IMG/VR virus record: IMGVR_UViG_3300034082_000804
Coordinates: 1-64,000 of that record
Direction: 5' to 3' (one strand)
Source of the DNA: an uncultured virus (IMG/VR IMGVR_UViG_3300034082_000804)
Lineage: Duplodnaviria > Heunggongvirae > Uroviricota > Caudoviricetes
Length of the DNA stretch: 64,000 nt
Shown: in pieces, positions 1 through 64,000 of the stretch
Layout of the letters: the number at the start of each line of letters is the position of its first letter
How positions within the stretch are numbered: the stretch's first letter is position 1
Notes under the pieces: generated by a model
The model's database searches: none
The model's input: only the letters and a program-made list of their open reading frames with translations
What the model was told of the DNA's origin: nothing
Made by a program: the position numbers and the translations under genes

Positions 1-881
1 CCAGTTAAATAACCTTGTATTTTTGCGCTTGGCGGTGTTGTTCCTGCGGTAGTATCTTGAACGCTATCGCTAGTGTCTTCGGTAAGGGTACTAGCATCTA
101 GTGGCCCCGGATCACCCGGAAACCCATTTTCTGTTACTGGAGCAGTATACATCCAGCTGGTATCGTATCCACTGGCAGGCAAATCAACTTCAGCACGATC
201 AACAATAGCATCGTTTATCTCTAATAGTTTGTTTAATGTACTGTTTAGTTGACCTAAACTAGTATCCGGAATGCCGTCACCGTCGGTATCGATATCAACA
301 CGATTAATAATGTCTTTGAATTCTTGACTATCTACCATTGGTGCTAGTTTAATGCGCCATAGGTGCGGATACCAAGTTGGGGCAAAGCCTTCTGCCGCAC
401 GTGTAGCATCTTGTACTACATAGTAACGCTTAAGCGCACCACTTAACCCTTCGTCTAACGCATAATAGTCTTTAAGATGCGGCAATTCTAACACATCACC
501 AACCATTACCTTGCGGCCCATCGAATCGACCATGTCGTTCAGGTGTAAGGTCATGAATATAGTGTCACCGGTTAAGAATAACCCAAATTGCTGTAGGTCA
601 AAATCGTTATCATTAACACGATAGATAGCACGCATTTTATAGATATCTGCGTCATATTTGCGATCACGGTTTTCTAAGAACAGTAGGTCTTGAATATTTT
701 TAGCACTGTCGCTGGCATATCCAGGTTCAGTTGCGCTGATAGCAACATTACCTGTGTTAGGGCCAAGGTACTTGTGTACGTATACATCAGTACCACCTAC
801 AGTGAACATTTCACTAATTCGACGATCAAAGAACCTGTAATCGTTACCTTTGTTCTCGCGCCATAAACTTAAACGTGGCAT
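1..881 (-). CDS. Neck/head-tail adaptor protein, T4 gp14-like (runs off the window start)
   Basis: Not in the ORF track. Minus-strand ATG at 881 reads MPRLSLWRENKGNDYRFFDRRISEMFTVGGTDVYVHKYLGP...; TAAATA late motif on the minus strand at 903-908; close to the gp13-like gene. Confidence 0.6.
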   Translation of the reverse strand, partial: MPRLSLWRENKGNDYRFFDRRISEMFTVGGTDVYVHKYLGPNTGNVAISATEPGYASDSAKNIQDLLFLENRDRKYDADIYKMRAIYRVNDNDFDLQQFGLFLTGDTIFMTLHLNDMVDSMGRKVMVGDVLELPHLKDYYALDEGLSGALKRYYVVQDATRAAEGFAPTWYPHLWRIKLAPMVDSQEFKDIINRVDIDTDGDGIPDTSLGQLNSTLNKLLEINDAIVDRAEVDLPASGYDTSWMYTAPVTENGFPGDPGPLDASTLTEDTSDSVQDTTAGTTPPSAKIQGYLT

Positions 882-914
882 TTAACATTCCTAATTATCT
901 AGTATTTATCGTCA

Positions 915-943
915 TTGACAAGCTAGCCAAATGATGTTATAAT
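915..943 (+). promoter_or_regulatory. Sigma70-type early promoter
   Basis: TTGACA (915-920), 17 bp, TATAAT (938-943). Confidence 0.85.
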
Positions 944-952
944 ACTAAAACT

Positions 953-1222
953 ATGAGATACCAAATACAGACTAGTTTAGATTGGCCAGCTACTCAAACA
1001 GCACTTGAAGCAACCATACACAAAATGAACAAGTATACTAATGATCTATGGAACATTAGTCATAATATTGGTTTAATGGTTAAAGACCTAAGTAAAGAAG
1101 AAATAAACTGTCGTAGATATCAAAAACAAACACGTGTCCATAAAGAAATGCTAGATAAGATTAATGAAGAGATAGCATCTTATGATAGAATGCTAACATT
1201 TGCGGTATTACTAGCTGGTTGA
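953..1222 (+). CDS. Hypothetical protein
   Basis: 89-aa ORF directly after a consensus promoter. Confidence 0.6.
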   Translation: MRYQIQTSLDWPATQTALEATIHKMNKYTNDLWNISHNIGLMVKDLSKEEINCRRYQKQTRVHKEMLDKINEEIASYDRMLTFAVLLAG

Positions 1223-1247
1223 CTTTTAATAGAAAGGGCTATATAAT
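1219..1247 (+). promoter_or_regulatory. Sigma70-type promoter
   Basis: TTGACT (1219-1224), 17 bp, TATAAT (1242-1247). Confidence 0.7.
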
Positions 1248-1254
1248 GTTAATT

Positions 1255-1434
1255 ATGACAATAGAAGAAGCATACGCAGAAGTACAAGGGTTTGGAGAAA
1301 TGAGTGGTGTTCGCAATCTGTGGGCGGCACTTAAGGCAATCGAAACTGAATGGGATGATATAGACACCCACACAAAAACAGCCTATAAAATGGTCAAGCG
1401 AGAATTAGAAAAGGAAATAGCAAATGGCAATTAA
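1255..1434 (+). CDS. Hypothetical protein
   Basis: Track ORF 1219-1434; start moved to ATG 1255 because the upstream part overlaps the promoter. Confidence 0.55.
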   Translation: MTIEEAYAEVQGFGEMSGVRNLWAALKAIETEWDDIDTHTKTAYKMVKRELEKEIANGN

Positions 1435-2614
1435 AATTGATGGAGCAAAGAAAAAAACAAAAGTAACACGTGATCCAATTTTTGCTGATGAAAAAGCAGT
1501 GGGTAGTGAACCAGTATGGGATACCGAACGTGCTCTTAAAATGGATGACGTTGATTTTGACCATCACATGCGTGTGAGCTTGCGCTATTACAACTATTTC
1601 TATTCTAGCAAAGAGCTTAAAAAATACTTAGTTGATTGGTTAAAGCAGACAGCGGGTGTTGCACACAAATTAGATGCTGTAACTATTACACGTTTTGCTA
1701 AAAGCACAGATGGATATACTCCGTTAACTGCTCCTGCGCTGATTAAAGCACACAGTAAAGGTATGCCGTTGCGTGAGCGAGAAATTAAGTATATTATTGG
1801 CGTTGTTCATAAAACATTAGAAATGGATGCTGGCGAAGAAAAGATTGCTGAAATAGTAGAAAAATCCAATGCTACAGTAGTTAAGGTTCCTACTATTCAA
1901 GACCGTATGAACGAAATTATGCGTACTCATATCCTACACTTTGAAGAGTTGGAAGATAGTCTATACGAAGGTGCCACGGTAGACCCAAAAGCCTACGAAT
2001 ACCTATCAGGCAAAAGCGTACCACAGGCTATGTTAGGCAAGATACAGGCAGTGTTTGAACGTCGCTATGCTGAAATCGTAGAAGCCAAGACTACAGATGA
2101 CGAAGATCTTAAAGAAGCATACAGCTATATGAAGTCAGCAGACTACAAACGCTACGATGCTTTCTATACAAAACTGTTTGATGGCATCGCCCAATACGGG
2201 CAGGTTAAGAAAGCAACTAAGAAAGCAAGTGTGCGTAAACCACCACAAAAAGAGAAGTTGGTTGCTAAACTTAAGTATCAAAAGAATGATACAACTAATA
2301 AACTCGTTTCGGTTAGTCCTGTAGATATCATCGGAGCACAAGAGCTTTGGGTCTATAACACCAAAACACGTAAGCTAGGTAAGTATGTAGCAGAAGAAAT
2401 GGGTGGCGCACTTGGTGTTAAGGGTACTGCTATAACAGGTTTTAACGAGTCTAAGAGCGTACAAAAAACTCTCCGCAAGCCAGAGCTACAGTTAAAAGAC
2501 TTTTTAAGTGCCGGCAAGATTGAGCTACGTAAGTTTATGGATAATATCAAAGCAACTGATATCAAACTTAATGGCCGTATTAACGTAGACACTATCCTAC
2601 TTAAAGTAGCATAA
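1424..2614 (+). CDS. Hypothetical phage protein
   Basis: 396-aa ORF with an AAGGA SD; no recognisable motif. Confidence 0.75.
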   Translation: MAIKIDGAKKKTKVTRDPIFADEKAVGSEPVWDTERALKMDDVDFDHHMRVSLRYYNYFYSSKELKKYLVDWLKQTAGVAHKLDAVTITRFAKSTDGYTPLTAPALIKAHSKGMPLREREIKYIIGVVHKTLEMDAGEEKIAEIVEKSNATVVKVPTIQDRMNEIMRTHILHFEELEDSLYEGATVDPKAYEYLSGKSVPQAMLGKIQAVFERRYAEIVEAKTTDDEDLKEAYSYMKSADYKRYDAFYTKLFDGIAQYGQVKKATKKASVRKPPQKEKLVAKLKYQKNDTTNKLVSVSPVDIIGAQELWVYNTKTRKLGKYVAEEMGGALGVKGTAITGFNESKSVQKTLRKPELQLKDFLSAGKIELRKFMDNIKATDIKLNGRINVDTILLKVA

Positions 2615-2617
2615 ACA

Positions 2618-2663
2618 AAATTATCCTGTTATTGATAATAAATACACGATAACAGGATAATTT
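2618..2663 (+). promoter_or_regulatory. RBS-sequestering hairpin with a late promoter motif in the loop
   Basis: 17-bp inverted repeat 2618-2634/2647-2663 (one G-U); TAAATA at 2639-2644; AGGA SD at 2654-2657. Confidence 0.7.
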
Positions 2664-2665
2664 AA

Positions 2666-3568
2666 ATGGCAACAGCTACCGGAAATCTAAACTCTCGTCT
2701 AAGTATTACTACAGACAATCTATTCAATGCCAACACAGGTACAGGTGCCGGGCATATTGACTTTAGCAGTGCTAGCATACAGGATGAACTAGCTACACTT
2801 GATCATCAACGTAACGACATTATTGACTATGTACGCCTACGATTAGGTGACGGAATGGTCGATGTTGAAGCAGACAAAGAGCATTTTGACATGGGCATCA
2901 AACAAGCCCTTATTCGTTATCGTCAGCGTAGTTCAAATAGCGTAGAAGAAAGCTATGCGTTCTTAGAATTATATCCAGAAACGCAAGAATATATATTGCC
3001 AAGAGAGATTATGAATATTCGAGCGGTCTATCGTCGAGGTATTGGTAGCGTGTCTGGTACTACTGCTAGTCAATTCGAACCATTTGCTAGTGGGTATTTA
3101 AACACCTACATGTTAGTAGCTGGTCGTGTTGGCGGACTAGTGAACTATGAATTGTTTACTGGATACCAAGAACTAGCTATGAAGATGTTTGGTGGGTATG
3201 TTAATTACCATTGGAACAAAACTACACATAAGCTAACACTTGTGCGTAAGATGCCATATCAAGGACCTACATACAGTGAAGATTGGAATGAAGGCGTTCT
3301 ATTACACATAGACAACTACAAACCAGACGCAATGTTATTAAATGATCATACAGCATTTCCGTGGATCCAAGATTACGCATTGGCATTGGTTATGATCAGT
3401 GTCGGCCAAGCACGTGAAAAATTTGCTAGTATTGCTGGCCCACAAGGCGGCACCACTCTTAACGGAACCCAACTTAAAACAGAGGGTCAAGCAATGCTTG
3501 ACAAGTTAGACGAAGATATTAGAAATTACGTCGATGGCGGAATGCCAATGACATGGATAACTGGATAA
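2666..3568 (+). CDS. Neck protein, T4 gp13-like
   Basis: IIDYVRLRLGDGMVDVE N-terminal segment and GPQGGTTLNG...G C-terminus resemble gp13-type adaptors; structural gene context. Confidence 0.7.
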   Translation: MATATGNLNSRLSITTDNLFNANTGTGAGHIDFSSASIQDELATLDHQRNDIIDYVRLRLGDGMVDVEADKEHFDMGIKQALIRYRQRSSNSVEESYAFLELYPETQEYILPREIMNIRAVYRRGIGSVSGTTASQFEPFASGYLNTYMLVAGRVGGLVNYELFTGYQELAMKMFGGYVNYHWNKTTHKLTLVRKMPYQGPTYSEDWNEGVLLHIDNYKPDAMLLNDHTAFPWIQDYALALVMISVGQAREKFASIAGPQGGTTLNGTQLKTEGQAMLDKLDEDIRNYVDGGMPMTWITG

Positions 3569-3629
3569 CCAAACTGCTAGACCTAATAGCTTAACTGTAT
3601 TACAATAGTATATCAATTAGGAGTTTTCA

Positions 3630-4292
3630 ATGAGTTCTATCATCGCCATCTGCGGCTTTATGGGTTCCGGCAAGGACACCATAGCCGATTATCTAGTTAA
3701 TTTCCACGGTTACAAAAGAGAAAGTTTTGCCAACAGCCTTAAAGATGCTGTAAGCGTAGTGTTTGGTTGGGACCGTGAACTGCTAGAAGGTCGAACTAAA
3801 CAAAGCCGTGAATGGCGCGAAACTCGAGACGAGTGGTGGAGTAAACGCCTAAAGCAGGATATTACTCCTCGCTGGGTTCTACAGTACTGGGGCACTGAAG
3901 TAGTACGTAGAGGATTCCATAACGACATGTGGGTGGCTAGTCTGGAGAATAGACTGTTACACAGCAAAGACGATATTGTTATTACTGACTGTCGTTTTCC
4001 AAACGAAATTAAAGCCCTAAAAAATATAGGCGCCAAAGTACTCAGAGTTAAACGCGGCCCTGAGCCAGAATGGTACGAGCATGCTAAGAACTACAACAAA
4101 GGTCAGAAACGTATTGGGTGGGCATTAGGCAAACACGCATTAGACGAAGCCAACGTTCATGCTAGTGAATATAGTTGGGTAGGTAGTAAGTTTGATAAAG
4201 TTATTACTAACGATACTACCATTGAGGACTTGTACGAACAAGTAGAGGAACTATTAAAAGTCGGGGACGAGATCGCCCTGACGCCAGCCTAG
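3630..4292 (+). CDS. Deoxynucleoside monophosphate kinase (T4 gp1-like)
   Basis: P-loop GFMGSGKDT, TPRWVLQYWGTE, ITDCRFPNE, HASE motifs. Confidence 0.85.
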   Translation: MSSIIAICGFMGSGKDTIADYLVNFHGYKRESFANSLKDAVSVVFGWDRELLEGRTKQSREWRETRDEWWSKRLKQDITPRWVLQYWGTEVVRRGFHNDMWVASLENRLLHSKDDIVITDCRFPNEIKALKNIGAKVLRVKRGPEPEWYEHAKNYNKGQKRIGWALGKHALDEANVHASEYSWVGSKFDKVITNDTTIEDLYEQVEELLKVGDEIALTPA

Positions 4293-4604
4293 TCCTTCTT
4301 TAGCAACTTCAATTTGACAGTTGGCGCAGACTGTTTTTAGATTAGATAAGTTAGTATTGTTTAAATTGCCATCGACGTGAAATACAAATGATTGTTCTTT
4401 GTACTTAAACTTAAAGCCACACTTTTCACAGTGTGGTTTTTTCTTATATCCTACTGCTAGCCATTTTGGTTTTGGCACAGGGATATTTTTCTTTTTTCTA
4501 ATACAACTGTCGCAACGAGTCCTATAATACGTTTTTCCTTCACGTTTATAGTTGACAGCTACGGGCTTTTTGCCGCACACAGAACATAAATTTCGCCATT
4601 GCAT
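4254..4604 (-). CDS. Zn-finger/HNH-like protein
   Basis: CxxC pairs and HVDGNLNN...NLKTVCANC. Start taken at ATG 4604, 5 nt after TATAAATA on the minus strand (4610-4617). Confidence 0.65.
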   Translation of the reverse strand: MQWRNLCSVCGKKPVAVNYKREGKTYYRTRCDSCIRKKKNIPVPKPKWLAVGYKKKPHCEKCGFKFKYKEQSFVFHVDGNLNNTNLSNLKTVCANCQIEVAKEGLGWRQGDLVPDF

Positions 4605-4663
4605 ACAGTTATTTATATGAACCTTTAAAAGGGCGGCATAACCAACCAAAAATTAAAATAACT

Positions 4664-4671
4664 TATAAATA
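4664..4671 (+). promoter_or_regulatory. T4-type late promoter (TATAAATA)
   Basis: Exact T4 late consensus upstream of the sheath gene. The TAA(A/G)TA core also occurs at 7966, 8660, 10583, 11105, 14478, 16110, 18234, 21774, 28999, 30427, 38382, 44804, 49379, 53534 and 61782. Confidence 0.7.
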
Positions 4672-4703
4672 GTTTAAAGTAACCTAATTAGAGGAACAAT
4701 ACT

Positions 4704-7700
4704 ATGGCACTAATTTCACCAGGAGTACAGGTAACGGTAATTGATGAAAGTCAATATACTCCAACAGCGGCAGGCACAGTTGCTTATGTTTTACTTGCTA
4801 CTGCTCAAGATAAAGATACACCGGGCGGCGATCTAGCATCCTACACAACACTAGCTACTGCTGGTAAATTACAAAAAATTACCAGTCAACGCGATTTAGT
4901 GTTGAAATATGGTACACCAACATTCCAAGTTGATGCATCAGACAACCCAATACATGGCGACGAGCGTAACGAGTACGGCTTGTTAGCGGCTTACAGCGCA
5001 TTGGGCGTTTCAAATCAAATTTATATCCAACGTGCAAACGTTGACCTAGCACAGTTAGAAGGAACAACAATCCGCCCAACTGGCACTCCGACTGATGGAA
5101 CATATTGGTTAGATTTAGGTGCTACTAGTGCTGGTATATACGAATTTAACACAGCAAGAACAGGATTTACTCTACAATCAACTCGCGTAATTACTAGTGC
5201 GGATGATGTAGATGGTACTACTCCTAAATCTTCAATTGGTGCGATCGGTGAATATGCTGTAGTTGCTAGAAACACCAACAACCCAATATACCAAAAAGGT
5301 TATTTAAATAGATGGAATTTAGTAGGCACTGAAGAATGGGAAAGTAACGTTGTTACATTAACCGGTACAGTATCTAATCCAACTAATTTAAGCGTTGGAG
5401 ATAAACTAGTTATCAACGGTGCTAATATTACACTTATTGGTACTACAGTAGCAAACGTAGCACAACAAATTAGTTCATCTGGTATTGCTGGCGTAAAAGC
5501 TACAGTAAATAGCGTTGGTCAAATTGAAATTCGTATTGATCGTAACTCAGAAAGCAACGGCACTACAGCCGATGGTGAAGTAACTATTGCTAAAGGAACT
5601 ACAATTGGCGGAGTTGATGCTGCGGCTAAACTAGGTTTACTTACATCTAATACACAGACATTTAACGGTCCAACAATCCAATTTAGTGACTATCGTAATA
5701 TCCCAGCATGGAGAGAAAGCGATGCTCCAAATACACGCCCGGCAGGTTCTGTATGGTTTAAAACATCAGCAACCGGCAACGGTGCTAATTTTGGTATCAA
5801 ACGCTACAGTTCAGCATTAGCTTCATGGGAAACATTAAGTGCTCCATTATATGCTAATGATAATGCCGCAATTTACGGATTAGATCCAAATGGTGGTGGT
5901 GGCACATTAGAAGCTGGTTTTATCTATGTAGAGTATGATGTTAATACTGGCACATTCATGGACAATGCTGAAGGTACATTTAAACTACGTAGAAAAAATA
6001 CCGCTGGTATTTTTAAAATTACAGGTCAAGATATTACTCCATCATTTACTCCAACTGAAACATTTGTAATTGAAGTAAGTGTAGCAGGTAATATTACACC
6101 ACAATCAGCAACAATCACAATGAGCGGTTCAACTGCTTCATCATTCGTAGCTGATATTTTAAGTGCTAATTTAAGAGATGTTATTGCTACTGTTGAATCA
6201 AGCGGAGCAGTAAGCATTACACACCTAGCTGGTGGTACAATTAAATTATCAGAAGGTTCTGGTACTCCTATTAGTGATGCTGGTTTAAACACAGCACCAG
6301 GCGTAGAAGAAATTGATACAGACGTGTACTTTGCTAGTCCATTTAGAGATCTAGTTTATACACCATCAGTATCTGCTCCATACAGCAACCCAACTGATGG
6401 TACACTATGGTACTATAACAGCCCATTAGAAGTTGACATTATGATTCATGATGGCACAAATGGCTGGAAAGGATATAGACAAGTTGGTAGTGACGCTCGT
6501 GGTTATGATTTAACAGCAACAGATTCAGAAGGCCCAATCCTAAGTGCTACACAACCAACAACACAATCAGATGGTTCAAGCCCAGTAGTACCAGGCGAGC
6601 TATGGATTGACACAGGTGACTTAGAAAATTATCCAGTAATTCGTCGCTATGATGGCGCAACATGGGAATTAATTGATAATACTGATCAAATTAACGTTGA
6701 TGGTATTGTGTTTGCTGATGCCCGTTGGGACACTAGCGGTACAGTTAACCCAATTACAGCAGATGCTGTAGCTATCAGTACACTAGCATTAAGTGATTAT
6801 TTAGACCAAGATGCTCCTGATTACCAATTATATCCACGCGGTGCGTTATTGTTTAATACACGTCGTAGTGGTTACAATGTTAAACGTTTTGAAAGCACAT
6901 GGCATAAAGGCGCAAGCCCAGAGCCCACAGTAGTAAGCGCATGGGTTTCACATAGTGGTGTTGATAGCGATGCTGTTCCATACTTTGGACACAAAGCACA
7001 ACGCAACACTATCGTTGAAGCAATGAAATCTGCTATTGAATCAAGTACTGAGTTACGTGAAGAGCAAACAGAGTTTAACTTAATTGTTTGCCCAGGTTAC
7101 CCAGAACTAATTCAAAACATGATTACACTAAACAACGATCGCAAACAAACAGCGTTCATCATTGGTGATAGTCCATTAGATCTAAACAGTTCTAATATTG
7201 AACCTTGGATTAAAAATACTAACCTAGCATTAGACAACGGTCCTAAAGGTCTAGTAAGTAACAGTGAATATTTAGGTGTTTACTACCCAGCTGGATTTGG
7301 TACAGATTTAGGTGGTGAAAGCGTAGTAGTTCCAGCATCACACATGATGTTACGTACATACATCCGTAGTGATAATGTTAGTTACCCATGGTTTGCTCCT
7401 GCTGGTGTACGCCGTGGCGTTATTGATAACGTTAGCGCAATTGGTTATATTGACACTACAGAAAGCATTTTCCGTAGCATTGGTGTAACAGTTGGCCTAC
7501 GTGATGTACTATACGCAGACAGAGTTAACCCGCTAACAGTATTACCAGGTGTTGGTCTAGTAGCATACGGTCAAAAAACTCGTAGCCCAATGACAAGCGC
7601 AATGGATCGTGTTAACGTAGCACGTTTAATTTGCTACTTACGTTTAGTATTAGACAAAGTTGCTCGTCCGTTCATATTTGAACCAAATGATACAATTACT

Positions 7701-7916
7701 CGTAACCAAGTTAAATCATCATTTGAAGCAGTATTGAATGATGTAGTTGCTAAACGTGGTTTATACGACTACTTGGTAGTATGTGACGAAACAAACAATA
7801 CACCGGATCGTATTGATCGTAATGAATTGTATGTTGATATTGCTATTAAACCAGTCAAAGCAATTGAGTTCATCTATGTTCCAGTACGTATTAGAAGTAC
7901 AGGAGCCCAATTATAA
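4704..7916 (+). CDS. gp18: Contractile tail sheath protein (T4 gp18-like)
   Basis: N-terminal LISPGVQVTVIDES; C-terminal PWFAPAGVRRG, DRVNVARL, FEPND, CDETNNTPDRIDRNELYVDIAIKPVKAIEFIY. Confidence 0.95.
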   Translation: MALISPGVQVTVIDESQYTPTAAGTVAYVLLATAQDKDTPGGDLASYTTLATAGKLQKITSQRDLVLKYGTPTFQVDASDNPIHGDERNEYGLLAAYSALGVSNQIYIQRANVDLAQLEGTTIRPTGTPTDGTYWLDLGATSAGIYEFNTARTGFTLQSTRVITSADDVDGTTPKSSIGAIGEYAVVARNTNNPIYQKGYLNRWNLVGTEEWESNVVTLTGTVSNPTNLSVGDKLVINGANITLIGTTVANVAQQISSSGIAGVKATVNSVGQIEIRIDRNSESNGTTADGEVTIAKGTTIGGVDAAAKLGLLTSNTQTFNGPTIQFSDYRNIPAWRESDAPNTRPAGSVWFKTSATGNGANFGIKRYSSALASWETLSAPLYANDNAAIYGLDPNGGGGTLEAGFIYVEYDVNTGTFMDNAEGTFKLRRKNTAGIFKITGQDITPSFTPTETFVIEVSVAGNITPQSATITMSGSTASSFVADILSANLRDVIATVESSGAVSITHLAGGTIKLSEGSGTPISDAGLNTAPGVEEIDTDVYFASPFRDLVYTPSVSAPYSNPTDGTLWYYNSPLEVDIMIHDGTNGWKGYRQVGSDARGYDLTATDSEGPILSATQPTTQSDGSSPVVPGELWIDTGDLENYPVIRRYDGATWELIDNTDQINVDGIVFADARWDTSGTVNPITADAVAISTLALSDYLDQDAPDYQLYPRGALLFNTRRSGYNVKRFESTWHKGASPEPTVVSAWVSHSGVDSDAVPYFGHKAQRNTIVEAMKSAIESSTELREEQTEFNLIVCPGYPELIQNMITLNNDRKQTAFIIGDSPLDLNSSNIEPWIKNTNLALDNGPKGLVSNSEYLGVYYPAGFGTDLGGESVVVPASHMMLRTYIRSDNVSYPWFAPAGVRRGVIDNVSAIGYIDTTESIFRSIGVTVGLRDVLYADRVNPLTVLPGVGLVAYGQKTRSPMTSAMDRVNVARLICYLRLVLDKVARPFIFEPNDTITRNQVKSSFEAVLNDVVAKRGLYDYLVVCDETNNTPDRIDRNELYVDIAIKPVKAIEFIYVPVRIRSTGAQL

Positions 7917-7922
7917 CATAAG

Positions 7923-7949
7923 CTAGGGGAAGAAATTCCCCTAGATTTT
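7923..7949 (+). terminator. Stem-loop, probable terminator or processing site
   Basis: CTAGGGGAA-GAAA-TTCCCCTAG followed by ATTTT. Confidence 0.55.
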
Positions 7950-7989
7950 ATGAGACGAATTGGTATAAATATATAAAAGGAATAATAAA

Positions 7990-8607
7990 ATGGCAACAGC
8001 GTCATTAAGCAAATTTACAGTACCGTTAGCAACAGACCAAAGCGCATCAGCTCAAGGCCTGTTAATGCCAAAATTAAAGTTCCGCTTTCGCGTAACTTTT
8101 GAAAACTTTGGTGTAGATCCGGCTACTACAGAATTAACAAAACAAGTTATGAACTTTACTCGTCCTAAACTAAGTTTTGAAGAAATTATAATCCCTGTTT
8201 ACAACAGTAAGATCTACTTAGCAGGCAAACCAACATGGGAAACAGTTACCGTTACAATGCGCGATGACGCATCGGGCGGTGTTTCTAAACGTGTTGGCGA
8301 GCAAATGCAAAAACAATTCGACTTTATGGAACAATCAAGCGCATCAAGCGGCATTGACTATAAATTTATCACTAAACTAGAAGTATTGGATGGTGGTAAC
8401 GGAGCAAATCAAGTTAATGTTCTTGAAACTTGGGAACTATATGGTTGCTATATTAGTAATGCTGATTACGGCGATGCTGATTATAGTACAAATGATCCAA
8501 TGACTATTGCGTTAACAATCCGCTATGACAATGCTGTACAAACTCCAGAAGAAACAGGTATTGGTAGTACAGTAGCTAGAACGTTAGGTGTAACAACTAC
8601 TGGTTAA
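7990..8607 (+). CDS. gp19: Tail tube protein (T4 gp19-like)
   Basis: Follows the sheath; FRFRVTF, YLAGKPTWETVTVTMRDD, WELYGC, LTIRYDNA. Confidence 0.85.
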   Translation: MATASLSKFTVPLATDQSASAQGLLMPKLKFRFRVTFENFGVDPATTELTKQVMNFTRPKLSFEEIIIPVYNSKIYLAGKPTWETVTVTMRDDASGGVSKRVGEQMQKQFDFMEQSSASSGIDYKFITKLEVLDGGNGANQVNVLETWELYGCYISNADYGDADYSTNDPMTIALTIRYDNAVQTPEETGIGSTVARTLGVTTTG

Positions 8608-8624
8608 TCCAGATGACACAACTT

Positions 8625-8652
8625 AAAGCCCGGTTAAAATCCGGGCTTTTTT
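8625..8652 (+). terminator. Intrinsic terminator
   Basis: AAAGCCCGG-7 nt-CCGGGC followed by a T-tract. Confidence 0.85.
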
Positions 8653-8684
8653 ATCTCGATAAATAATGTAAATAGGTAAACATT

Positions 8685-9779
8685 ATGGCAGGGTTCTTTA
8701 ACCAATTTTTACAACAATTAGGTACAGGTGATGAAATTCACGACTGGCAACATGCCTCTCGTACCTTTGTTGATGGTCTATATAGATTAAGTCCTAAAAT
8801 TGGCACAATGTACCATGTGTTCATTGACCTTAATCCAACAGTAGCAACAGTAGATCAAAATAGTCAAATTGAAATTGGGCTAATGGCTAAAAGTGTAAAC
8901 TTACCTAAGTTTAGTGTACAAACTAAAACATTAAACGCCTACAACAGAAAGAACATAATACAAGAACGTATTAACTATGATCCAATTTCGCTAACATTCC
9001 ACGATGATAGCGCAGATGTAGTGCGTGAATTTTGGTACAACTATTACTCTTACTACTATAGAGATGCCGATCACGAAGAATCACTTTTCCATCAAGATCA
9101 CAAATATAAACAAAGACAAGAACAAACTTGGGGATATACTCCACAAGGCGGTAATAACACACCAACCTATATTAACGCTATAAGAATATACAGCCTACAT
9201 CAAAAGAGCTTTAGTTCTTATATATTGATGCGCCCAACTATTACTAACTTCCAACACGGCCAACACATAGCTGGCGAATACGATACTATGGAACATAGTA
9301 TGACTGTAGCATACGAAGCAGTACGCTACGAAACTGGTCCAGTAACCAATGGCACAGTACAAGGATTTAATGTAATACACTACGACAACCAAGCAAGCCC
9401 ACTGAGCAGTTTAGGTGGTGGCACCACAAGCATCTTAGGCCCAGGTGGTCTTATTGAAGGTATAGGCGATGTAACAACTAACCTAGCCAATGGCAATTTT
9501 GTACAGGCTGCCTTGGGTGGATTTAGAACAGCAAATAATTTTAAAAATACCAATTTGAAAAACGTAGCATCGGCAGAACTACAACAACTGGGTAAAAATA
9601 TATTGCGTGGCCAAAATCCATTGAGCACAGTTTTTGTTCCAACAGCCGCTGGTATTAATCAAGGTATTAGCAAGGCAATTAGCGCAATTCCGGGTGTTAA
9701 TAAGATTACCAATACAAACAATATTAATAGTCAAGATAATCAATTACCGTCAAGTAATCAAGGTATCACAAACGTATAA
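8685..9779 (+). CDS. Tail tube-related/baseplate tube initiator protein
   Basis: AKSVNLPKF...YDPISLTFHDD resembles tube-fold proteins; follows the tube gene. Confidence 0.55.
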   Translation: MAGFFNQFLQQLGTGDEIHDWQHASRTFVDGLYRLSPKIGTMYHVFIDLNPTVATVDQNSQIEIGLMAKSVNLPKFSVQTKTLNAYNRKNIIQERINYDPISLTFHDDSADVVREFWYNYYSYYYRDADHEESLFHQDHKYKQRQEQTWGYTPQGGNNTPTYINAIRIYSLHQKSFSSYILMRPTITNFQHGQHIAGEYDTMEHSMTVAYEAVRYETGPVTNGTVQGFNVIHYDNQASPLSSLGGGTTSILGPGGLIEGIGDVTTNLANGNFVQAALGGFRTANNFKNTNLKNVASAELQQLGKNILRGQNPLSTVFVPTAAGINQGISKAISAIPGVNKITNTNNINSQDNQLPSSNQGITNV

Positions 9780-9788
9780 GGAACAACT

Positions 9789-10151
9789 ATGGCTATCGGC
9801 AATTTACCACCAAGTTCAAGTTTAAATAACACAACTGAATACTTTAACAATTTCTTTTCACAAAATTATAATGTTAATCAAAACGTCAACGATGCGGTTG
9901 TTGGATACTTCCAGTCTGTAACTGGAGATAAATCTAGCGGCACATTACTAGCGGCGTCAGTTATCTATACTGCTCAAACACAGGGTATGGATATTATGTC
10001 GCTATTAGATGAATTCCGTAAACTAAAAACACAAGAACTTAGTGCGTACCTAGCAATGTTGTTAAACTTTAATAGAGTAGAAACTAGTCTATTAGGCATT
10101 AGCAACAGTCCACCTATTAACAAATACATTCAACGAGCAATTCTAGCGTAA
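9789..10151 (+). CDS. Hypothetical protein, probably virion-associated
   Basis: 120-aa ORF with SD in a structural operon. Confidence 0.6.
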   Translation: MAIGNLPPSSSLNNTTEYFNNFFSQNYNVNQNVNDAVVGYFQSVTGDKSSGTLLAASVIYTAQTQGMDIMSLLDEFRKLKTQELSAYLAMLLNFNRVETSLLGISNSPPINKYIQRAILA

Positions 10152-10153
10152 TT

Positions 10154-10585
10154 ATGAGTAAGTATGCCAACGGCAAATACACAATCAAACACCCAGAAAA
10201 ATACATAGGTAAAAAAGTTCCTACCTATCGTAGCAGTTGGGAATTTACTTTTTGTAGTTTTTGCGATAATAATCCAGCAATAGTTAATTGGGCCAGTGAA
10301 GCAATACAGATCCCTTATTTCAATCCTGTAAAAGGCAAACAGACAATCTATGTACCAGATTTCTTAATAGTCTATGTAGATGCTAATCAACGTAAGCACA
10401 CTGAACTAATCGAAATTAAACCCAGTACTGAAACCACGATGGAATCAGCACGTAGTTATCGTGATAAACTTATGGTAGCAATGAACATGGCCAAATGGGC
10501 CGCCGCTGATGCGTGGTGTAGAGCCAACAATATTCGATTTAGAGTTGTAACCGAATACGACATCTTCAAGAATATGAAACGTTAA
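10154..10585 (+). CDS. Head completion nuclease (T4 gp4-like, TnsA N-terminal fold)
   Basis: HPEKYIG, YRSSWE, WASE, YVPDF, IEIKP, KWAAA motifs. Confidence 0.85.
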   Translation: MSKYANGKYTIKHPEKYIGKKVPTYRSSWEFTFCSFCDNNPAIVNWASEAIQIPYFNPVKGKQTIYVPDFLIVYVDANQRKHTELIEIKPSTETTMESARSYRDKLMVAMNMAKWAAADAWCRANNIRFRVVTEYDIFKNMKR

Positions 10586-10595
10586 ATAATAAACT

Positions 10596-11102
10596 ATGAC
10601 ACAAAAACTATCAGACCTATTTAATTTACCGCCTGCGGAAGAAACAACAGTTGAACAAGCAGAGAACACTATAGAAGACAATCGCGCTATGATTGAAGAC
10701 GTTGATCGTGCGATTGATAAAATAGATGCTGCACTGCCATTTGTAGCAGATTTAGACACTAGTGATAAAGAACTAGATGAACTAAGCGATCTAGCTAAAG
10801 AAAAGTTCAATGACCTAATTGATCTAGGCATGAACGTGGAAGCACGTTTTAGCGGGCATATCTTAGCCACAGCGGGCACACTGCTAGGACATGCTATTAC
10901 AGCTAAACAAGCCAAGTTAGATAAGAAGCTACGTATGGTAGACCTACAGCTTAAGAAAATGCGCTTAGATCAACAAGCAGCCAAAGATGCTGAAAAAACC
11001 GACGGTAGCAAGCTACTAGACGCCGAAGACGGTAAAGGCGTTATACTTGATCGCAACGAACTATTAAACCAGCTTTTGGGCAAGAGTAATTTGCCAAAGT
11101 AG
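10596..11102 (+). CDS. Hypothetical protein, possibly small terminase subunit
   Basis: Helical 168-aa ORF upstream of the large terminase; function inferred from size and context only. Confidence 0.4.
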   Translation: MTQKLSDLFNLPPAEETTVEQAENTIEDNRAMIEDVDRAIDKIDAALPFVADLDTSDKELDELSDLAKEKFNDLIDLGMNVEARFSGHILATAGTLLGHAITAKQAKLDKKLRMVDLQLKKMRLDQQAAKDAEKTDGSKLLDAEDGKGVILDRNELLNQLLGKSNLPK

Positions 11103-11134
11103 CATAAATAACACTATACAGGATCCTTACGAGT

Positions 11135-11758
11135 ATGAAGAACTTTTTAAATTATCTAGCAGAGAATCAAAAAACTTACGAATTCCGTGTTAAGATTGCT
11201 AACTTTGACCCTAACGAAAGAATGGACCAAATCAAAGCAGCTCTCGAAGCATACGCGGTAGAAAGCGTAAGTACACCAAAGCGTTTGCCAATCATGGAAA
11301 GCGATATTGATTTTCCTAACATCAAAAATTGTCAAGTATATCTATTAGATGCGGTACTTAAATACCCATGTAATAATGATCAGGTTCGTGCTGTTATTGC
11401 TGAACGTGCTAATATTCCGGCAGCTAATGTGTTTGTTGTTCCTAAGAACCACCCAGAAGAACTATGGCGTTGGAACGAAAGTGGTGACAGCGATCTACGT
11501 GAATTTAAACAAGGCGAAGCAGTATTAGATAAACCTTACGAAGACAATCCGGCAGCAACACAGGCTGGTAAAGACTATGCGAGTTTTAATAGTATTCTTA
11601 AAGAATTATCAACACCTAAAGAAGATATTGCTGAAGGTAAAGATGACACACCAGAAAGCAACAACGGTAAAACAACCAACGAATTACCACAAGGCAATAC
11701 TAGCCCTGTAGGTAGCAATCAAAATAAGATCCCATCCGCTAAAAAAGGACAGAAATAA
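11135..11758 (+). CDS. Putative internal head protein
   Basis: N-terminus MKNFLNYLAE resembles T4 capsid-targeting sequences; late motif at 11105. Confidence 0.5.
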   Translation: MKNFLNYLAENQKTYEFRVKIANFDPNERMDQIKAALEAYAVESVSTPKRLPIMESDIDFPNIKNCQVYLLDAVLKYPCNNDQVRAVIAERANIPAANVFVVPKNHPEELWRWNESGDSDLREFKQGEAVLDKPYEDNPAATQAGKDYASFNSILKELSTPKEDIAEGKDDTPESNNGKTTNELPQGNTSPVGSNQNKIPSAKKGQK

Positions 11759-11759
11759 C

Positions 11760-13781
11760 ATGAGCAATATGTACGATATCTTAGGTAAATTAAAATCAGT
11801 GTTTGCTACCGAAGTAGCAACTCCAAAATCATCAGAGCCATTATACGAAAGTGTAGAGCCAAAAGGTGATATCATGGAAGCTGTTAAAAGTTTAGAAGCT
11901 AAATTCCAAACATTTAACGAATCTGCCAAACCAGACTTCTTAGACATGGACAAAGATGGCGACAAGAAAGAGCCAATGAAGAAAGCTGCTAAGGAAAAAA
12001 AAGCTGAACCTTTTAGTAGCGACGACTACGATGAATACGGTGTACGTCACTCCTCATCTTTTAATCAACCACCTAAGAAAGCAGTTAAAGATAAGAACAA
12101 TGCTAAAGGTGCGTTTAAAGATATGTTTGGCGGTGACGCAAAAGATCTAACCAGCAAACTAAAAATTAAAGAAGGTCAAGGTCCATATACACTTGATGAT
12201 CCTAAACACCCTAAGTTCAAAGCAAACTACGAAAAATTTAAAAAATCTAATCCTGATTGTAAACTAGCAGACTTTGTTGCGGCAATGAAAAAGAAAGAAG
12301 CAACGATGAATGAAGCGGCTTACGACGAGCCAGAAGCACCTAATGCCGATGCTATTGCTAAACGTAAACGTCTACAAGCATTAAAAGACCGTCAAGAAGA
12401 CGAACGTGCTGAGCGTGGTGGTAGCAATACAAACACCCCAATCCGTAAAGTTGCTGGTAAAGCCTACGGTGGCGCTGCACAGAAAGATGACGTTAGCGAT
12501 TTAGATGAAGTAGCACCTCCAGGTGCTAAAGCCGAACGTATGGTTAAACACATTAAGAAAGGTTATAGTAAAGACGGTAATCTATCTAAGAAAGAAAAAG
12601 GCATTGCTTATGCTACAGCATGGAAAGCAAAAAAAGCAGGTAATTTAGATGAAGGTACAGAGTTTGGCGACACTATTAAAAATTCTGCTCCTGATATGAA
12701 AAAAGCTAAACCTACTAAACTTAAAGAAAGTCGTATGATCCAAGAGAGTGATTATTATTACGAAGAAATTGGCAAAGCATTAGCTGAAGACAATCCAAAT
12801 TTAGACACATCAACTGGTGATTTTGAAGCGGCTGTACGTAAAGAAATGGTAGCACGCGGTATGAAACCAGAACGTGCTAGAAACATTTTATTAATGGATG
12901 AAGACTTCTTGGGCGATGTAGCTAGTGCTTATGCTCACTATTGTAAAGAACTTGCTGAAAGCAGTATTGTTCCAATGACAGCACCTGTGTCAGCACCAAT
13001 AGTATCAAACACTGAAGAATTAGATGAGATTGCTAGATTAGCAGGTTTACCTCCAACAGTTAAACCAGCAGTACTTGAAGTAACTGAACTTGATGAAGCT
13101 GTTAGTCGTAAAGATTTCCGTATGGTTGCTGATTTAATCAAAGCAAATCCAGACCGTGCGAAAGCTACAGAGTTAGCACATCACCATGCTGGTATTTTTG
13201 CTCAACAAAATCCACGTTTTAAACGTGATATGTTCTTAAATGCCTGTGGCGTAGATACTACTCCAGAAGTTTCTGTAGATGAAGGTAACGAATTTACTAA
13301 AGCACGTCTTGATGCTATACAGTCAGGTAAAGATACATTTGTAGTTGGTGGTAAAACTCATAGTGTTTCTGGTGACGTATCGCAAGAAAAACAACAAGTT
13401 GAAGAAGCTATTAACGTAACAATTAATGCGTCAGCAGATAGTGCTGATGGTATTCATGTATTACAGTTGTTAGCTGGATTACAATCAGCAGAGCTACCAG
13501 CCGAACCAACAGTGCCAGTGGCTGCTCCTGAAGTGCCGGTAGCACAAGAAATTCCAGTAGGTGACGAGGGCGGTGAAGTTGCTGAAGAACGTGACATTGA
13601 GTATGTAAATACACCAAATGAAAAAATTGCTCCACTAAGCGCAGCAATTCCGAATGGTACTGATTTACATAAATCTAAACGTCAAGATCCACGCACAGCT
13701 AATAAAGCTGCTAATCCGTTAGCAGTTGAAGAAAGCCTATGGAAAGACTACGAAAGTTTAATTAGCGATATCAAAGCCTAA
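11760..13781 (+). CDS. Modular acidic protein, putative internal head/scaffold polyprotein
   Basis: 673 aa of short unrelated modules separated by hydrophobic-X-E motifs. Confidence 0.55.
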   Translation: MSNMYDILGKLKSVFATEVATPKSSEPLYESVEPKGDIMEAVKSLEAKFQTFNESAKPDFLDMDKDGDKKEPMKKAAKEKKAEPFSSDDYDEYGVRHSSSFNQPPKKAVKDKNNAKGAFKDMFGGDAKDLTSKLKIKEGQGPYTLDDPKHPKFKANYEKFKKSNPDCKLADFVAAMKKKEATMNEAAYDEPEAPNADAIAKRKRLQALKDRQEDERAERGGSNTNTPIRKVAGKAYGGAAQKDDVSDLDEVAPPGAKAERMVKHIKKGYSKDGNLSKKEKGIAYATAWKAKKAGNLDEGTEFGDTIKNSAPDMKKAKPTKLKESRMIQESDYYYEEIGKALAEDNPNLDTSTGDFEAAVRKEMVARGMKPERARNILLMDEDFLGDVASAYAHYCKELAESSIVPMTAPVSAPIVSNTEELDEIARLAGLPPTVKPAVLEVTELDEAVSRKDFRMVADLIKANPDRAKATELAHHHAGIFAQQNPRFKRDMFLNACGVDTTPEVSVDEGNEFTKARLDAIQSGKDTFVVGGKTHSVSGDVSQEKQQVEEAINVTINASADSADGIHVLQLLAGLQSAELPAEPTVPVAAPEVPVAQEIPVGDEGGEVAEERDIEYVNTPNEKIAPLSAAIPNGTDLHKSKRQDPRTANKAANPLAVEESLWKDYESLISDIKA

Positions 13782-14140
13782 TGAAAATTAACGAAATCGT
13801 TACTGAAGCTAAACTAAGAAAGGGAGCTCGTAGAGCTATCCCTGGCTTAGAAAGCTACCCGGGCCTGGATAATAACAATAATCCATATTTGGCGTATCGA
13901 TTTGGCATTGAACTAGCAGGCAGTCCTAATAGTGATCGTGACGTTGATGATCAAGGCGGCTGGGGCAGTGAATTTGCTACTATTGCCTATACAGAAGGCG
14001 AACGCGAAATCATTGATCATGCTAAAAAGAAATTTGGTATTCCTACTAAAAAACAAAGTAATAAAAAATCTTCTGAACTAGATAAAGTTAATAAAACTAG
14101 TCCAGTAGCTCAACGCAAAAAGAACAAATACGGTGTCTAA
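13781..14140 (+). CDS. Putative internal head protein
   Basis: Starts MKINEIVTE; basic C-terminus; start overlaps the upstream stop. Confidence 0.55.
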   Translation: MKINEIVTEAKLRKGARRAIPGLESYPGLDNNNNPYLAYRFGIELAGSPNSDRDVDDQGGWGSEFATIAYTEGEREIIDHAKKKFGIPTKKQSNKKSSELDKVNKTSPVAQRKKNKYGV

Positions 14141-14450
14141 TCATATACATTTAAAGTCGACTGACTTTTATAAAACAGAAGATCTTATACCTGAAGCAGT
14201 ATTAGATGAAAATGATCCTCTATTGGATATGAAACGATTAGCTGGTATTAGTTTAACTCCTGGTCTTAATGTAGGCCGTCTACAAGAATATACTACCCCA
14301 GGTAGTGTAACTACAGCAGGTAGTAATACAAGTATAACTGCTATGGAAAAGATTAACTATCAAAACGAAAACAACGTACAACCAGGAAGTCCAGAATGGT
14401 TCCGTTTATGGTTTAGTAAACCATATCTAACAGGTGAAAGTCCCTGGTAA
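14133..14450 (+). CDS. Hypothetical protein
   Basis: 105-aa GTG-start ORF containing DMKRLAGI and PGSPEWFRLWF. Confidence 0.6.
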   Translation: MSNHIHLKSTDFYKTEDLIPEAVLDENDPLLDMKRLAGISLTPGLNVGRLQEYTTPGSVTTAGSNTSITAMEKINYQNENNVQPGSPEWFRLWFSKPYLTGESPW

Positions 14451-14488
14451 TTTAGCAATACCACCTCGCAGCCAGGATAAGTAATTAC

Positions 14489-16057
14489 ATGGCACAACCC
14501 AGAGCAACCGAAAACGTTCTAGTAAAGAAACCTCATACCATTGAGAGTTACACACAAGAACAACTACAAGAATTCGCAAAGTGCGCTGACCCTATTACTG
14601 GGCCAGAATACTTTATGAGTAATTATTTTTACATACAGCATCCTACTCGGGGCCGTATGTTGTATCAACCATTTGACTATCAAAAAGGCCTAATTAACAG
14701 CTACCATAACTATCGTTATAGTATATCGTTAATGCCCAGACAAACAGGTAAGTCAACAAGTGCCGCAGGTTACTTGTTATGGTACGCTATGTTTGTACCA
14801 GATAGTACTATCCTAATTGCCGCACACAAATACACAGGTTCACAAGAAATTATGCAGCGTATTCGATATGCTTACGAAAGCGTACCCGATTATATACGTG
14901 CTGGTGCTACTAGCTATAACAAAGGTAGTATAGATTTTGATAATGGTAGTCGTATAGTAAGTGCCACAACTACTGAAAACACAGGTCGTGGTATGTCTAT
15001 ATCACTACTATATTGCGATGAGTTTGCGTTCGTTCGCCCTACCATAGGACGAGAATTTTGGACTTCTATTAGTCCCACACTAGCAACTGGTGGTAAATGT
15101 ATTATTACTTCAACGCCCAACAGCGATGAAGACCAGTTTGCTACCCTATGGAAAGGTGCGAACAAATGCGTAGATGAGTTTGGCAATCCAACTGAGTTAG
15201 GAATAAATGGATTCAGAGCATTCCGTAGCTACTGGCGAGAACATCCAGATCGTGACGAAAAATGGGCTATGGAGCAAAGAGCACAGTTAGGTGATGAACG
15301 TTTCCGCCGTGAAATGGACTGTGAGTTCATTATCTGGGACGAAACATTAATTAATCCTAGTCATTTAGTTGATATGGAAGGTAAAGACCCTATAGAGCGC
15401 CAGGGCCAAGTACGATGGTATAAAAAGCCAGAAGCTAACAAAACATATCTTGTAAGTTTAGATCCTAGTCTAGGCACAGGTGGCGACCCTAGTGCTATAC
15501 AGGTATTTGAACTGCCTACATTTATACAAGTGGGTGAGTGGCAACATAATCGTACTATTGTACAAAGACAAATTGCTATTCTCAGTGAAATTACCAAGTA
15601 CCTAAGTGAAACAGTTTCTGTTAATAACATTTACTATAGCTTAGAAAATAATACATTAGGAGAAGCCGCGTTAGTGGCACTAGCGGAGTTGGGCGAGGAA
15701 AATATCAAAGGAACATTCTTGAGTGAGCCTAAGTCAATGGGCGGCGGCCGCAGATATCGTAAAGGATTTAATACTACAAATAAATCAAAATTAAGTGCCT
15801 GCGCTAAGTTAAAAAACCTAATAGAAAGTAGAAAGATGACTGTTAATAGTAAGAATCTTATTAGCGAACTTAAAACGTTTGTGGCCAATGGTCCTAGTTA
15901 TGCTGCTAAACCCGGTGAAACTGATGACCTAGTGATGAGTTTACTGTTGTCAGTCCGCATGGCAATGTTATTACAATCATATGACAGTAGTCTCGACAAT
16001 GCTATGAGAGATACATTGGATGACATGATCGAGCCAATGCCATTCATACTTTTTTAA
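14489..16057 (+). CDS. gp17: Terminase large subunit (T4 gp17-like)
   Basis: Walker A PRQTGKS, Walker B LLYCDEFAF, ITSTPN, nuclease-domain LDPS and DDLVMS. Confidence 0.95.
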   Translation: MAQPRATENVLVKKPHTIESYTQEQLQEFAKCADPITGPEYFMSNYFYIQHPTRGRMLYQPFDYQKGLINSYHNYRYSISLMPRQTGKSTSAAGYLLWYAMFVPDSTILIAAHKYTGSQEIMQRIRYAYESVPDYIRAGATSYNKGSIDFDNGSRIVSATTTENTGRGMSISLLYCDEFAFVRPTIGREFWTSISPTLATGGKCIITSTPNSDEDQFATLWKGANKCVDEFGNPTELGINGFRAFRSYWREHPDRDEKWAMEQRAQLGDERFRREMDCEFIIWDETLINPSHLVDMEGKDPIERQGQVRWYKKPEANKTYLVSLDPSLGTGGDPSAIQVFELPTFIQVGEWQHNRTIVQRQIAILSEITKYLSETVSVNNIYYSLENNTLGEAALVALAELGEENIKGTFLSEPKSMGGGRRYRKGFNTTNKSKLSACAKLKNLIESRKMTVNSKNLISELKTFVANGPSYAAKPGETDDLVMSLLLSVRMAMLLQSYDSSLDNAMRDTLDDMIEPMPFILF

Positions 16058-16120
16058 TACCTTTTATTATGAATTGGTATAAGCAGTACACGCTGCTAAG
16101 AAGAATAGATAAATAATACT

Positions 16121-18178
16121 ATGAGAGAAACAGATAAAATAGCAGAAGCGTTATTTGAAAAAATACGTGACAGATTTGAGGATGTTAGCCTAGGCGACGA
16201 TAAAGCTAAAGCCACACAAGATCCTGAAAATGCCCGCTTCTTCAACTTTGACTATGTAGTCGATGATAAAAACTACGGCAATATTACTATTAGCCTTATT
16301 GACGAGTCTAGTCTTAAAGTATATTTTAGTAAAAACATTAGCCACGAATTACAAGATGAAGAGCGCGACAAATGGTATGCGTTCTTACGTGAACTACGTG
16401 AATTTTCTAAACGTAATTTACTAAGTTTTGAGCCACGTGATATCACTCGCGCAACACTTAAACATCGTGATCTACAACAGGTAAGCAAAGCTGATAGTAC
16501 CTACGATAAAGACGAAGTAGTTAGTGAAAGTCGTATGTATGGCACAATGAATCGTAGCTATGAGGACTTTGGTCCTGTGCGTATCAAGGTAGCACATGCT
16601 AAACCTATTACCGACGAAACACGTGGTGCACGTTCACGTAACATTGCGGCATTGTTTGTAGAAAACAATCAAGGCGAGCGTTTCCGTATGCCATTCGAAA
16701 GCCTAATTGGCACCCGTGCTATGGCACGTCATATCAGCGCAGGTGGCACACCGAGTGACGAATTTGGTCAACATATCTGTGAAATGGTTGAAGAATTAAA
16801 CAAACTGCGCCCATTTGTTCACAGTATGCGTCATAGACAATTTGAAGATGCTACTACTAACGATATGTTAGAATCAGCATTTGAATATCACGGCCTGCTT
16901 AAAAATACTCTTAAGAAACTGAAGGGTAAAAAAGGCTATAACGAATATAAAGAATCATATACTCCTCCGTTGAACGAAACAGACGAGTTTAATGAAGATG
17001 AATTACGTGAGAAGTTTGTTAAGAAAGTGTTTCCTGACAGACTATCACAAGCACTACCAATTGTACACAAGGCTTATAATATGAAAAAAGAAAACGCAAA
17101 TCAATACTCGGCACAATTTGAAAATTGGGCCAATGGGGTAGCTGAAAGCTGGGATGATAGCAACGATGCCGGTAATGAACCGATTAGTGTTGATGATCTA
17201 GCAGACTTATTAGCTGAACCAGTCCCGTTTGGGGTTGATGGTATTAACGCAGTAGCAGCAATACGTGATGCTATTAATAGCAACGAATTAGAAAGCAAAC
17301 TAGTAGCACAGGCCAAACAAAATCCAGACGCCGATGCCCGTGACAGTATTGTTAGTTGGGTATATGATAATGCTCCAACAGTGTATCAAGAGCTTATGAA
17401 CGAAATTGGTGATGTAGACTCGGGCGAATTAGGCGAGTCTGGCACAGGTGATGCCCCAGTTGATAGCATGACACGTGCTGAATTGTTAGACTTTTTAGGC
17501 GCAAGCCCAGAAGAAGTAATGAACGTCAGTGATGATGAACTACGTGTTGCGGCTAACGAAAAAGCAGAATCATTACCCGAAGGTGACACATATGGCGCAA
17601 GCGGTACAGATGAACCGGTGGTAGATGAAGCACATGATGACTATGCGGGCGAAGATCAAATTGAATCTATCCAATCAGCTATCCTACGTAGAATCTTGGG
17701 TAATATTGGACAACATCAAGAACTATTAATGAAAGCAGGTCCAGATGGTGTTATGAATGCCGCACGTGATGTAGCATCATTCCACGCACCGGTAGAAGAA
17801 TTAGGCTCAAGCGATATTAGCATTATGGTCCGCGAAGTATATCGTGAAGTAGGCGTAGAATATTCAGAGTTACCTGAACAATTAGAAAAACACTTATCAG
17901 AAGAATACTGTGACGCATGCGACAGTGCTAAATGTTGCTGTGACAATGGTAATGAAGAAATGGACGAATCTGTAGCAGGTGACGATCACGTTAACAAAGA
18001 TGAAAAACTAAAACGTATGGGCGCAAAACCATTAAGCTTCAAAGACAAACTTAAAACTATTCCTCAAGGTATTAAGGCAATGGCCAAGGGCGAACCAGAA
18101 GACGATGTAACACTATACAATAAACAGTTCGATGAAGACATCGCACAAATGCGTAAGATAGCGGGCTTAGTAAAATAA
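16121..18178 (+). CDS. Large acidic hypothetical protein, probably virion-associated
   Basis: 685 aa; late motif 5 nt before the ATG; ends QMRKIAGLVK. Confidence 0.65.
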   Translation: MRETDKIAEALFEKIRDRFEDVSLGDDKAKATQDPENARFFNFDYVVDDKNYGNITISLIDESSLKVYFSKNISHELQDEERDKWYAFLRELREFSKRNLLSFEPRDITRATLKHRDLQQVSKADSTYDKDEVVSESRMYGTMNRSYEDFGPVRIKVAHAKPITDETRGARSRNIAALFVENNQGERFRMPFESLIGTRAMARHISAGGTPSDEFGQHICEMVEELNKLRPFVHSMRHRQFEDATTNDMLESAFEYHGLLKNTLKKLKGKKGYNEYKESYTPPLNETDEFNEDELREKFVKKVFPDRLSQALPIVHKAYNMKKENANQYSAQFENWANGVAESWDDSNDAGNEPISVDDLADLLAEPVPFGVDGINAVAAIRDAINSNELESKLVAQAKQNPDADARDSIVSWVYDNAPTVYQELMNEIGDVDSGELGESGTGDAPVDSMTRAELLDFLGASPEEVMNVSDDELRVAANEKAESLPEGDTYGASGTDEPVVDEAHDDYAGEDQIESIQSAILRRILGNIGQHQELLMKAGPDGVMNAARDVASFHAPVEELGSSDISIMVREVYREVGVEYSELPEQLEKHLSEEYCDACDSAKCCCDNGNEEMDESVAGDDHVNKDEKLKRMGAKPLSFKDKLKTIPQGIKAMAKGEPEDDVTLYNKQFDEDIAQMRKIAGLVK

Positions 18179-18197
18179 CAAATATAATATCAATTAG

Positions 18198-18224
18198 AAA
18201 AGGCACTTTTATAGTGCCTTTTTT
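18198..18224 (+). terminator. Intrinsic terminator
   Basis: AAAAGGCACT-TTTAT-AGTGCC followed by a T-tract. Confidence 0.85.
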
Positions 18225-18244
18225 GTTGGCTGATAAGTAATTAT

Positions 18245-19096
18245 ATGAGTATAAAACTAGTATTACCATTTGTTGAAACTATGATTACGCAGGTGTGTAA
18301 TCTAAGTTGTCACGGCTGTACTAACTACAGTGACCTAACACACACTGGATTTGTTACTTGGGCGCAAGGACGTCAAGAACTAGAAGCATGGCTGGATCGA
18401 GTTGATATATTAGACTTTGGTATCTTAGGTGGCGAACCATTGGTCAATCCGGAAGTAGACAAATGGATTGTGGGACTACGTGAACTGATGCCCAAGGCTC
18501 AAATACGTTTTACTACAAATGGCATTAACCTAGATAAAAAGTTTCATATAGTAGATCTACTACACGACATTGGTAACTGTGTGATTAAAATTGGTGTACA
18601 TGTAGATGATCCTAGATTAGAAACAACCATACAACGTATCTATGATAGATACGATTGGCAACCTGTAACTGAATACGGTATACAACGCCATACCACAGGT
18701 GACCGTGTTAGATTTCATGTAAAGCGTCCAGATACATTCTATAAAACATATCAAGGCACATACAGCGATATGAAACCGCACGACAATGATCCAGCAAAGG
18801 CATTTGCTATTTGTTGTCAACAAACGTGCCCGCTATTACACAAGGGTAAACTACATAAATGTAGTACTGCTGGGTTAGTAAAAGAAACACTAGACAAAGT
18901 AGGCAATCCTAATGTGGAGTTGTGGGAACCGATGATAGATCATGGTATAGGTTCTGATTGCTCTGATTTAGAATTAGAACGATTTTTAGCTAACTTTGGC
19001 AAGCCCAATAGTATTTGCCGTCAATGCCCTACTGTAGACGACATTGACTCTAAAATTATACATTTAGAAAATGTGTCAACTAAAAAAATAAAATGA
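18245..19096 (+). CDS. Radical SAM protein
   Basis: CNLSCHGC, GGEP, TTNG, C-terminal Cys cluster. Confidence 0.85.
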   Translation: MSIKLVLPFVETMITQVCNLSCHGCTNYSDLTHTGFVTWAQGRQELEAWLDRVDILDFGILGGEPLVNPEVDKWIVGLRELMPKAQIRFTTNGINLDKKFHIVDLLHDIGNCVIKIGVHVDDPRLETTIQRIYDRYDWQPVTEYGIQRHTTGDRVRFHVKRPDTFYKTYQGTYSDMKPHDNDPAKAFAICCQQTCPLLHKGKLHKCSTAGLVKETLDKVGNPNVELWEPMIDHGIGSDCSDLELERFLANFGKPNSICRQCPTVDDIDSKIIHLENVSTKKIK

Positions 19097-20082
19097 CCTT
19101 AAGCATTGGCACACTTGATCGTAAGATATGGAGCAAGGATCTAATCCTAGTCTACCTATACCACTGCCTTACCAACAACAAACGAGCAACAATAGACATG
19201 TTGCCTGAAGGGTCTTGTGCTATTGGATTAGGATTGTATGAATTATTAGATCAGTTCTGTGATACTACCGGATACCCTAAATCTAACGTTACAATTAAAA
19301 CAGCTAATATGTTAGAGCAACATAGCGAATATCGAATAATACGTGATGCTAACAGCTGGTATGAGATTAGCAGCATACAGGAATGGTTGTCTAATAGAAC
19401 TATATCAACCGGCACTACTCCATCCAAACACTTTGCTAACTTTTCTAGTAGAACAAACTGGTCAAGACTATGGATAGCAACTATATTAGATACCTATTAC
19501 TCAGATAAAACATTACAAACATACTTGTACGACCAAACAACTAACAATTATAATCCTAAATTATACACAGGAATAGATGATTTGATTAGACAGGGCTGTG
19601 ATATGTATATAGAAGCAGCTAAGTTTATTGGTACATGCCCACGTACACTAGATATGCCTCAGATTTTAGAGCCTATACAACATCCGGAAAATTTAAAATT
19701 ATTAGATTACTATCACGACATATTCTTAGATGTTGTGGTTGAACCCAATGTTCACGGCAATTGTTTATTAGTAACAGAAAAGTTGTGGCGCTGTATAATA
19801 GCACGCAGACCTTTTATAGTAATGAGCAATAAAGATTATCTAAGTAATTTGCGAAAATTGGGATTCCGCACATTTGATCAGTTTTGGTCAGAGGAGTACG
19901 ATAGTTACGCAGAAGCTGATCGTATACGAGCAATACACACACAGCTTGATCTAATATCAACATATAAGGTGTCTCAACTAACTGAAATGTTAGATCTTAT
20001 GAATGATATATTAGAACATAACTATAACACATTTATTGGACTAACAGCTCATAAAGTTAAACGGGTATTTTACAATGTCTGA
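19093..20082 (+). CDS. Hypothetical protein, possibly glycosyltransferase-like
   Basis: VTEKLWR...RPFIVMS...LRKLGFRTF...EEYD block shared with the next ORF. Confidence 0.45.
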   Translation: MTLSIGTLDRKIWSKDLILVYLYHCLTNNKRATIDMLPEGSCAIGLGLYELLDQFCDTTGYPKSNVTIKTANMLEQHSEYRIIRDANSWYEISSIQEWLSNRTISTGTTPSKHFANFSSRTNWSRLWIATILDTYYSDKTLQTYLYDQTTNNYNPKLYTGIDDLIRQGCDMYIEAAKFIGTCPRTLDMPQILEPIQHPENLKLLDYYHDIFLDVVVEPNVHGNCLLVTEKLWRCIIARRPFIVMSNKDYLSNLRKLGFRTFDQFWSEEYDSYAEADRIRAIHTQLDLISTYKVSQLTEMLDLMNDILEHNYNTFIGLTAHKVKRVFYNV

Positions 20083-21097
20083 TTTAGTTAATTTCTTCTG
20101 GCAACAGGTATACAATGTTATTGATCAAAATGATCGATATGAAACTGTATTAGAATTTGGCGACACACTAGTAATTAACTTTGATTGCCTGTACGAGCGT
20201 GAGCGAACACTACGGGCCAATGATCAATTGTTGTATTACCTACACAAAATAGGGCAAGATAAACGTTTTATTTTTATATCCGAAGATGGTGCTATACTAG
20301 AACATTCTGGTGCCATTGATGTAATCAACAATATAATTAAAACGTTTAATTTAACTGCTAGCACCTGCGCAGTTATCTGTAGAGAAGAGATAGCAATACC
20401 TAATGCCACAGTTGATGTAGTTGATTGTGTACCCTATTGGTGTAAGGTATTGTATAGCAGTGTTAAAGGTATCTCTATACCGCAGGGCAATTTTACAAAA
20501 AAGTTTGCTGTTTGGTTTAATCGTGGTACTATATTTAGATTAGCTATTACACAGCACTTGTACGAACACTATTTGAATGACAGTATAATATCCTATCAAG
20601 AACAGGGCGTGCTAGTTGATAGAAAAATGACTGATTATAATCAAGAGTTAATTGCCTGGGCAGAACAGCATACCCCTATAGTCTACGATCAACTGTTTCC
20701 TAATAGAACCTACACACACGAACTAATAGTAGGTCAACGCCACCCCTACAATGAATACTTTATGGAGATTGTTTGTGAAACCGATGTGCTTGGTACTAGT
20801 TGGATTACCGAAAAGACAATTAAAAATCTATACATAGGTAAACCTTTTATTGTCATGAGTGGGGCGGGCACGCTGGCTAAACTACAGTCTTACGGGTTTA
20901 AAACATTTGCACCGTGGATAGATGAAAGTTACGATAGTATAGACAATGTCCATCTACGACAACAAGCAGTACTAGCAGAAATAGATAGTATAGCAACGCT
21001 ATCATATGCCGATATTAATAATCTGTACTCCGAAATGAAACCCGTATTAGAGCATAATAGGCAAGTATTTTTAGATGTAATACGGGCACAGCAATGA
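20075..21097 (+). CDS. Paralog of the preceding protein
   Basis: ITEKTIK...KPFIVMS...LQSYGFKTF...ESYD block. Confidence 0.45.
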   Translation: MSDLVNFFWQQVYNVIDQNDRYETVLEFGDTLVINFDCLYERERTLRANDQLLYYLHKIGQDKRFIFISEDGAILEHSGAIDVINNIIKTFNLTASTCAVICREEIAIPNATVDVVDCVPYWCKVLYSSVKGISIPQGNFTKKFAVWFNRGTIFRLAITQHLYEHYLNDSIISYQEQGVLVDRKMTDYNQELIAWAEQHTPIVYDQLFPNRTYTHELIVGQRHPYNEYFMEIVCETDVLGTSWITEKTIKNLYIGKPFIVMSGAGTLAKLQSYGFKTFAPWIDESYDSIDNVHLRQQAVLAEIDSIATLSYADINNLYSEMKPVLEHNRQVFLDVIRAQQ

Positions 21098-21771
21098 CAC
21101 AGATACTGCTAGCTGGAGATAGTTGGGGCATAGGCGTATATCAAACTGTGAATGGAGTATATACTGCTACAGGGCAAGGAATTCAAACTATATTAGAATC
21201 ACAGGGATACACTGTGACCAACATCAGTGTTGCTGGAGATGCTAATAATAATATAGCACAGCGTATTAAAGGTAACACAGCAGATCATATACTGTTTTTA
21301 CAAACAGATCCGTTTAGGGAGCATTGTCAACATAAAGATGGGTTTAAGAAACTAAGACCCGTATTTTTTAAACACTTACTTACATTTGATTCGATTGATC
21401 ATTGTTTAGATGTATATTACAATAACCTATACACAACGCTAAACAGATTAAATAAACCAATTATCTGTTTAGGCGGTTGGAGTAAACTACATCCTAGTAT
21501 ATATAATTACAGCAATTTAATACCGGCTGTTCCTAGTATAACAGAATTGCTAATACCTACAGCAACAGATGTGTACTTAAGTGACTTTGAGTGGTTTGCG
21601 CAACTTAATGATAATGTAGAAGTTATGCTCAAGTTTGGTACAGAAATTAAACAAATAATGTTAGAATCTAGCACCAAATTTGACCTTATTAACCAACAGT
21701 GGAACGATGTACACCCTAACCTACAGGGTTATATGCTTTTGGTAGAAAAAATTCGAAAATATCTCTTGTAA
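21094..21771 (+). CDS. SGNH/GDSL-like hydrolase
   Basis: AGDSWG near the N-terminus, DVHPN near the C-terminus. Confidence 0.6.
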   Translation: MTQILLAGDSWGIGVYQTVNGVYTATGQGIQTILESQGYTVTNISVAGDANNNIAQRIKGNTADHILFLQTDPFREHCQHKDGFKKLRPVFFKHLLTFDSIDHCLDVYYNNLYTTLNRLNKPIICLGGWSKLHPSIYNYSNLIPAVPSITELLIPTATDVYLSDFEWFAQLNDNVEVMLKFGTEIKQIMLESSTKFDLINQQWNDVHPNLQGYMLLVEKIRKYLL

Positions 21772-21854
21772 GATAAATAATTATAGCGTATAGTATATAA
21801 ATGCTTATACGTTTTAGGCATATTAAAGACCAACTTAACATAAAGGAAAACATC

Positions 21855-22883
21855 ATGGCAACATCATTAGCAGAAATTCGTGCGAAATTACAAGCACAAG
21901 AAACTCGTGGTTCAGGTAATTCACAACAAGGTGGCGACAACGCTATCTACGCTCACTGGAACATTCCAGAAGGCACTTCGGCAAGAATCAGATTCCTCCC
22001 AGACGCAGATCCAAAGAATACATTCTTTTGGGCAGAACGTCTAATGATCAACTTAACGTTTGCGGGCGTTAAAGGTCAACCAGATAGTAAACCAGTTACA
22101 GTACAAGTACCATGCGTGGAAATGTACGGTGACCAATGTCCAGTACTAGCAGAAGTGCGTACATGGTTTAAGGATCCAAGTTTAGAAGAAATGGGTCGTA
22201 AGTATTGGAAAAAGAAATCATATTTGTTCCAAGGCTTTGTACGTGACAATCCACTAGCTGATGATAACACGCCAGCTAACCCAATCCGTAGATTTATTAT
22301 TAGTCCACAGATTTTTAACTTAGTTAAGTCAGCACTACTTGACCCTGAGTTAGAAAACTTGCCAACAGACTACCAAGGTGGCCTAGACTTTACAGTGTCT
22401 AAAACATCAAAAGGTGGTTATGCTGACTATAGTACTAGTAAATGGTCACGTAAAGAAAGTGCGCTAACCTCAGAAGAAGCAACAGCAATTGACACTAACG
22501 GTCTTCACAACCTAAGTGATTTCTTACCTAAGAAACCAAGTGATGCTGAGTTAAAAGTCATTAAAGAAATGTTTGAAGCATCAGTTGATGGTCAAGCATA
22601 CGACACAGAACGTTGGGGTGCTTACTATCGTCCACGTGGGGTTGCAGCTCCATCAGGTTCAGCAACTTCAGCAGCTCCGGTAGGTGATCGCGCAGTTGTT
22701 AGTGAACATGTTGAAAGTACTCCGGTAGCACAACCTGCTGCTGTAGTAGCTCCGATAGCCGAAAATCCTCCATTTGAAGCAGACGAACCAACACCAACAG
22801 CACCAGTAGCTACTCCAGCCGCTGGCGGCCAACGTGCTGAAGACATCCTAGCGATGATCCGTAGTCGTCAAAACAAAGCGTAA
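21855..22883 (+). CDS. gp32: Single-stranded DNA-binding protein (T4 gp32-like)
   Basis: RIRFLPD, CPV...YWKKKSY, YADYSTSKW; SD AAGGA before ATG 21855; precedes uvsX. Confidence 0.85.
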   Translation: MATSLAEIRAKLQAQETRGSGNSQQGGDNAIYAHWNIPEGTSARIRFLPDADPKNTFFWAERLMINLTFAGVKGQPDSKPVTVQVPCVEMYGDQCPVLAEVRTWFKDPSLEEMGRKYWKKKSYLFQGFVRDNPLADDNTPANPIRRFIISPQIFNLVKSALLDPELENLPTDYQGGLDFTVSKTSKGGYADYSTSKWSRKESALTSEEATAIDTNGLHNLSDFLPKKPSDAELKVIKEMFEASVDGQAYDTERWGAYYRPRGVAAPSGSATSAAPVGDRAVVSEHVESTPVAQPAAVVAPIAENPPFEADEPTPTAPVATPAAGGQRAEDILAMIRSRQNKA

Positions 22884-22897
22884 TAGTTAAACACGCA

Positions 22898-22918
22898 GGG
22901 CGGGGTATATCCCCGCCC
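22898..22918 (+). other. GC-rich stem-loop between gp32 and uvsX
   Basis: GGGCGGGG-TATAT-CCCCGCCC with only a weak T-tract. Confidence 0.5.
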
Positions 22919-22940
22919 ATTACTTCAATAAGGATTAATC

Positions 22941-24017
22941 ATGGCAAAACCATTCGACATTAGTAAATTTCGCAAGTCGATTACCAAGTCAATTGAAGGC
23001 TTAGGTATTGGCTTTAACGATCCAACCGATTGGATCTCAACTGGTAACTACACATTAAACTATCTATTAAGTGGAGACTTTCACAAAGGTATTCCAATGG
23101 GTAAGGTAACTGTATTCGCCGGTGAATCGGGCGCAGGTAAATCATTTATCTGTAGTGGTAACATTGTTAAAAACGCACAAGATCAAGGCATTTATGTAAT
23201 CTTAATTGATACAGAAAACGCACTTGACGAAGCATGGTTACACGCATTAGGTGTAGACACAGATGAAAGCAAACTACTTAAACTTAATATGGCTATGATC
23301 GATGATGTGGCTAAAGTTATCAGTGACTTTGTTAAAGAATATCGTACCTTACCAGAAGAAGATCGTCCTAAGGTATTGTTTGTACTAGACAGTTTGGGTA
23401 TGATGTTAACTCCAACAGACGTTAACCAGTTTGAAGCCGGTGAAATGAAAGGTGATATGGGTCGTAAACCTAAAGCACTTACAGCACTTGTACGTAACTG
23501 TGTAAACATGTTTGGTACATTGAACTTAGGTCTAGTAGCAACTAACCATACCTACGCTAGTCAAGATATGTTTGACCCAGATGATAAGATTTCAGGTGGT
23601 CAAGGCTTTATCTACGCATCAAGTATTGTAGTAGCTATGCGCAAACTTAAACTTAAAACAGATGCTGATGGTAATAAGACTACAACAGTTAACGGTATCC
23701 GTGCCGCTTGTAAGATTATGAAAACACGTTATGCTAAACCGTTTGAGTCAGTACAAGTAGAGATTCCATATGAAACAGGTATGAGTCCTTACTCGGGTAT
23801 GGTAGATATGTTAGAAGCTAAGAGCTTGTTATCAAAAGAAGGTAACAGTCTAGTCTACAAACTTGCTGATGGCACTGTTATTAAACAATTCCGTAAAGCA
23901 TGGGAACGTAACGAAGATGGTAGTTTAGATAAAGTTATGAAAGAAATTTCATCCAACTCTCATTTGCTAAGTACAAATGAAATAACAGAAGAAGCTGACG
24001 CCGAATCTGTTGAATAA
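22941..24017 (+). CDS. uvsX: RecA-like recombinase
   Basis: STGNYTLNYLLSG, GESGAGKS, IDTENA, LDSLG, NHTY, ISGGQG. Confidence 0.92.
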   Translation: MAKPFDISKFRKSITKSIEGLGIGFNDPTDWISTGNYTLNYLLSGDFHKGIPMGKVTVFAGESGAGKSFICSGNIVKNAQDQGIYVILIDTENALDEAWLHALGVDTDESKLLKLNMAMIDDVAKVISDFVKEYRTLPEEDRPKVLFVLDSLGMMLTPTDVNQFEAGEMKGDMGRKPKALTALVRNCVNMFGTLNLGLVATNHTYASQDMFDPDDKISGGQGFIYASSIVVAMRKLKLKTDADGNKTTTVNGIRAACKIMKTRYAKPFESVQVEIPYETGMSPYSGMVDMLEAKSLLSKEGNSLVYKLADGTVIKQFRKAWERNEDGSLDKVMKEISSNSHLLSTNEITEEADAESVE

Positions 24018-24029
24018 TTTTACTTAACT

Positions 24030-24563
24030 ATGACTGATGACAATCTATCTCTAGTGTTTAGTGCCAGCCAATACAACGGTTGGCCTAAACTTAAATTTTA
24101 TCTTGACGATGACCTGTACGAGGATTATACCTTTACAGGGCCATCGGCTAGGGTAGATATCCCTTTGGTTCTTGTTGATGGCGAACATGAACTAACCATA
24201 GAATTATACGATAAAACTCACAACAACACAAAAGTCGTTGATGATCAAATCATTGAAGACCAAATAGTAACCTTAGAGCAGATACAAATTGGTGGAGTAG
24301 CTGTTCCCGATTTTGTTAAATACTCTGGCGTGTACTATACTAAAGAACAAACATACCCAAACGGATTAACGTGGGGTATCAACGGAGAATGGCGAGTAAA
24401 GTTTAAGATGCCATTTATCAGCTGGATATTAGAAGAAAAGAATAAATTTAATTCAGCAGTGTATGATGCTAAAGAAACACTTGTTGGCGACTACAACGAA
24501 TCAAAAAAACAAACGCTTATTTACTACCTAAAACAGTTAGAGGAAATGTTGGCCAGTGAGTAA
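24030..24563 (+). CDS. Hypothetical protein
   Basis: 177-aa ORF overlapping the next gene. Confidence 0.6.
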   Translation: MTDDNLSLVFSASQYNGWPKLKFYLDDDLYEDYTFTGPSARVDIPLVLVDGEHELTIELYDKTHNNTKVVDDQIIEDQIVTLEQIQIGGVAVPDFVKYSGVYYTKEQTYPNGLTWGINGEWRVKFKMPFISWILEEKNKFNSAVYDAKETLVGDYNESKKQTLIYYLKQLEEMLASE

Positions 24564-26118
24564 TTACAAACGAATAGCTGTACTATCAACAGGACTATTA
24601 AGTGTAGATCGCCCACCTGCGTCTAGCGCATTTCTAGCAGGCATTTGTGAAAAACTTGACATAGAGTATGATATCTTTGACTTTAATATCATTGTAAAGA
24701 ACGCTCTAGGCATTAGTCTATGGGAAAGACTGTTTGTAGTTCCCGTTGAAGGTGACCATTTTGTAACCATTGACCCTGAGTTATTAGCACAGGTTAAACA
24801 GGCTATATCAGCAGGTGTAGACAAACTCATAGCATACAATCCGGACCTTATTGCTGTTTCAGTCTTGAGCTTTATACAACATCCTTACGCAAAGCTAGTC
24901 ACACAAGCTATACGTGAAAAAATGACCACAACTATCATTGCTGGCGGCCCGGGCATAGGATATCAAACAGAGCCTAACGTTACTATGGGCAAGCAGTTAA
25001 TGGACCAAGGGTTACTTGACTACTATGTATTAGGTGAAGGTGACTATATATTTGAGGCATTCCTTAAAGGACAGCACGAACTAGGATTAAACGTTAAAGG
25101 AGCCAAATGGGAAAATTGGGTTCCGCAGATTGACAATCTAGATGGTCTTACATTTCCTAGCTATAAAAAAGTTAAGTTTAGAGAATATATTAGTTCAGCT
25201 AATGACACAGGAACACCCATTGCTAGTATAACCGGCAGTAGAGGCTGTGTGCGCAGATGTACATTCTGTGACGTAGGTAATATTTGGAAGAAGTTTAGAT
25301 TCCGTAGTGGCGACAACATTAGTCAAGAGCTACTACATCACTATCAACAAACAGGTATCCTAACATATCATTTTACTGATAGTTTAATCAACGGCTCGTT
25401 GAAACAGTTCATCGATCTACTAAAGAACATTATACAACTACAAGAACAATACCCAGAGTTTAAACAGTTAAAGTTTAGCGGGCAATTTATTGTGCGCCCA
25501 ATCAAGCATCATCCAGAATATCTATACGAACTAATGCAGCAAGCCGGCTGTCATCGATTAGAAGTAGGTATCGAATCGGGTAGTGATAGAGTGCGTGAGC
25601 ACATGGGTAAGAAGTTTAGCAATGAAGACATAGACTATCACTATGCTATGTGTTCTAAATATAAAATTACAAATTCTTTATTAATGTTCACTGGTTACCC
25701 AACAGAAACATTAGAAGATCATCACGATACATTGAATATGCTTAGACGCTATCAAAAATATCTAATAGATGAAACAATCACCATGCTGGTATTATCAGAA
25801 CCGATGGTATACTTACGTAATACTCCATTGGCTGAAACAGGCATGCAGGAAGAATTAGGCATTCATTTGTTTAATAATGAGTATGGAAATACTCTATGGA
25901 CATCAGACACTAATCCGGGACTAACTAATCACGAGAAGTATCGTAGATTTTTAGAAACAAATAGGTTAAGTGTAGAACTTGGATATCCTCGTTCGTTTGA
26001 TGTAATACAACGACTACTGGATCATATCAGAGAAATGGTTCATTTTAAGAGTTCAAATTTAGAAGTTAAAGAAAAGTTTGATAATTTAATAGCTAATATG
26101 CTAACAGAAGGAGTGTAA
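24556..26118 (+). CDS. B12-binding-domain radical SAM protein
   Basis: N-terminal IAGGPG/GEGD domain, SRGCVRRCTFC, GIESGS, GYPTET. Confidence 0.85.
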   Translation: MSNYKRIAVLSTGLLSVDRPPASSAFLAGICEKLDIEYDIFDFNIIVKNALGISLWERLFVVPVEGDHFVTIDPELLAQVKQAISAGVDKLIAYNPDLIAVSVLSFIQHPYAKLVTQAIREKMTTTIIAGGPGIGYQTEPNVTMGKQLMDQGLLDYYVLGEGDYIFEAFLKGQHELGLNVKGAKWENWVPQIDNLDGLTFPSYKKVKFREYISSANDTGTPIASITGSRGCVRRCTFCDVGNIWKKFRFRSGDNISQELLHHYQQTGILTYHFTDSLINGSLKQFIDLLKNIIQLQEQYPEFKQLKFSGQFIVRPIKHHPEYLYELMQQAGCHRLEVGIESGSDRVREHMGKKFSNEDIDYHYAMCSKYKITNSLLMFTGYPTETLEDHHDTLNMLRRYQKYLIDETITMLVLSEPMVYLRNTPLAETGMQEELGIHLFNNEYGNTLWTSDTNPGLTNHEKYRRFLETNRLSVELGYPRSFDVIQRLLDHIREMVHFKSSNLEVKEKFDNLIANMLTEGV

Positions 26119-26122
26119 TAAA

Positions 26123-26368
26123 ATGAGTTTAGAAGTAGATATCCTAGGCGAAATGTGGTTAACCTGTAAAGAGTATATTAACCCTAAAGATAAACAAGCA
26201 GCCGCAGACCATGTGATCAGTGTTGTCGCTGACCATAGCATTACCGAAGCCGATCTCAAATCATTTGGTGGTACTGACAGCTATCTTAAACGTGCTGTAG
26301 AAGAATATCTAGGCGAAGAAGAAGATCTTGATGAAGAAGAAGATCTCGACGGCAGTGACGACTATTAA
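26123..26368 (+). CDS. Small acidic hypothetical protein
   Basis: 81 aa with a D/E tail; SD GGAG. Confidence 0.65.
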   Translation: MSLEVDILGEMWLTCKEYINPKDKQAAADHVISVVADHSITEADLKSFGGTDSYLKRAVEEYLGEEEDLDEEEDLDGSDDY

Positions 26369-27630
26369 TGTCTGATAAAAAGTTTTTCCCTATACATACA
26401 GCTACAGCCTGCCGCTTAAAGTGGTCTTGGTCTACACTGTATTTAAATAATGGAAAAACTGCTAGTTGTCATCGTGCTAGTTTCTCAAAATTAACAGCAG
26501 ACACGTTTGGTAATTTTCACAACACAGACGAAAAGGTCAAGGCTAGAGAATTAATGCTAGAAGGCCAATGGCCCGGCGATGGGTGTGAGCACTGTCGTGA
26601 TATAGAACAGCATAGTAATCTTAGCGACAGACTATTTCAAAATACTGTGCCCAATGAGTATCCACTAGAACTTGATGTTGACTCTACACTAACCCAAGTT
26701 GATCCCAGCGTACTTGAAATTTTTTTTAAGAATACCTGTAATTTGGCCTGTTTATACTGTGAAGAATCTTTAAGTTCGCGCATTGCCACAGAGAACAGGA
26801 TACATGGTAAACTAGTGCCCACAGTAGGAATACCTGCTACGGGGTTATACCATCCAGACGATAGCGACAACAAATACAATGAATTTGTAGAGTTGTTTTG
26901 GCAGTGGTTAGACACAGGATACAGCAAACTACAGCGTATAAACATACTTGGTGGTGAGCCGTTTATTCAAGATGATCTAGATAGGCTGTTTGATTATATA
27001 GAACAACACCCTAATCCCAAGTTAGAAGTTAGTATTATCAGCAATCTGATACTCAAAACAACCAAGTTAGAACAGTTTTGTGCTAGGGTAAAACAGATGA
27101 TTGCCCAGGGCAAACTCAAACAGGTTAAGATATTAGCCAGTGTAGACTGTTGGGGCCAAGAACAAGAGTATATTAGACACGGTTTCGATTGCGATATTTT
27201 TGAAAAGAATGTACAATACTTACTAACACAGAAATATTTACATTTAAGTATATTGAGTGTGATTACTTCTTTGAGTATTAATACTTTGCCTATGCTAGCA
27301 GGTAAATTTGTTGAGTGGAATAAGCATAGACCTATACATTGGTATGTGAACAATTTACTGCCCTTTGAAGATAACGTGTTGCGAGCAACTATATTTGACT
27401 ACACACTATTCAAACAGGCAATAGAAGAAACAGTAAAGTTAATGCCTGCTAGTGCTAGCGATACATTTTTAGGTATTGTTAAACATATAGAACAAGCAAC
27501 AGAAGATTTACCGACACAGCATAAACTATTAGAATACTTAACTGAAATTGATCGTAGAAGAAATTTAGATTGGAAACAAACATTCCCTTGGTTACTGGAA
27601 GAATTTAAACGATGTGGTATAATAAAGTAG
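26368..27630 (+). CDS. Radical SAM protein with an N-terminal Cys-rich domain
   Basis: CNLACLYC, GGEPF, N-terminal C...CH...CEHC. Confidence 0.85.
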   Translation: MSDKKFFPIHTATACRLKWSWSTLYLNNGKTASCHRASFSKLTADTFGNFHNTDEKVKARELMLEGQWPGDGCEHCRDIEQHSNLSDRLFQNTVPNEYPLELDVDSTLTQVDPSVLEIFFKNTCNLACLYCEESLSSRIATENRIHGKLVPTVGIPATGLYHPDDSDNKYNEFVELFWQWLDTGYSKLQRINILGGEPFIQDDLDRLFDYIEQHPNPKLEVSIISNLILKTTKLEQFCARVKQMIAQGKLKQVKILASVDCWGQEQEYIRHGFDCDIFEKNVQYLLTQKYLHLSILSVITSLSINTLPMLAGKFVEWNKHRPIHWYVNNLLPFEDNVLRATIFDYTLFKQAIEETVKLMPASASDTFLGIVKHIEQATEDLPTQHKLLEYLTEIDRRRNLDWKQTFPWLLEEFKRCGIIK

Positions 27631-28067
27631 TACAAAATATAGGCGCACTACCGGACTTCATTGATTACTACACTAATGAGTTAGCTGTAGCTAAAAAAGA
27701 AGTAGGTGTCTACGGCAATATTGAAAAGAACTTGGCAGCCTTGCCGGGTATTACAGAGCAACGCTTTAATCAACTACAAGAGATTGAAGCAGTACTTAAC
27801 CTATTAAACATTCGCTTACGAAAGATCCGCAAAGAACACTTTAAAAAATACTTAGAAGCCTACAATCGTGCGCTTACATCACGTGATGCTGAAAAGTATG
27901 TGGATGGCGAGGACGAAGTCATTGATATGGAAACTATCATTAATGAAGTAGCTCTACTACGTAACAAATGGCTGGGTATTATGAAAGGTCTAGAAAGCAA
28001 AAACTTTATGCTAGGGCATGTAACTAGATTACGTACTGCTGGTATGGAGGACGCATCAATTGGCTAG
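27612..28067 (+). CDS. uvsY: Recombination mediator, UvsY-like
   Basis: KKYLEAYNRALTSRDAEKYVDGE...KGLESKNFML helical protein downstream of uvsX. Confidence 0.65.
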   Translation: MWYNKVVQNIGALPDFIDYYTNELAVAKKEVGVYGNIEKNLAALPGITEQRFNQLQEIEAVLNLLNIRLRKIRKEHFKKYLEAYNRALTSRDAEKYVDGEDEVIDMETIINEVALLRNKWLGIMKGLESKNFMLGHVTRLRTAGMEDASIG

Positions 28068-28959
28068 ACACAGTGAGATGATATTAAACTGCCTACGTGA
28101 GTATGATAGTTTTTTAGATAGTTTGAAGTTTATCGCAGATCTAGGCTGTGGTACCGGTGAAGATATCACTTGGTGGGCTACGTTAGAAACACGTGACGAT
28201 CGTCCAGAGCCCTATAACTATACCTGTTGGGCTATTGATAACGACCCTGCCAAATTGGCTAATATCCCTAATTTACCAAACCTACACAAATTAACAGGCG
28301 ACTTTACCAAACGATGTTTACCGCGCGAAGCTGATTTAATATTTGCTCACGATGTATTACAATACAGCACTAATCCGTTAGAAACATTAAAACTGTGGAA
28401 CGAACAGATGAACGTTAACGGCATGCTGGTATTAAGCGTGCCAACAGCCAGCGGTGTTGAATACAACAAATACTACAGTAGAAGCCACAGTGGTTGTTAT
28501 TACAATCACACACCGGCTTCATTGATCTATATGCTGGCCGTAAATGGGTTTGACACCCGCGATGCTTATATGTTGAAAAAGTTTAACGATCCGTGGATCA
28601 ACATTGCGGTATACAAGTCAGATGTTAAACCGATGGATCCTGCTACCACTAGTTGGTTTGATCTAATGAACACAGGACTGCTACATCCAAGTGTGATTAA
28701 CAGTCTTAATAAATTTGGCCATGTACGCCAAGAAGAATTATTGTATCCTTGGTTGGATAAAGAAAACTATTACATAGATTGGATTCCACAATGGACCGAA
28801 GTGCCAGCAGAAGCTGTACACAGCGAAACTGGTATAGTCAACACTGTAGTAGCGTCTGACAAGACTACTGTAGAGCAAGCACCGGCAGTAACTAAAAATA
28901 CCAAACAGATGAAGTCTATGGGCGTACTCAGAGCTGCCAAGGGGCGGTATGTTAAATAA
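28060..28959 (+). CDS. Class I SAM-dependent methyltransferase
   Basis: ADLGCGTG motif I. Confidence 0.75.
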   Translation: MARHSEMILNCLREYDSFLDSLKFIADLGCGTGEDITWWATLETRDDRPEPYNYTCWAIDNDPAKLANIPNLPNLHKLTGDFTKRCLPREADLIFAHDVLQYSTNPLETLKLWNEQMNVNGMLVLSVPTASGVEYNKYYSRSHSGCYYNHTPASLIYMLAVNGFDTRDAYMLKKFNDPWINIAVYKSDVKPMDPATTSWFDLMNTGLLHPSVINSLNKFGHVRQEELLYPWLDKENYYIDWIPQWTEVPAEAVHSETGIVNTVVASDKTTVEQAPAVTKNTKQMKSMGVLRAAKGRYVK

Positions 28960-29005
28960 GGTTGTTCTTGTTACAGGTGGATTTGACCCTAAGTTAGATA
29001 AATAA
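28949..29005 (+). pseudogene. Orphan 5' stub of the cytidylyltransferase gene
   Basis: Reads MLNKVVLVTGGFDPKLDK*; SD AAGGGG upstream. Confidence 0.7.
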
Positions 29006-29022
29006 ACATATAAGGAAATTAT

Positions 29023-29688
29023 ATGTTTATCGAAAACAAATATACATTATTGTATTATAAAATTATTAAAAATAGAAAATTAAATCCATTAACTGGGTAT
29101 ATAGAAAAACATCATATTATTCCTAAGAGTATGGGCGGATCAAACAAAAACGAAAATTTAGTTAAACTATCTGCCAGGGAACATTTTATTTGCCATAGGT
29201 TATTGGTTAAGATGACAGAAGGACACAACAAAGTAAAAATGTCTTATGCTATAAGAACTATGATGAACAGAGAAAATCAATACCAACAGAGATATAAAAT
29301 ATCATCTAAAATTTATGAATCTATAATAGAAGAAACAAAAGCTACTATAGGTAATAACCTAAAAGGCAGCAACAATCCATATTACGGAAAAAAACATTCC
29401 GAAGAAGTACGGCAAAAAATGAGAGAAAAACGAGCCTTACAGATTATGCCTGCCCGGAAAGGTAAAGTATATTCTGAAGAAACGTTATCTCGTTGGCGCG
29501 AAGCTAACAAAAAACAATTTACTGACCTTCATCAGATAGAGATACGTAGAACGAAGTGTAACAAAATACAAGGTATGAAAATTTATCATAATTCAGAAGG
29601 TAAAACAAAATACTACATCGAGGAAACTCAACCCAGCGGATGGGTTAAAGGCCGAGTTACAACAACAAAAGGGGGTGGTAATCAATGA
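29023..29688 (+). mobile_element. Free-standing HNH homing endonuclease with a NUMOD3-like DNA-binding region
   Basis: EKHHIIPKSMGGSN...NLVKLSAREHFICHRLL; NNPYYGKKHSEE; more AT-rich than neighbours; own late motif and SD. Confidence 0.85.
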
Positions 29689-30429
29689 ATAGAGTAATTC
29701 TTGTTACAGGCGGATTTTGATCCGTTACACAGCGGGCATATAGAATATTTTAAAGCTGCTAAAGCTCTTGGCAACATACTGGTCGTCGGAGTTAATAGTG
29801 ATGTCTGGTTAGAGCGTAAGAAAGGTCGTGCGTTTATGCCCAGCGCAGAACGTGTGGCTATTATTGAGAATTTAAAAATGGTAGATCACTGTGTACTGTT
29901 CGACGACAGTGATGATAGTGCTCGTGAAGCAATACGTAATGTTAAGACGATGTACCCTAACAGTCAGATAGTATTTGCCAATGGTGGGGATCGCACAGCT
30001 AACAACATTCCGGAAATGACCGAGTCTGATGTAGTGTTTAAATTTGGCATAGGTGGCCAAAACAAGCTCAACAGTAGCAGTTGGATTTTAGAGGAGTGGA
30101 AAGCGCCTAAAACCATTCGATCTTGGGGCTATTATCGTGTATTACATGACGTTTCTGGTGCCAAAGTAAAGGAATTAACCATTGACCCAGGTAAGAGCTT
30201 ATCATTACAGCGACACGAGCACAGAACTGAATTCTGGCTGGTAACAGAAGGCAAGTGCCGAGTAACCAGCGGTGACAAACTAGCAGAAGAATTATGTAGG
30301 CACGACACTATCGAAGTACCTGAAGGCGCCTGGCATCAACTAAGTAATCCGTTTGTTGAACCGTGTCGTATAGTAGAATTACAATATGGCGCACGTTGTT
30401 TAGAGTCTGACATCGAACGTAAAGAATAA
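29685..30429 (+). CDS. Cytidylyltransferase-family domain fused to a cupin (mannose-6-phosphate isomerase-like); +1 frameshift near the start
   Basis: MNRVILVTGGF* (29685-29720) continues in the +1 frame as FDPLHSGH...GVNSD...FANGGDR, then WGYY...LSLQRH...WHQL. Confidence 0.75.
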
Positions 30430-30439
30430 ATACAATACT

Positions 30440-31564
30440 ATGAAAATATTTGAAGTTACTGAAAAAGTTACCAGTTCTGAACGAGTTAGATATAACAGCG
30501 AAATAGCTATGCTACTAGCATTCACTGGTGGTGAATTAAAATCATTTAATCCAGCTGCTCCGGAAGAATCAATTCCGGCTGTATCTTTAGCTAACCCTCA
30601 AGAAGTATATGAAGGAATTAAACGTTTTTTAGCCCCTAACTTCGATCCTGTTTTATTTGAAAAATGGTATGCTAGAACTTTAAACTATATTCCAAAAATT
30701 CAAAATAAAATGGACGTCACTCCTAACCAATATACTTGGGCAGCTGGACAGAATAAAGCAGATGATGCAGCCGATATAGGATTTGTGGGCACATTAGAAG
30801 CTGGAGTTAGCGTTAAAGATGTGGGCGGTATTACGTTATCAAATCTGACTCCGGACGCAGTTGGTCTTGGTGGTGGCGGTGATGTTATTGCTAAACATGC
30901 CGCTCCTGAATTTGCACATTTAAAAACAGTTGTATTCACAGAAGTAATGAAATTAGCCTTAGCATCACCTGACAAATTGTTATCTTGGCACACTAAACAC
31001 CAAAAATATTACATTACATATAGTACTGAAAAGAAAAAGTTTATTGTTGTTGGAAAAGGCGGCGGCGAGTCTGTGCAAACCGTTGAATTAACTCAACAAG
31101 AAATATTAAGTCAGGTGGCAACTAACAAAGATTGGCAACGTCCGTTTGGTGATTGGGCTGTGGCCAATTGGAAAAACCCAGTTCTTCAAGCCGCTGCTCA
31201 ACCATTGATTAACAAAGTCGCTGGCGATTTTGAAAAGATTATCGAAACAACCTTACAGGATAACGCTAAATTAGCAAATTTATTGCGCTTTGCGGCCAAA
31301 CCGTACTTCTATGCTACTACAAAAAACTTATTCTATGTACCAACACTAGCAACAGTCAATGAGTTAAAAGTTAAAAATGTGTATTTCGCCAGACCAAACG
31401 GTTGGACATTAAAATTCTTAGCAGACATTGGCCGAGAAGATAGCGAACAGAGCGCACGTGTTGAAATTCATATCAGATATGCCAATGGTATGTTTGCTTG
31501 TAATCCTACCGTGCGTGTACAAAGTCTTAAACTTCCACAGTTTATCAGCTGGGAACTCTTGTAA
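30440..31564 (+). CDS. Hypothetical protein, possible PD-(D/E)xK nuclease
   Basis: AADIGF...GVSVKD motif; MKIFEVTE N-terminus; adjacent to a DNA methyltransferase. Confidence 0.4.
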   Translation: MKIFEVTEKVTSSERVRYNSEIAMLLAFTGGELKSFNPAAPEESIPAVSLANPQEVYEGIKRFLAPNFDPVLFEKWYARTLNYIPKIQNKMDVTPNQYTWAAGQNKADDAADIGFVGTLEAGVSVKDVGGITLSNLTPDAVGLGGGGDVIAKHAAPEFAHLKTVVFTEVMKLALASPDKLLSWHTKHQKYYITYSTEKKKFIVVGKGGGESVQTVELTQQEILSQVATNKDWQRPFGDWAVANWKNPVLQAAAQPLINKVAGDFEKIIETTLQDNAKLANLLRFAAKPYFYATTKNLFYVPTLATVNELKVKNVYFARPNGWTLKFLADIGREDSEQSARVEIHIRYANGMFACNPTVRVQSLKLPQFISWELL

Positions 31565-31592
31565 TTTAATTCAATTGACTGTATAATACAGT

Positions 31593-32534
31593 ATGACTCT
31601 CAAACCTGTAAACGCACATCTTGACAGTGTTACCATCGGTGATGTTGAACTTCACAAACTAATCACGACAGCAGAACTAGATAAAGATCTAAAGAATCTA
31701 GACAAGTTTGATGCTGAGTCTAACGCCAACAACTTTGCTGGCAATCCTTTCTTATATCATTTTCAGTTTAAGAACTTATTAAACTGCCGTAGAAAAGATG
31801 GCAAGACCATATATGATATTTGGAACGATAAACCAGAGTGGGATAAGTTAATAGACAGCACACGTAAACGTAACCGAGGCGGGCGCACTGCCGCTGGCAA
31901 TGTGTTTGAATGTTTCCGTATTAACCTAGGTAGTATTGTGATGTTCAAAGCAACTACTGCCAAGTATCTTTATAAGAAGTACAATGCTACTAGTGTCTTA
32001 GATCCAACAGCAGGATGGGGCGGAAGACTATTAGGTGCTTGGAGTTTAGGCATAGACTATACAGGCATTGACACTAACGTGGAAATGAAACCTGCGTATG
32101 AGAATATGATCACATTCTTAGATGAGTATACAGGATTTAAGAATAAGAATTTCAAAGTTGAACGTAACGGACAGCGCCAAATGATATGGGATAGCTGTTT
32201 AGCAGTAGACTTTAGTAAGTTGGACTACGACTTTGTATTGACTAGTCCGCCATACGTTAATTTAGAACTGTATGAACACATGACTCCTTGGGAAAAGGAT
32301 GAAGACTTTTATACTAACTTCTTTATTCCCTTGTGGGCAAAATGTTGTAAGCATATTAAACAGGGCGGCAACGTTGCGTTTAACATTAGTCCTAAGATGT
32401 ATGAAGATGCGCTCAAGCATGGACTAACACCTTGTGATGAGGAAGAAGACCTACTACAACAAATGGGTCAGAAGAAAGAGCTGTTGACCACAGGCAAAAA
32501 GAAACACGATAAGATTTATATTTGGCATTGTTAA
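31593..32534 (+). CDS. Amino (N4-C/N6-A) DNA methyltransferase
   Basis: LDPTAGWGGRLLG (motif I) and LTSPPY (motif IV); promoter TTGTAA-17-TATAAT at 31559-31587. Confidence 0.8.
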   Translation: MTLKPVNAHLDSVTIGDVELHKLITTAELDKDLKNLDKFDAESNANNFAGNPFLYHFQFKNLLNCRRKDGKTIYDIWNDKPEWDKLIDSTRKRNRGGRTAAGNVFECFRINLGSIVMFKATTAKYLYKKYNATSVLDPTAGWGGRLLGAWSLGIDYTGIDTNVEMKPAYENMITFLDEYTGFKNKNFKVERNGQRQMIWDSCLAVDFSKLDYDFVLTSPPYVNLELYEHMTPWEKDEDFYTNFFIPLWAKCCKHIKQGGNVAFNISPKMYEDALKHGLTPCDEEEDLLQQMGQKKELLTTGKKKHDKIYIWHC

Positions 32535-32542
32535 AATAATAG

Positions 32543-32571
32543 TTGACAATGACACAAAAAGGCCATATAAT
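32543..32571 (+). promoter_or_regulatory. Sigma70 promoter P1 of the tRNA region
   Basis: TTGACA-17-TATAAT. Confidence 0.85.
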
Positions 32572-32614
32572 ATACATATATTTTAAGTAAGACATAAATA
32601 AATTAACAAACAGG

Positions 32615-32643
32615 TTGACAGGCTAATAAATAGACTGTATAAT
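32615..32643 (+). promoter_or_regulatory. Sigma70 promoter P2 of the tRNA region
   Basis: TTGACA-17-TATAAT. Confidence 0.85.
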
Positions 32644-32686
32644 AGTTTTTATAGTAAGAAATTAATTAAAGGAATGCGAAAGCAAA

Positions 32687-32818
32687 ATGTTTAACCAGCT
32701 ACATCAATTTAAAATATCGAAACAAGTGTGCGCACTTGCCACGATGTCTTATTGGTCAGCGATTGAGACATTAGGCAATGATCGCACACCGAATAGTATC
32801 TATGGGGATCTTAGTTAG
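32687..32818 (+). CDS. Putative attenuator leader peptide (43 aa, all 20 amino acids)
   Basis: MFNQLHQFKISKQVCALATMSYWSAIETLGNDRTPNSIYGDLS*; SD AAAGGA at 32668-32673; 3' end overlaps the antiterminator. Confidence 0.7.
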   Translation: MFNQLHQFKISKQVCALATMSYWSAIETLGNDRTPNSIYGDLS

Positions 32819-32859
32819 AGTTTATATATAATATAAATGAATTTTAATTAAGAACCCTA
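32803..32859 (+). promoter_or_regulatory. Putative antiterminator hairpin
   Basis: 32809-32825 pairs with 32837-32853 (17 contiguous pairs, 4 of them G-U); 32803-32807 pairs with 32855-32859. This takes up the terminator 5' arm. Confidence 0.7.
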
Positions 32860-32889
32860 AGATCGAAAGACTTAGGGTTTTTTGTTTTA
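32853..32889 (+). terminator. Intrinsic terminator upstream of the tRNA array
   Basis: AACCCTAAG-A-TC-GAAA-GA-CTTAGGG followed by TTTTTTGTTTT. Confidence 0.85.
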
Positions 32890-32890
32890 T

Positions 32891-33092
32891 GTGTCTCGGA
32901 AACGAGGTCCAGGCAAGGCACATTAAAGATAGTATGTTAAACGGGCGGACAAGTGGATGGCATGTTCTTATGTGAACAGAAAATACTTGTTATAATAAAG
33001 TACATTAATTGGCAACTAGGTCCCACGCAATGTGGATTATGTCAGAGGCGAGTAATTAGTGTGCTTTATTATACGCATTCATATGAGTGCGT
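32891..33092 (+). ncRNA. Candidate structured ncRNA
   Basis: No ORF in the track; several stems, including a 20-bp stem 32991-33010/33054-33073. Confidence 0.5.
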
Positions 33093-33099
33093 TAACAGT

Positions 33100-33181
33100 T
33101 TGTAGATAGTCCTGTTGGGCCAGGAGCCTAGCCATGCTAGGTCAAGATCGCAACTTGTTGGGTTCGATTCCCAGTCTACAA
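33100..33181 (+). ncRNA. tRNA-like RNA with a collapsed anticodon loop
   Basis: Cloverleaf with a GGTTCGATTCC T-arm and long V-arm; 5-nt CCATG loop; no encoded CCA. Confidence 0.55.
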
Positions 33182-33236
33182 TTTAACACGGCTCCTATCT
33201 ATTGCCTACAGGGATAGCTTAGGAGTTATTTTATAA

Positions 33237-33315
33237 CTCAGTGTCGTATAGCCAGGCCTATTATGCGTGCTTTGGGAGCATGAGATCGTTGGTTCGAATC
33301 CAACCACTGAGACCA
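33237..33315 (+). tRNA. tRNA-Pro(TGG)
   Basis: Cloverleaf, loop TT-TGG-GA, encoded CCA. Confidence 0.9.
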
Positions 33316-33322
33316 AGTTTAT

Positions 33323-33407
33323 GGAGGTGTAGGAAAATTGGTAACCCCAGCGGACTGTAAATCCGCCGCCCCTGGCATTGTTGGTTCAAGTCCAACCGCC
33401 TCCACCA
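33323..33407 (+). tRNA. tRNA-Tyr(GTA)
   Basis: Loop CT-GTA-AA, long V-arm, CCA. Confidence 0.9.
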
Positions 33408-33413
33408 TATAAC

Positions 33414-33489
33414 GGAATGATAGCTCAATTGGTAGAGCAAGATGCTTTTAACGTCGAGGTTTAGGGTTCAAGTCCCTATCGTTCCACCA
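33414..33489 (+). tRNA. tRNA-Lys(TTT)
   Basis: Loop CT-TTT-AA, CCA. Confidence 0.9.
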
Positions 33490-33494
33490 GTAAT

Positions 33495-33572
33495 GGTCTG
33501 TTAGAATAGTTGGCCTACTTCGCCTGCCTGTCACGTAGGAGATCACGGGTTCGAATCCCGTACAGACCGCCA
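33495..33572 (+). tRNA. tRNA-Asp(GTC)
   Basis: Loop CT-GTC-AC, GCCA end. Confidence 0.9.
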
Positions 33573-33580
33573 AAAAGATG

Positions 33581-33609
33581 TTGACAACTAACAATATAGA
33601 ATATATAAT
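33581..33609 (+). promoter_or_regulatory. Internal sigma70 promoter in the tRNA array
   Basis: TTGACA-17-TATAAT. Confidence 0.85.
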
Positions 33610-33624
33610 AGTTGTATAGTTAAT

Positions 33625-33699
33625 AGCGGGGTGGGGAAGTGGCAACCCGTCGGGCTCATAACCCGAAGATCGGCAGTTCGAATCTGTCCTCCGCAACCA
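33625..33699 (+). tRNA. tRNA-fMet(CAT), initiator
   Basis: GGG/CCC anticodon stem, unpaired 1:72, CCA. Confidence 0.88.
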
Positions 33700-33704
33700 G
33701 TAAT

Positions 33705-33780
33705 GCCGGATTAGCTCAGTTGGTAGAGCAGCGCACTTGTAATGCGAAGGTCGTCAGTTCGATTCCGACATCCGGCACCA
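33705..33780 (+). tRNA. tRNA-Thr(TGT)
   Basis: Loop CT-TGT-AA, CCA. Confidence 0.92.
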
Positions 33781-33786
33781 GTTTAG

Positions 33787-33862
33787 GCTCCCATCGTCTA
33801 GAGGCCTAGGACACCCGCCTTTCACGCAGGTAACACGAGTTCGAATCTCGTTGGGAGTACCA
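33787..33862 (+). tRNA. tRNA-Glu(TTC)
   Basis: Loop CT-TTC-AC, CCA. Confidence 0.88.
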
Positions 33863-33867
33863 AACAT

Positions 33868-33952
33868 GCCTCTGTGGTGGAATTGGTATACACGCTGGTC
33901 TTAGAAGCCAGTGCCGAAAGGCTTGAGAGTTCGAGTCTCTCCGGGGGCACCA
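33868..33952 (+). tRNA. tRNA-Leu(TAG)
   Basis: Loop CT-TAG-AA, V-arm, CCA. Confidence 0.92.
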
Positions 33953-33955
33953 AAT

Positions 33956-34029
33956 GCGGGATTAGTATAATGGTATTATGACAGCCTTCCAAGCTGATGA
34001 CGAGGGTTCGATTCCCTTATCCCGCTCCA
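33956..34029 (+). tRNA. tRNA-Gly(TCC)
   Basis: Loop CT-TCC-AA, TCCA end. Confidence 0.92.
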
Positions 34030-34032
34030 AAC

Positions 34033-34238
34033 ACTAGCTTTACACTTTGCGCTTTATCGAAAGTGGGTTATTGCCAATACCATAACGGCAGGGTACACAC
34101 GATGGTCTAGACCATACCACAAGTCCCATTGCCGGGAGCCTTGAAAGTATCGTGGGTGTTTTACTGTTTTTAACCACAAAGCAAACAGGCGGACAGGGTA
34201 ACTACTCAATCTAGGGCCAGGTGGTGCTGGTAGCTAGT
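34033..34238 (+). ncRNA. Candidate structured ncRNA (about 205 nt)
   Basis: Closed by ACTAGCT/AGCTAGT with several internal stems; lies between two tRNAs. Confidence 0.55.
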
Positions 34239-34246
34239 CCTTACAC

Positions 34247-34322
34247 GGGGGTGTAGCTCAGTTGGGAGAGCGCATGCTTTGCAAGCATGATGTCGCAAGT
34301 TCGATCCTTGTCACCTCCACCA
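34247..34322 (+). tRNA. tRNA-Ala(TGC)
   Basis: Loop TT-TGC-AA, G3:U70, CCA. Confidence 0.92.
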
Positions 34323-34329
34323 TACAATA

Positions 34330-34404
34330 GGACGGTTAGCTCAGCGGTAGAGCAGGGCCCTTACAAGGCCAAGGTCAAAAGTTCAATCCTTTTACTGTCC
34401 ACCA
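34330..34404 (+). tRNA. tRNA-Val(TAC)
   Basis: Loop CT-TAC-AA, CCA. Confidence 0.9.
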
Positions 34405-34411
34405 AGTTTAT

Positions 34412-34486
34412 TCCGAAGTAGCGTAGCGGTAGCGCAGAAGACTGTTAATCTTTTGGTCGGTGGTTCGATCCCACCCTTCGGAGCCA
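34412..34486 (+). tRNA. tRNA-Asn(GTT)
   Basis: Loop CT-GTT-AA, GCCA end. Confidence 0.92.
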
Positions 34487-34494
34487 TTTTAAAT

Positions 34495-34569
34495 AGTCTG
34501 TTAGCTCAGCGGTAGAGCAGGGTGTTGATAACGCCAAGGTCAGTGGTTCAATCCCACTACGGACTACCA
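34495..34569 (+). tRNA. tRNA-Ile(GAT)
   Basis: Loop TT-GAT-AA, CCA. Confidence 0.9.
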
Positions 34570-34603
34570 ATTAAGTTGTTCTTTTCAATCAAAGGTGAAT
34601 ACT

Positions 34604-35074
34604 ATGAAAAAACTAGACATAAACCAAGTGCGTGACTTTATTCAAGCACAAAGTCTAGAAACCAAAGTCTACATTGGTGGTGACAGTCGACGTTTCCGTA
34701 AGAACGGACAATGGCATGCTGAATATACCTTGGCTATTGTAGTACACATTGATGGGAAACATGGCTGTAAGATCTTTGGTGAAAGTAGTACTGAAGTGGA
34801 CTACGATCAAAAACGTAGTCGCCCAAGTATGCGCCTAATGAACGAAGTCTACAAAATTAGTGAACTGTACTTAAAGCTACACGAAGTATTAGAAGACCGT
34901 GAAGTTGCTGTACATTTGGACATTAACCCAAACGAACTACATGGCTCAAGCTGTGTAGTACAACAGGCTATTGGTTATATCCGCGGAACATGTAACGTTA
35001 TTCCAATGGTTAAACCAAACGCCTGGGCAGCTAGTTATGCGGCTGATCGTTTAAAAGAAATTATAGCAGCATAA
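34604..35074 (+). CDS. RNase H-like YkuK-family protein
   Basis: VYIGGDS, RLMNEV, VHLDIN, ASYAADR pattern; track start 34595, ATG 34604 preferred. Confidence 0.7.
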   Translation: MKKLDINQVRDFIQAQSLETKVYIGGDSRRFRKNGQWHAEYTLAIVVHIDGKHGCKIFGESSTEVDYDQKRSRPSMRLMNEVYKISELYLKLHEVLEDREVAVHLDINPNELHGSSCVVQQAIGYIRGTCNVIPMVKPNAWAASYAADRLKEIIAA

Positions 35075-35081
35075 GTTTAAT

Positions 35082-35156
35082 TGGGGTATGGTGTAATTGG
35101 CAACACAACACACTTTGACTGTGTCGTTTCAAGTTCGAGTCTTGATACCCCTGCCA
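35082..35156 (+). tRNA. tRNA-Gln(TTG)
   Basis: Loop CT-TTG-AC, GCCA end. Confidence 0.9.
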
Positions 35157-35158
35157 GT

Positions 35159-35402
35159 TTTGTTAGTGTGTGTACAGTAACCGTTATGTGACTATAGATT
35201 ATACTTAATCCTTCTATAGTGTACCCGATGTCTGTAGCAACATATCTTAGGATATGTCTGTTGGTGAATTAAGTGTAGTCAACGACTAACAAATTTAAAC
35301 AGTATCGGCCACGCCTCTTAACAATGCGCAACATGGTAAGCTGGATTTACAGCTAAAACTTGAGGACGCTCAAGGCTTCGGTCTTCCGGTGGGATAACCA
35401 CC
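35159..35402 (+). ncRNA. Candidate structured ncRNA(s)
   Basis: TTTGTTAGT/ACTAACAAA closing stem (35159-35293), then four small hairpins at 35339-35402. Confidence 0.45.
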
Positions 35403-35409
35403 AATCTAT

Positions 35410-35485
35410 TCCGGTGTAGTGTTAACGGCTAGCACGATGGTCTCCAAAACCACAAGACGCGGTTCGAATCCGTGCACCGGAGCCA
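35410..35485 (+). tRNA. tRNA-Trp(CCA)
   Basis: Loop CT-CCA-AA, GCCA end. Confidence 0.9.
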
Positions 35486-35493
35486 AACATAAT

Positions 35494-35544
35494 TTGTACA
35501 GTATAATGTACAAAATACCCCAAAATTGTACAGGATACTGTACA
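35494..35544. repeat. Two copies of a 19-bp imperfect palindrome
   Basis: TTGTACAGTATAATGTACA (35494) and TTGTACAGGATACTGTACA (35526). Confidence 0.7.
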
Positions 35545-35560
35545 CTTTAATATATAAAAT

Positions 35561-35637
35561 GCAACGGTACCAGAGTGGCCTAATGGCAAGGACTGCAAAT
35601 CCTTTGTACGTCGGTTCAAATCCGACCCGTTGCTCCA
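35561..35637 (+). tRNA. tRNA-Cys(GCA)
   Basis: Loop CT-GCA-AA, TCCA end. Confidence 0.92.
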
Positions 35638-35642
35638 ATTAT

Positions 35643-35719
35643 AGAGATGTAGCATAGTGGCCTAATGCACTTGCTTCATACGCAAGCTACCGTAGGTTCA
35701 AATCCTACCATCTCTACCA
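35643..35719 (+). tRNA. tRNA-Met(CAT), probably elongator
   Basis: Loop TT-CAT-AC, paired 1:72, CCA. Confidence 0.8.
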
Positions 35720-35720
35720 C

Positions 35721-35799
35721 GCCCCCATAGCTCAGTCTGGACTAGAGCATAACGCTACGAACGTTAGTGTCGGAGGTTCGAATCCTTCTGGGGGCTCCA
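35721..35799 (+). tRNA. tRNA-Arg(ACG)
   Basis: Loop CT-ACG-AA, CCA. Confidence 0.92.
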
Positions 35800-35808
35800 A
35801 ATAAAATG

Positions 35809-35872
35809 TTACTGAGCAGTAATATTTGCCGTCAAACCCGGCTAAATCAGTTCAAATATTACTGAGCAGTAA
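35809..35872. repeat. Long hairpin bounded by two TTACTGAGCAGTAA copies
   Basis: 14-bp repeat at 35809 and 35859; CAGTAATATTTG/CAAATATTACTG inverted arms. Confidence 0.7.
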
Positions 35873-35881
35873 GATTAAAAT

Positions 35882-35956
35882 GCGGATATAGCGTAGCAGG
35901 AAACGCACGTGCTTGCCAAGCATGAGTCACGAGTTCGAATCTCGTTATCCGCTCCA
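35882..35956 (+). tRNA. tRNA-Gly(GCC)
   Basis: Loop TT-GCC-AA, TCCA end. Confidence 0.92.
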
Positions 35957-35958
35957 AT

Positions 35959-36033
35959 GGTGTCTATAGTGTAGCGGCAACACTAAGGATTGTGATTCCT
36001 TCATCACGGGTTCGAACCCCGTTAGACACCCCA
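35959..36033 (+). tRNA. tRNA-His(GTG)
   Basis: Loop TT-GTG-AT, G-1:C73, CCA. Confidence 0.9.
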
Positions 36034-36034
36034 C

Positions 36035-36063
36035 TTGACAAGTCAACCAAATGACTGTATAAT
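36035..36063 (+). promoter_or_regulatory. Sigma70 promoter
   Basis: TTGACA-17-TATAAT; ATG 6 nt downstream. Confidence 0.85.
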
Positions 36064-36069
36064 ACGCTT

Positions 36070-36312
36070 ATGAATGATGAAGAACAATTAGCATGGGACA
36101 TATTAAGCACGCCAAATAATGCGGACTTTAAGAATTATCGCAGACAGCATCGTATGACATGGTTAACCAAAGACCGTAAGATATTGTTGATCAGAGACAT
36201 GGAAACAGCACACATCATAAGTTGCGTTAATATGTTAGAAGCATTGGGGCAAGAAGAAACCTTGGCCTATAATGGCCTAATAGATGAACTAAGAAAGCGA
36301 GGACAAGAATAA
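36070..36312 (+). CDS. Hypothetical protein
   Basis: 80 aa; WLTKD...IRDMETAHI. Confidence 0.65.
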   Translation: MNDEEQLAWDILSTPNNADFKNYRRQHRMTWLTKDRKILLIRDMETAHIISCVNMLEALGQEETLAYNGLIDELRKRGQE

Positions 36313-36695
36313 TGGACTTTACCATTGACTCAGAGTACTTAACAGATGTAACAATTCGCAAAGAATGGAACACTTATACACAGAATGGTCGCGTACCAAC
36401 TAATGAAGAACTTATTTTAATTATTCAAGGTAAAGGTGTGTGTTCAACTACACACTCAGAAGACCATCCGGAGTTTGCTAAGTTGCGTGAGCAGTTAGGC
36501 GAGTTGGGTTATATTGAGATTCAACGCAGTTGGTGGAATGGAGATAGAGTTCTAAAGCCGTTCAAACTTAACGGCAGAAAGTTCAAAGAGGGTGATCAGT
36601 TTAGTTGTGGTAGTGCAATGGGTAATCATCTTATTGTACGTGCCAAACACCCGGAATATTATAAGGATGAATACGATGATGAAACCATGGATTGA
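36312..36695 (+). CDS. Hypothetical protein
   Basis: 127 aa; start overlaps the upstream stop. Confidence 0.65.
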   Translation: MDFTIDSEYLTDVTIRKEWNTYTQNGRVPTNEELILIIQGKGVCSTTHSEDHPEFAKLREQLGELGYIEIQRSWWNGDRVLKPFKLNGRKFKEGDQFSCGSAMGNHLIVRAKHPEYYKDEYDDETMD

Positions 36696-37095
36696 AAATA
36701 TTAGTCTTGATGATGTGCGTAAAGGATATCACTACGACCCAGGTTTCAACAGTATGCTAATACAGATTGTAGATCCTGGTACAGAATTCCCAACACCTAA
36801 GTATGACTTCCACACTGTACGCCAGTTCTACTTCTTAGATGTAGAAGAAAGCGATAGCGAAAAGTTTTACTATGCGGCAGCCATTACCAATGAAGATGCT
36901 AAAGGTATTGCTAACGCATTAAAAGAAGCATGGGAACAGAGTATGAACGTAGTGGTACACTGCCACATGGGTGTAGCACGTAGTGGAGCAGTAGCAGAAG
37001 TAGGACAAATGATTGGGTTTAGAGATACAGAGAAATTCCGTGTTCCAAACCTAATGGTCAAACACAAGCTAATGCACTATTTAGATTTAGTTTAG
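36676..37095 (+). CDS. CX5R (tyrosine/dual-specificity type) phosphatase
   Basis: VVHCHMGVARS motif and FLDVE loop; start placed at ATG 36676 after AAGGA. Confidence 0.75.
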   Translation: MMKPWIENISLDDVRKGYHYDPGFNSMLIQIVDPGTEFPTPKYDFHTVRQFYFLDVEESDSEKFYYAAAITNEDAKGIANALKEAWEQSMNVVVHCHMGVARSGAVAEVGQMIGFRDTEKFRVPNLMVKHKLMHYLDLV

Positions 37096-37098
37096 AAT

Positions 37099-37174
37099 GC
37101 CACCTTAGCTCATCTGGTAGAGCACATGTTTGAAGCACATGGTGTGCCTGGTTCAAGTCCAGGAGGTGGCACCA
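37099..37174 (+). tRNA. tRNA-Phe(GAA)
   Basis: Loop TT-GAA-GC, CCA. Confidence 0.9.
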
Positions 37175-37187
37175 AGTTTGGAAGAAA

Positions 37188-37348
37188 GCCGGTACATTAT
37201 GTATTCGAGGTTAGGAGAGACCGGCAAACCGTCCATATAAAGACCAGACCTCAATCTCGTTAAGAGACAATTCTGGTTCCGCTGACGCGAAAAGAGGATG
37301 GGCTGCGCTCACGGGGTTTGTTAGGTTCCTGACACATGAATACCTAAC
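37188..37348 (+). ncRNA. Candidate structured ncRNA
   Basis: Stems GCCGGT/ACCGGC, CCGTCC/GGATGG, ACCAGA/TCTGGT, GTTAGGT/ACCTAAC. Confidence 0.5.
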
Positions 37349-37356
37349 ACTAACAT

Positions 37357-37444
37357 GGAAGTTACTGAGGTCGGCTCCTCACACAGTCTTGAAAACTGTA
37401 GTTACCAGGAATGGTAAATCGTTCGATGCGATTAACTTCCGCCA
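37357..37444 (+). tRNA. tRNA-Ser(TGA), non-canonical D-arm
   Basis: Loop CT-TGA-AA, long V-arm, GCCA end. Confidence 0.8.
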
Positions 37445-37449
37445 AATAC

Positions 37450-37478
37450 TTGACACTGTCGGCAAACGGTGTTATAAT
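37450..37478 (+). promoter_or_regulatory. Sigma70 promoter
   Basis: TTGACA-17-TATAAT with a TGn extension. Confidence 0.85.
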
Positions 37479-37498
37479 AGTTGTATAGTAAGAAATTA

Positions 37499-37588
37499 GG
37501 AGAGTTGGCCGAGTGGTCGAAGGCAGCGGCTTGCTAAGCCGTCCTCCCAGTAATGGGAGCATAGGTTCGAATCCTATACTCTCCGCCA
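37499..37588 (+). tRNA. tRNA-Ser(GCT)
   Basis: Loop TT-GCT-AA, long V-arm, GCCA end. Confidence 0.92.
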
Positions 37589-37598
37589 AGATTAAGTA

Positions 37599-37674
37599 GG
37601 GCCGATAACTCACTCGGCGAGAGTACTGTGCTCATAACGCAGAAGGCAGGGATCATAACCCTGGCGGCCCACCA
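37599..37674 (+). tRNA. tRNA(CAT), probably Ile2 (lysidine-type)
   Basis: Loop CT-CAT-AA; C4:G69 and C5:G68 as in TilS substrates; atypical T-loop. Confidence 0.65.
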
Positions 37675-37675
37675 A

Positions 37676-37760
37676 GCGACTGTGGAGAAACTGGTATACT
37701 CATCAGACTTAAAATCTGACGCCGCAGGGCATGGCGGTTCGACCCCGCCCAGTCGCACCA
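37676..37760 (+). tRNA. tRNA-Leu(TAA)
   Basis: Loop CT-TAA-AA, V-arm, CCA. Confidence 0.92.
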
Positions 37761-37766
37761 GACACT

Positions 37767-37841
37767 CCGGTGTTAGTTAAATGGATATAACAGGGGATTT
37801 CTACTCCCTAGTTGGGGGTTCGATTCCCTCACGCCGGACCA
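37767..37841 (+). tRNA. tRNA-Arg(TCT)
   Basis: Loop TT-TCT-AC, CCA. Confidence 0.88.
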
Positions 37842-37859
37842 TAACAACAAGGAAACAGT

Positions 37860-38117
37860 ATGTCAATAATACAAAATTATAATGTAGAAGAACAACTAAC
37901 CGCCGCAGAAAATCGAGCAATTGAAAAACGTGAAGCAGACGAAATTATCAATAATGCTATGAAAGAATTCTTAGCCAGCGGCGGAAAGATACAACAGATT
38001 GAGCGGGGAGTTAGCCAGCAAGCAGACGGCGCATCTTATGCAGCCTGGGGAGCAGCACGCAAAGCAGGTCGCCCAACAACAGATACGACAGCTTCAATAG
38101 CAGACCTTAACAAATAA
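37860..38117 (+). CDS. Hypothetical protein
   Basis: 85 aa; EFLASGGKIQQI; SD AAGGA. Confidence 0.65.
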   Translation: MSIIQNYNVEEQLTAAENRAIEKREADEIINNAMKEFLASGGKIQQIERGVSQQADGASYAAWGAARKAGRPTTDTTASIADLNK

Positions 38118-38135
38118 TATAAAAGGTAATACTAT

Positions 38136-38384
38136 ATGAAATTTACCCTAGCAGAAATTATTGAATTAGCTAAAGAAGTAGAACTTAGCGATGAAATCGA
38201 TTGGGACGATTTGCCCTTAGATAAAGATCGCATCTACCAAATCATTGGTAGTCAAACCTATGAGCTATACCAAGAGTATGCTCTGTCAGAAAACGGTGAA
38301 GCTATACTCTTAGCCACCATCACAAAGTTGTTGATCGAAAACTTCGTATTGAATTTACGTGTGCGAGGCAACAACGTCTTATAA
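38136..38384 (+). CDS. Hypothetical protein
   Basis: 82 aa with SD. Confidence 0.65.
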   Translation: MKFTLAEIIELAKEVELSDEIDWDDLPLDKDRIYQIIGSQTYELYQEYALSENGEAILLATITKLLIENFVLNLRVRGNNVL

Positions 38385-38394
38385 ATACTCAACA

Positions 38395-39471
38395 ATGATA
38401 CTGCTTTTCAATGTTAAAATCACCAGTCAAGGTCTGAGTTATTATCACCGTAGCGAATGGCTACCTGTGTATGATCGCATGGACATCTTTAAATACTGCC
38501 TAGCCAGTTATTCAGCACTACTCCCCTTACTAAGTAAATGTTTATTTTACATTCAAGTTGAACCAGAATTTGCTCACAGACAACAAGAATTACAAGCATG
38601 GATCACAGAGTTATTTCCTGCTGACCGTTTAGAACTACATTGGCATCGCATTAATCACACTCGTGATTGGCGCACACTGGGCGAACAGTTTGCTGATGAT
38701 GACCTAATATGGTTTGCTGGTAATGATGATCATATCTTTATAGATCACAACCTAGATGTAGTGGCCGCTGGCATTCGACTATTAAATGAAGACCCCGACC
38801 CACTAAGCGTAATTTACTACAGCCATTGGCCAGAACAGATGCGCCTAAGCATACACCATAATGGCGAACTTACACCAGATGGTAATTACATTAAGCACGT
38901 TTGGCGCACGTTTGATGCTATACGAATTTTAAAAGGTCAACGCTTTAAACAGTATTGGCAGGATAATGAGTACGGCGACGAGATTGTATTCCGCACAGAT
39001 ACCCTATGGCACAAGGGCTATGAGTTAACAGGCCCTGTCTACAGCCCAACACGTGAGCTAGTTCGTCACTACGATGGCTACAGTCATGTTAGTCCACATA
39101 TTATCAACCTAGCACCTCCTATTGTTATTCCTCCGGGCTTCTTTACTCGAGACATGCGAGTGCGTATTGGCTACGAGGATAGAGACAACAGTGCTACTAA
39201 TCTTTATGCCGCGGCACAATTCCTATATGCGGCACAGCCACAGGGTACTGACTATCGTTGGACCATCGAAGACATTCCGTTATTTTGGAAGAAATACATA
39301 GCTGATGTTGATGTTAATCTAGATCAACATATCTACAGTCTACAACAAGCACGTGATGCGGCCTACTTGGCCAGTACACGTATTCCAATGACCTGTTACA
39401 GCACAACCTTTGATCATACAGGTGCCGCACCTGACAGTTGGTTTAATAATCATTTGAGAACACGTGGATAA
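38395..39471 (+). CDS. Hypothetical protein, possibly glycosyltransferase-like
   Basis: NDDH motif; start moved to ATG 38395 after TATAAATA. Confidence 0.5.
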   Translation: MILLFNVKITSQGLSYYHRSEWLPVYDRMDIFKYCLASYSALLPLLSKCLFYIQVEPEFAHRQQELQAWITELFPADRLELHWHRINHTRDWRTLGEQFADDDLIWFAGNDDHIFIDHNLDVVAAGIRLLNEDPDPLSVIYYSHWPEQMRLSIHHNGELTPDGNYIKHVWRTFDAIRILKGQRFKQYWQDNEYGDEIVFRTDTLWHKGYELTGPVYSPTRELVRHYDGYSHVSPHIINLAPPIVIPPGFFTRDMRVRIGYEDRDNSATNLYAAAQFLYAAQPQGTDYRWTIEDIPLFWKKYIADVDVNLDQHIYSLQQARDAAYLASTRIPMTCYSTTFDHTGAAPDSWFNNHLRTRG

Positions 39472-40207
39472 TCTAGTACAGACATTTCGAGGGTTCAGCG
39501 GCAACCAAATATATCTAATGGATGACGGTAGTAAGTTGTTTGTTAGAAAAGTTGGCACGATTGGTCGTAATGTAGAACGTATGCTAGCACTAGTTAATAA
39601 CTATCCTGTACCTAAAATATACAGGTACAGCGATATTACTCTAGACATGGAATATATACACGGTCTAGATATTAAAACGTATCTTAAGTCGCATCAACCA
39701 AATCGTTTATTACAATTTTTATTTGGCGTCTTAGATAAACTATCAGCTAATGCTGTAGATAAAGACTACACAGAAATTTACAAGGCTAAACTACAAGAAA
39801 TTGATTTTAGTCTACTGCCGTTTACTGCGCAGGAACTCTTAGATAAACTGCCCAAACATTTGCCGCAAAGCGAATACATAGGTGATCTAACATTAGAAAA
39901 CATTATCTACACAGAAGATGGATTCTATTTAATTGACTGCGCTACCATTGACTACGATAGTTACATATTTGATATTGCTAAACTACGTCAAGACTTAAAC
40001 CTACAGTGGTTTACTCGCAACAGTGACGTGGTATTAGATGTTAAGACTAACTACATCAGTCAACAGCTTAAACAACGCTATCCACAGGCATTAGTGGATA
40101 ACGATTACTTGTTAATTTTAATGCTACTACGTGTTTATCGACATGCCCCTCGAGGCACGTACGAACACGTATTTTTACTTGAAGGAATTAGACGATTATG
40201 GAAATAA
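39464..40207 (+). CDS. Aminoglycoside/choline-kinase-like phosphotransferase
   Basis: MEYIHG, GDLTLENI, LID, DIAKLRQD. Confidence 0.7.
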   Translation: MDNLVQTFRGFSGNQIYLMDDGSKLFVRKVGTIGRNVERMLALVNNYPVPKIYRYSDITLDMEYIHGLDIKTYLKSHQPNRLLQFLFGVLDKLSANAVDKDYTEIYKAKLQEIDFSLLPFTAQELLDKLPKHLPQSEYIGDLTLENIIYTEDGFYLIDCATIDYDSYIFDIAKLRQDLNLQWFTRNSDVVLDVKTNYISQQLKQRYPQALVDNDYLLILMLLRVYRHAPRGTYEHVFLLEGIRRLWK

Positions 40208-41223
40208 TTGTACCCGCCGCAGGATTAAGCACACGCTTTCCGGGCATGCGACCAAAGTATACCTTAGCCGACTTTACAGGCAAGATGATGTTTGAACGTA
40301 GTATTGCTCCGTATTTAGGCAGGCATCATATTACTCTAGGAATCATCGCAGAGAATGAAGCAAGATACGCTATTGCTGATTACGTTACTGAACACTACCC
40401 AGATGATATTACATTAATCGTCTTACCTGAACGTACCTCAGGACCAGCCAACACAGTATATCAAATACTCAAAGCTATGGACTTTGCTCCCAGTACAGAA
40501 TTCTTAATCAAAGACTGCGACAGTTTCTTTGAGCACGAATATCAAGAGGGAAACTATGTATGTGTGAGCAGTATCAAAGATCATGAAGTACTTAAGAAGT
40601 TGGGCAGTAAAAGTTTTATTGTCAGCAATGATCAAGGCATTATTACCAGCATCATCGAAAAGCAGGTAGTCAGCGATAAGTTCTGTGTAGGCGGATACAA
40701 GTTTGCCAGTGTTGGTATGTACCTAGATGCCTATGAAAAACTTAATGCGGCCAACGTAAAAGAAATATTTGTCAGTCATGTTATTGAACAGTGCTTAAAT
40801 GATCGTCATATCTTTAAAGAAGCCTTGGTCACTGACTACACCGACGTAGGCACAGCAGATGATTGGTTTGAATACAATGATCGTGCTGTGGTGTTTTGTG
40901 ACATTGATGGAACTATTATTCAAGCACAGAACTATAGAAAACATAATGTGCCCACAGTGCCTTTGGCTAACAATATTGCCAGAGTTAAACAGCTAGTAGC
41001 CAACGGTGGACAGTTGATCTTTACTACAGCACGTCCCGAAAGCCGGCGTGAAGAAGATATCGCCATGCTAACAGAATTAGGGTTCAATGACTTCCAATTA
41101 GTATCAGGATTAAAGAATACCAAACGTATTCTAATCAACGACTACAATGAAGCTAATCCTTATCCACGAGCTATTGCGGTAAATATCAAACGCGACACGG
41201 ATAATTTAACAGATTATATATGA
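40198..41223 (+). CDS. Nucleotidyltransferase fused to a HAD phosphatase
   Basis: IVPAAGLSTRF...PK N-terminus; CDIDGT and TTAR in the C-terminal domain. Confidence 0.8.
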   Translation: MEIIVPAAGLSTRFPGMRPKYTLADFTGKMMFERSIAPYLGRHHITLGIIAENEARYAIADYVTEHYPDDITLIVLPERTSGPANTVYQILKAMDFAPSTEFLIKDCDSFFEHEYQEGNYVCVSSIKDHEVLKKLGSKSFIVSNDQGIITSIIEKQVVSDKFCVGGYKFASVGMYLDAYEKLNAANVKEIFVSHVIEQCLNDRHIFKEALVTDYTDVGTADDWFEYNDRAVVFCDIDGTIIQAQNYRKHNVPTVPLANNIARVKQLVANGGQLIFTTARPESRREEDIAMLTELGFNDFQLVSGLKNTKRILINDYNEANPYPRAIAVNIKRDTDNLTDYI

Positions 41224-41963
41224 GGCTAGTGCTTTTTAGTTATACAAAACATTATCATATTATGCAGTTAGCGTATAGACATGCTCTAACTGCCTTTGAT
41301 AATATCACTGATGTAACAGTTATATGGGATGACCTGTATGACCGTAGCTGTCCAGCAATGCCATTTAAGGCCGATGTTATTACACATTCGTCGTTGGACT
41401 TTTTATCTACAGAACAGCATGGCTGGCTACGTCAACAATATGTAAAATTAAATTTACACAAGCTGTTCAACGAAGACAGCTGGATAGTATTAGACGCTGA
41501 CGTGATACTAAAAACTAAAAAATCCTTTGACTGTAAAGAAATATATACAGACAGCGAAGATCATTATGAGCCGTATTTTAAATTTATTAAATATGCTTTT
41601 AACTTAGATAAAAATGATAGTCCTAGTTATATGACGCATTTTGCTCAAATTGAGCGCAGAGTATTAGTTAGTATAGAAGAGTTTATTTTAAATAAACACG
41701 GTAAAGATTTAATTTCAGTTTATAAAGAATATCCGGATATATCTCCGCCAGCTTGCCCTGGGTTTAGCGAGTTTGAGATATACGGATTATTTGTAGAACG
41801 GATACTACAAGAAAAAATAGCATTACCAGAATACCAAATTGAAAATTATTTGGCTGATAATTTTATTAAACATTACCACGACAACTATGATTTATTGTTG
41901 GAAGGTGATGATGCTGGTGTCCCTGTAGAATTTTGGCAAGCAGAGAAAATTAAATTTCAATAG
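41220..41963 (+). CDS. Putative GT-A-like protein
   Basis: GWLRQQYVKL, LDAD, FSEFEIYG. Confidence 0.5.
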   Translation: MRLVLFSYTKHYHIMQLAYRHALTAFDNITDVTVIWDDLYDRSCPAMPFKADVITHSSLDFLSTEQHGWLRQQYVKLNLHKLFNEDSWIVLDADVILKTKKSFDCKEIYTDSEDHYEPYFKFIKYAFNLDKNDSPSYMTHFAQIERRVLVSIEEFILNKHGKDLISVYKEYPDISPPACPGFSEFEIYGLFVERILQEKIALPEYQIENYLADNFIKHYHDNYDLLLEGDDAGVPVEFWQAEKIKFQ

Positions 41964-41968
41964 ATCAA

Positions 41969-41997
41969 TTGACATAGGTAATGTAATAATGTATACT
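41969..41997 (+). promoter_or_regulatory. Sigma70 promoter
   Basis: TTGACA-17-TATACT. Confidence 0.75.
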
Positions 41998-42016
41998 ATA
42001 TTTTTAAGGAGATATC

Positions 42017-42220
42017 ATGGCAACTAACGCAAGCTTCAATCTTTCAAAACCAGTTAAACGTATCGCGGCAACCATTTTAGACAAAGAAGTACGTAGATTA
42101 TTTCTTAATGCTATGATTGATGCCGAGTACACTAAACTAAATGGCAAAGGTCGTAAATGGTCTGACCCAGCAACAGCACAAAGAGCTCCTAGGGGCAACG
42201 CAACACCTGCTACTGAATAA
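42017..42220 (+). CDS. Hypothetical protein
   Basis: 67 aa; strong TAAGGAG SD. Confidence 0.7.
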   Translation: MATNASFNLSKPVKRIAATILDKEVRRLFLNAMIDAEYTKLNGKGRKWSDPATAQRAPRGNATPATE

Positions 42221-42915
42221 TGACCACAGACGCAATCAAACAATTTTACAGTCGCATTAACTTTCCAGGCAAGTACTCTTGGGAAGATCTCAAGTTCTAC
42301 GAAGAACAAGGGATCCACAACATCTATTTAAAAGAGATAGATGCTATTATGGTTGATGGCTACGATGTATTAGATGTTGGTTGCGGCACAGGCCTAGTAA
42401 GTAATCTATTTGCCATACACTATCCTAACAGTCAACTTACCGCAGTTGACTTTAGTGATAGTATTGACTATGCTCAGGAGTTTGCTAAAACAAATGGCAT
42501 AGCCAATGTTAAATGGATTAAAAAAGATTTCTTAGAGTTTCGTACTGTTAAGAAATATGATTTAATTATCTGTTGTGGAGTTCTCCATCACATCCCTGAG
42601 TACCAACAAGCACTAGCTAAACTAAAGGGTCTATTAAAACCTGGCGGTAAACTAGTTCTTGCTGTGTACAATAAGTATGGCAAGATACTTAAAAAGTTCT
42701 TTGAGATCAAATATAACTCGCACACGCTATATCACGATCAAGAAAATAATCCGTTTGAAATGAGCTTTACCAACAGACAGGTCTTAAAGATGTGTAATGA
42801 TTTAAAATTTGAATCAGTAACACCTAGTTTTAAGAATAAGTTTGTAGACACCCTAGCTTGGTTTAACAGCGAGAACGGTGGACTGGCTCTTTATGTCTTT
42901 ACCAATCCTACGTAA
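42220..42915 (+). CDS. Class I SAM-dependent methyltransferase
   Basis: VLDVGCGTG, GVLHH, LKPGG. Confidence 0.85.
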   Translation: MTTDAIKQFYSRINFPGKYSWEDLKFYEEQGIHNIYLKEIDAIMVDGYDVLDVGCGTGLVSNLFAIHYPNSQLTAVDFSDSIDYAQEFAKTNGIANVKWIKKDFLEFRTVKKYDLIICCGVLHHIPEYQQALAKLKGLLKPGGKLVLAVYNKYGKILKKFFEIKYNSHTLYHDQENNPFEMSFTNRQVLKMCNDLKFESVTPSFKNKFVDTLAWFNSENGGLALYVFTNPT

Positions 42916-44806
42916 AAAAACAATTGTAGTCTGTAACTTTCCTAGATTCAGCGGTGAAATCTGGTTACCATACCTATGGGCCAGTGCCAAGACCTACTAT
43001 GAACAATACGGTGAACGTAGTGATGAATGGACATGGTATCCTTGCTATGCTGACATCTATAGTTCAGACAACATAGATAAAATCAAACAACTATTAACTG
43101 ATGCTAAACCTGATGTGTTTGCTATTAGTCTGTATGTTTGGAACTATAACCTAGCCTACGAAATAGCCGCATGGGTCAAACAGACCTTTCCTAAATGTGT
43201 GATCATCAGTGGTGGTCCTCATCAATACTTTAAACACGATAGCAATTGGTTTAAAGAACATCCGTACTTAGATGCTAGTCTGCCAGGTGAGTGCTACGGC
43301 GAGCTGTGCTTTAACGAACTGCTGGACAATTACAGCGATGGCCAAATCAATTGGGATATGGTTACAGATGTACGCTACCCAAGCAAGGGCAGAAACATTA
43401 AAATTAGTAAGCAGACTATGGCGCATCGTGATAAGAAACAGTTTCAGTATGATTGGAGTGCTCTACACAGCCAGTACACTGAACTTACTGCGTTTATTGA
43501 ATTCCAACGCCATCACTTTCCTAGATCGTTGTTGCTGTGCGTAATTGAAACTACTCGTGGATGCCCCTACGGTTGTACCTACTGTGATTGGGGTGGCGGT
43601 ACTGCTACAACTGTTATTAAGAAAAGCATTGACAACGTTAAGTTAGACATTGATGCTGTAAGTCAATTTGATCTTACATTCTTATACTTTGCTGATGCTA
43701 ACTTTGGCATCTTTGGTCAACGTGACATTGACATTATCACTTACCTAATCAAACGTAAAAAAGAAACAGGGCAACTGTTTAAGATTGGCTATGGTGGCTT
43801 TGCTAAAACAGAAAACAAGCTAGACGTTATTAGAGATATACTGCGTATTGACTTTGACAATTCACTAAGTCTAACCAAAGAACTTAAACTAAGCCTACAG
43901 ACACTCGACGATGAGATACTAGAAAACATTGATCGTCAAAACATTAGCCTAGAAAAACAACTGGCTGTGTTTCAACCACTGGCACGTGATAAACAAATGC
44001 CTGTGTATGTTGAAATGATCATGGGCCTACCTGGTATTAGTTTAGAAAAATACTATTACGAACTAGATGTATTGGGCAGTTATAATCTAAGTGTACAGTG
44101 GTTTGAATGGATCCTACTACCAGAAACACCTGCTTATGCCTATGCCTATAGAGCCAAGTATGGTATTGAAACCATAGCTAAAAACAAAGGTTGGGCAGTA
44201 GTAGAAGAAGATTCTGATAGAGAAGTTGTTGTAGGTGGACATACGTTTACCAAAGATGACTATCTACAAATGATATTAAGTAATAGCCTGTATCATTTGT
44301 TTGTACAGGGAGGCTTTTATAGAAATACCCTAGACTTCATACAAATATCTATGCCCGCAGATCACGGCATGATCATACGCGACATCTATGAACAGTTTTT
44401 TTTAAAGTCTAGATACAAAGATAAGGTACTGGCACGTTGGCAGGAAATTATTAATAACCCTGATGTTCCCTGTACATTTGAAGTAGCTGGTGAACAGGTC
44501 TATGGCGGTTGGTACTTTGTTGCCCTAGCGTTCTCAGACGAAACGTTTGTAACGTATATGATAGGATACCTACAGCAAAAATATATGATCCCATCTAGTA
44601 TTATCAAACAAGACCGTGACATAACCATTAACTCATTTAACTTTGGATGTGCTAAGTGGCAGGGCCTAACTAGAATAAGCTATAAGAAAGCAGGTGGATT
44701 CCAAAATAACAGCGTACATTCGATGATTGGCCTGTTTATTAATCATATAGATACAAATACAGTGTTCCACGGTAAGAAAAAGCTCTTAGGACTAATAGGC
44801 AGATAA
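42893..44806 (+). CDS. B12-binding-domain radical SAM protein
   Basis: SLYVWN, SGGPH, ETTRGCPYGCTYCDWG, DANFG. Confidence 0.85.
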   Translation: MSLPILRKKTIVVCNFPRFSGEIWLPYLWASAKTYYEQYGERSDEWTWYPCYADIYSSDNIDKIKQLLTDAKPDVFAISLYVWNYNLAYEIAAWVKQTFPKCVIISGGPHQYFKHDSNWFKEHPYLDASLPGECYGELCFNELLDNYSDGQINWDMVTDVRYPSKGRNIKISKQTMAHRDKKQFQYDWSALHSQYTELTAFIEFQRHHFPRSLLLCVIETTRGCPYGCTYCDWGGGTATTVIKKSIDNVKLDIDAVSQFDLTFLYFADANFGIFGQRDIDIITYLIKRKKETGQLFKIGYGGFAKTENKLDVIRDILRIDFDNSLSLTKELKLSLQTLDDEILENIDRQNISLEKQLAVFQPLARDKQMPVYVEMIMGLPGISLEKYYYELDVLGSYNLSVQWFEWILLPETPAYAYAYRAKYGIETIAKNKGWAVVEEDSDREVVVGGHTFTKDDYLQMILSNSLYHLFVQGGFYRNTLDFIQISMPADHGMIIRDIYEQFFLKSRYKDKVLARWQEIINNPDVPCTFEVAGEQVYGGWYFVALAFSDETFVTYMIGYLQQKYMIPSSIIKQDRDITINSFNFGCAKWQGLTRISYKKAGGFQNNSVHSMIGLFINHIDTNTVFHGKKKLLGLIGR

Positions 44807-44816
44807 GTATTTTAAT

Positions 44817-45686
44817 ATGTTTACTATCACACCTAAATCATTAACAACAGCATTGCTAGTCACATTTGTGTGGATAGTGGGCGGCTACGAACTGTACGAT
44901 ACCATCACACACTTTAGTGAGCAATGGTATTGGTATCCGTTGGCGTTAATCTACACGGTGGCCTTAAATGATTGCTTTGTTCATATGTGCTGTGGACATG
45001 CTCTGTATGAAATAGATACTACCAGAATTGGTTATAAGATTACTTCTTTCTTGGCCACTGTAGAAAATGGCTGGGGACCAATAACAACCCTATGCCTAAT
45101 ACATAAAAATCATCATATGTATAGCGACCAAGGAAACAAAGACTGCTCTAATTGGCGTAATCATTGGTACAATATGAGTTTACTGAGTCCTATTAACTAT
45201 ATCTATCAAGAAAAAACAGAATATCCAGATGCAGATAACTTCTTTAAGAAACAACGCGAAGTACATAAAAATATTTTAGATGATCTTTGGACTTTCTTTA
45301 TTGAAGAATATTCAAATTGGCTGACTGTACTTTATTGGATCGTTTTATATTTTGTCTGTCCAATATTCTTATTTAAAATAGTGTTTATGGGTAGATTCTT
45401 AATGAGTTTAATATCTCCGTTTGCTAGTATCACTGGCCATGTTTGGTTGCCGACAAACTATAGAAACTTTAATACTCCGGATACATCGTATAATAATATT
45501 ATTTTTTATTACCTAACATTAGGTATATATCCAACAGCTATACAAAATAATCATCATGGCATGAGATATAGTTTAAAAACTGGACATAAAGTTCGTTGGT
45601 TTGAATTTGATTTAAGCGTGTACATAGTTAAATTTTTAAAATATTTTACAGAGAAAAGAGGAGCAAAGATTGATAATGGATTTTAA
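44817..45686 (+). CDS. Membrane fatty-acid desaturase-like protein
   Basis: His boxes HMCCGH, HKNHH, QNNHH; hydrophobic segments; WFEFD. Confidence 0.75.
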   Translation: MFTITPKSLTTALLVTFVWIVGGYELYDTITHFSEQWYWYPLALIYTVALNDCFVHMCCGHALYEIDTTRIGYKITSFLATVENGWGPITTLCLIHKNHHMYSDQGNKDCSNWRNHWYNMSLLSPINYIYQEKTEYPDADNFFKKQREVHKNILDDLWTFFIEEYSNWLTVLYWIVLYFVCPIFLFKIVFMGRFLMSLISPFASITGHVWLPTNYRNFNTPDTSYNNIIFYYLTLGIYPTAIQNNHHGMRYSLKTGHKVRWFEFDLSVYIVKFLKYFTEKRGAKIDNGF

Positions 45687-45708
45687 AATTGCGGATATTC
45701 AAACATAA
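45676..45708 (+). pseudogene. Orphan 5' stub resembling the ahcY start
   Basis: MDFKIADIQT* versus Ahc[11 protein letters not shown]; its stop overlaps the next ATG. Confidence 0.55.
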
Positions 45709-46379
45709 TGATAGTACGCAGTATATTAGTACATCCAAATCAACAGAGCCTCAACGGTGAATTGTTTAAAATGGCCAATGCTAGATTCGCTGAGTTGGGC
45801 TATACAGTTGAAACTTTAGATCTACATGCCAGCAAGGATGCTATTACTGAATCTTCTGAAATCTTGTATAAAACACCGAGACCAGATTCAGAGCGTAAAT
45901 ATAGATCAGTGTACAGTAATAATTATGGCAATGCTCGACAAGCAGGATTGCTAGGTGACTTTTCTAAAAATGAACTAGAAATGTTACAAAAAGCAGATCT
46001 GGTGTATGTTCAAACGCCTATATATGTTTGGTCAATACCTGCTATACTAAAGCTGTATATTGAAACTGTTTTTATAGATGATTATGTGTTTACTGTAACC
46101 GATGCCGGTGGAGATAAATTTCATATCGAGCCGCATTTAAAAGGTAAGCAAGTAGTGTTTAGTTTTACCACTGGTGGCCTGCCTAGTATGGCAACACAGG
46201 TATTAGGCAGCCCCGAAGCGTTAGTACAACCAGTCAAACCTATATTTGAATTTGTAGGATTTGAATGGTTACCCCACCATGTAACATGGGGAACATCAAA
46301 GTCACTCGATAAGTGTGACGAATATTTTAATCAATTTGGGGAGTATCTAAACAATACTTTTCCGTTAACTGGAAGATAA
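45708..46379 (+). CDS. Flavodoxin-fold NAD(P)H:quinone oxidoreductase-like protein
   Basis: [28 protein letters not shown]. Confidence 0.8.
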
Positions 46380-46380
46380 T

Positions 46381-47667
46381 ATGGATTATAAAATCAAAGA
46401 CATTGGACTTGCGGCGTGGGGTCATAAAGAAATAGCCATTGCTGAAACGGAAATGCCGGGCCTAATGGCAGTACGTGAAGAATACAAAGAATCACAACCA
46501 CTTAAAGGCGCTCGCATCGCAGGGTCACTACACATGACTATTCAAACTGCGGTACTTGTACAGACTCTGATCGCGCTAGGAGCAACAGTGCGTTGGAGTA
46601 GTTGTAATATTTTTAGTACACAAGACCATGCCGCGGCTGCCTTAGCTGACCTGGGTATTCCTGTGTTTGCTTGGAAAGGTGAAACAGAGGAAGAATACTG
46701 GGATTGTATTCAACGCACCCTACATGGTCCAGATGGTTGGACACCTAATATGCTATTAGATGATGGACATGATCTAACCTATTATATACACAAACACCAC
46801 CCGGGCCTATTAGGTAATATCCGTGGAGTGACAGAAGAAACCACAACTGGTATACACAAAATTAACGAAGCAATTGCCAAAGGTCAATTCCACCTGCGTG
46901 CTATTAACGTTAACGACTCAGTGACTAAAACTAAGTTTGATAATCTATACGGTTGTCGTGAAAGCCTAGTTGATGCTGTTAAACGTGCTACAGATGTTAT
47001 GATTGCTGGTAAGATTGCTGTGGTAGCAGGCTATGGCGATGTAGGCAAAGGTTCAGCCGCTAGTCTACGTGCTCTGTCAGCTCAAGTTTGGGTAACTGAA
47101 GTAGATCCAATCTGCGCCTTACAGGCCGCAATGGAAGGTTACAAGGTTGTTACCATGGACTATGCCGCAGACAAAGCAGACATCTTTGTAACAGCCACAG
47201 GTAACATCAATGTTATCACACACGATCATATGACGGCTATGAAGAACAACGCTATTGTATGTAACATTGGTCACTTTGACAGCGAGATTGATATTGCTAG
47301 TATTGCTGGTTACGAGTGGGATGAAATCAAACCACAGGTAGATCATGTGACCATGCCAAGTGGTCGTAAGATTATTGTTCTAGCTAAGGGACGACTAGTA
47401 AACTTAGGTTGCGGTACAGGACATCCTAGCTTTGTTATGTCAAACAGCTTTACCAATCAAGTGCTAGCACAGATTGAAATGTTCCAAAACTGGGAAGACT
47501 ACAATACTGGTAGTATTCATTTGTTGCCTAAACACCTAGATGAAAAAGTAGCTAAACTACACCTAGCACAAATTGGTGCGCAACTAACAGAGTTGTCAAC
47601 GGATCAAGCTAACTACATTGGCGTTAGAGTAGAAGGTCCATATAAAGCAGAAACATATAGGTACTAA
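46381..47667 (+). CDS. ahcY: S-adenosylhomocysteine hydrolase
   Basis: [49 protein letters not shown]. Confidence 0.97.
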
Positions 47668-47671
47668 GATT

Positions 47672-48769
47672 ATGAAAATAACTAAAATCCCAGGGTTAGG
47701 TAGATTTGGAGTTATCATTGATGACTTAGATCTTAATAACATTACCAACGAAGAGTGGTTAGCTATTGGCCAGCAACATTTACAGAACCTTGTAACTGTT
47801 TTTAGAAAAGCCAATATAACCAAAGAGCGTCAAATTGAACTGACAAACATGTTAGGTGCTCAACGTTTTGGTACTAAAAATTACTTTATCAACAAGTATA
47901 AACAACCATGGGATCTTATTATTGCCTTGGCATTGGAAGATGACAAGTCAATTGATAGTTTAGATCGTACAGTGATACGTAGCTGTATTAGTGCGCAAGA
48001 GCACACAGATACAGGCTACGATATTACACGAGTACAGGGTGGATATGATGCCAACGGCAATCCATTGGGTATGTTTGCTGAAGGTGAATTGTTGTGGCAC
48101 AGTAACGAAAGTGGTACATTAACGTTTACTCCAGGTGTTAGTTTACTAGCGGCCAAAAACGTAGTAGGCAGTGCCACAGGATTCCTGACCACAACTGACT
48201 ATTACGAATCAGTGCCGGATAGTTTTCGCCGTGAGTTAGATGAAATGATAGTCCTACATAGATTTACTCCGGGTAAGATCTGCCCTGGACTAAACAAAAA
48301 ACAAGACATCATTATGAATCTTAACATGTGCCCATATGATGATACAGAAATTCCAATGATCATGACTAGCCCAGGCGGAGTCAAAGGTCTACACTATAGT
48401 GTTAACACAGTGTGGAGTATCAAAGGCATGACCAAGAAAGAAAGTGATAAAGTCTTTGCTCGTATTAACAAAGAATTATTTGTACCTGAGTACACCTACG
48501 ATCATTGGTATGAAAACGAAGGCGATTGGTTATTATTTGATAACTCAATTACACAGCACAGACGTTTGGGTAATATTAAAGATCGTTTATGCTATCGTAT
48601 ACAGCATGACTACACTAATATTCAAAATGGTGTTTGGTATCCTTACGCACAGAAAGATATTCAACGTAGATATGAGCAAGAAATACGTAGATTTATCAAA
48701 GCAACAGGACATAAAGATTTTAAACTACCACCACGTAGGCTCGCTGACTTTATTCCTTTTTTTAAATAA
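47672..48769 (+). CDS. TauD/TfdA-family Fe(II)/2-oxoglutarate dioxygenase
   Basis: WHSNE, GDWLLFDNSITQHRR. Confidence 0.75.
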   Translation: MKITKIPGLGRFGVIIDDLDLNNITNEEWLAIGQQHLQNLVTVFRKANITKERQIELTNMLGAQRFGTKNYFINKYKQPWDLIIALALEDDKSIDSLDRTVIRSCISAQEHTDTGYDITRVQGGYDANGNPLGMFAEGELLWHSNESGTLTFTPGVSLLAAKNVVGSATGFLTTTDYYESVPDSFRRELDEMIVLHRFTPGKICPGLNKKQDIIMNLNMCPYDDTEIPMIMTSPGGVKGLHYSVNTVWSIKGMTKKESDKVFARINKELFVPEYTYDHWYENEGDWLLFDNSITQHRRLGNIKDRLCYRIQHDYTNIQNGVWYPYAQKDIQRRYEQEIRRFIKATGHKDFKLPPRRLADFIPFFK

Positions 48770-48772
48770 CTA

Positions 48773-49306
48773 ATGCTTAATCAGTTGATATCTTTTTTTA
48801 AATCTAAAGAAAGTTATAGAACTCTACTAATGTTTGGGTCAGTTACTGACAGTGCCGCGGCAGAAATTACTGTCGACGGCACTATTGTACATTCTGGACC
48901 ACTGACATCTGGTCTATTATTTAAATTTGTAACAAATGTAAAGGTACATGGAACTGTAGACGTTAATATTAAATTAATCTATGGGTCATTTACTATTAAT
49001 AATATTAGAGCCAGATACCCGGCACTAATTAATAATAGTTACCGAGGCTATATAGACTTTCCACAACCAATTAGTCAACCCATTATTGATCACACACTAC
49101 CACTAGTAGTCAATGATACTATATCATACAAACATTTTATGTATAATGGACCTAAGCAATGGTTAACAAATTCAAAATCAAACCAGCGTGTTGTAGTAAT
49201 AGAAGATTATTACACAGCGGCCAAAACAGGCGTCATTAAAACAGATTGGCAGTACTACTACAAGACTATTAATATAGAAGAATTAGATAATATAAATCTA
49301 CACTAA
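48773..49306 (+). CDS. Hypothetical protein
   Basis: 177-aa ORF. Confidence 0.55.
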   Translation: MLNQLISFFKSKESYRTLLMFGSVTDSAAAEITVDGTIVHSGPLTSGLLFKFVTNVKVHGTVDVNIKLIYGSFTINNIRARYPALINNSYRGYIDFPQPISQPIIDHTLPLVVNDTISYKHFMYNGPKQWLTNSKSNQRVVVIEDYYTAAKTGVIKTDWQYYYKTINIEELDNINLH

Positions 49307-49445
49307 CTAATTTGCTCAAAAAGCTGTTAAAACCCCGCTAGATCATTATATAATATTTTATTGCTAGTATCAGCCATATAAATAAAACTGTGGCTTATAC
49401 GCACCCATGTGGCATAAAAGCAACAATTAACAAAGAGGAAACACA

Positions 49446-50657
49446 ATGAAGAAATTATTATTAGCAACACTATTAGCAAGTATGTACTCTACAGCTAACG
49501 CTGGCATTCAAATCCCAGCAGGTGACTGGACATTAGACATTGGTGGCGTGGTAAACGCTTACTATACTAATACACGCGGTACAGGTGATGTAGTAGTTGG
49601 TGGCCTTGGTGGTCCTAACAGCACAGGCCAACGTAATGAATCAAATATTACAACTGGTTTATTACCAAACGTATTATCAGTTTCTGGTAAATCACGTCAA
49701 AATGATTTAGACATCGGTTTTACTATCGCAATTAATCCAGGCGCTTCAACTACAGCGGCTGGTGATCAAGGCGCTAACCAAGAAAATCGTCAAGCATTTT
49801 TAACCATTGGTGACAAATCATGGGGTAGCGTAAAACTAGGTAAAGACCTAGGCATTTTCGCTAGTGATGCTATCTTAAATGATATGACATTGTTGGGTGT
49901 AGGTTCTGGTGCTGGCGCACTAGCTGGTAACACAACAACATTGGGTCGTATTGGTACTGGCTTCATGTACGCTGATTGGAAATCACAAATTGCTTACACA
50001 TCACCAAACTTTAATGGCTTTAGCTTTACGGCTGGTGTAACACAAGCATGGAATGCTCAAACAGCTGACCTAAGTGCTGTGACTGCGGGTGTACAAGCTG
50101 CTTCAGCAACTTCAACAGGCCGTGGCGGTGCTCAACCAGCATTTGAAGGTAAACTATCATACTCATTAGAAGGTCCTATCGCTGCTAAAGTATGGTCAAG
50201 TGCTATTTCACAAAAAGTTGAAGGTGTAACTGGCTCTGCAGCAGATGACCGCGCTTATGCTTGGGACGTTGGTACAAACTTGGCTGCTGGCCCATATGGT
50301 TTAACTGCTTACTACTTTGATGGTAAAGGTATTGGCCGTACACTACAATTAGCTGATGGTTTTGATACTACTGGTCGCCGTCGTGATTCAAACGGCGGAT
50401 ACGTTCAAGGTACATACACATTGCCTACAGCTACTAAACTTGGCGTAAGCTGGGGTCAAAGTAAACTAGATCGTAATAGTGGTGAAACAGCTACCGCATT
50501 AGTTTCGAAAAACGAAATGTGGACAGTTGGTGCTTATCACCCACTTACAAAACACGTTAATCTAGTTGCTGAATACTCAGACGTTAAATCAGAAGCACAA
50601 AATGGTGCTGAAGGTAAATCACGTTCAGTATCAGCAGGTGCTATCTTATTCTTCTAA
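49446..50657 (+). CDS. Gram-negative outer-membrane porin
   Basis: Signal peptide, NRQAF...WGSVKLGK, YTSPNFNGF, C-terminal Phe. Confidence 0.85.
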   Translation: MKKLLLATLLASMYSTANAGIQIPAGDWTLDIGGVVNAYYTNTRGTGDVVVGGLGGPNSTGQRNESNITTGLLPNVLSVSGKSRQNDLDIGFTIAINPGASTTAAGDQGANQENRQAFLTIGDKSWGSVKLGKDLGIFASDAILNDMTLLGVGSGAGALAGNTTTLGRIGTGFMYADWKSQIAYTSPNFNGFSFTAGVTQAWNAQTADLSAVTAGVQAASATSTGRGGAQPAFEGKLSYSLEGPIAAKVWSSAISQKVEGVTGSAADDRAYAWDVGTNLAAGPYGLTAYYFDGKGIGRTLQLADGFDTTGRRRDSNGGYVQGTYTLPTATKLGVSWGQSKLDRNSGETATALVSKNEMWTVGAYHPLTKHVNLVAEYSDVKSEAQNGAEGKSRSVSAGAILFF

Positions 50658-50681
50658 GATTTACTTCTTAGTTTAATAATT

Positions 50682-50708
50682 AAAAAGCCCCTTAACTGGG
50701 GCTTTTTT
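50682..50708 (+). terminator. Intrinsic terminator
   Basis: AAAAAGCCCC-6 nt-GGGGC followed by a T-tract. Confidence 0.85.
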
Positions 50709-50712
50709 ACGG

Positions 50713-50752
50713 CTGTAATAAAAATTTAATCTGTTTGTAACACTACTGTAAT
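50713..50752 (+). promoter_or_regulatory. Putative Pho box (four half-sites)
   Basis: CTGTAAT, ATTTAAT, TTGTAAC, CTGTAAT at exactly 11-bp period. Confidence 0.65.
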
Positions 50753-50790
50753 CTTTGTGTGTTTAAATAATATATATAAGGGGAATATTA

Positions 50791-52218
50791 ATGACCATAC
50801 AAAAGATTAAATCAATAATGTATTATGTAGTGATAGCACTAGCAGTATCAGTTGCAGGATTAAAGCAAGCGCATGCCGACAGCACTAGCGACATTGTTAA
50901 CGCACTAGTTATGAAGGGTGTACTTACAGAAGAAGAAGGCGCACTTATAACCAAAGGACACAGCGGAGAAAAAGTAGCTGCTAAAAAAGAAAAAGACACT
51001 ACTGTACATGCGGCTAGTAAAATGAACATTCGTGGCTATTTACAAGTGCGCAATACTACTATGCTTAGTGGTGACGAAGGAGTCAACCTTTGGTCAGATC
51101 GATCTGTAGGTAATAAAAACTCTCTTGCTGATCAAGACAAAAACTTTCTTATCCGTCGAGCACGTGTGATCATTTCTGGTTCAGCTGGTGATCGTTTAGA
51201 TTACTATATTCAACCCGACTTTGCTAGTACAGCAGGTACCACAGGTAACGTTGCTCAACTACGTGATGCTTACGGTGACGTGAATCTAACCAAAGACAAA
51301 GTACATCGTGTACGTGTAGGCCAAAGTAAAGTACCATATGGCTTTGAGAATTTACAATCTTCACAAAATCGGTTAGCACTTGATCGTGCTGACGCATTTA
51401 ATAGTGCGGTGCGTGATGAACGTGATTTAGGTGCGTTCTACTACTACACACCTGATAATATACAAAAGCTGTTTAAAGAAATACAAGATGCAGGATTAAA
51501 ACATTCAGGAAACTACGGTATGTTTGGCATTGGTGTGTATAACGGTCAAGGTGCTAACCAACAAGATCGTAATGATAATTACCACACAGTAGCACGTCTT
51601 ACTTACCCATGGAAAACAGAAAGCGGCCAAATATACGAAGCTGGTGTACAAGGTTATACAGGCAAGTATGTAAGAACAGGTAGTGCGTATAGAAGAAATA
51701 TGGGCAACAACGTTTACGCAACTAAAACACCAACATTAGAACCAGGCAACACCACTGGATTCAAAGACGAACGTATGGGTGTAAGTTTTATGATGTACCC
51801 ACAACCGTTTGGTCTACAAGGTGAGTGGAACTGGGGCAAAACTCCTGGCTTAGATACTACTGCTAGTACTGATGGTATTATTAAAGAAACTAACTTGAAC
51901 GGTGGCTACATTCAAACTATGTATAAAATTGATCACTTCAAAGTTGGCGATACTGATGGTACACTAATTCCATTTGTTAGATGGCAATACTTTGATGGTG
52001 CGTCAAAAGCAGAAACTAACTCACCGATGAATAAAGTTAACGACTGGGAAGCAGGTGCTGAATGGCAAATTGCGCCAGAAGTTGAACTTGTGGCTTACTA
52101 TCATCATATGAATCGTAGCAATTTAGTAACTGGAGCATCGTCTACTACAATAGTAAAACAAGACTATGCTAACTTTAAAGCAGACGCTTTACGTGTTCAA
52201 CTACAGTATAACTTTTAG
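50791..52218 (+). CDS. Phosphate-selective porin, OprO/OprP-like
   Basis: Signal peptide, IRRARV, LRDAY, GQSKVPYGFENLQSS, RDLG, C-terminal QYNF. Confidence 0.8.
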   Translation: MTIQKIKSIMYYVVIALAVSVAGLKQAHADSTSDIVNALVMKGVLTEEEGALITKGHSGEKVAAKKEKDTTVHAASKMNIRGYLQVRNTTMLSGDEGVNLWSDRSVGNKNSLADQDKNFLIRRARVIISGSAGDRLDYYIQPDFASTAGTTGNVAQLRDAYGDVNLTKDKVHRVRVGQSKVPYGFENLQSSQNRLALDRADAFNSAVRDERDLGAFYYYTPDNIQKLFKEIQDAGLKHSGNYGMFGIGVYNGQGANQQDRNDNYHTVARLTYPWKTESGQIYEAGVQGYTGKYVRTGSAYRRNMGNNVYATKTPTLEPGNTTGFKDERMGVSFMMYPQPFGLQGEWNWGKTPGLDTTASTDGIIKETNLNGGYIQTMYKIDHFKVGDTDGTLIPFVRWQYFDGASKAETNSPMNKVNDWEAGAEWQIAPEVELVAYYHHMNRSNLVTGASSTTIVKQDYANFKADALRVQLQYNF

Positions 52219-52226
52219 GGAAAACT

Positions 52227-52316
52227 ATGTTTGAGATTTTTATAGAAGCAATAACAGATATTAGTAGTGTGTTATTGGTATTGGCGGCCATTGGCGTATG
52301 GTCACTAGTCCCTTAA
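52227..52316 (+). CDS. Small hydrophobic peptide (29 aa)
   Basis: MFEIFIEAITDISSVLLVLAAIGVWSLVP*; AGGGA SD; not in the track. Confidence 0.4.
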   Translation: MFEIFIEAITDISSVLLVLAAIGVWSLVP

Positions 52317-53062
52317 TTAGATATAAAACAATCTGTATATCGGACTTTCATCTTGGGACTAAAGATGCTAAAGCTGAATTGCTGAATAACTTTCTCAAAC
52401 ATCACACCTGTGATAATCTATTCCTAATAGGTGACATCATTGACGGGTGGAAAATCCAACAGAACAAATGGGCTTGGAAACAAGCGCATACTAATGTTAT
52501 TCGACGAATATTAGGTTACAGTAAACGAGGATGTAATGTAACTTATGTGACAGGTAACCATGACGAATTCCTCCGTCCTCTGGTACAACATCATTTTAGT
52601 CTAGGTAGAATACGTATCGTTAATCAAGCAGAGTATCGCAGTGTTGATGGAGAATTATTCCTAATCACCCACGGTGATATGTTTGATGGTATTACTAGAC
52701 TAGCACCGTGGATTGGATTCTTGGGCGACAAAGCCTATGATGTAGCTTTATGGTTTAACAACTATTTTAACTTTGCTAGACAACGATTAGGCTTTGGCTA
52801 CTGGAGTTTGAGCAAGTATCTCAAACATAAAGTTAAAAAAGCCATTGACTTTGTGTTTAAGTTTGAAACTAACCTAACTGACTATGCGGCTAAACGTGGA
52901 TATGATGGTGTAATCTGCGGACACATACACACACCAGAAATCAAACACATGCCTAATGGTATGATCTATATGAATGATGGGGACTGGGTAGAAAGCTGTA
53001 GTGCTCTAGTTGAGCATGATGACGGACGATGGACAATAGTCTATTGGAATCATATAATCTAA
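52298..53062 (+). CDS. Calcineurin-like metallophosphoesterase (LpxH/PlcP-like)
   Basis: SDFHLG, GDIIDGW, GNHD, HGD, CGHIH, NDGDWVES. Confidence 0.85.
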   Translation: MVTSPLIRYKTICISDFHLGTKDAKAELLNNFLKHHTCDNLFLIGDIIDGWKIQQNKWAWKQAHTNVIRRILGYSKRGCNVTYVTGNHDEFLRPLVQHHFSLGRIRIVNQAEYRSVDGELFLITHGDMFDGITRLAPWIGFLGDKAYDVALWFNNYFNFARQRLGFGYWSLSKYLKHKVKKAIDFVFKFETNLTDYAAKRGYDGVICGHIHTPEIKHMPNGMIYMNDGDWVESCSALVEHDDGRWTIVYWNHII

Positions 53063-53235
53063 TGAGTTGGATACTATTGATACTAGTAGTAAACACAACT
53101 GACCCAAAAGATATACCGGGCAAGGTTACGCTTGAATTTGCTAATGAAACACAGTGCGAAGAGGCTAAACAATCATTGACCTATTGGTTAAAATTTGATA
53201 CATTCAAAATACAAGCACAATGTTTAAAAAAATAA
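53062..53235 (+). CDS. Hypothetical protein
   Basis: MSWILLILVV...; start moved to ATG 53062, overlapping the upstream stop. Confidence 0.5.
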   Translation: MSWILLILVVNTTDPKDIPGKVTLEFANETQCEEAKQSLTYWLKFDTFKIQAQCLKK

Positions 53236-53250
53236 CATGTATATCTATCC

Positions 53251-53277
53251 AAAAAGGCATCTTTTGGTGCCTTTTTT
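53251..53277 (+). terminator. Intrinsic terminator
   Basis: AAAAAGGCATC-TTTT-GGTGCC followed by a T-tract. Confidence 0.8.
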
Positions 53278-53353
53278 CTTGACTATTGAGTCTGTTTATG
53301 TTACTATTGTAGAGTTAACACTCGTATTAAAACTTATATAAGGAAACACAAAC

Positions 53354-53509
53354 ATGTTTGATTCAATTGAAATTCGTAAAGTAACAAATGGTTTTATTGT
53401 AATTCTTAACACAGAAGATGACGCTAACGAATATGTGTTCGACACTAGTCGTAAAGCAATTAAATTCATCAAAGAATACGTTGAAGCTAAAGTAACACAA
53501 CCAGCATAA
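53354..53509 (+). CDS. Hypothetical protein (51 aa)
   Basis: MFDSIEIRKVTNGFIV...; TAAGGA SD; promoter TTGACT-17-TACTAT at 53279-53307; not in the track. Confidence 0.65.
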   Translation: MFDSIEIRKVTNGFIVILNTEDDANEYVFDTSRKAIKFIKEYVEAKVTQPA

Positions 53510-53577
53510 TTTTTGCCTCGAAACAGGCTAAAATAAATACATTATAGCAAGAAATTCAACGAAAAGTGGAGAAATCA

Positions 53578-54606
53578 ATGTCAAAAACCGTTCTTGTAAC
53601 TGGTGGAGCAGGCTTTATTGCGCATCACGTTATTGAAAACCTATTAAGAAATACCGATTGGAATATTGTTAGTTTAGATCGTCTAGACTTTAGTGGTAAC
53701 CTAAACCGCTTGAGTGATATGATGGCAAACTTTGATCAGGAAACACGTAAGCGTGTTAAGGTTGTATTCCATGACCTACGTGCTGAATTAAACCCAATGG
53801 TGGCTCGTGACATTGGAGATGTAAACTATGTACTACATTTAGCCGCAGGATCACATGTTGATCGCTCAATTGAGTTCCCAATGGAGTTTGTTTGGGACAA
53901 CGTAGTTGGCACAGGCCACATCTTAGAGTTTGCTCGCAAACTACCTAACCTAGAACGCTTTATCTACTTCTCAACAGATGAAGTATTTGGTCCAGCACCT
54001 AATGGTGTTAACTATGGTGAGCGTGATCGTTACAACTCAAGCAATCCATACTCAGCTACCAAAGCTGGTGGTGAAGAGCTAGCTGTAGCGTTTGAAAATA
54101 CCTACAAGATGCCTATCTACATTACGCATACAATGAACGTGTTTGGCCAACGTCAACACCCAGAGAAGTTTATTCCTATGTGTATTCGTAAGGTAAACGA
54201 TGGCGACGCTATTACTATCCACAGTGACAGCACACGTACAATCCCTGGTAGTCGTTTCTATATTCATGCGGCAGACGTAGCTGATGCTATGTTTTTCTTG
54301 TTAGGCTTAGACCCAAGCAAACTAGAAGCAGACTACGGTGATGCTAAATGTCCTAAGTTTAACTTAGTAGGTAAACAAGAAATCAACAATCTACAATTAG
54401 CACAGATCATTGCTGATGCTCAGGGCAAAGAACTTAAGTATGAAATGGTAGACTTCCATAGCAGTCGTCCGGGGCATGATTTACGTTATGCTCTAAGCGG
54501 TGACTATATGCGTAAGTTAGGTTGGGAACCTAAGGTTAGCCTAACTGATCGTATTGGTGAAGTAGTACAATGGACTTTAGATAACGAGAGATGGTTACGA
54601 TGCTAA
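53578..54606 (+). CDS. dTDP-glucose 4,6-dehydratase-like NAD-dependent epimerase/dehydratase
   Basis: TGGAGFI, HLAAGSHVDRSI, STDEVFG, PYSATKA, RPGHDLRYA. Confidence 0.9.
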   Translation: MSKTVLVTGGAGFIAHHVIENLLRNTDWNIVSLDRLDFSGNLNRLSDMMANFDQETRKRVKVVFHDLRAELNPMVARDIGDVNYVLHLAAGSHVDRSIEFPMEFVWDNVVGTGHILEFARKLPNLERFIYFSTDEVFGPAPNGVNYGERDRYNSSNPYSATKAGGEELAVAFENTYKMPIYITHTMNVFGQRQHPEKFIPMCIRKVNDGDAITIHSDSTRTIPGSRFYIHAADVADAMFFLLGLDPSKLEADYGDAKCPKFNLVGKQEINNLQLAQIIADAQGKELKYEMVDFHSSRPGHDLRYALSGDYMRKLGWEPKVSLTDRIGEVVQWTLDNERWLRC

Positions 54607-55262
54607 TAGATATTTTTAAAAATCTTGACCGTCATTGCGGCAAGTGGAGTCACTACTTTGACATCTACGAGCAACACTTTAGCAAGTTTGTAGGTAAGAA
54701 GCCTGTGGTAGTTGAAGTTGGTATTTGCCGTGGTGGCAGTGCCGAAATGTGGCAGAAGTATTTTGGTGAAGGTGCTACTATCATTGGTATTGACATTGAT
54801 CCTAATGCTTTCAAACCAGAACACCAAACACCGGGTTGTATACAGGTAAATGGTAACCAAGCAGATCCAGCGTTTTGGGATGAGTTCCTAAAAGAACATC
54901 CACAAATTGATGTGTTCTTAGATGACGGTAGTCATGTTTGCCCACATCAAATCCTTACCCTACAAAAGGTATGGCCTGCTATTACACAAGGCGGTGTGTA
55001 CATGTGTGAAGATACACACACCAACTACTGGCCAGAATACGGCGGCGGACTTAAAAATCCTAGCACATTCCTACAGTATGCTAAAATGGTATCCGATACT
55101 ATGAATAGTAGCTATTACAAAGGTATGGACCAACATCCAGACAATATGATGTTTGCTGACTTCTACAAAGATCTAGTAGGCATGCACTTCTATGACAGCG
55201 TAGTAGTAATGGATAAAAACGTTAAACAACCAATCACTAACCTATTGAGTACACCAGTATGA
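54591..55262 (+). CDS. Class I SAM-dependent methyltransferase
   Basis: KWSHYF, EVGICRGGS, LDDGSH, GGVYMCED. Confidence 0.8.
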   Translation: MVTMLIDIFKNLDRHCGKWSHYFDIYEQHFSKFVGKKPVVVEVGICRGGSAEMWQKYFGEGATIIGIDIDPNAFKPEHQTPGCIQVNGNQADPAFWDEFLKEHPQIDVFLDDGSHVCPHQILTLQKVWPAITQGGVYMCEDTHTNYWPEYGGGLKNPSTFLQYAKMVSDTMNSSYYKGMDQHPDNMMFADFYKDLVGMHFYDSVVVMDKNVKQPITNLLSTPV

Positions 55263-55996
55263 AAAACATAGTCCTTTTAACTTCAGCAGTATATAGCAAC
55301 TACGGCATTTACACAGCAGAGCAACGTATCCAGCAGACATTGGACACAGCCAAAAGTGCTAAAGAACGTATCCCAGGTGCGGTTATTATTTTAATTGACA
55401 ACAGCAAAGTTGACGTACAAAATGATGACAGCGCAGAGTTTAATGAATTAATTGACCTAGTTGATTACTACATTGACAACAGCGATGACGCAGATATCAA
55501 ACACTTCCACGAAAATGTCAGCAATTACGACATTGGTAAAAACTCTATGGAAGCGTTGGGTATTATCAAAGCATTGAACTACATCAAAACTGATGAAGAC
55601 ATGCTGAAAGAAGTCAACAGTGCTGGCCGCATTTTTAAACTCAGTGGTAGATATATAGTCAATGATAAGTTTGATATTAAACATTTTGACAATGCCAAGA
55701 CCAAAGACAAGTATGTGTTTAAGAAACGTCAAGCTAGTTGGATTCCACAAACTGACACTGGTGTAGACTATCTACTACAGACTCGTTTATATAGTTTCAC
55801 TCCTGGCCTACTTGATGAGACCATTGAGCTGTTCCAAAAGATCATTGAGAATATGTTTGCCACATTCAATCAACAAAAATATATTGATGTTGAACACAGC
55901 ATGGCTAAATTTATTCCAGCAGACAAATTAGTTGAATTGGACGTTGTTGGCCTACAAGGCAACATTGCTCCAAATGGCATGATGATCATCGACTAA
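55259..55996 (+). CDS. Hypothetical protein, glycan-related
   Basis: FKLSGRY motif; sugar operon context. Confidence 0.55.
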   Translation: MKNIVLLTSAVYSNYGIYTAEQRIQQTLDTAKSAKERIPGAVIILIDNSKVDVQNDDSAEFNELIDLVDYYIDNSDDADIKHFHENVSNYDIGKNSMEALGIIKALNYIKTDEDMLKEVNSAGRIFKLSGRYIVNDKFDIKHFDNAKTKDKYVFKKRQASWIPQTDTGVDYLLQTRLYSFTPGLLDETIELFQKIIENMFATFNQQKYIDVEHSMAKFIPADKLVELDVVGLQGNIAPNGMMIID

Positions 55997-56922
55997 TGAA
56001 AAACATCCTAATCATTGGCGGTAATGGTTATGTTGGATCTAGACTAAGGCAAGTATTGGCACAGACCTACACTGTAGAAAGTGTAGACTGTTGCTGGTAC
56101 AACTATGATGAAACGTCTAAGAGAACTGACTACCACAAACTTGATGCTACCTATCTAGGGCAATTTGATGCTGTAGTTTTACTAGCAGGCCACAGTAGTG
56201 TAGCAAGCTGTGTTGGTCCTATTGCTAGTCCGTGGTTAAACAATGTTACTAACTTTACTAACCTAGTGGCTAAACTAAGTTGGAAAGATATTCCGTTGAT
56301 CTATGCTAGTTCAGCTAGTGTATACGGCAACAGCCTACCTGGGCAACTGTTTACTGAAGACAACCGTCAGTTTATTCCTGTGAACAATTATGACATTACC
56401 AAATATACCTTAGACCTAGAAGCCAAAGTTGCCATTGGCAATGGGCAACCTGTAATTGGTCTACGCTTTGGTACAGTCAACGGTTGGGCACCTAACCTAC
56501 GTGCTGATGTAATGATCAATGCTATGTATGATGCGGTTAGAACACAAGGTAAAATCACAGTAACTAATAAACATATCAATCGTGCCTTGCTAGGCATTGA
56601 AGATCTGTGCCGTGGCATTGCTCGGTGTATCGAACAGCCAGTGAGTGGTATCTACAATATGGCCAGTTTCAATGCCACAGTTGACTATATTGCCGCCACT
56701 GTGGCCAATGAACTAGCTGTGCCTGTAGTTGATCGTGGTAAGACTGCTAATGCCTATGACTTTGGCCTAGACACTACATTATTTGAACAAACGTTTGGCT
56801 TTACATTTACTGAAACTCCTAGTACAATAGTTAATAGCCTAAAAGAAAAATATGCGGACGCACACATTGAACGCCGCGATAATTACATGACATATCAATG
56901 GGAAAAAGAATATGATCGATAA
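55996..56922 (+). CDS. NAD-dependent epimerase/dehydratase
   Basis: GGNGYVG, YASSASVYG, YDITK, LRFGTV. Confidence 0.85.
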   Translation: MKNILIIGGNGYVGSRLRQVLAQTYTVESVDCCWYNYDETSKRTDYHKLDATYLGQFDAVVLLAGHSSVASCVGPIASPWLNNVTNFTNLVAKLSWKDIPLIYASSASVYGNSLPGQLFTEDNRQFIPVNNYDITKYTLDLEAKVAIGNGQPVIGLRFGTVNGWAPNLRADVMINAMYDAVRTQGKITVTNKHINRALLGIEDLCRGIARCIEQPVSGIYNMASFNATVDYIAATVANELAVPVVDRGKTANAYDFGLDTTLFEQTFGFTFTETPSTIVNSLKEKYADAHIERRDNYMTYQWEKEYDR

Positions 56923-58126
56923 CGCAAAAGAATTAACCGAGTGCCTGTGCTGTGGAAGCCAGCATTTAGAATTAACTCTAGACCTAGGCATACAGCCAAT
57001 GGCCAATAGTTTTATTAAAACAGAAGAAGAAGCCGAGCTAACATTCCCATTGGTGTTAAATCGTTGTACAGAATGTAGTCATTTACAATTAAGTCATGCT
57101 GTTAATCCAGACCTACTATTCCGCAACTACCTGTATGTAAGCGGTACTAGTCAAACACTTAAAGACTACTTTGATTGGTTTGCTAACTACAGTTTAGGAT
57201 TCTTTAGCGAAAAGCCTAAGTCAGTGTTGGACATTGCCTGTAATGATGGTACACAGTTAGATTCATTTAAAAAGATTGGCTTAACTACCTACGGTGTTGA
57301 CCCAGCAACCAATCTACATCCAATCAGTAGCAAGAATCATGAAGTTATCCTAGATTACTTTACAGCGGCTCACGTAGAAGGATTAAAAGCCAAGAGCATT
57401 GATATTATCAATGCGCAGAACGTATTTGCGCACAACGACTATCCTTTAGACTTTTTACTACAATGTAAAGAAATTATGCATGATAACAGCGTCTTGTTTA
57501 TTCAAACTAGTCAAGCTGACATGGTTAAGAACAATGAGTTTGACACTATCTATCACGAACACCTAAGTTTCTTCTGTGCTAACAGCATGAATGAACTAGC
57601 TCGTCGTGCTGGCTTAAATTTAATTGACATTACTAAAACACCAATCCATGGTAATAGCTATGTGTTTGTGTTTAGTAAACATCCTAGCACAGATGGCAAA
57701 GTTGAACAGGTACTAGCAGAAGAACGTGTCGCAGGGTTACAAACACCGCAAACATACATCGACTATGCTCGCAAAGCTCAACAGGTTGTTGTTGACTTAA
57801 AAGAAGCTATTGCTGAATATCGCAGTCAAGGTTATGTAGTTGCTGGCTATGGTGCGGCTGCCAAAGGTATGACATTACTTAACTTTGGCAACATTGACCT
57901 AGACTTTGTTATTGATGACAATCCGCTCAAACAAAGTTTATTCTGTCCAGGTGTACACACTCCTGTGGTATCAATTGATGTATTAGATGAATGTCAGGAT
58001 CTTAATGTAGCATTTGTTCCTTTAGCATGGAACTTCTTCACAGAGATAAGTACAAAGATCAAAACAAAACGTGATAAACAAGGCGATGTGTTTATCCGTT
58101 ATTTCCCAACTATAAAGGTAGAATAA
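56912..58126 (+). CDS. NDP-sugar C-methyltransferase
   Basis: Zn-binding CLCC/CTEC, DIACNDG, FDTIYHEH, GYGAAAKG, LAWNF. Confidence 0.85.
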   Translation: MIDNAKELTECLCCGSQHLELTLDLGIQPMANSFIKTEEEAELTFPLVLNRCTECSHLQLSHAVNPDLLFRNYLYVSGTSQTLKDYFDWFANYSLGFFSEKPKSVLDIACNDGTQLDSFKKIGLTTYGVDPATNLHPISSKNHEVILDYFTAAHVEGLKAKSIDIINAQNVFAHNDYPLDFLLQCKEIMHDNSVLFIQTSQADMVKNNEFDTIYHEHLSFFCANSMNELARRAGLNLIDITKTPIHGNSYVFVFSKHPSTDGKVEQVLAEERVAGLQTPQTYIDYARKAQQVVVDLKEAIAEYRSQGYVVAGYGAAAKGMTLLNFGNIDLDFVIDDNPLKQSLFCPGVHTPVVSIDVLDECQDLNVAFVPLAWNFFTEISTKIKTKRDKQGDVFIRYFPTIKVE

Positions 58127-58128
58127 GA

Positions 58129-58791
58129 ATGACCGCAGAAGAACTAGTACAGGCACGCATTGAAGCGATTGCCAATAAAGAAATATTAGCCAACAGCCAA
58201 ATGAGTGAATACATTAAACCACTAGCAGAATATGCTAAGGGCTGTGATCACATCACCGAGATGGGTGTGGCAATTGTCTGTAGTACATGGGCATGGCTAA
58301 GTGCTAAACCTAAACGACTAGTAAGTGTAGACATTGATCACTTATGTCCAGTAGACGAAGTGCGTGGTGTAGCCAAAGACCTAGGCATTGACTTTGAGTT
58401 TGTTGCTGGTGATACCAATCATGGTGTTACAGCAGAGTTAAACAAACATTGCCCATGGCTAAACAACGAAGAACATCGCGGTGAATGGAATGCTGGTAAA
58501 CCAATTCCTTACTACAACTGCGAGCCCACTGATTTACTGTTCATCGACACTTACCATCACTATGCTAGCCTAGCACGTGAGTTTGAACTACACGCACCCA
58601 AGGCTAAGAAATACATCATTCTACATGACACAGTAACATTTGGTCGTCGTGGTGAAGGTGATGACCATAAAGGTCTAATGGCTGCTGTTGAAGAATTCTT
58701 AGCGGCTAACCCACAGTGGGCCACTGAAAAGGTATATGAGTCAGCACCTGGCTTGTATATTATGAAACGTGTAGGACCAGATCCAGTTTAA
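58129..58791 (+). CDS. Putative methyltransferase
   Basis: ITEMGV, DLLFIDTYH, ILHDT. Confidence 0.65.
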   Translation: MTAEELVQARIEAIANKEILANSQMSEYIKPLAEYAKGCDHITEMGVAIVCSTWAWLSAKPKRLVSVDIDHLCPVDEVRGVAKDLGIDFEFVAGDTNHGVTAELNKHCPWLNNEEHRGEWNAGKPIPYYNCEPTDLLFIDTYHHYASLAREFELHAPKAKKYIILHDTVTFGRRGEGDDHKGLMAAVEEFLAANPQWATEKVYESAPGLYIMKRVGPDPV

Positions 58792-58792
58792 C

Positions 58793-59542
58793 ATGAAGAA
58801 AACAATTCTTTGTCATTTCTATAATGAAGAGTACATGCTACCATGGTTTTTAAATCACCACAAGGAGATTTTTGATCATGGTATTATGATTGATTATCAC
58901 AGCACTGATCGTAGTCGCGAGATAATTAAAGAAATATGTCCAACGTGGGACATTGTAACTAGTCGTAATCCAAACTTCCAAGCAGACACAATTGACTACG
59001 AAGTTATGGACATTGAGCAGTCAATCGAAGGGTGGCGCATTTGTCTTAATGTAACAGAACTATTGATTGGAGATTATTCAATCTTAGACGAACAGCCAGG
59101 GCAACACTTACTACCTAGCGTCTTTTTTGTAGATTGTGACAGAACAAGACCAGTTAGCCAAGATAGGCCTTTATACGAGCAAAAGACAGATGGCTTCTCC
59201 TTTGACCAATATTTCCGTGAACGCCGGGCTCGTAGCATTCATAATGTTCCTGTACAGTATCCTGTACCAGGCAGACACTATGAAAATTATACCACGGACA
59301 AGTTGGTTGTATTCTATTACGGATGGTGCCCGTTTAATGATCTAGCACTAGCACGTAAGCTACAGATACAAACACAGATACCGTTAGTGGATCGTCAACG
59401 TAATTGGGGCTTCCACCATATTACCAATAAAGAAACACTTGAATATCGATTAGAAAATGAGTTTATGCCTAGGTGTAGAGACTTATCAGAGGAAATCAAA
59501 CAGTATGTCAATAAGCACAAAGATCTTTCAAATATACTTTAA
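58793..59542 (+). CDS. GT2-like glycosyltransferase
   Basis: YNEEYMLPWFLNHH, IDYHSTD. Confidence 0.65.
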   Translation: MKKTILCHFYNEEYMLPWFLNHHKEIFDHGIMIDYHSTDRSREIIKEICPTWDIVTSRNPNFQADTIDYEVMDIEQSIEGWRICLNVTELLIGDYSILDEQPGQHLLPSVFFVDCDRTRPVSQDRPLYEQKTDGFSFDQYFRERRARSIHNVPVQYPVPGRHYENYTTDKLVVFYYGWCPFNDLALARKLQIQTQIPLVDRQRNWGFHHITNKETLEYRLENEFMPRCRDLSEEIKQYVNKHKDLSNIL

Positions 59543-60338
59543 GCCAGAGCTAGAGCAACATTGTGATCCGTTGTTTACTCCGTTGGATAACACTAGTAAT
59601 CCGCGACCAGAACTACGTGAGTGGGATGTCTGGGATAGAGAACATGATCGTATCCTAGCTGAAAACTTGGACCATTGGGGTTACGTCAGCTGGAAGTTTA
59701 AAGATAAAACAAACTTGACAGCGCAACAGGCCTTGGCACACATCACAGCCAATCCGGGGTTTGATGTTTATCTGTTTAACCCCTGTATCTTAAATGAAGC
59801 AGTATTTGCCAACAGTTGGGAACAAGGTGACATACATCATCCGGGTATTAGTGATATTGGTAATATGTTTTTTGCTAAACTAGGCTACGAAGATGTTGAT
59901 GTTAAAAGTATTTTATTAGATCGTACTCGTACAGTGTTTGCTAACTACGTAGTTGGTAATCGTAAATTTTGGACAGAGTTTATGGATTTTAGCCGCCAGC
60001 TGTTTACAGAAGGTGCCAAGGATCCACAGTTCCGACATTTGGTATTTGGCGAGGGATTGAGTAACTATGCTCACGACAAGAGTCTACCAAACTTTACATT
60101 CTTAATTGAAAGATTAATTCCTACATTCTTAGAATTAGGTGAATATAGTGTTTGTCCATACACATATACACACGATACAATACCGGCCAAATATGAACCA
60201 TATTTTGCTGATATTATGGCACTTTCGGACCTGAAATCGTCAGTAAATGCCTATGAAAGTGATGTTTTATTTAACATCTGGAACCACTATAGAGCTAAGT
60301 TCTTAAATGATAATCCAGGTATTTTAGGTTTAGAGTAG
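59505..60338 (+). CDS. Hypothetical protein, glycan-related
   Basis: KIFQIY, FLIERL; start at ATG 59505 after GAGGA. Confidence 0.55.
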   Translation: MSISTKIFQIYFKPELEQHCDPLFTPLDNTSNPRPELREWDVWDREHDRILAENLDHWGYVSWKFKDKTNLTAQQALAHITANPGFDVYLFNPCILNEAVFANSWEQGDIHHPGISDIGNMFFAKLGYEDVDVKSILLDRTRTVFANYVVGNRKFWTEFMDFSRQLFTEGAKDPQFRHLVFGEGLSNYAHDKSLPNFTFLIERLIPTFLELGEYSVCPYTYTHDTIPAKYEPYFADIMALSDLKSSVNAYESDVLFNIWNHYRAKFLNDNPGILGLE

Positions 60339-60418
60339 TTATCCCGATCGACTCCAAGTTTTATACGTAGTAAAAGTCAGTTTAACTGGCATACATATAA
60401 TACGTTCGGAGGGATTGC

Positions 60419-60643
60419 ATGACAAAATCTAACGTGACAGTAGTACCATTAGTAAGTAGTGGTGGCGGGCTTGGATATTATTGCGCAGGAAGACATTGCG
60501 CAGTACGAGATAAATGCCACAGACACACATCAGGTATCACACAGCCCAATGCTGTATTTGACGATTATGATATCTTGATGTTATCAGAAGGGAGTTGTAG
60601 ATTTTTCGTCAATGTCAAAGAAGCAAATCGCGTAAGCGATTAG
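60419..60643 (+). CDS. Small Cys-rich hypothetical protein
   Basis: YCAGRHCAVRDKCHRH...C; GGAGG SD. Confidence 0.6.
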   Translation: MTKSNVTVVPLVSSGGGLGYYCAGRHCAVRDKCHRHTSGITQPNAVFDDYDILMLSEGSCRFFVNVKEANRVSD

Positions 60644-60689
60644 CCTATCGGTAGTAAAATCAAACGTTAAAAACCAAGGAGGTTTATGT

Positions 60690-61208
60690 ATGAGAGTTAT
60701 CTCAAAAGTAATAACCTGGGCAATAATGTCCTTATGTGTAATATCAAGTAGTATAGCGCAGGCGAATGACAAAACAAAAGAAAGCCAGCAGGTTATGTGC
60801 CTAGCACAGAATATCTATTATGAAGCTGGACTAGAATCATTTCAAGGAAAGGTTGCTGTGGCACAGGTTACAATCAACCGCGCTGAAAGTAGGAACTTTC
60901 CCAAAACTATCTGTGGAGTTGTACATCAACGCACAGAGATCGCAGGTCGCATGATCTGTCAATTTAGCTGGACATGTAACCCAGTGAGTAAGATTAAGTA
61001 TGTAAGTGATAGCTGGCAGGATAGTTTGCTAGTGGCACGTGCTACACTACATCATAATCTAAAACTAGATCAACTCGATGACGCATTGTATTTTCACAAT
61101 ACACATGTTAATCCAAATTGGGGTCTAGAGCGTGTTGCCCGTATAGGTGGCCACATTTTCTACAGTAACGACCCTGCTCCAAGAAAAAATAAATCAAAAA
61201 ACAGTTGA
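60690..61208 (+). CDS. SleB-like cell wall hydrolase
   Basis: CLAQNIYYEA, AVAQVTINR, FPKTICGVV, QFSW, IGGHIFY. Confidence 0.9.
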   Translation: MRVISKVITWAIMSLCVISSSIAQANDKTKESQQVMCLAQNIYYEAGLESFQGKVAVAQVTINRAESRNFPKTICGVVHQRTEIAGRMICQFSWTCNPVSKIKYVSDSWQDSLLVARATLHHNLKLDQLDDALYFHNTHVNPNWGLERVARIGGHIFYSNDPAPRKNKSKNS

Positions 61209-61233
61209 CAATCTCGTTGCGTGGCTATATAAT
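61205..61233 (+). promoter_or_regulatory. Sigma70 promoter
   Basis: TTGACA-17-TATAAT; ATG 6 nt downstream. Confidence 0.85.
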
Positions 61234-61239
61234 TACACT

Positions 61240-61455
61240 ATGAAACTAATTTATATAGCCACAGCAATGACACAAAACGGTGATAGCATACAAGAGAATG
61301 CCTACACTAATGCCGAACAAGCACTAGTACAAGCAACTTTAATGTGTGAAGACATCAACCGTAATACAGACCTTAACGCACAACCAGACGTAGTTCCGAT
61401 GGAATTATTTGAAGATGGTGATGTAGTATCGGATACTATTTCAACTGATGAGTAA
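61240..61455 (+). CDS. Hypothetical protein
   Basis: Start moved to ATG 61240, behind the promoter. Confidence 0.6.
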   Translation: MKLIYIATAMTQNGDSIQENAYTNAEQALVQATLMCEDINRNTDLNAQPDVVPMELFEDGDVVSDTISTDE

Positions 61456-61777
61456 TTTCGAAGACTCAAACTGGGGTCGGCACGGTAATCCAAATCCTGA
61501 ATGGTGGTATCGTTACCCACGAGGTAGACGCGACCTACCATCAATATTCAGTCAAGATCCAGTAGATCCTACCTGGGACTTCTTAGACGGATTTGTAGAC
61601 GACACACCCAAAGTTAGCCTGTTTACTATTGTGCTGATCCTAGTGGTTATTCTACTAGCATCTGGACTTAGTATCACTGTTCGTGAACTGCTATATCAAG
61701 GCTTTGACTTTGCTCAAATTTGGTACAGCGGCGTAGATAGTATGCTAGACACATTCAATGTTCCAAAAGCGCCGTAA
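61448..61777 (+). CDS. Hypothetical membrane protein
   Basis: Hydrophobic segment LFTIVLILVVILLASGL. Confidence 0.6.
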   Translation: MSNFEDSNWGRHGNPNPEWWYRYPRGRRDLPSIFSQDPVDPTWDFLDGFVDDTPKVSLFTIVLILVVILLASGLSITVRELLYQGFDFAQIWYSGVDSMLDTFNVPKAP

Positions 61778-61830
61778 CCGATAAATATTGTTTTAAGCGA
61801 CACAATCGCAAACTTTAGAAAGGGCACAAA

Positions 61831-61977
61831 ATGTCAATAACTACAGAAGTAAAATTACCAAAAGAATCACTAGTTGAATCCAATTTACCAACCGGTACGG
61901 AAATTCCAAATGTCTGCCAGCCAGGCGATAAAGAATGTATAGCACGATTAGTACAGGCATTTTCAGACTGCGATTAA
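61831..61977 (+). CDS. Hypothetical protein (48 aa)
   Basis: MSITTEVKLP...CQPGDKECIARLVQAFSDCD*; AAGGG SD; late motif at 61782. Confidence 0.55.
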   Translation: MSITTEVKLPKESLVESNLPTGTEIPNVCQPGDKECIARLVQAFSDCD

Positions 61978-61984
61978 ATAACGG

Positions 61985-62013
61985 TTGACAACCCAACCAA
62001 AATAGCGTATAAT
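61985..62013 (+). promoter_or_regulatory. Sigma70 promoter (type A)
   Basis: TTGACA-17-TATAAT. Confidence 0.85.
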
Positions 62014-62045
62014 AGCACTTGTTTAGTTAATAAGGAGTGCGAATT

Positions 62046-62246
62046 ATGGGCTATGTAGTTTTTCAAAACGGCAAAGAATATGGCGCTCGTAAAGGCCTAG
62101 AAGGTCCATTCCATTATCCTAACGGTCGTGTATTGTACTACGATGCTCAAGCAGGCGAGTACTATGATCCTACAACAGACTTCTACGTACCCAGCGATGA
62201 AGTAGCAGAACTCCAGCAATCAGTTTTTACTCAATTAGCACAATAG
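62046..62246 (+). CDS. Hypothetical protein
   Basis: GLEGPFHYPNGRVLYYD; TAAGGAG SD. Confidence 0.7.
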   Translation: MGYVVFQNGKEYGARKGLEGPFHYPNGRVLYYDAQAGEYYDPTTDFYVPSDEVAELQQSVFTQLAQ

Positions 62247-62255
62247 GAGCACGAC

Positions 62256-62429
62256 ATGGCAGGCAAAGCAACTTCGGTATATCTTACAGTATCAATTAAA
62301 GAAACACACAAAACAGCTTTTCATAAACAATTCTTCAACATGACTGGTCTTAATCAGTATGTTGCTACAGATGAGTTTAAGGAAAAATACCCAACTACTG
62401 AATTTTACGTTACGAAAGAAACATACTAA
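62256..62429 (+). CDS. Hypothetical protein (57 aa)
   Basis: MAGKATSVYLTV...VTKETY*; AGGAG SD; not in the track. Confidence 0.7.
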   Translation: MAGKATSVYLTVSIKETHKTAFHKQFFNMTGLNQYVATDEFKEKYPTTEFYVTKETY

Positions 62430-62656
62430 TGGCCATAGAGGTCATACGTGAAGTAACAGAATGGGTAGTTGATTTCCGACAGCCAAATCATACATATTTG
62501 ATGGACGGTGAAAAGGTTATTGGCTACCAACAATGGCACGAAGGCCCGCCAATCTACTTTGCCCGCAAGGGCAAGTTTGATAAAGCCAGACGTAAATTCA
62601 TCAAAATTCCCCTGAAAGAAAGTGTGTTTAAAACGGTTGACATTTTGGTTAAATGA
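62429..62656 (+). CDS. Hypothetical protein
   Basis: EVTEW...QPNHTYL; start overlaps the upstream stop. Confidence 0.65.
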   Translation: MAIEVIREVTEWVVDFRQPNHTYLMDGEKVIGYQQWHEGPPIYFARKGKFDKARRKFIKIPLKESVFKTVDILVK

Positions 62657-62693
62657 CTGTATAATGCTATACATACACTAACAACACGGAGCA
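62635..62693 (+). repeat. Promoter plus leader cassette (type B), copy 1
   Basis: TTGACA-17-TATAAT, then GCTATACATACACTAACAACAC-GGAGCA. Confidence 0.85.
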
Positions 62694-62697
62694 ACTA

Positions 62698-62985
62698 ATG
62701 AAAAATCTAGCACAATACATTGAACAGAAAAATGCTTGGGCACGTATTTTCAATAATGTGATCTATGATGTTAATAACTTATCAGAACGTGATTGTCAAA
62801 ATTTGTATGATAGTTTAGACAACGATCTAAGCCCAGAGAACTTAACCTGCGACGGTGAACGTAGCGGTGGACAAGTTCGTCAATTCGCACGTTTTTACAA
62901 TGCGGCAGCAAAAGAGTTAGTTACAATTATTCGTGCTAACAACTACACAATTCCATACTCAGATTTCCGCGAACTTAGTTACTAA
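62698..62985 (+). CDS. Hypothetical protein
   Basis: LSPENLTCDGE motif; SD. Confidence 0.7.
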   Translation: MKNLAQYIEQKNAWARIFNNVIYDVNNLSERDCQNLYDSLDNDLSPENLTCDGERSGGQVRQFARFYNAAAKELVTIIRANNYTIPYSDFRELSY

Positions 62986-62990
62986 ATCGG

Positions 62991-63019
62991 TTGACAACCT
63001 ACCCAAATGATAGTATAAT
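62991..63019 (+). promoter_or_regulatory. Sigma70 promoter (type A) with no downstream ORF
   Basis: TTGACA-17-TATAAT. Confidence 0.85.
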
Positions 63020-63024
63020 AGCAT

Positions 63025-63135
63025 TTGACAGTTAGGAAACGATTTCAAAGTTTTAGGGTGTTGTTACATTTTAATTTTATTAACGTTACTACTAAGGGTT
63101 GTTCCGGTCGTAACAACATCCTAAATTCCCTTAAA
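63025..63135 (+). ncRNA. Candidate small RNA
   Basis: Own promoter, no + strand ORF, 16-bp stem 63052-63067/63110-63125. Confidence 0.5.
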
Positions 63136-63139
63136 TAAT

Positions 63140-63199
63140 GGTTGACTTTTGGTTAAATTGACTGTATAATGCTATACATACACTAACAACACAGGAGCA
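63140..63199 (+). repeat. Promoter plus leader cassette (type B), copy 2
   Basis: TTGACT-17-TATAAT, then GCTATACATACACTAACAACACAGGAGCA. Confidence 0.85.
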
Positions 63200-63202
63200 C
63201 AA

Positions 63203-63524
63203 AATGGACTTTCAAGCTATTCACAACGAAGCACAAACAGCAGCAACTAACGCTCAAAACGCATTTCTTAAACAACACGGCGAAATAGCCTACTGTGGTT
63301 TTGCCTGGGTTAATGTGTACGTAGATCGTACTAACTCAACAGAAGCTAAAGGCTTACTTGCTGTTGGTTTTAAGAAAGATTATCGTCCTAAATGTTTAAA
63401 CATGTGGAGTCCAGGTAACTACCATGGTCAAAGCATGGATGTGTTAGAAGAAGGTGCTCGTGCTTACGCAGACGTACTTACTAAACACGGGTTCCGTGCT
63501 TATGCTGGTTCACGTGCTGACTAA
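63203..63524 (+). CDS. Hypothetical protein
   Basis: CGFAWV...QSMDVLEEGARAYA; track gives 63204-63524. Confidence 0.7.
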
Positions 63525-63531
63525 AAAGTAC

Positions 63532-63560
63532 TTGACAAACACCCAAAGAGGTGTTATAAT
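63532..63560 (+). promoter_or_regulatory. Sigma70 promoter
   Basis: TTGACA-17-TATAAT. Confidence 0.85.
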
Positions 63561-63623
63561 ACTACAATAATAAGAAAGCGACAAACGCTTCGATTATAAA
63601 ACGAAAACTAAGGAGCATAGACA

Positions 63624-64000
63624 ATGACAGGTTTTGTTAAAATTAAAAATGGTACTTATCGTAATCAAGCGATTACAGATGAAGTATTTCCTCTAGTAAA
63701 ACAATTTCAATTAGGTAGCAAAGGTGGTTTTATCACTGTAGACGGCACTGGTCGTTTTGGCAAGGATAAAATACGTGTTACTATCTCTAGTCCTACAGAG
63801 TACGAACTAGTAGACGCAACAGAATACACAGGCGAAGTAGCTACAGCAGGTGTAGACACACATAGCAAGCAAACAGACGAAGAACGTATTGCTGAAATTG
63901 GCTTACGTTTTGAAATGCTAGACGAAATGACCAAAGCAGTATTGAACGGTGACATTCGTGCTATGATTGTAAGTGGCCCTCCGGGTGTTGGTAAAAGTTA
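63624..64000 (+). CDS. P-loop (AAA-like) ATPase, runs off the window end
   Basis: MTGFVKIKNG...AMIVSGPPGVGKS; TAAGGAG SD. Confidence 0.75.
   Translation, partial: MTGFVKIKNGTYRNQAITDEVFPLVKQFQLGSKGGFITVDGTGRFGKDKIRVTISSPTEYELVDATEYTGEVATAGVDTHSKQTDEERIAEIGLRFEMLDEMTKAVLNGDIRAMIVSGPPGVGKS

Follow-up and report, generated by a model that had tools for sequence, protein, structure and literature searches.

We analysed a window of 64,000 nt, positions 1-64,000 of the IMG/VR record IMGVR_UViG_3300034082_000804, which comes from an uncultured virus of the Caudoviricetes. On the plus strand, to which all features below belong, a leader ORF of 43 codons and a TAG stop (32687..32818) stands ahead of an array of 26 tRNA genes for all 20 amino acids (33237..37841), the presumed regulated target. 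The window holds five sigma-70 promoters that score 12/12 (at 32543, 32615, 33581, 36035 and 37450), and the same promoter scan found 31 promoter-like sites against 14.7 +/- 4.3 in shuffled sequence. The original prediction placed two perfect promoters before the ORF. Both do score 12/12, but P1 (32543..32571) is confined to the window and its near-identical copies and does not belong to the conserved module, as the alignment with relatives diverges upstream of about 32589. P2 (32615..32643) is the promoter of the leader module. Its TTGACA and TATAAT/TATACT are present in every aligned variant, its initial transcribed sequence is common to the tRNA promoters at 33581 and 37450, and its transcription start is predicted at about 32650-32651.

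The 5' UTR (32651..32686) is conserved across variants, and its indels are not multiples of three. It carries an SD-like AAGGA at 32669-32673, with a long spacing of 13 nt to the ATG, and a small hairpin with a GAAA loop (32675-32684). A long-range helix pairs 32671..32679, which overlaps the 3' end of the SD, with codons 32-35 (32782-32790); it is 95% paired across variants, and two of its seven pairs changed on both sides (U-A to C-G and G-C to A-U). Codons 12-18 fold into an apical hairpin (32721..32740; 94% paired) with a conserved stem and a variable 4-nt loop, in which the Cys15 codon sits. The antiterminator hairpin (32798..32863) has a 5' arm, 32798-32825, that spans the last six codons and the TAG (32816-32818). 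Its 3' arm, 32837-32863, contains 32853-32863, which is also the 5' part of the terminator stem. The intrinsic terminator (32853..32889) consists of this stem-loop (32853-32879) and a U-tract (32880-32889). The predicted overlap of a hairpin at the ORF end with the 5' arm of the terminator is thus borne out by the pairing 32798-32825/32837-32863.

Between the terminator and the first tRNA lies the read-through leader region (32890..33236), in which there are conserved structured RNA and a degenerate tRNA-like element at 33100-33182. It also contains a conserved extended -10-like sequence, TGTTATAAT, at 32988-32996, which allows expression without read-through. Likewise, the promoters at 33581, 36035 and 37450 can express most of the array and bypass the switch. 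The original prediction had made this reservation, and all three are indeed perfect and lie within the array.

The leader ORF reaches the complete set of 20 residues by codon 35 and uses 33 different sense codons. These are cognate to 22 of the 23 non-CAU anticodons and, with ATG and ATA, to 24 of the 25 elongator tRNAs, Arg-TCT being the only one in the array without a cognate leader codon. The figures first reported for residues, codons and tRNAs were reproduced on the window sequence. All 20 residues occur in 154 of 15,202 windows of 43 aa from the long ORFs of the phage (1.0%), in 1.5-1.8% of random 43-codon ORFs and, in the comparison that the original prediction had proposed, in 8 of 15,658 windows of 35 aa. 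The six frames of the window contain 227 ORFs of 35-60 aa, of which the leader ORF is the single one with all 20. Coverage of at least 24 tRNAs was absent from 2,778 windows of 43 codons in real genes (maximum 23, mean 17.9), and a random ORF serves at least 22 of the 23 non-CAU anticodons with P = 0.002. The content of the leader ORF by itself is unusual at about the 0.1-2% level, and the weight of the case lies in the comparison with relatives.

In eight relatives the leader covers from 15/17 to 21/22 of the phage's own tRNA species, with one to three missed (P = 0.01-0.15 against random ORFs). L091, the ninth locus, has the same leader as the window (22/23, P = 0.0015). The 24/25 of the window is the best case of its family. 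Of the 27 peptide variants, five lack Cys. In 10 further peptides the only Cys is at or after the modelled switch point. Since there is only one codon, or a few, for each amino acid, a weaker sensor than the classical codon runs is to be expected.

Cys occupies six different positions across the family; it is found only in the N part of 10 peptides, in both parts of 2, only in the C part of 10 and in neither part of 5. A correspondence between Cys-less leaders and phages lacking tRNA-Cys was rejected, since L084 and L087, with Cys-less leaders, still encode tRNA-Cys. The idea that Cys moves to compensate was not established either: shared ancestry could explain the 10/2/10/5 split, neutral evolution yields Cys codons often (about 3% by our own base-composition estimate), and the C-terminal Cys codons fall beyond the switch point.

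The module of promoter, ORF, hairpin and terminator was found in 26 IMG/VR contigs that share an 18-mer and in 23 metagenome stretches, and one more variant occurs in three further loci. Of the related loci, 23 extend for 700 nt or more beyond the module, and in every one of them it stands upstream of a same-strand tRNA array; in some relatives an all-20 leader precedes a reduced array of 7-13 tRNAs. Related lake phages supplied 31 distinct DNA versions of the ORF, all of them open, with 41-50 codons. When 30 distinct full-length elements were joined in a minimum spanning tree, eight of nine indels within the ORF were multiples of three, against 3 of 42 outside it (Fisher p = 2.2e-6), and 199 substitutions produced no premature stop (P = 3.8e-5). 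Most of the 36 pairs compared gave a pN/pS ratio close to 1 (range 0.26-2.2, with one pair undefined), so purifying selection on the peptide, as for a functional small protein, was not seen. A kept frame with pN/pS of about 1 indicates a translated ORF with a non-conserved peptide, which is the signature of a regulatory leader. We infer that the leader ORF is translated and that selection acts on its reading frame, not on the peptide. The ORF core is fixed at the nucleotide level, since a codon-degenerate pattern matched only the same 26 contigs; the missing synonymous variants point to a constraint at the RNA level.

In seven of eight relatives examined, a 42-codon gene with an AAGGAG RBS begins 10-12 nt past the terminator. 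This leaves no space for a promoter after the terminator, and the gene would need read-through. When loci were reached through the neighbouring methyltransferase, only 6 of 31 had the leader; among the 26 scanned for tRNAs, 20 were leader-less, and of these 13 had no tRNA and 7 had one to five. The leader peptide had no PHROG match and no tblastn match at E <= 10 in 50,697 phage records. A blastn search of the same records with the leader module gave terminator-like matches only.

The RNA 32650-32889 folds with -64 kcal/mol (z = -5.55), and none of 200 shuffles was equally stable. The terminator helix is 99% paired in 19 variants, with three compensatory pairs; a simple terminator scan had missed it because its loop is longer than the limit of the scan. 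In the antiterminator, five pairs of the upper helix have changes on both sides, and the helix that overlaps the terminator is 85% paired. Together with the 5' domain the antiterminator is 92% paired, and eight of the pairs have changes on either side; at most one of 500 shuffles came up to these values. In 19 of 19 variants the terminator-forced and antiterminator-forced folds were at most about 5 kcal/mol apart, and the alternative between them is kept in three diverged designs of differing sequence. Upstream of tRNA arrays in relatives, where the original prediction had asked to look, the ORF and the covarying stems of the alternative pairing are both retained.

Next, the effect of a ribosome on this alternative was modelled by masking. 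The scan of the window family covered the 3' part of the leader at equilibrium folding. The modelled probability of the terminator was 0.02-0.31 with the A site at codons 20-36; once codon 37 was reached it was 0.69-0.70, and it stayed there up to the stop. This places the switch at codon 36/37, right after codon 35, which the original prediction had put about one ribosome footprint before the hairpin. A jump of this kind also appears in the other two designs, and the six window-family variants scanned, which between them represent the three designs, all shift the expected way. Among 14 representatives of other families a clear switch was seen in only some; in six the terminator dominated at any ribosome position, and L201 behaved in the opposite way, all in an equilibrium model that cannot replace co-transcriptional kinetics.

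A cmscan of 32000-38500 at E <= 1 found tRNAs and weak chance matches (MicX, 18.7 bits against a gathering score of 75), and neither a T-box riboswitch nor a leader family such as Trp_leader, His_leader, Leu_leader or Thr_leader. Six RNA runs hold small shares of the window stretch. The leader is covered by contigs in three of four RNA runs, as assembled contigs from which ends, strand and level cannot be read and whose gaps in coverage carry no information; one of these assembled contigs starts at 32651, which is a weak hint. An assembled RNA-library contig of a variant, with a depth of 105, spans the leader and the downstream RNA.

The decisive result is the matching of leaders and tRNA blocks in other large phages. 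Two huge-phage genomes were found solely by the similarity of their terminators. In LR756504.1, a 29-codon ORF rich in Leu, Ser and Cys lies ahead of Leu-Leu-Ser-Cys-Ser tRNAs; in LR756502.1, a 34-codon ORF rich in Asn, Leu, Thr and Val lies ahead of Asn-Asn-Leu-Val-Ile-Thr and further tRNAs. Same-strand tRNAs followed within 1.6 kb in 53 of 82 loci examined, and 49 of these 53 had a short ORF ending at most 75 nt before the terminator. A rule-based module scan that was blind to tRNA content gave 59 modules in 26 clusters below 50% identity. Its leaders include a polyGln before three tRNA-Gln, YYYEAE before Glu-Tyr and PQDQDQP before Gln-Asp-Pro. The share of leader codons read by the own block was 0.406 against 0.260 after permutation (z = 8.5), and the share of own-block tRNA species with a cognate leader codon was 0.912 against 0.652 (z = 6.8); in both tests on the 26 clusters, none of 100,000 permutations reached the observed match. 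The proposal that the codon content senses the downstream tRNAs gains independent support here.

Leaders with all 20 amino acids also recur. They make up 5 of the 26 clusters, against 0.32 expected (P = 3e-6), and 19 of the 45 distinct leader peptides, while no peptide has 19 residue types. These all-20 leaders, of unrelated sequence, stand ahead of broad tRNA arrays, and that of L345 precedes an array covering all 20 amino acids. Judged by sequence, similar switches probably precede the tRNA blocks of many large phages. Their hosts appear to span different phyla, since sigma-70/SD-type contexts and AT-rich SD-less contexts are both present and the latter presumably point to hosts of another phylum.

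The locus combines a leader ORF whose frame selection indicates translation, an intrinsic terminator between this ORF and the regulated genes, and an antiterminator that is predicted to exclude the terminator, with a 5' arm that would be covered by a ribosome at the stop codon. Its leader codons correspond to the downstream supply, more weakly so in the window's relatives. We consider it likely that the module is a leader-peptide, ribosome-dependent transcription attenuator which governs read-through into the phage tRNA genes. The alternative structures are supported by prediction and covariation, and from them we infer the switch itself. RNA polymerase would initiate at about 32651 from the very strong promoter, and a ribosome would load onto the nascent leader and translate its 43 codons, as the frame selection suggests. 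A ribosome that keeps pace and stands at the last seven codons or the stop would cover 32798-32825; this would leave 32853-32863 free, the terminator would form, and transcription would stop at the U-tract. If a charged tRNA is scarce, the ribosome would be delayed in codons 1 to about 36, and 32798-32825 would pair with 32837-32863. The antiterminator so formed would block the terminator and let the polymerase continue into the tRNA array. The finished transcript is predicted to fold with most of the RBS paired, which would close it off.

Since codons for all 20 amino acids and for 24 of 25 tRNA species are represented in the leader, it would report the overall decoding capacity. Stalling for lack of matching tRNAs probably raises tRNA production through the switch, and as the tRNAs switched on would relieve the stall, the result would be a negative feedback on tRNA supply. 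If the stall comes from amino-acid starvation, extra tRNA would be of no help. Many other large phages would use the same device with a leader limited to the amino acids of the following tRNA block. The broader statement, that large phages run a closed-loop control in which the leader spells out the amino acids of its block and full transcription of that block occurs only when ribosomes stall at the codons it decodes, seems to us reasonably probable.

Alternatively, the module could be an independent unit, either a small gene or a small RNA of dual function, that runs from its own promoter to an ordinary terminator. The tRNAs would then be made from other promoters, and the hairpin would overlap the terminator without any regulatory role. 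It has a perfect promoter of its own and a strong terminator, its RNA is highly structured (z = -5.55), and its core is conserved at the nucleotide level. The TATAAT with extended -10 at 32988-32996 and the internal promoters of the array would supply tRNAs independently, and activity in trans is reported for attenuator-derived RNAs of other bacteria (PMC6614838). However, a functional protein is hard to reconcile with the pN/pS of about 1, and the module precedes a tRNA array in 23 of 23 loci. The promoterless gene that abuts the U-tract in seven of eight relatives and the alternative pairing kept in three designs also speak against a free-standing unit, which moreover leaves the mirroring of leader codons and tRNA blocks in other phages unexplained. 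We regard this explanation as unlikely.

A translation-coupled switch may also follow another logic or have another output, such that a stall causes termination, or that processing or stability of the tRNA precursor is controlled. The Tyr/Phe codons of L201 lie within the antiterminator 5' arm, and a ribosome on them gives more terminator in the model. The six of 14 representatives that were independent of ribosome position at equilibrium, and the 10 of 27 window-family peptides with their only Cys codon past the switch point, fit this as well. Most leaders, however, have their block-specific codons ahead of the G-rich 5' arm. The leader stop codon is 21-34 nt ahead of the terminator arm in 26 of 26 clusters, which is the geometry expected if a stall leads to read-through, and the modelled direction was as expected in the six window-family variants of three designs. 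We regard such other logic as quite unlikely.

We give still less credence to nascent-chain arrest by the core peptide (Leu17 to Pro35), with the leader as a small-molecule sensor like TnaC or SecM and its codons incidental. The core is nearly invariant and has a Trp, an acidic residue four positions on and a Pro 12 positions after the Trp, a spacing that we take to resemble that of TnaC, as a lead and not as a test. The spacing from Trp to Pro is 12 or 13 among variants, and for this reason the TnaC-like ruler W-x3-acidic-x7-P was dropped. Moreover, the core tolerates A18V, M20I, S24L, L29F/S and T34A, pN/pS is about 1, the missing synonymous variants of the core indicate a constraint on RNA, and leaders of other phages have the same architecture without such a peptide. 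The least probable reading, and a very unlikely one, is that a structured intergenic RNA contains this ORF, with its amino-acid content, by chance: a random 43-codon ORF does have all 20 residues 1.6-1.8% of the time, and non-coding DNA would also give pN/pS of about 1, but the frame is kept (p = 2.2e-6 for indels, 3.8e-5 for stops), all-20 leaders recur in 5 clusters against 0.32 expected, and leaders match their tRNA blocks with z = 8.5.

The purpose of phage tRNA genes has been debated for decades. The roles proposed include compensation for codon usage and evasion of host defences that cleave tRNAs (PMC10264068, PMC11555353). In the main text of PMC10264068 the terms promoter, terminator, leader and attenuat- do not occur, and the literature searched contained no prior description of such attenuators of tRNA genes. 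A switch that reads the codons served downstream would make tRNA supply a demand-driven, regulated commodity, and the leader codons would reveal which codons phages monitor. Ahead of a complete array, it would be a pan-codon "decoding-speed meter" with all 20 amino acids in 36-56 codons. With such a meter the phage would notice codon-usage mismatch, host shut-off or the cutting of tRNAs by host defence nucleases and respond with exactly the missing tRNAs. Attenuation would be extended to an RNA product that directly relieves the signal, to leaders of several and even all 20 amino acids, and to phages whose hosts appear to belong to different phyla. Such leaders would be natural sensors of decoding capacity, and for uncultured phages the matching rule may guide the annotation of tRNA operons together with their control regions.

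The attenuator type itself is known; a leader-peptide logic for tRNA genes had no precedent in the literature searched. The enterobacterial leaders trpL, hisL, pheL, leuL, thrL and ilvL, which belong to operons for amino-acid biosynthesis, likewise have a short translated ORF whose codons name the sensed commodity and whose stop codon is in or adjoins the 5' arm of the antiterminator. Their antiterminator and terminator hairpins exclude each other, and the regulated genes follow an intrinsic terminator. In other phages, the polyGln, Leu/Ser and Asn/Leu/Thr/Val leaders look just like this type. In contrast to the enterobacterial attenuators, the phage module would regulate tRNAs and not enzymes, so that the product itself would relieve the stall. 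Phage leaders list several or all 20 amino acids instead of a run of a single residue, and the elements are phage-borne and match no Rfam leader family at E <= 1. The leader pheM puts the pheST operon, which serves the decoding machinery and not biosynthesis, under leader-peptide attenuation. It controls phenylalanyl-tRNA synthetase through Phe codons only and is chromosomal, whereas the phage module is phage-borne and presumably targets tRNAs.

The T-box also senses the state of a specific tRNA and chooses between terminator and antiterminator before genes of the translation apparatus. However, it binds uncharged tRNA directly and has no ORF, whereas the phage module would be read by a ribosome. 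In resistance-gene leaders of the ermC, vmlR and msrD type, a short ORF reports elongation trouble and relieves a terminator or unmasks an RBS, triggered by a ribosome-bound drug at particular peptide contexts (PMC9226507, PMC10314930); the codon inventory of the phage leader, in contrast, matches the downstream tRNAs. The rnTrpL/peTrpL pair of Sinorhizobium, an attenuator-derived small RNA and peptide (PMC6614838, PMC7298713), offers a further parallel, since the terminated phage leader would be, like rnTrpL, an abundant, structured RNA that could act in trans.

The 43-residue ORF put forward in the original prediction runs from 32687 to 32818 and ends in TAG. Our recount agreed with its description in every respect: 33 different sense codons are used, all 20 amino acids are reached by codon 35, and 24 of the 25 elongator tRNA species have a cognate codon, with Arg-TCT as the exception. 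The Shine-Dalgarno (SD) spacing is long. Perfect sigma-70 promoters were also recovered, with 12/12 scores at 32543, 32615, 33581, 36035 and 37450, so the earlier caveat that internal promoters bypass the switch still stands. Three of them (32615, 33581 and 37450) have their first ~15 transcribed bases in common besides the hexamers, which suggests that the tRNA region has a promoter class of its own in common. Of 43-aa windows taken from this phage's proteins, 1.0% contain all 20 residues, as do 1.5-1.8% of random ORFs, and the leader ORF itself was the only one with all 20 among 227 small six-frame ORFs in the window. Coverage of at least 24 tRNAs was seen in 0 of 2,778 windows of real genes, and coverage of at least 22 of 23 non-CAU anticodons in 0.2% of random ORFs. 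The codon choice is atypical: by a CAI-like score the ORF falls among the lowest 0.4% of gene windows. For one ORF that was picked by eye, such rarity is suggestive without being decisive.

Related loci were collected through the neighbouring methyltransferase (31 obtained, 6 with the leader element), an 18-mer from the ORF core (26 IMG/VR contigs), a 5' UTR pattern (one further leader variant, in three loci) and a gapped pattern (23 metagenome stretches). Pooled, this family amounts to 31 distinct ORF sequences, all of them open, which encode 27 distinct peptides (41-50 residues). A same-strand tRNA array lies downstream of the module in all 23 related loci with enough downstream sequence, and usually starts with tRNA-Pro. 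In 11 loci tRNA-Met and tRNA-Arg(TCT) are found upstream, so a rotated array can enclose the module.

Changes were counted along a minimum spanning tree joining 30 distinct elements. Multiples of three account for 8 of 9 indels inside the ORF versus 3 of 42 outside (Fisher p = 2.2e-6); the single non-triplet indel inside is 1 nt long and lies near the 3' end, where the designs of the switch differ. None of the 199 ORF substitutions created a premature stop (P = 3.8e-5 by simulation). These comparisons show that the reading frame is under selection. Most of the 36 pairwise comparisons give a pN/pS ratio of ~1, so purifying selection does not act on the peptide sequence. A codon-degenerate pattern for the ORF core retrieved exactly the same 26 contigs as the 18-mer, and the core is fixed at the nucleotide level. 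An ORF with a requirement for translation, a free peptide and a constrained RNA has the look of a regulatory leader. The other reading, in which the ORF encodes a small protein, is at odds with frame selection combined with an unselected peptide and a constrained RNA.

Conservation in relatives, proposed as a check on the leader, held for the ORF, its frame, the terminator and the competing hairpin, but codon coverage was imperfect for Cys and for the phages' own tRNAs. All 20 residues occur in 22 of the 27 peptides, which is mostly shared ancestry, and the remaining five are without Cys only. Cys stands at six different positions, and neutral change readily gives rise to Cys codons. The sole Cys lies past the switch point in 10 peptides, and phages with Cys-less leaders still carry tRNA-Cys. 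Eight relatives cover from 15/17 to 21/22 of their own tRNA species; a ninth locus (L091) has the window's own leader and again 22/23, and the window's 22/23 is the best coverage among the loci compared. In some relatives the array is cut to 7-13 tRNAs behind a retained leader. Evidence inside the family for selection on pan-amino-acid content is thus weak.

The decisive evidence comes from phages outside this family. When the module was compared by blastn with cultured and uncultured phage records, only the terminator region matched, in two huge uncultured phages. In LR756504.1 the ORF before the terminator has 29 codons, with many for Leu, Ser and Cys (TTA, CTA, TCG, TGT and AGT are used), and Leu(TAA), Leu(TAG), Ser(TGA), Cys(GCA) and Ser(GCT) tRNAs follow. 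In LR756502.1 an Asn/Leu/Thr/Val-rich 34-codon ORF stands ahead of a block that starts with Asn, Asn, Leu, Val, Ile and Thr tRNAs and has more after them. IMG/VR was scanned with a terminator consensus; of the 90 stretches obtained, 80 were fetched and examined together with these two phages. Same-strand tRNAs lie within 1.6 kb downstream of the terminator in 53 of the 82 loci, and 49 of the 53 have a short ORF ending at most 75 nt before it; the other 29 loci are mostly ordinary gene ends or contig ends. The 7-kb flanks were inspected for further terminators in the same phages, and matched leaders were found there too. A leader stretch with Asn, Ile, His, Phe, Ser, Gln, Trp, Cys, Pro and Tyr stands before the tRNA block Ile-Asn-Tyr-Trp-Phe-Pro-Gln-His-Ser-Ile-Arg-Cys, the leader PQDQDQP before Gln-Asp-Pro, and an Arg/Ser/His/Lys/Phe-rich leader before Phe-His-Lys-Arg-Ser-Ser-Ser.

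A rule-based scan, blind to tRNA identity, took the longest ATG ORF ending 12-45 nt before a simple terminator located at most 700 nt upstream of a tRNA. It returned 59 modules in 26 clusters below 50% identity. Among the leaders found, one with five Gln codons in a row stands ahead of three tRNA-Gln, YYYEAE ahead of Glu-Tyr, and one rich in Gly ahead of two tRNA-Gly. A leader's own block reads a share of 0.406 of its codons versus 0.260 in permuted pairs (z = 8.5), and of the tRNA species in that block a share of 0.912 has a cognate codon in the leader versus 0.652 (z = 6.8). The observed values were reached by 0 of 100,000 permutations in both tests, which use simplified wobble rules, count CAU as Met and treat clusters that are not fully independent, some serving similar blocks. 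The matching persists among the 20 leaders that have under 18 residue types, and for a smaller set of six families chosen by hand the count was 0 of 265 derangements. The codons of the leaders mirror the tRNAs that lie downstream.

All 20 amino acids are present in 19 of the 45 distinct candidate peptides beside these terminators (36-56 residues), 14 of them outside the window's family, and in 5 of the 26 clusters versus 0.32 expected (P = 3e-6). Since all-20 leaders recur while no candidate has 19 residue types and the rest have 9-18, leaders are of two kinds, one listing its block and the other listing everything. Long, broad arrays follow the all-20 leaders with enough flanking sequence, and in one locus (L345) the array covers all 20 amino acids. 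The window is of the second kind, before a complete array (33237-37841; 26 tRNAs, all 20 amino acids covered).

Single phages (loci L317, L319, L341, L347, L310 and L353) carry two or three different leader-terminator modules; every module stands before another tRNA block and lists amino acids of its own. The regions upstream of these modules have AT-rich TAnnTTTG-like motifs and no SD, which we take to be Bacteroidota-type features; the huge-phage leaders are AT-rich and SD-less, with promoter motifs that we likewise take to be of Bacteroidota type, whereas the window has sigma-70 promoters and an SD. Variants of the leader for a Ser-Asp-Val-Glu-Thr-Lys-Met-Ala-Gly-Leu block (L235/L248 versus L227/L241) differ by Val to Ala, Thr to Ala and Glu to Asp, all within the block's amino-acid set. 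In L220/L310 a cold-shock-protein-like gene (63 aa) ends at an AACCCT-type terminator, and an Asp and Pro tRNA block with its own leader lies further downstream.

The RNA at 32650-32889 has a predicted fold of -64 kcal/mol (z = -5.55). The long hairpin expected from the original prediction was recovered, 32798-32825 pairing with 32837-32863 and the stop codon lying within the 5' arm, as was its overlap with the strong terminator (stem 32853-32879, U-tract to 32889), shared at 32853-32863. Across 19 variants the terminator pairing is 99%, with three compensatory pairs; five pairs of the upper antiterminator are altered on both sides, and pairing is 85% in its lower part, where it overlaps the terminator. 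Terminator and competing hairpin are conserved and covarying, and the ORF frame is maintained while the peptide is not. A long-range helix between 32671-32679, which overlaps the SD's 3' end, and codons 32-35 has two compensatory pairs. In the finished transcript this helix would block access to the ribosome-binding site, as the trp leader is said to do.

The 3' part exists in three diverged designs, one being that of the window and the others having 41-42 and 48-50 codons, and the best terminator and antiterminator folds differ by at most about 5 kcal/mol in all 19 variants folded. Under ribosome-footprint masking, the modelled terminator probability in the window is 0.02-0.31 as long as the A site lies within codons 20-36, and 0.69-0.70 once it has reached codon 37 or any later codon up to the stop. 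This switch at codon 36/37 fits the earlier remark that codon 35 ends about one ribosome footprint before the hairpin; the other two designs jump at codon 35/36 and codon 37/38. Among 14 representatives of other families, the equilibrium model gave six without ribosome dependence and one with reverse dependence. In all 26 clusters the stop codon lies 21-34 nt before the terminator arm, in or beside the 5' arm of the competing hairpin.

Past the terminator, 32890-33100 is kept in all module variants, has covarying hairpins and matches no Rfam family. The conserved TGTTATAAT at 32988-32996 is a candidate extended -10 promoter or part of the structured RNA; as the former it may bypass the switch, as internal promoters do. 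In seven of eight relatives examined (L034, L035, L045, L048, L054, L055 and L058) a Lys/Glu/Leu-rich 42-codon gene with an AAGGAG site is inserted 10-12 nt past the terminator, followed by the same conserved RNA; in L037 the site is a weaker AAGAAG. This gene can only be transcribed by read-through, therefore the terminator is not a full stop. Between the conserved RNA and tRNA-Pro, a degenerate tRNA-like element with a long variable arm (33100-33182) is called Ser (GCT) by ARAGORN at relaxed threshold only and missed by the Rfam tRNA model; the relative L145 is without this insertion.

The array also holds an RNaseH-like protein of 159 aa (34595-35074; PF04308, phrog_11311) between tRNA-Ile and tRNA-Gln, a weak abiF RNA match (35309-35336; 30.6 bits, gathering score 37) in a tRNA-free gap, and a 167-aa ORF between tRNA blocks (36592-37095). 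This ORF had no Pfam match at 1e-4, and its HC-x5-R(S) loop resembles a Cys-based phosphatase motif. The source record is 75.9 kb long with an estimated completeness of 22%, and the sequencing runs containing the window are lake-water metagenomes. The phage is a large tailed one, with a tail sheath, T4-type terminase, RecA-like protein, radical-SAM enzymes and two Gram-negative-type porins. The porin genes (Porin_4 and Porin_O_P) lie at 46381-52218 with S-adenosylhomocysteine hydrolase and a TauD-type dioxygenase; genes for four radical-SAM proteins lie in other parts of the window.

We are fairly confident that the window's module is an attenuator, and we lean, less firmly, towards the full demand-driven, pan-codon reading. 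A ribosome reaching the leader end would let the terminator form, and one held at a hungry codon would leave the antiterminator in place. Polymerase would then run into the tRNA genes, and the new tRNAs would end the stall. The all-20 leader has one or a few codons for each amino acid; here we most favour a ribosome-polymerase race gauging total decoding time, which the leader's rare codons would make sensitive. Candidate natural triggers are codon-usage mismatch, host shut-off and tRNA-cleaving defence systems. The last of these, already raised in the original prediction, fits current thinking on phage tRNAs (PMC10264068, PMC11555353).

The module matched neither Rfam leader families nor T-box, and a full-text search of literature available without subscription returned no leader peptides or attenuators before phage tRNA genes, in line with the first impression that no equivalent was known. 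Classical leader-peptide attenuation has the same working principle, and all of its defining features that can be tested in silico are found here. New in comparison are the tRNA genes as target, which would give direct product feedback, the multi-amino-acid and all-20 leaders, and the setting in large phages.
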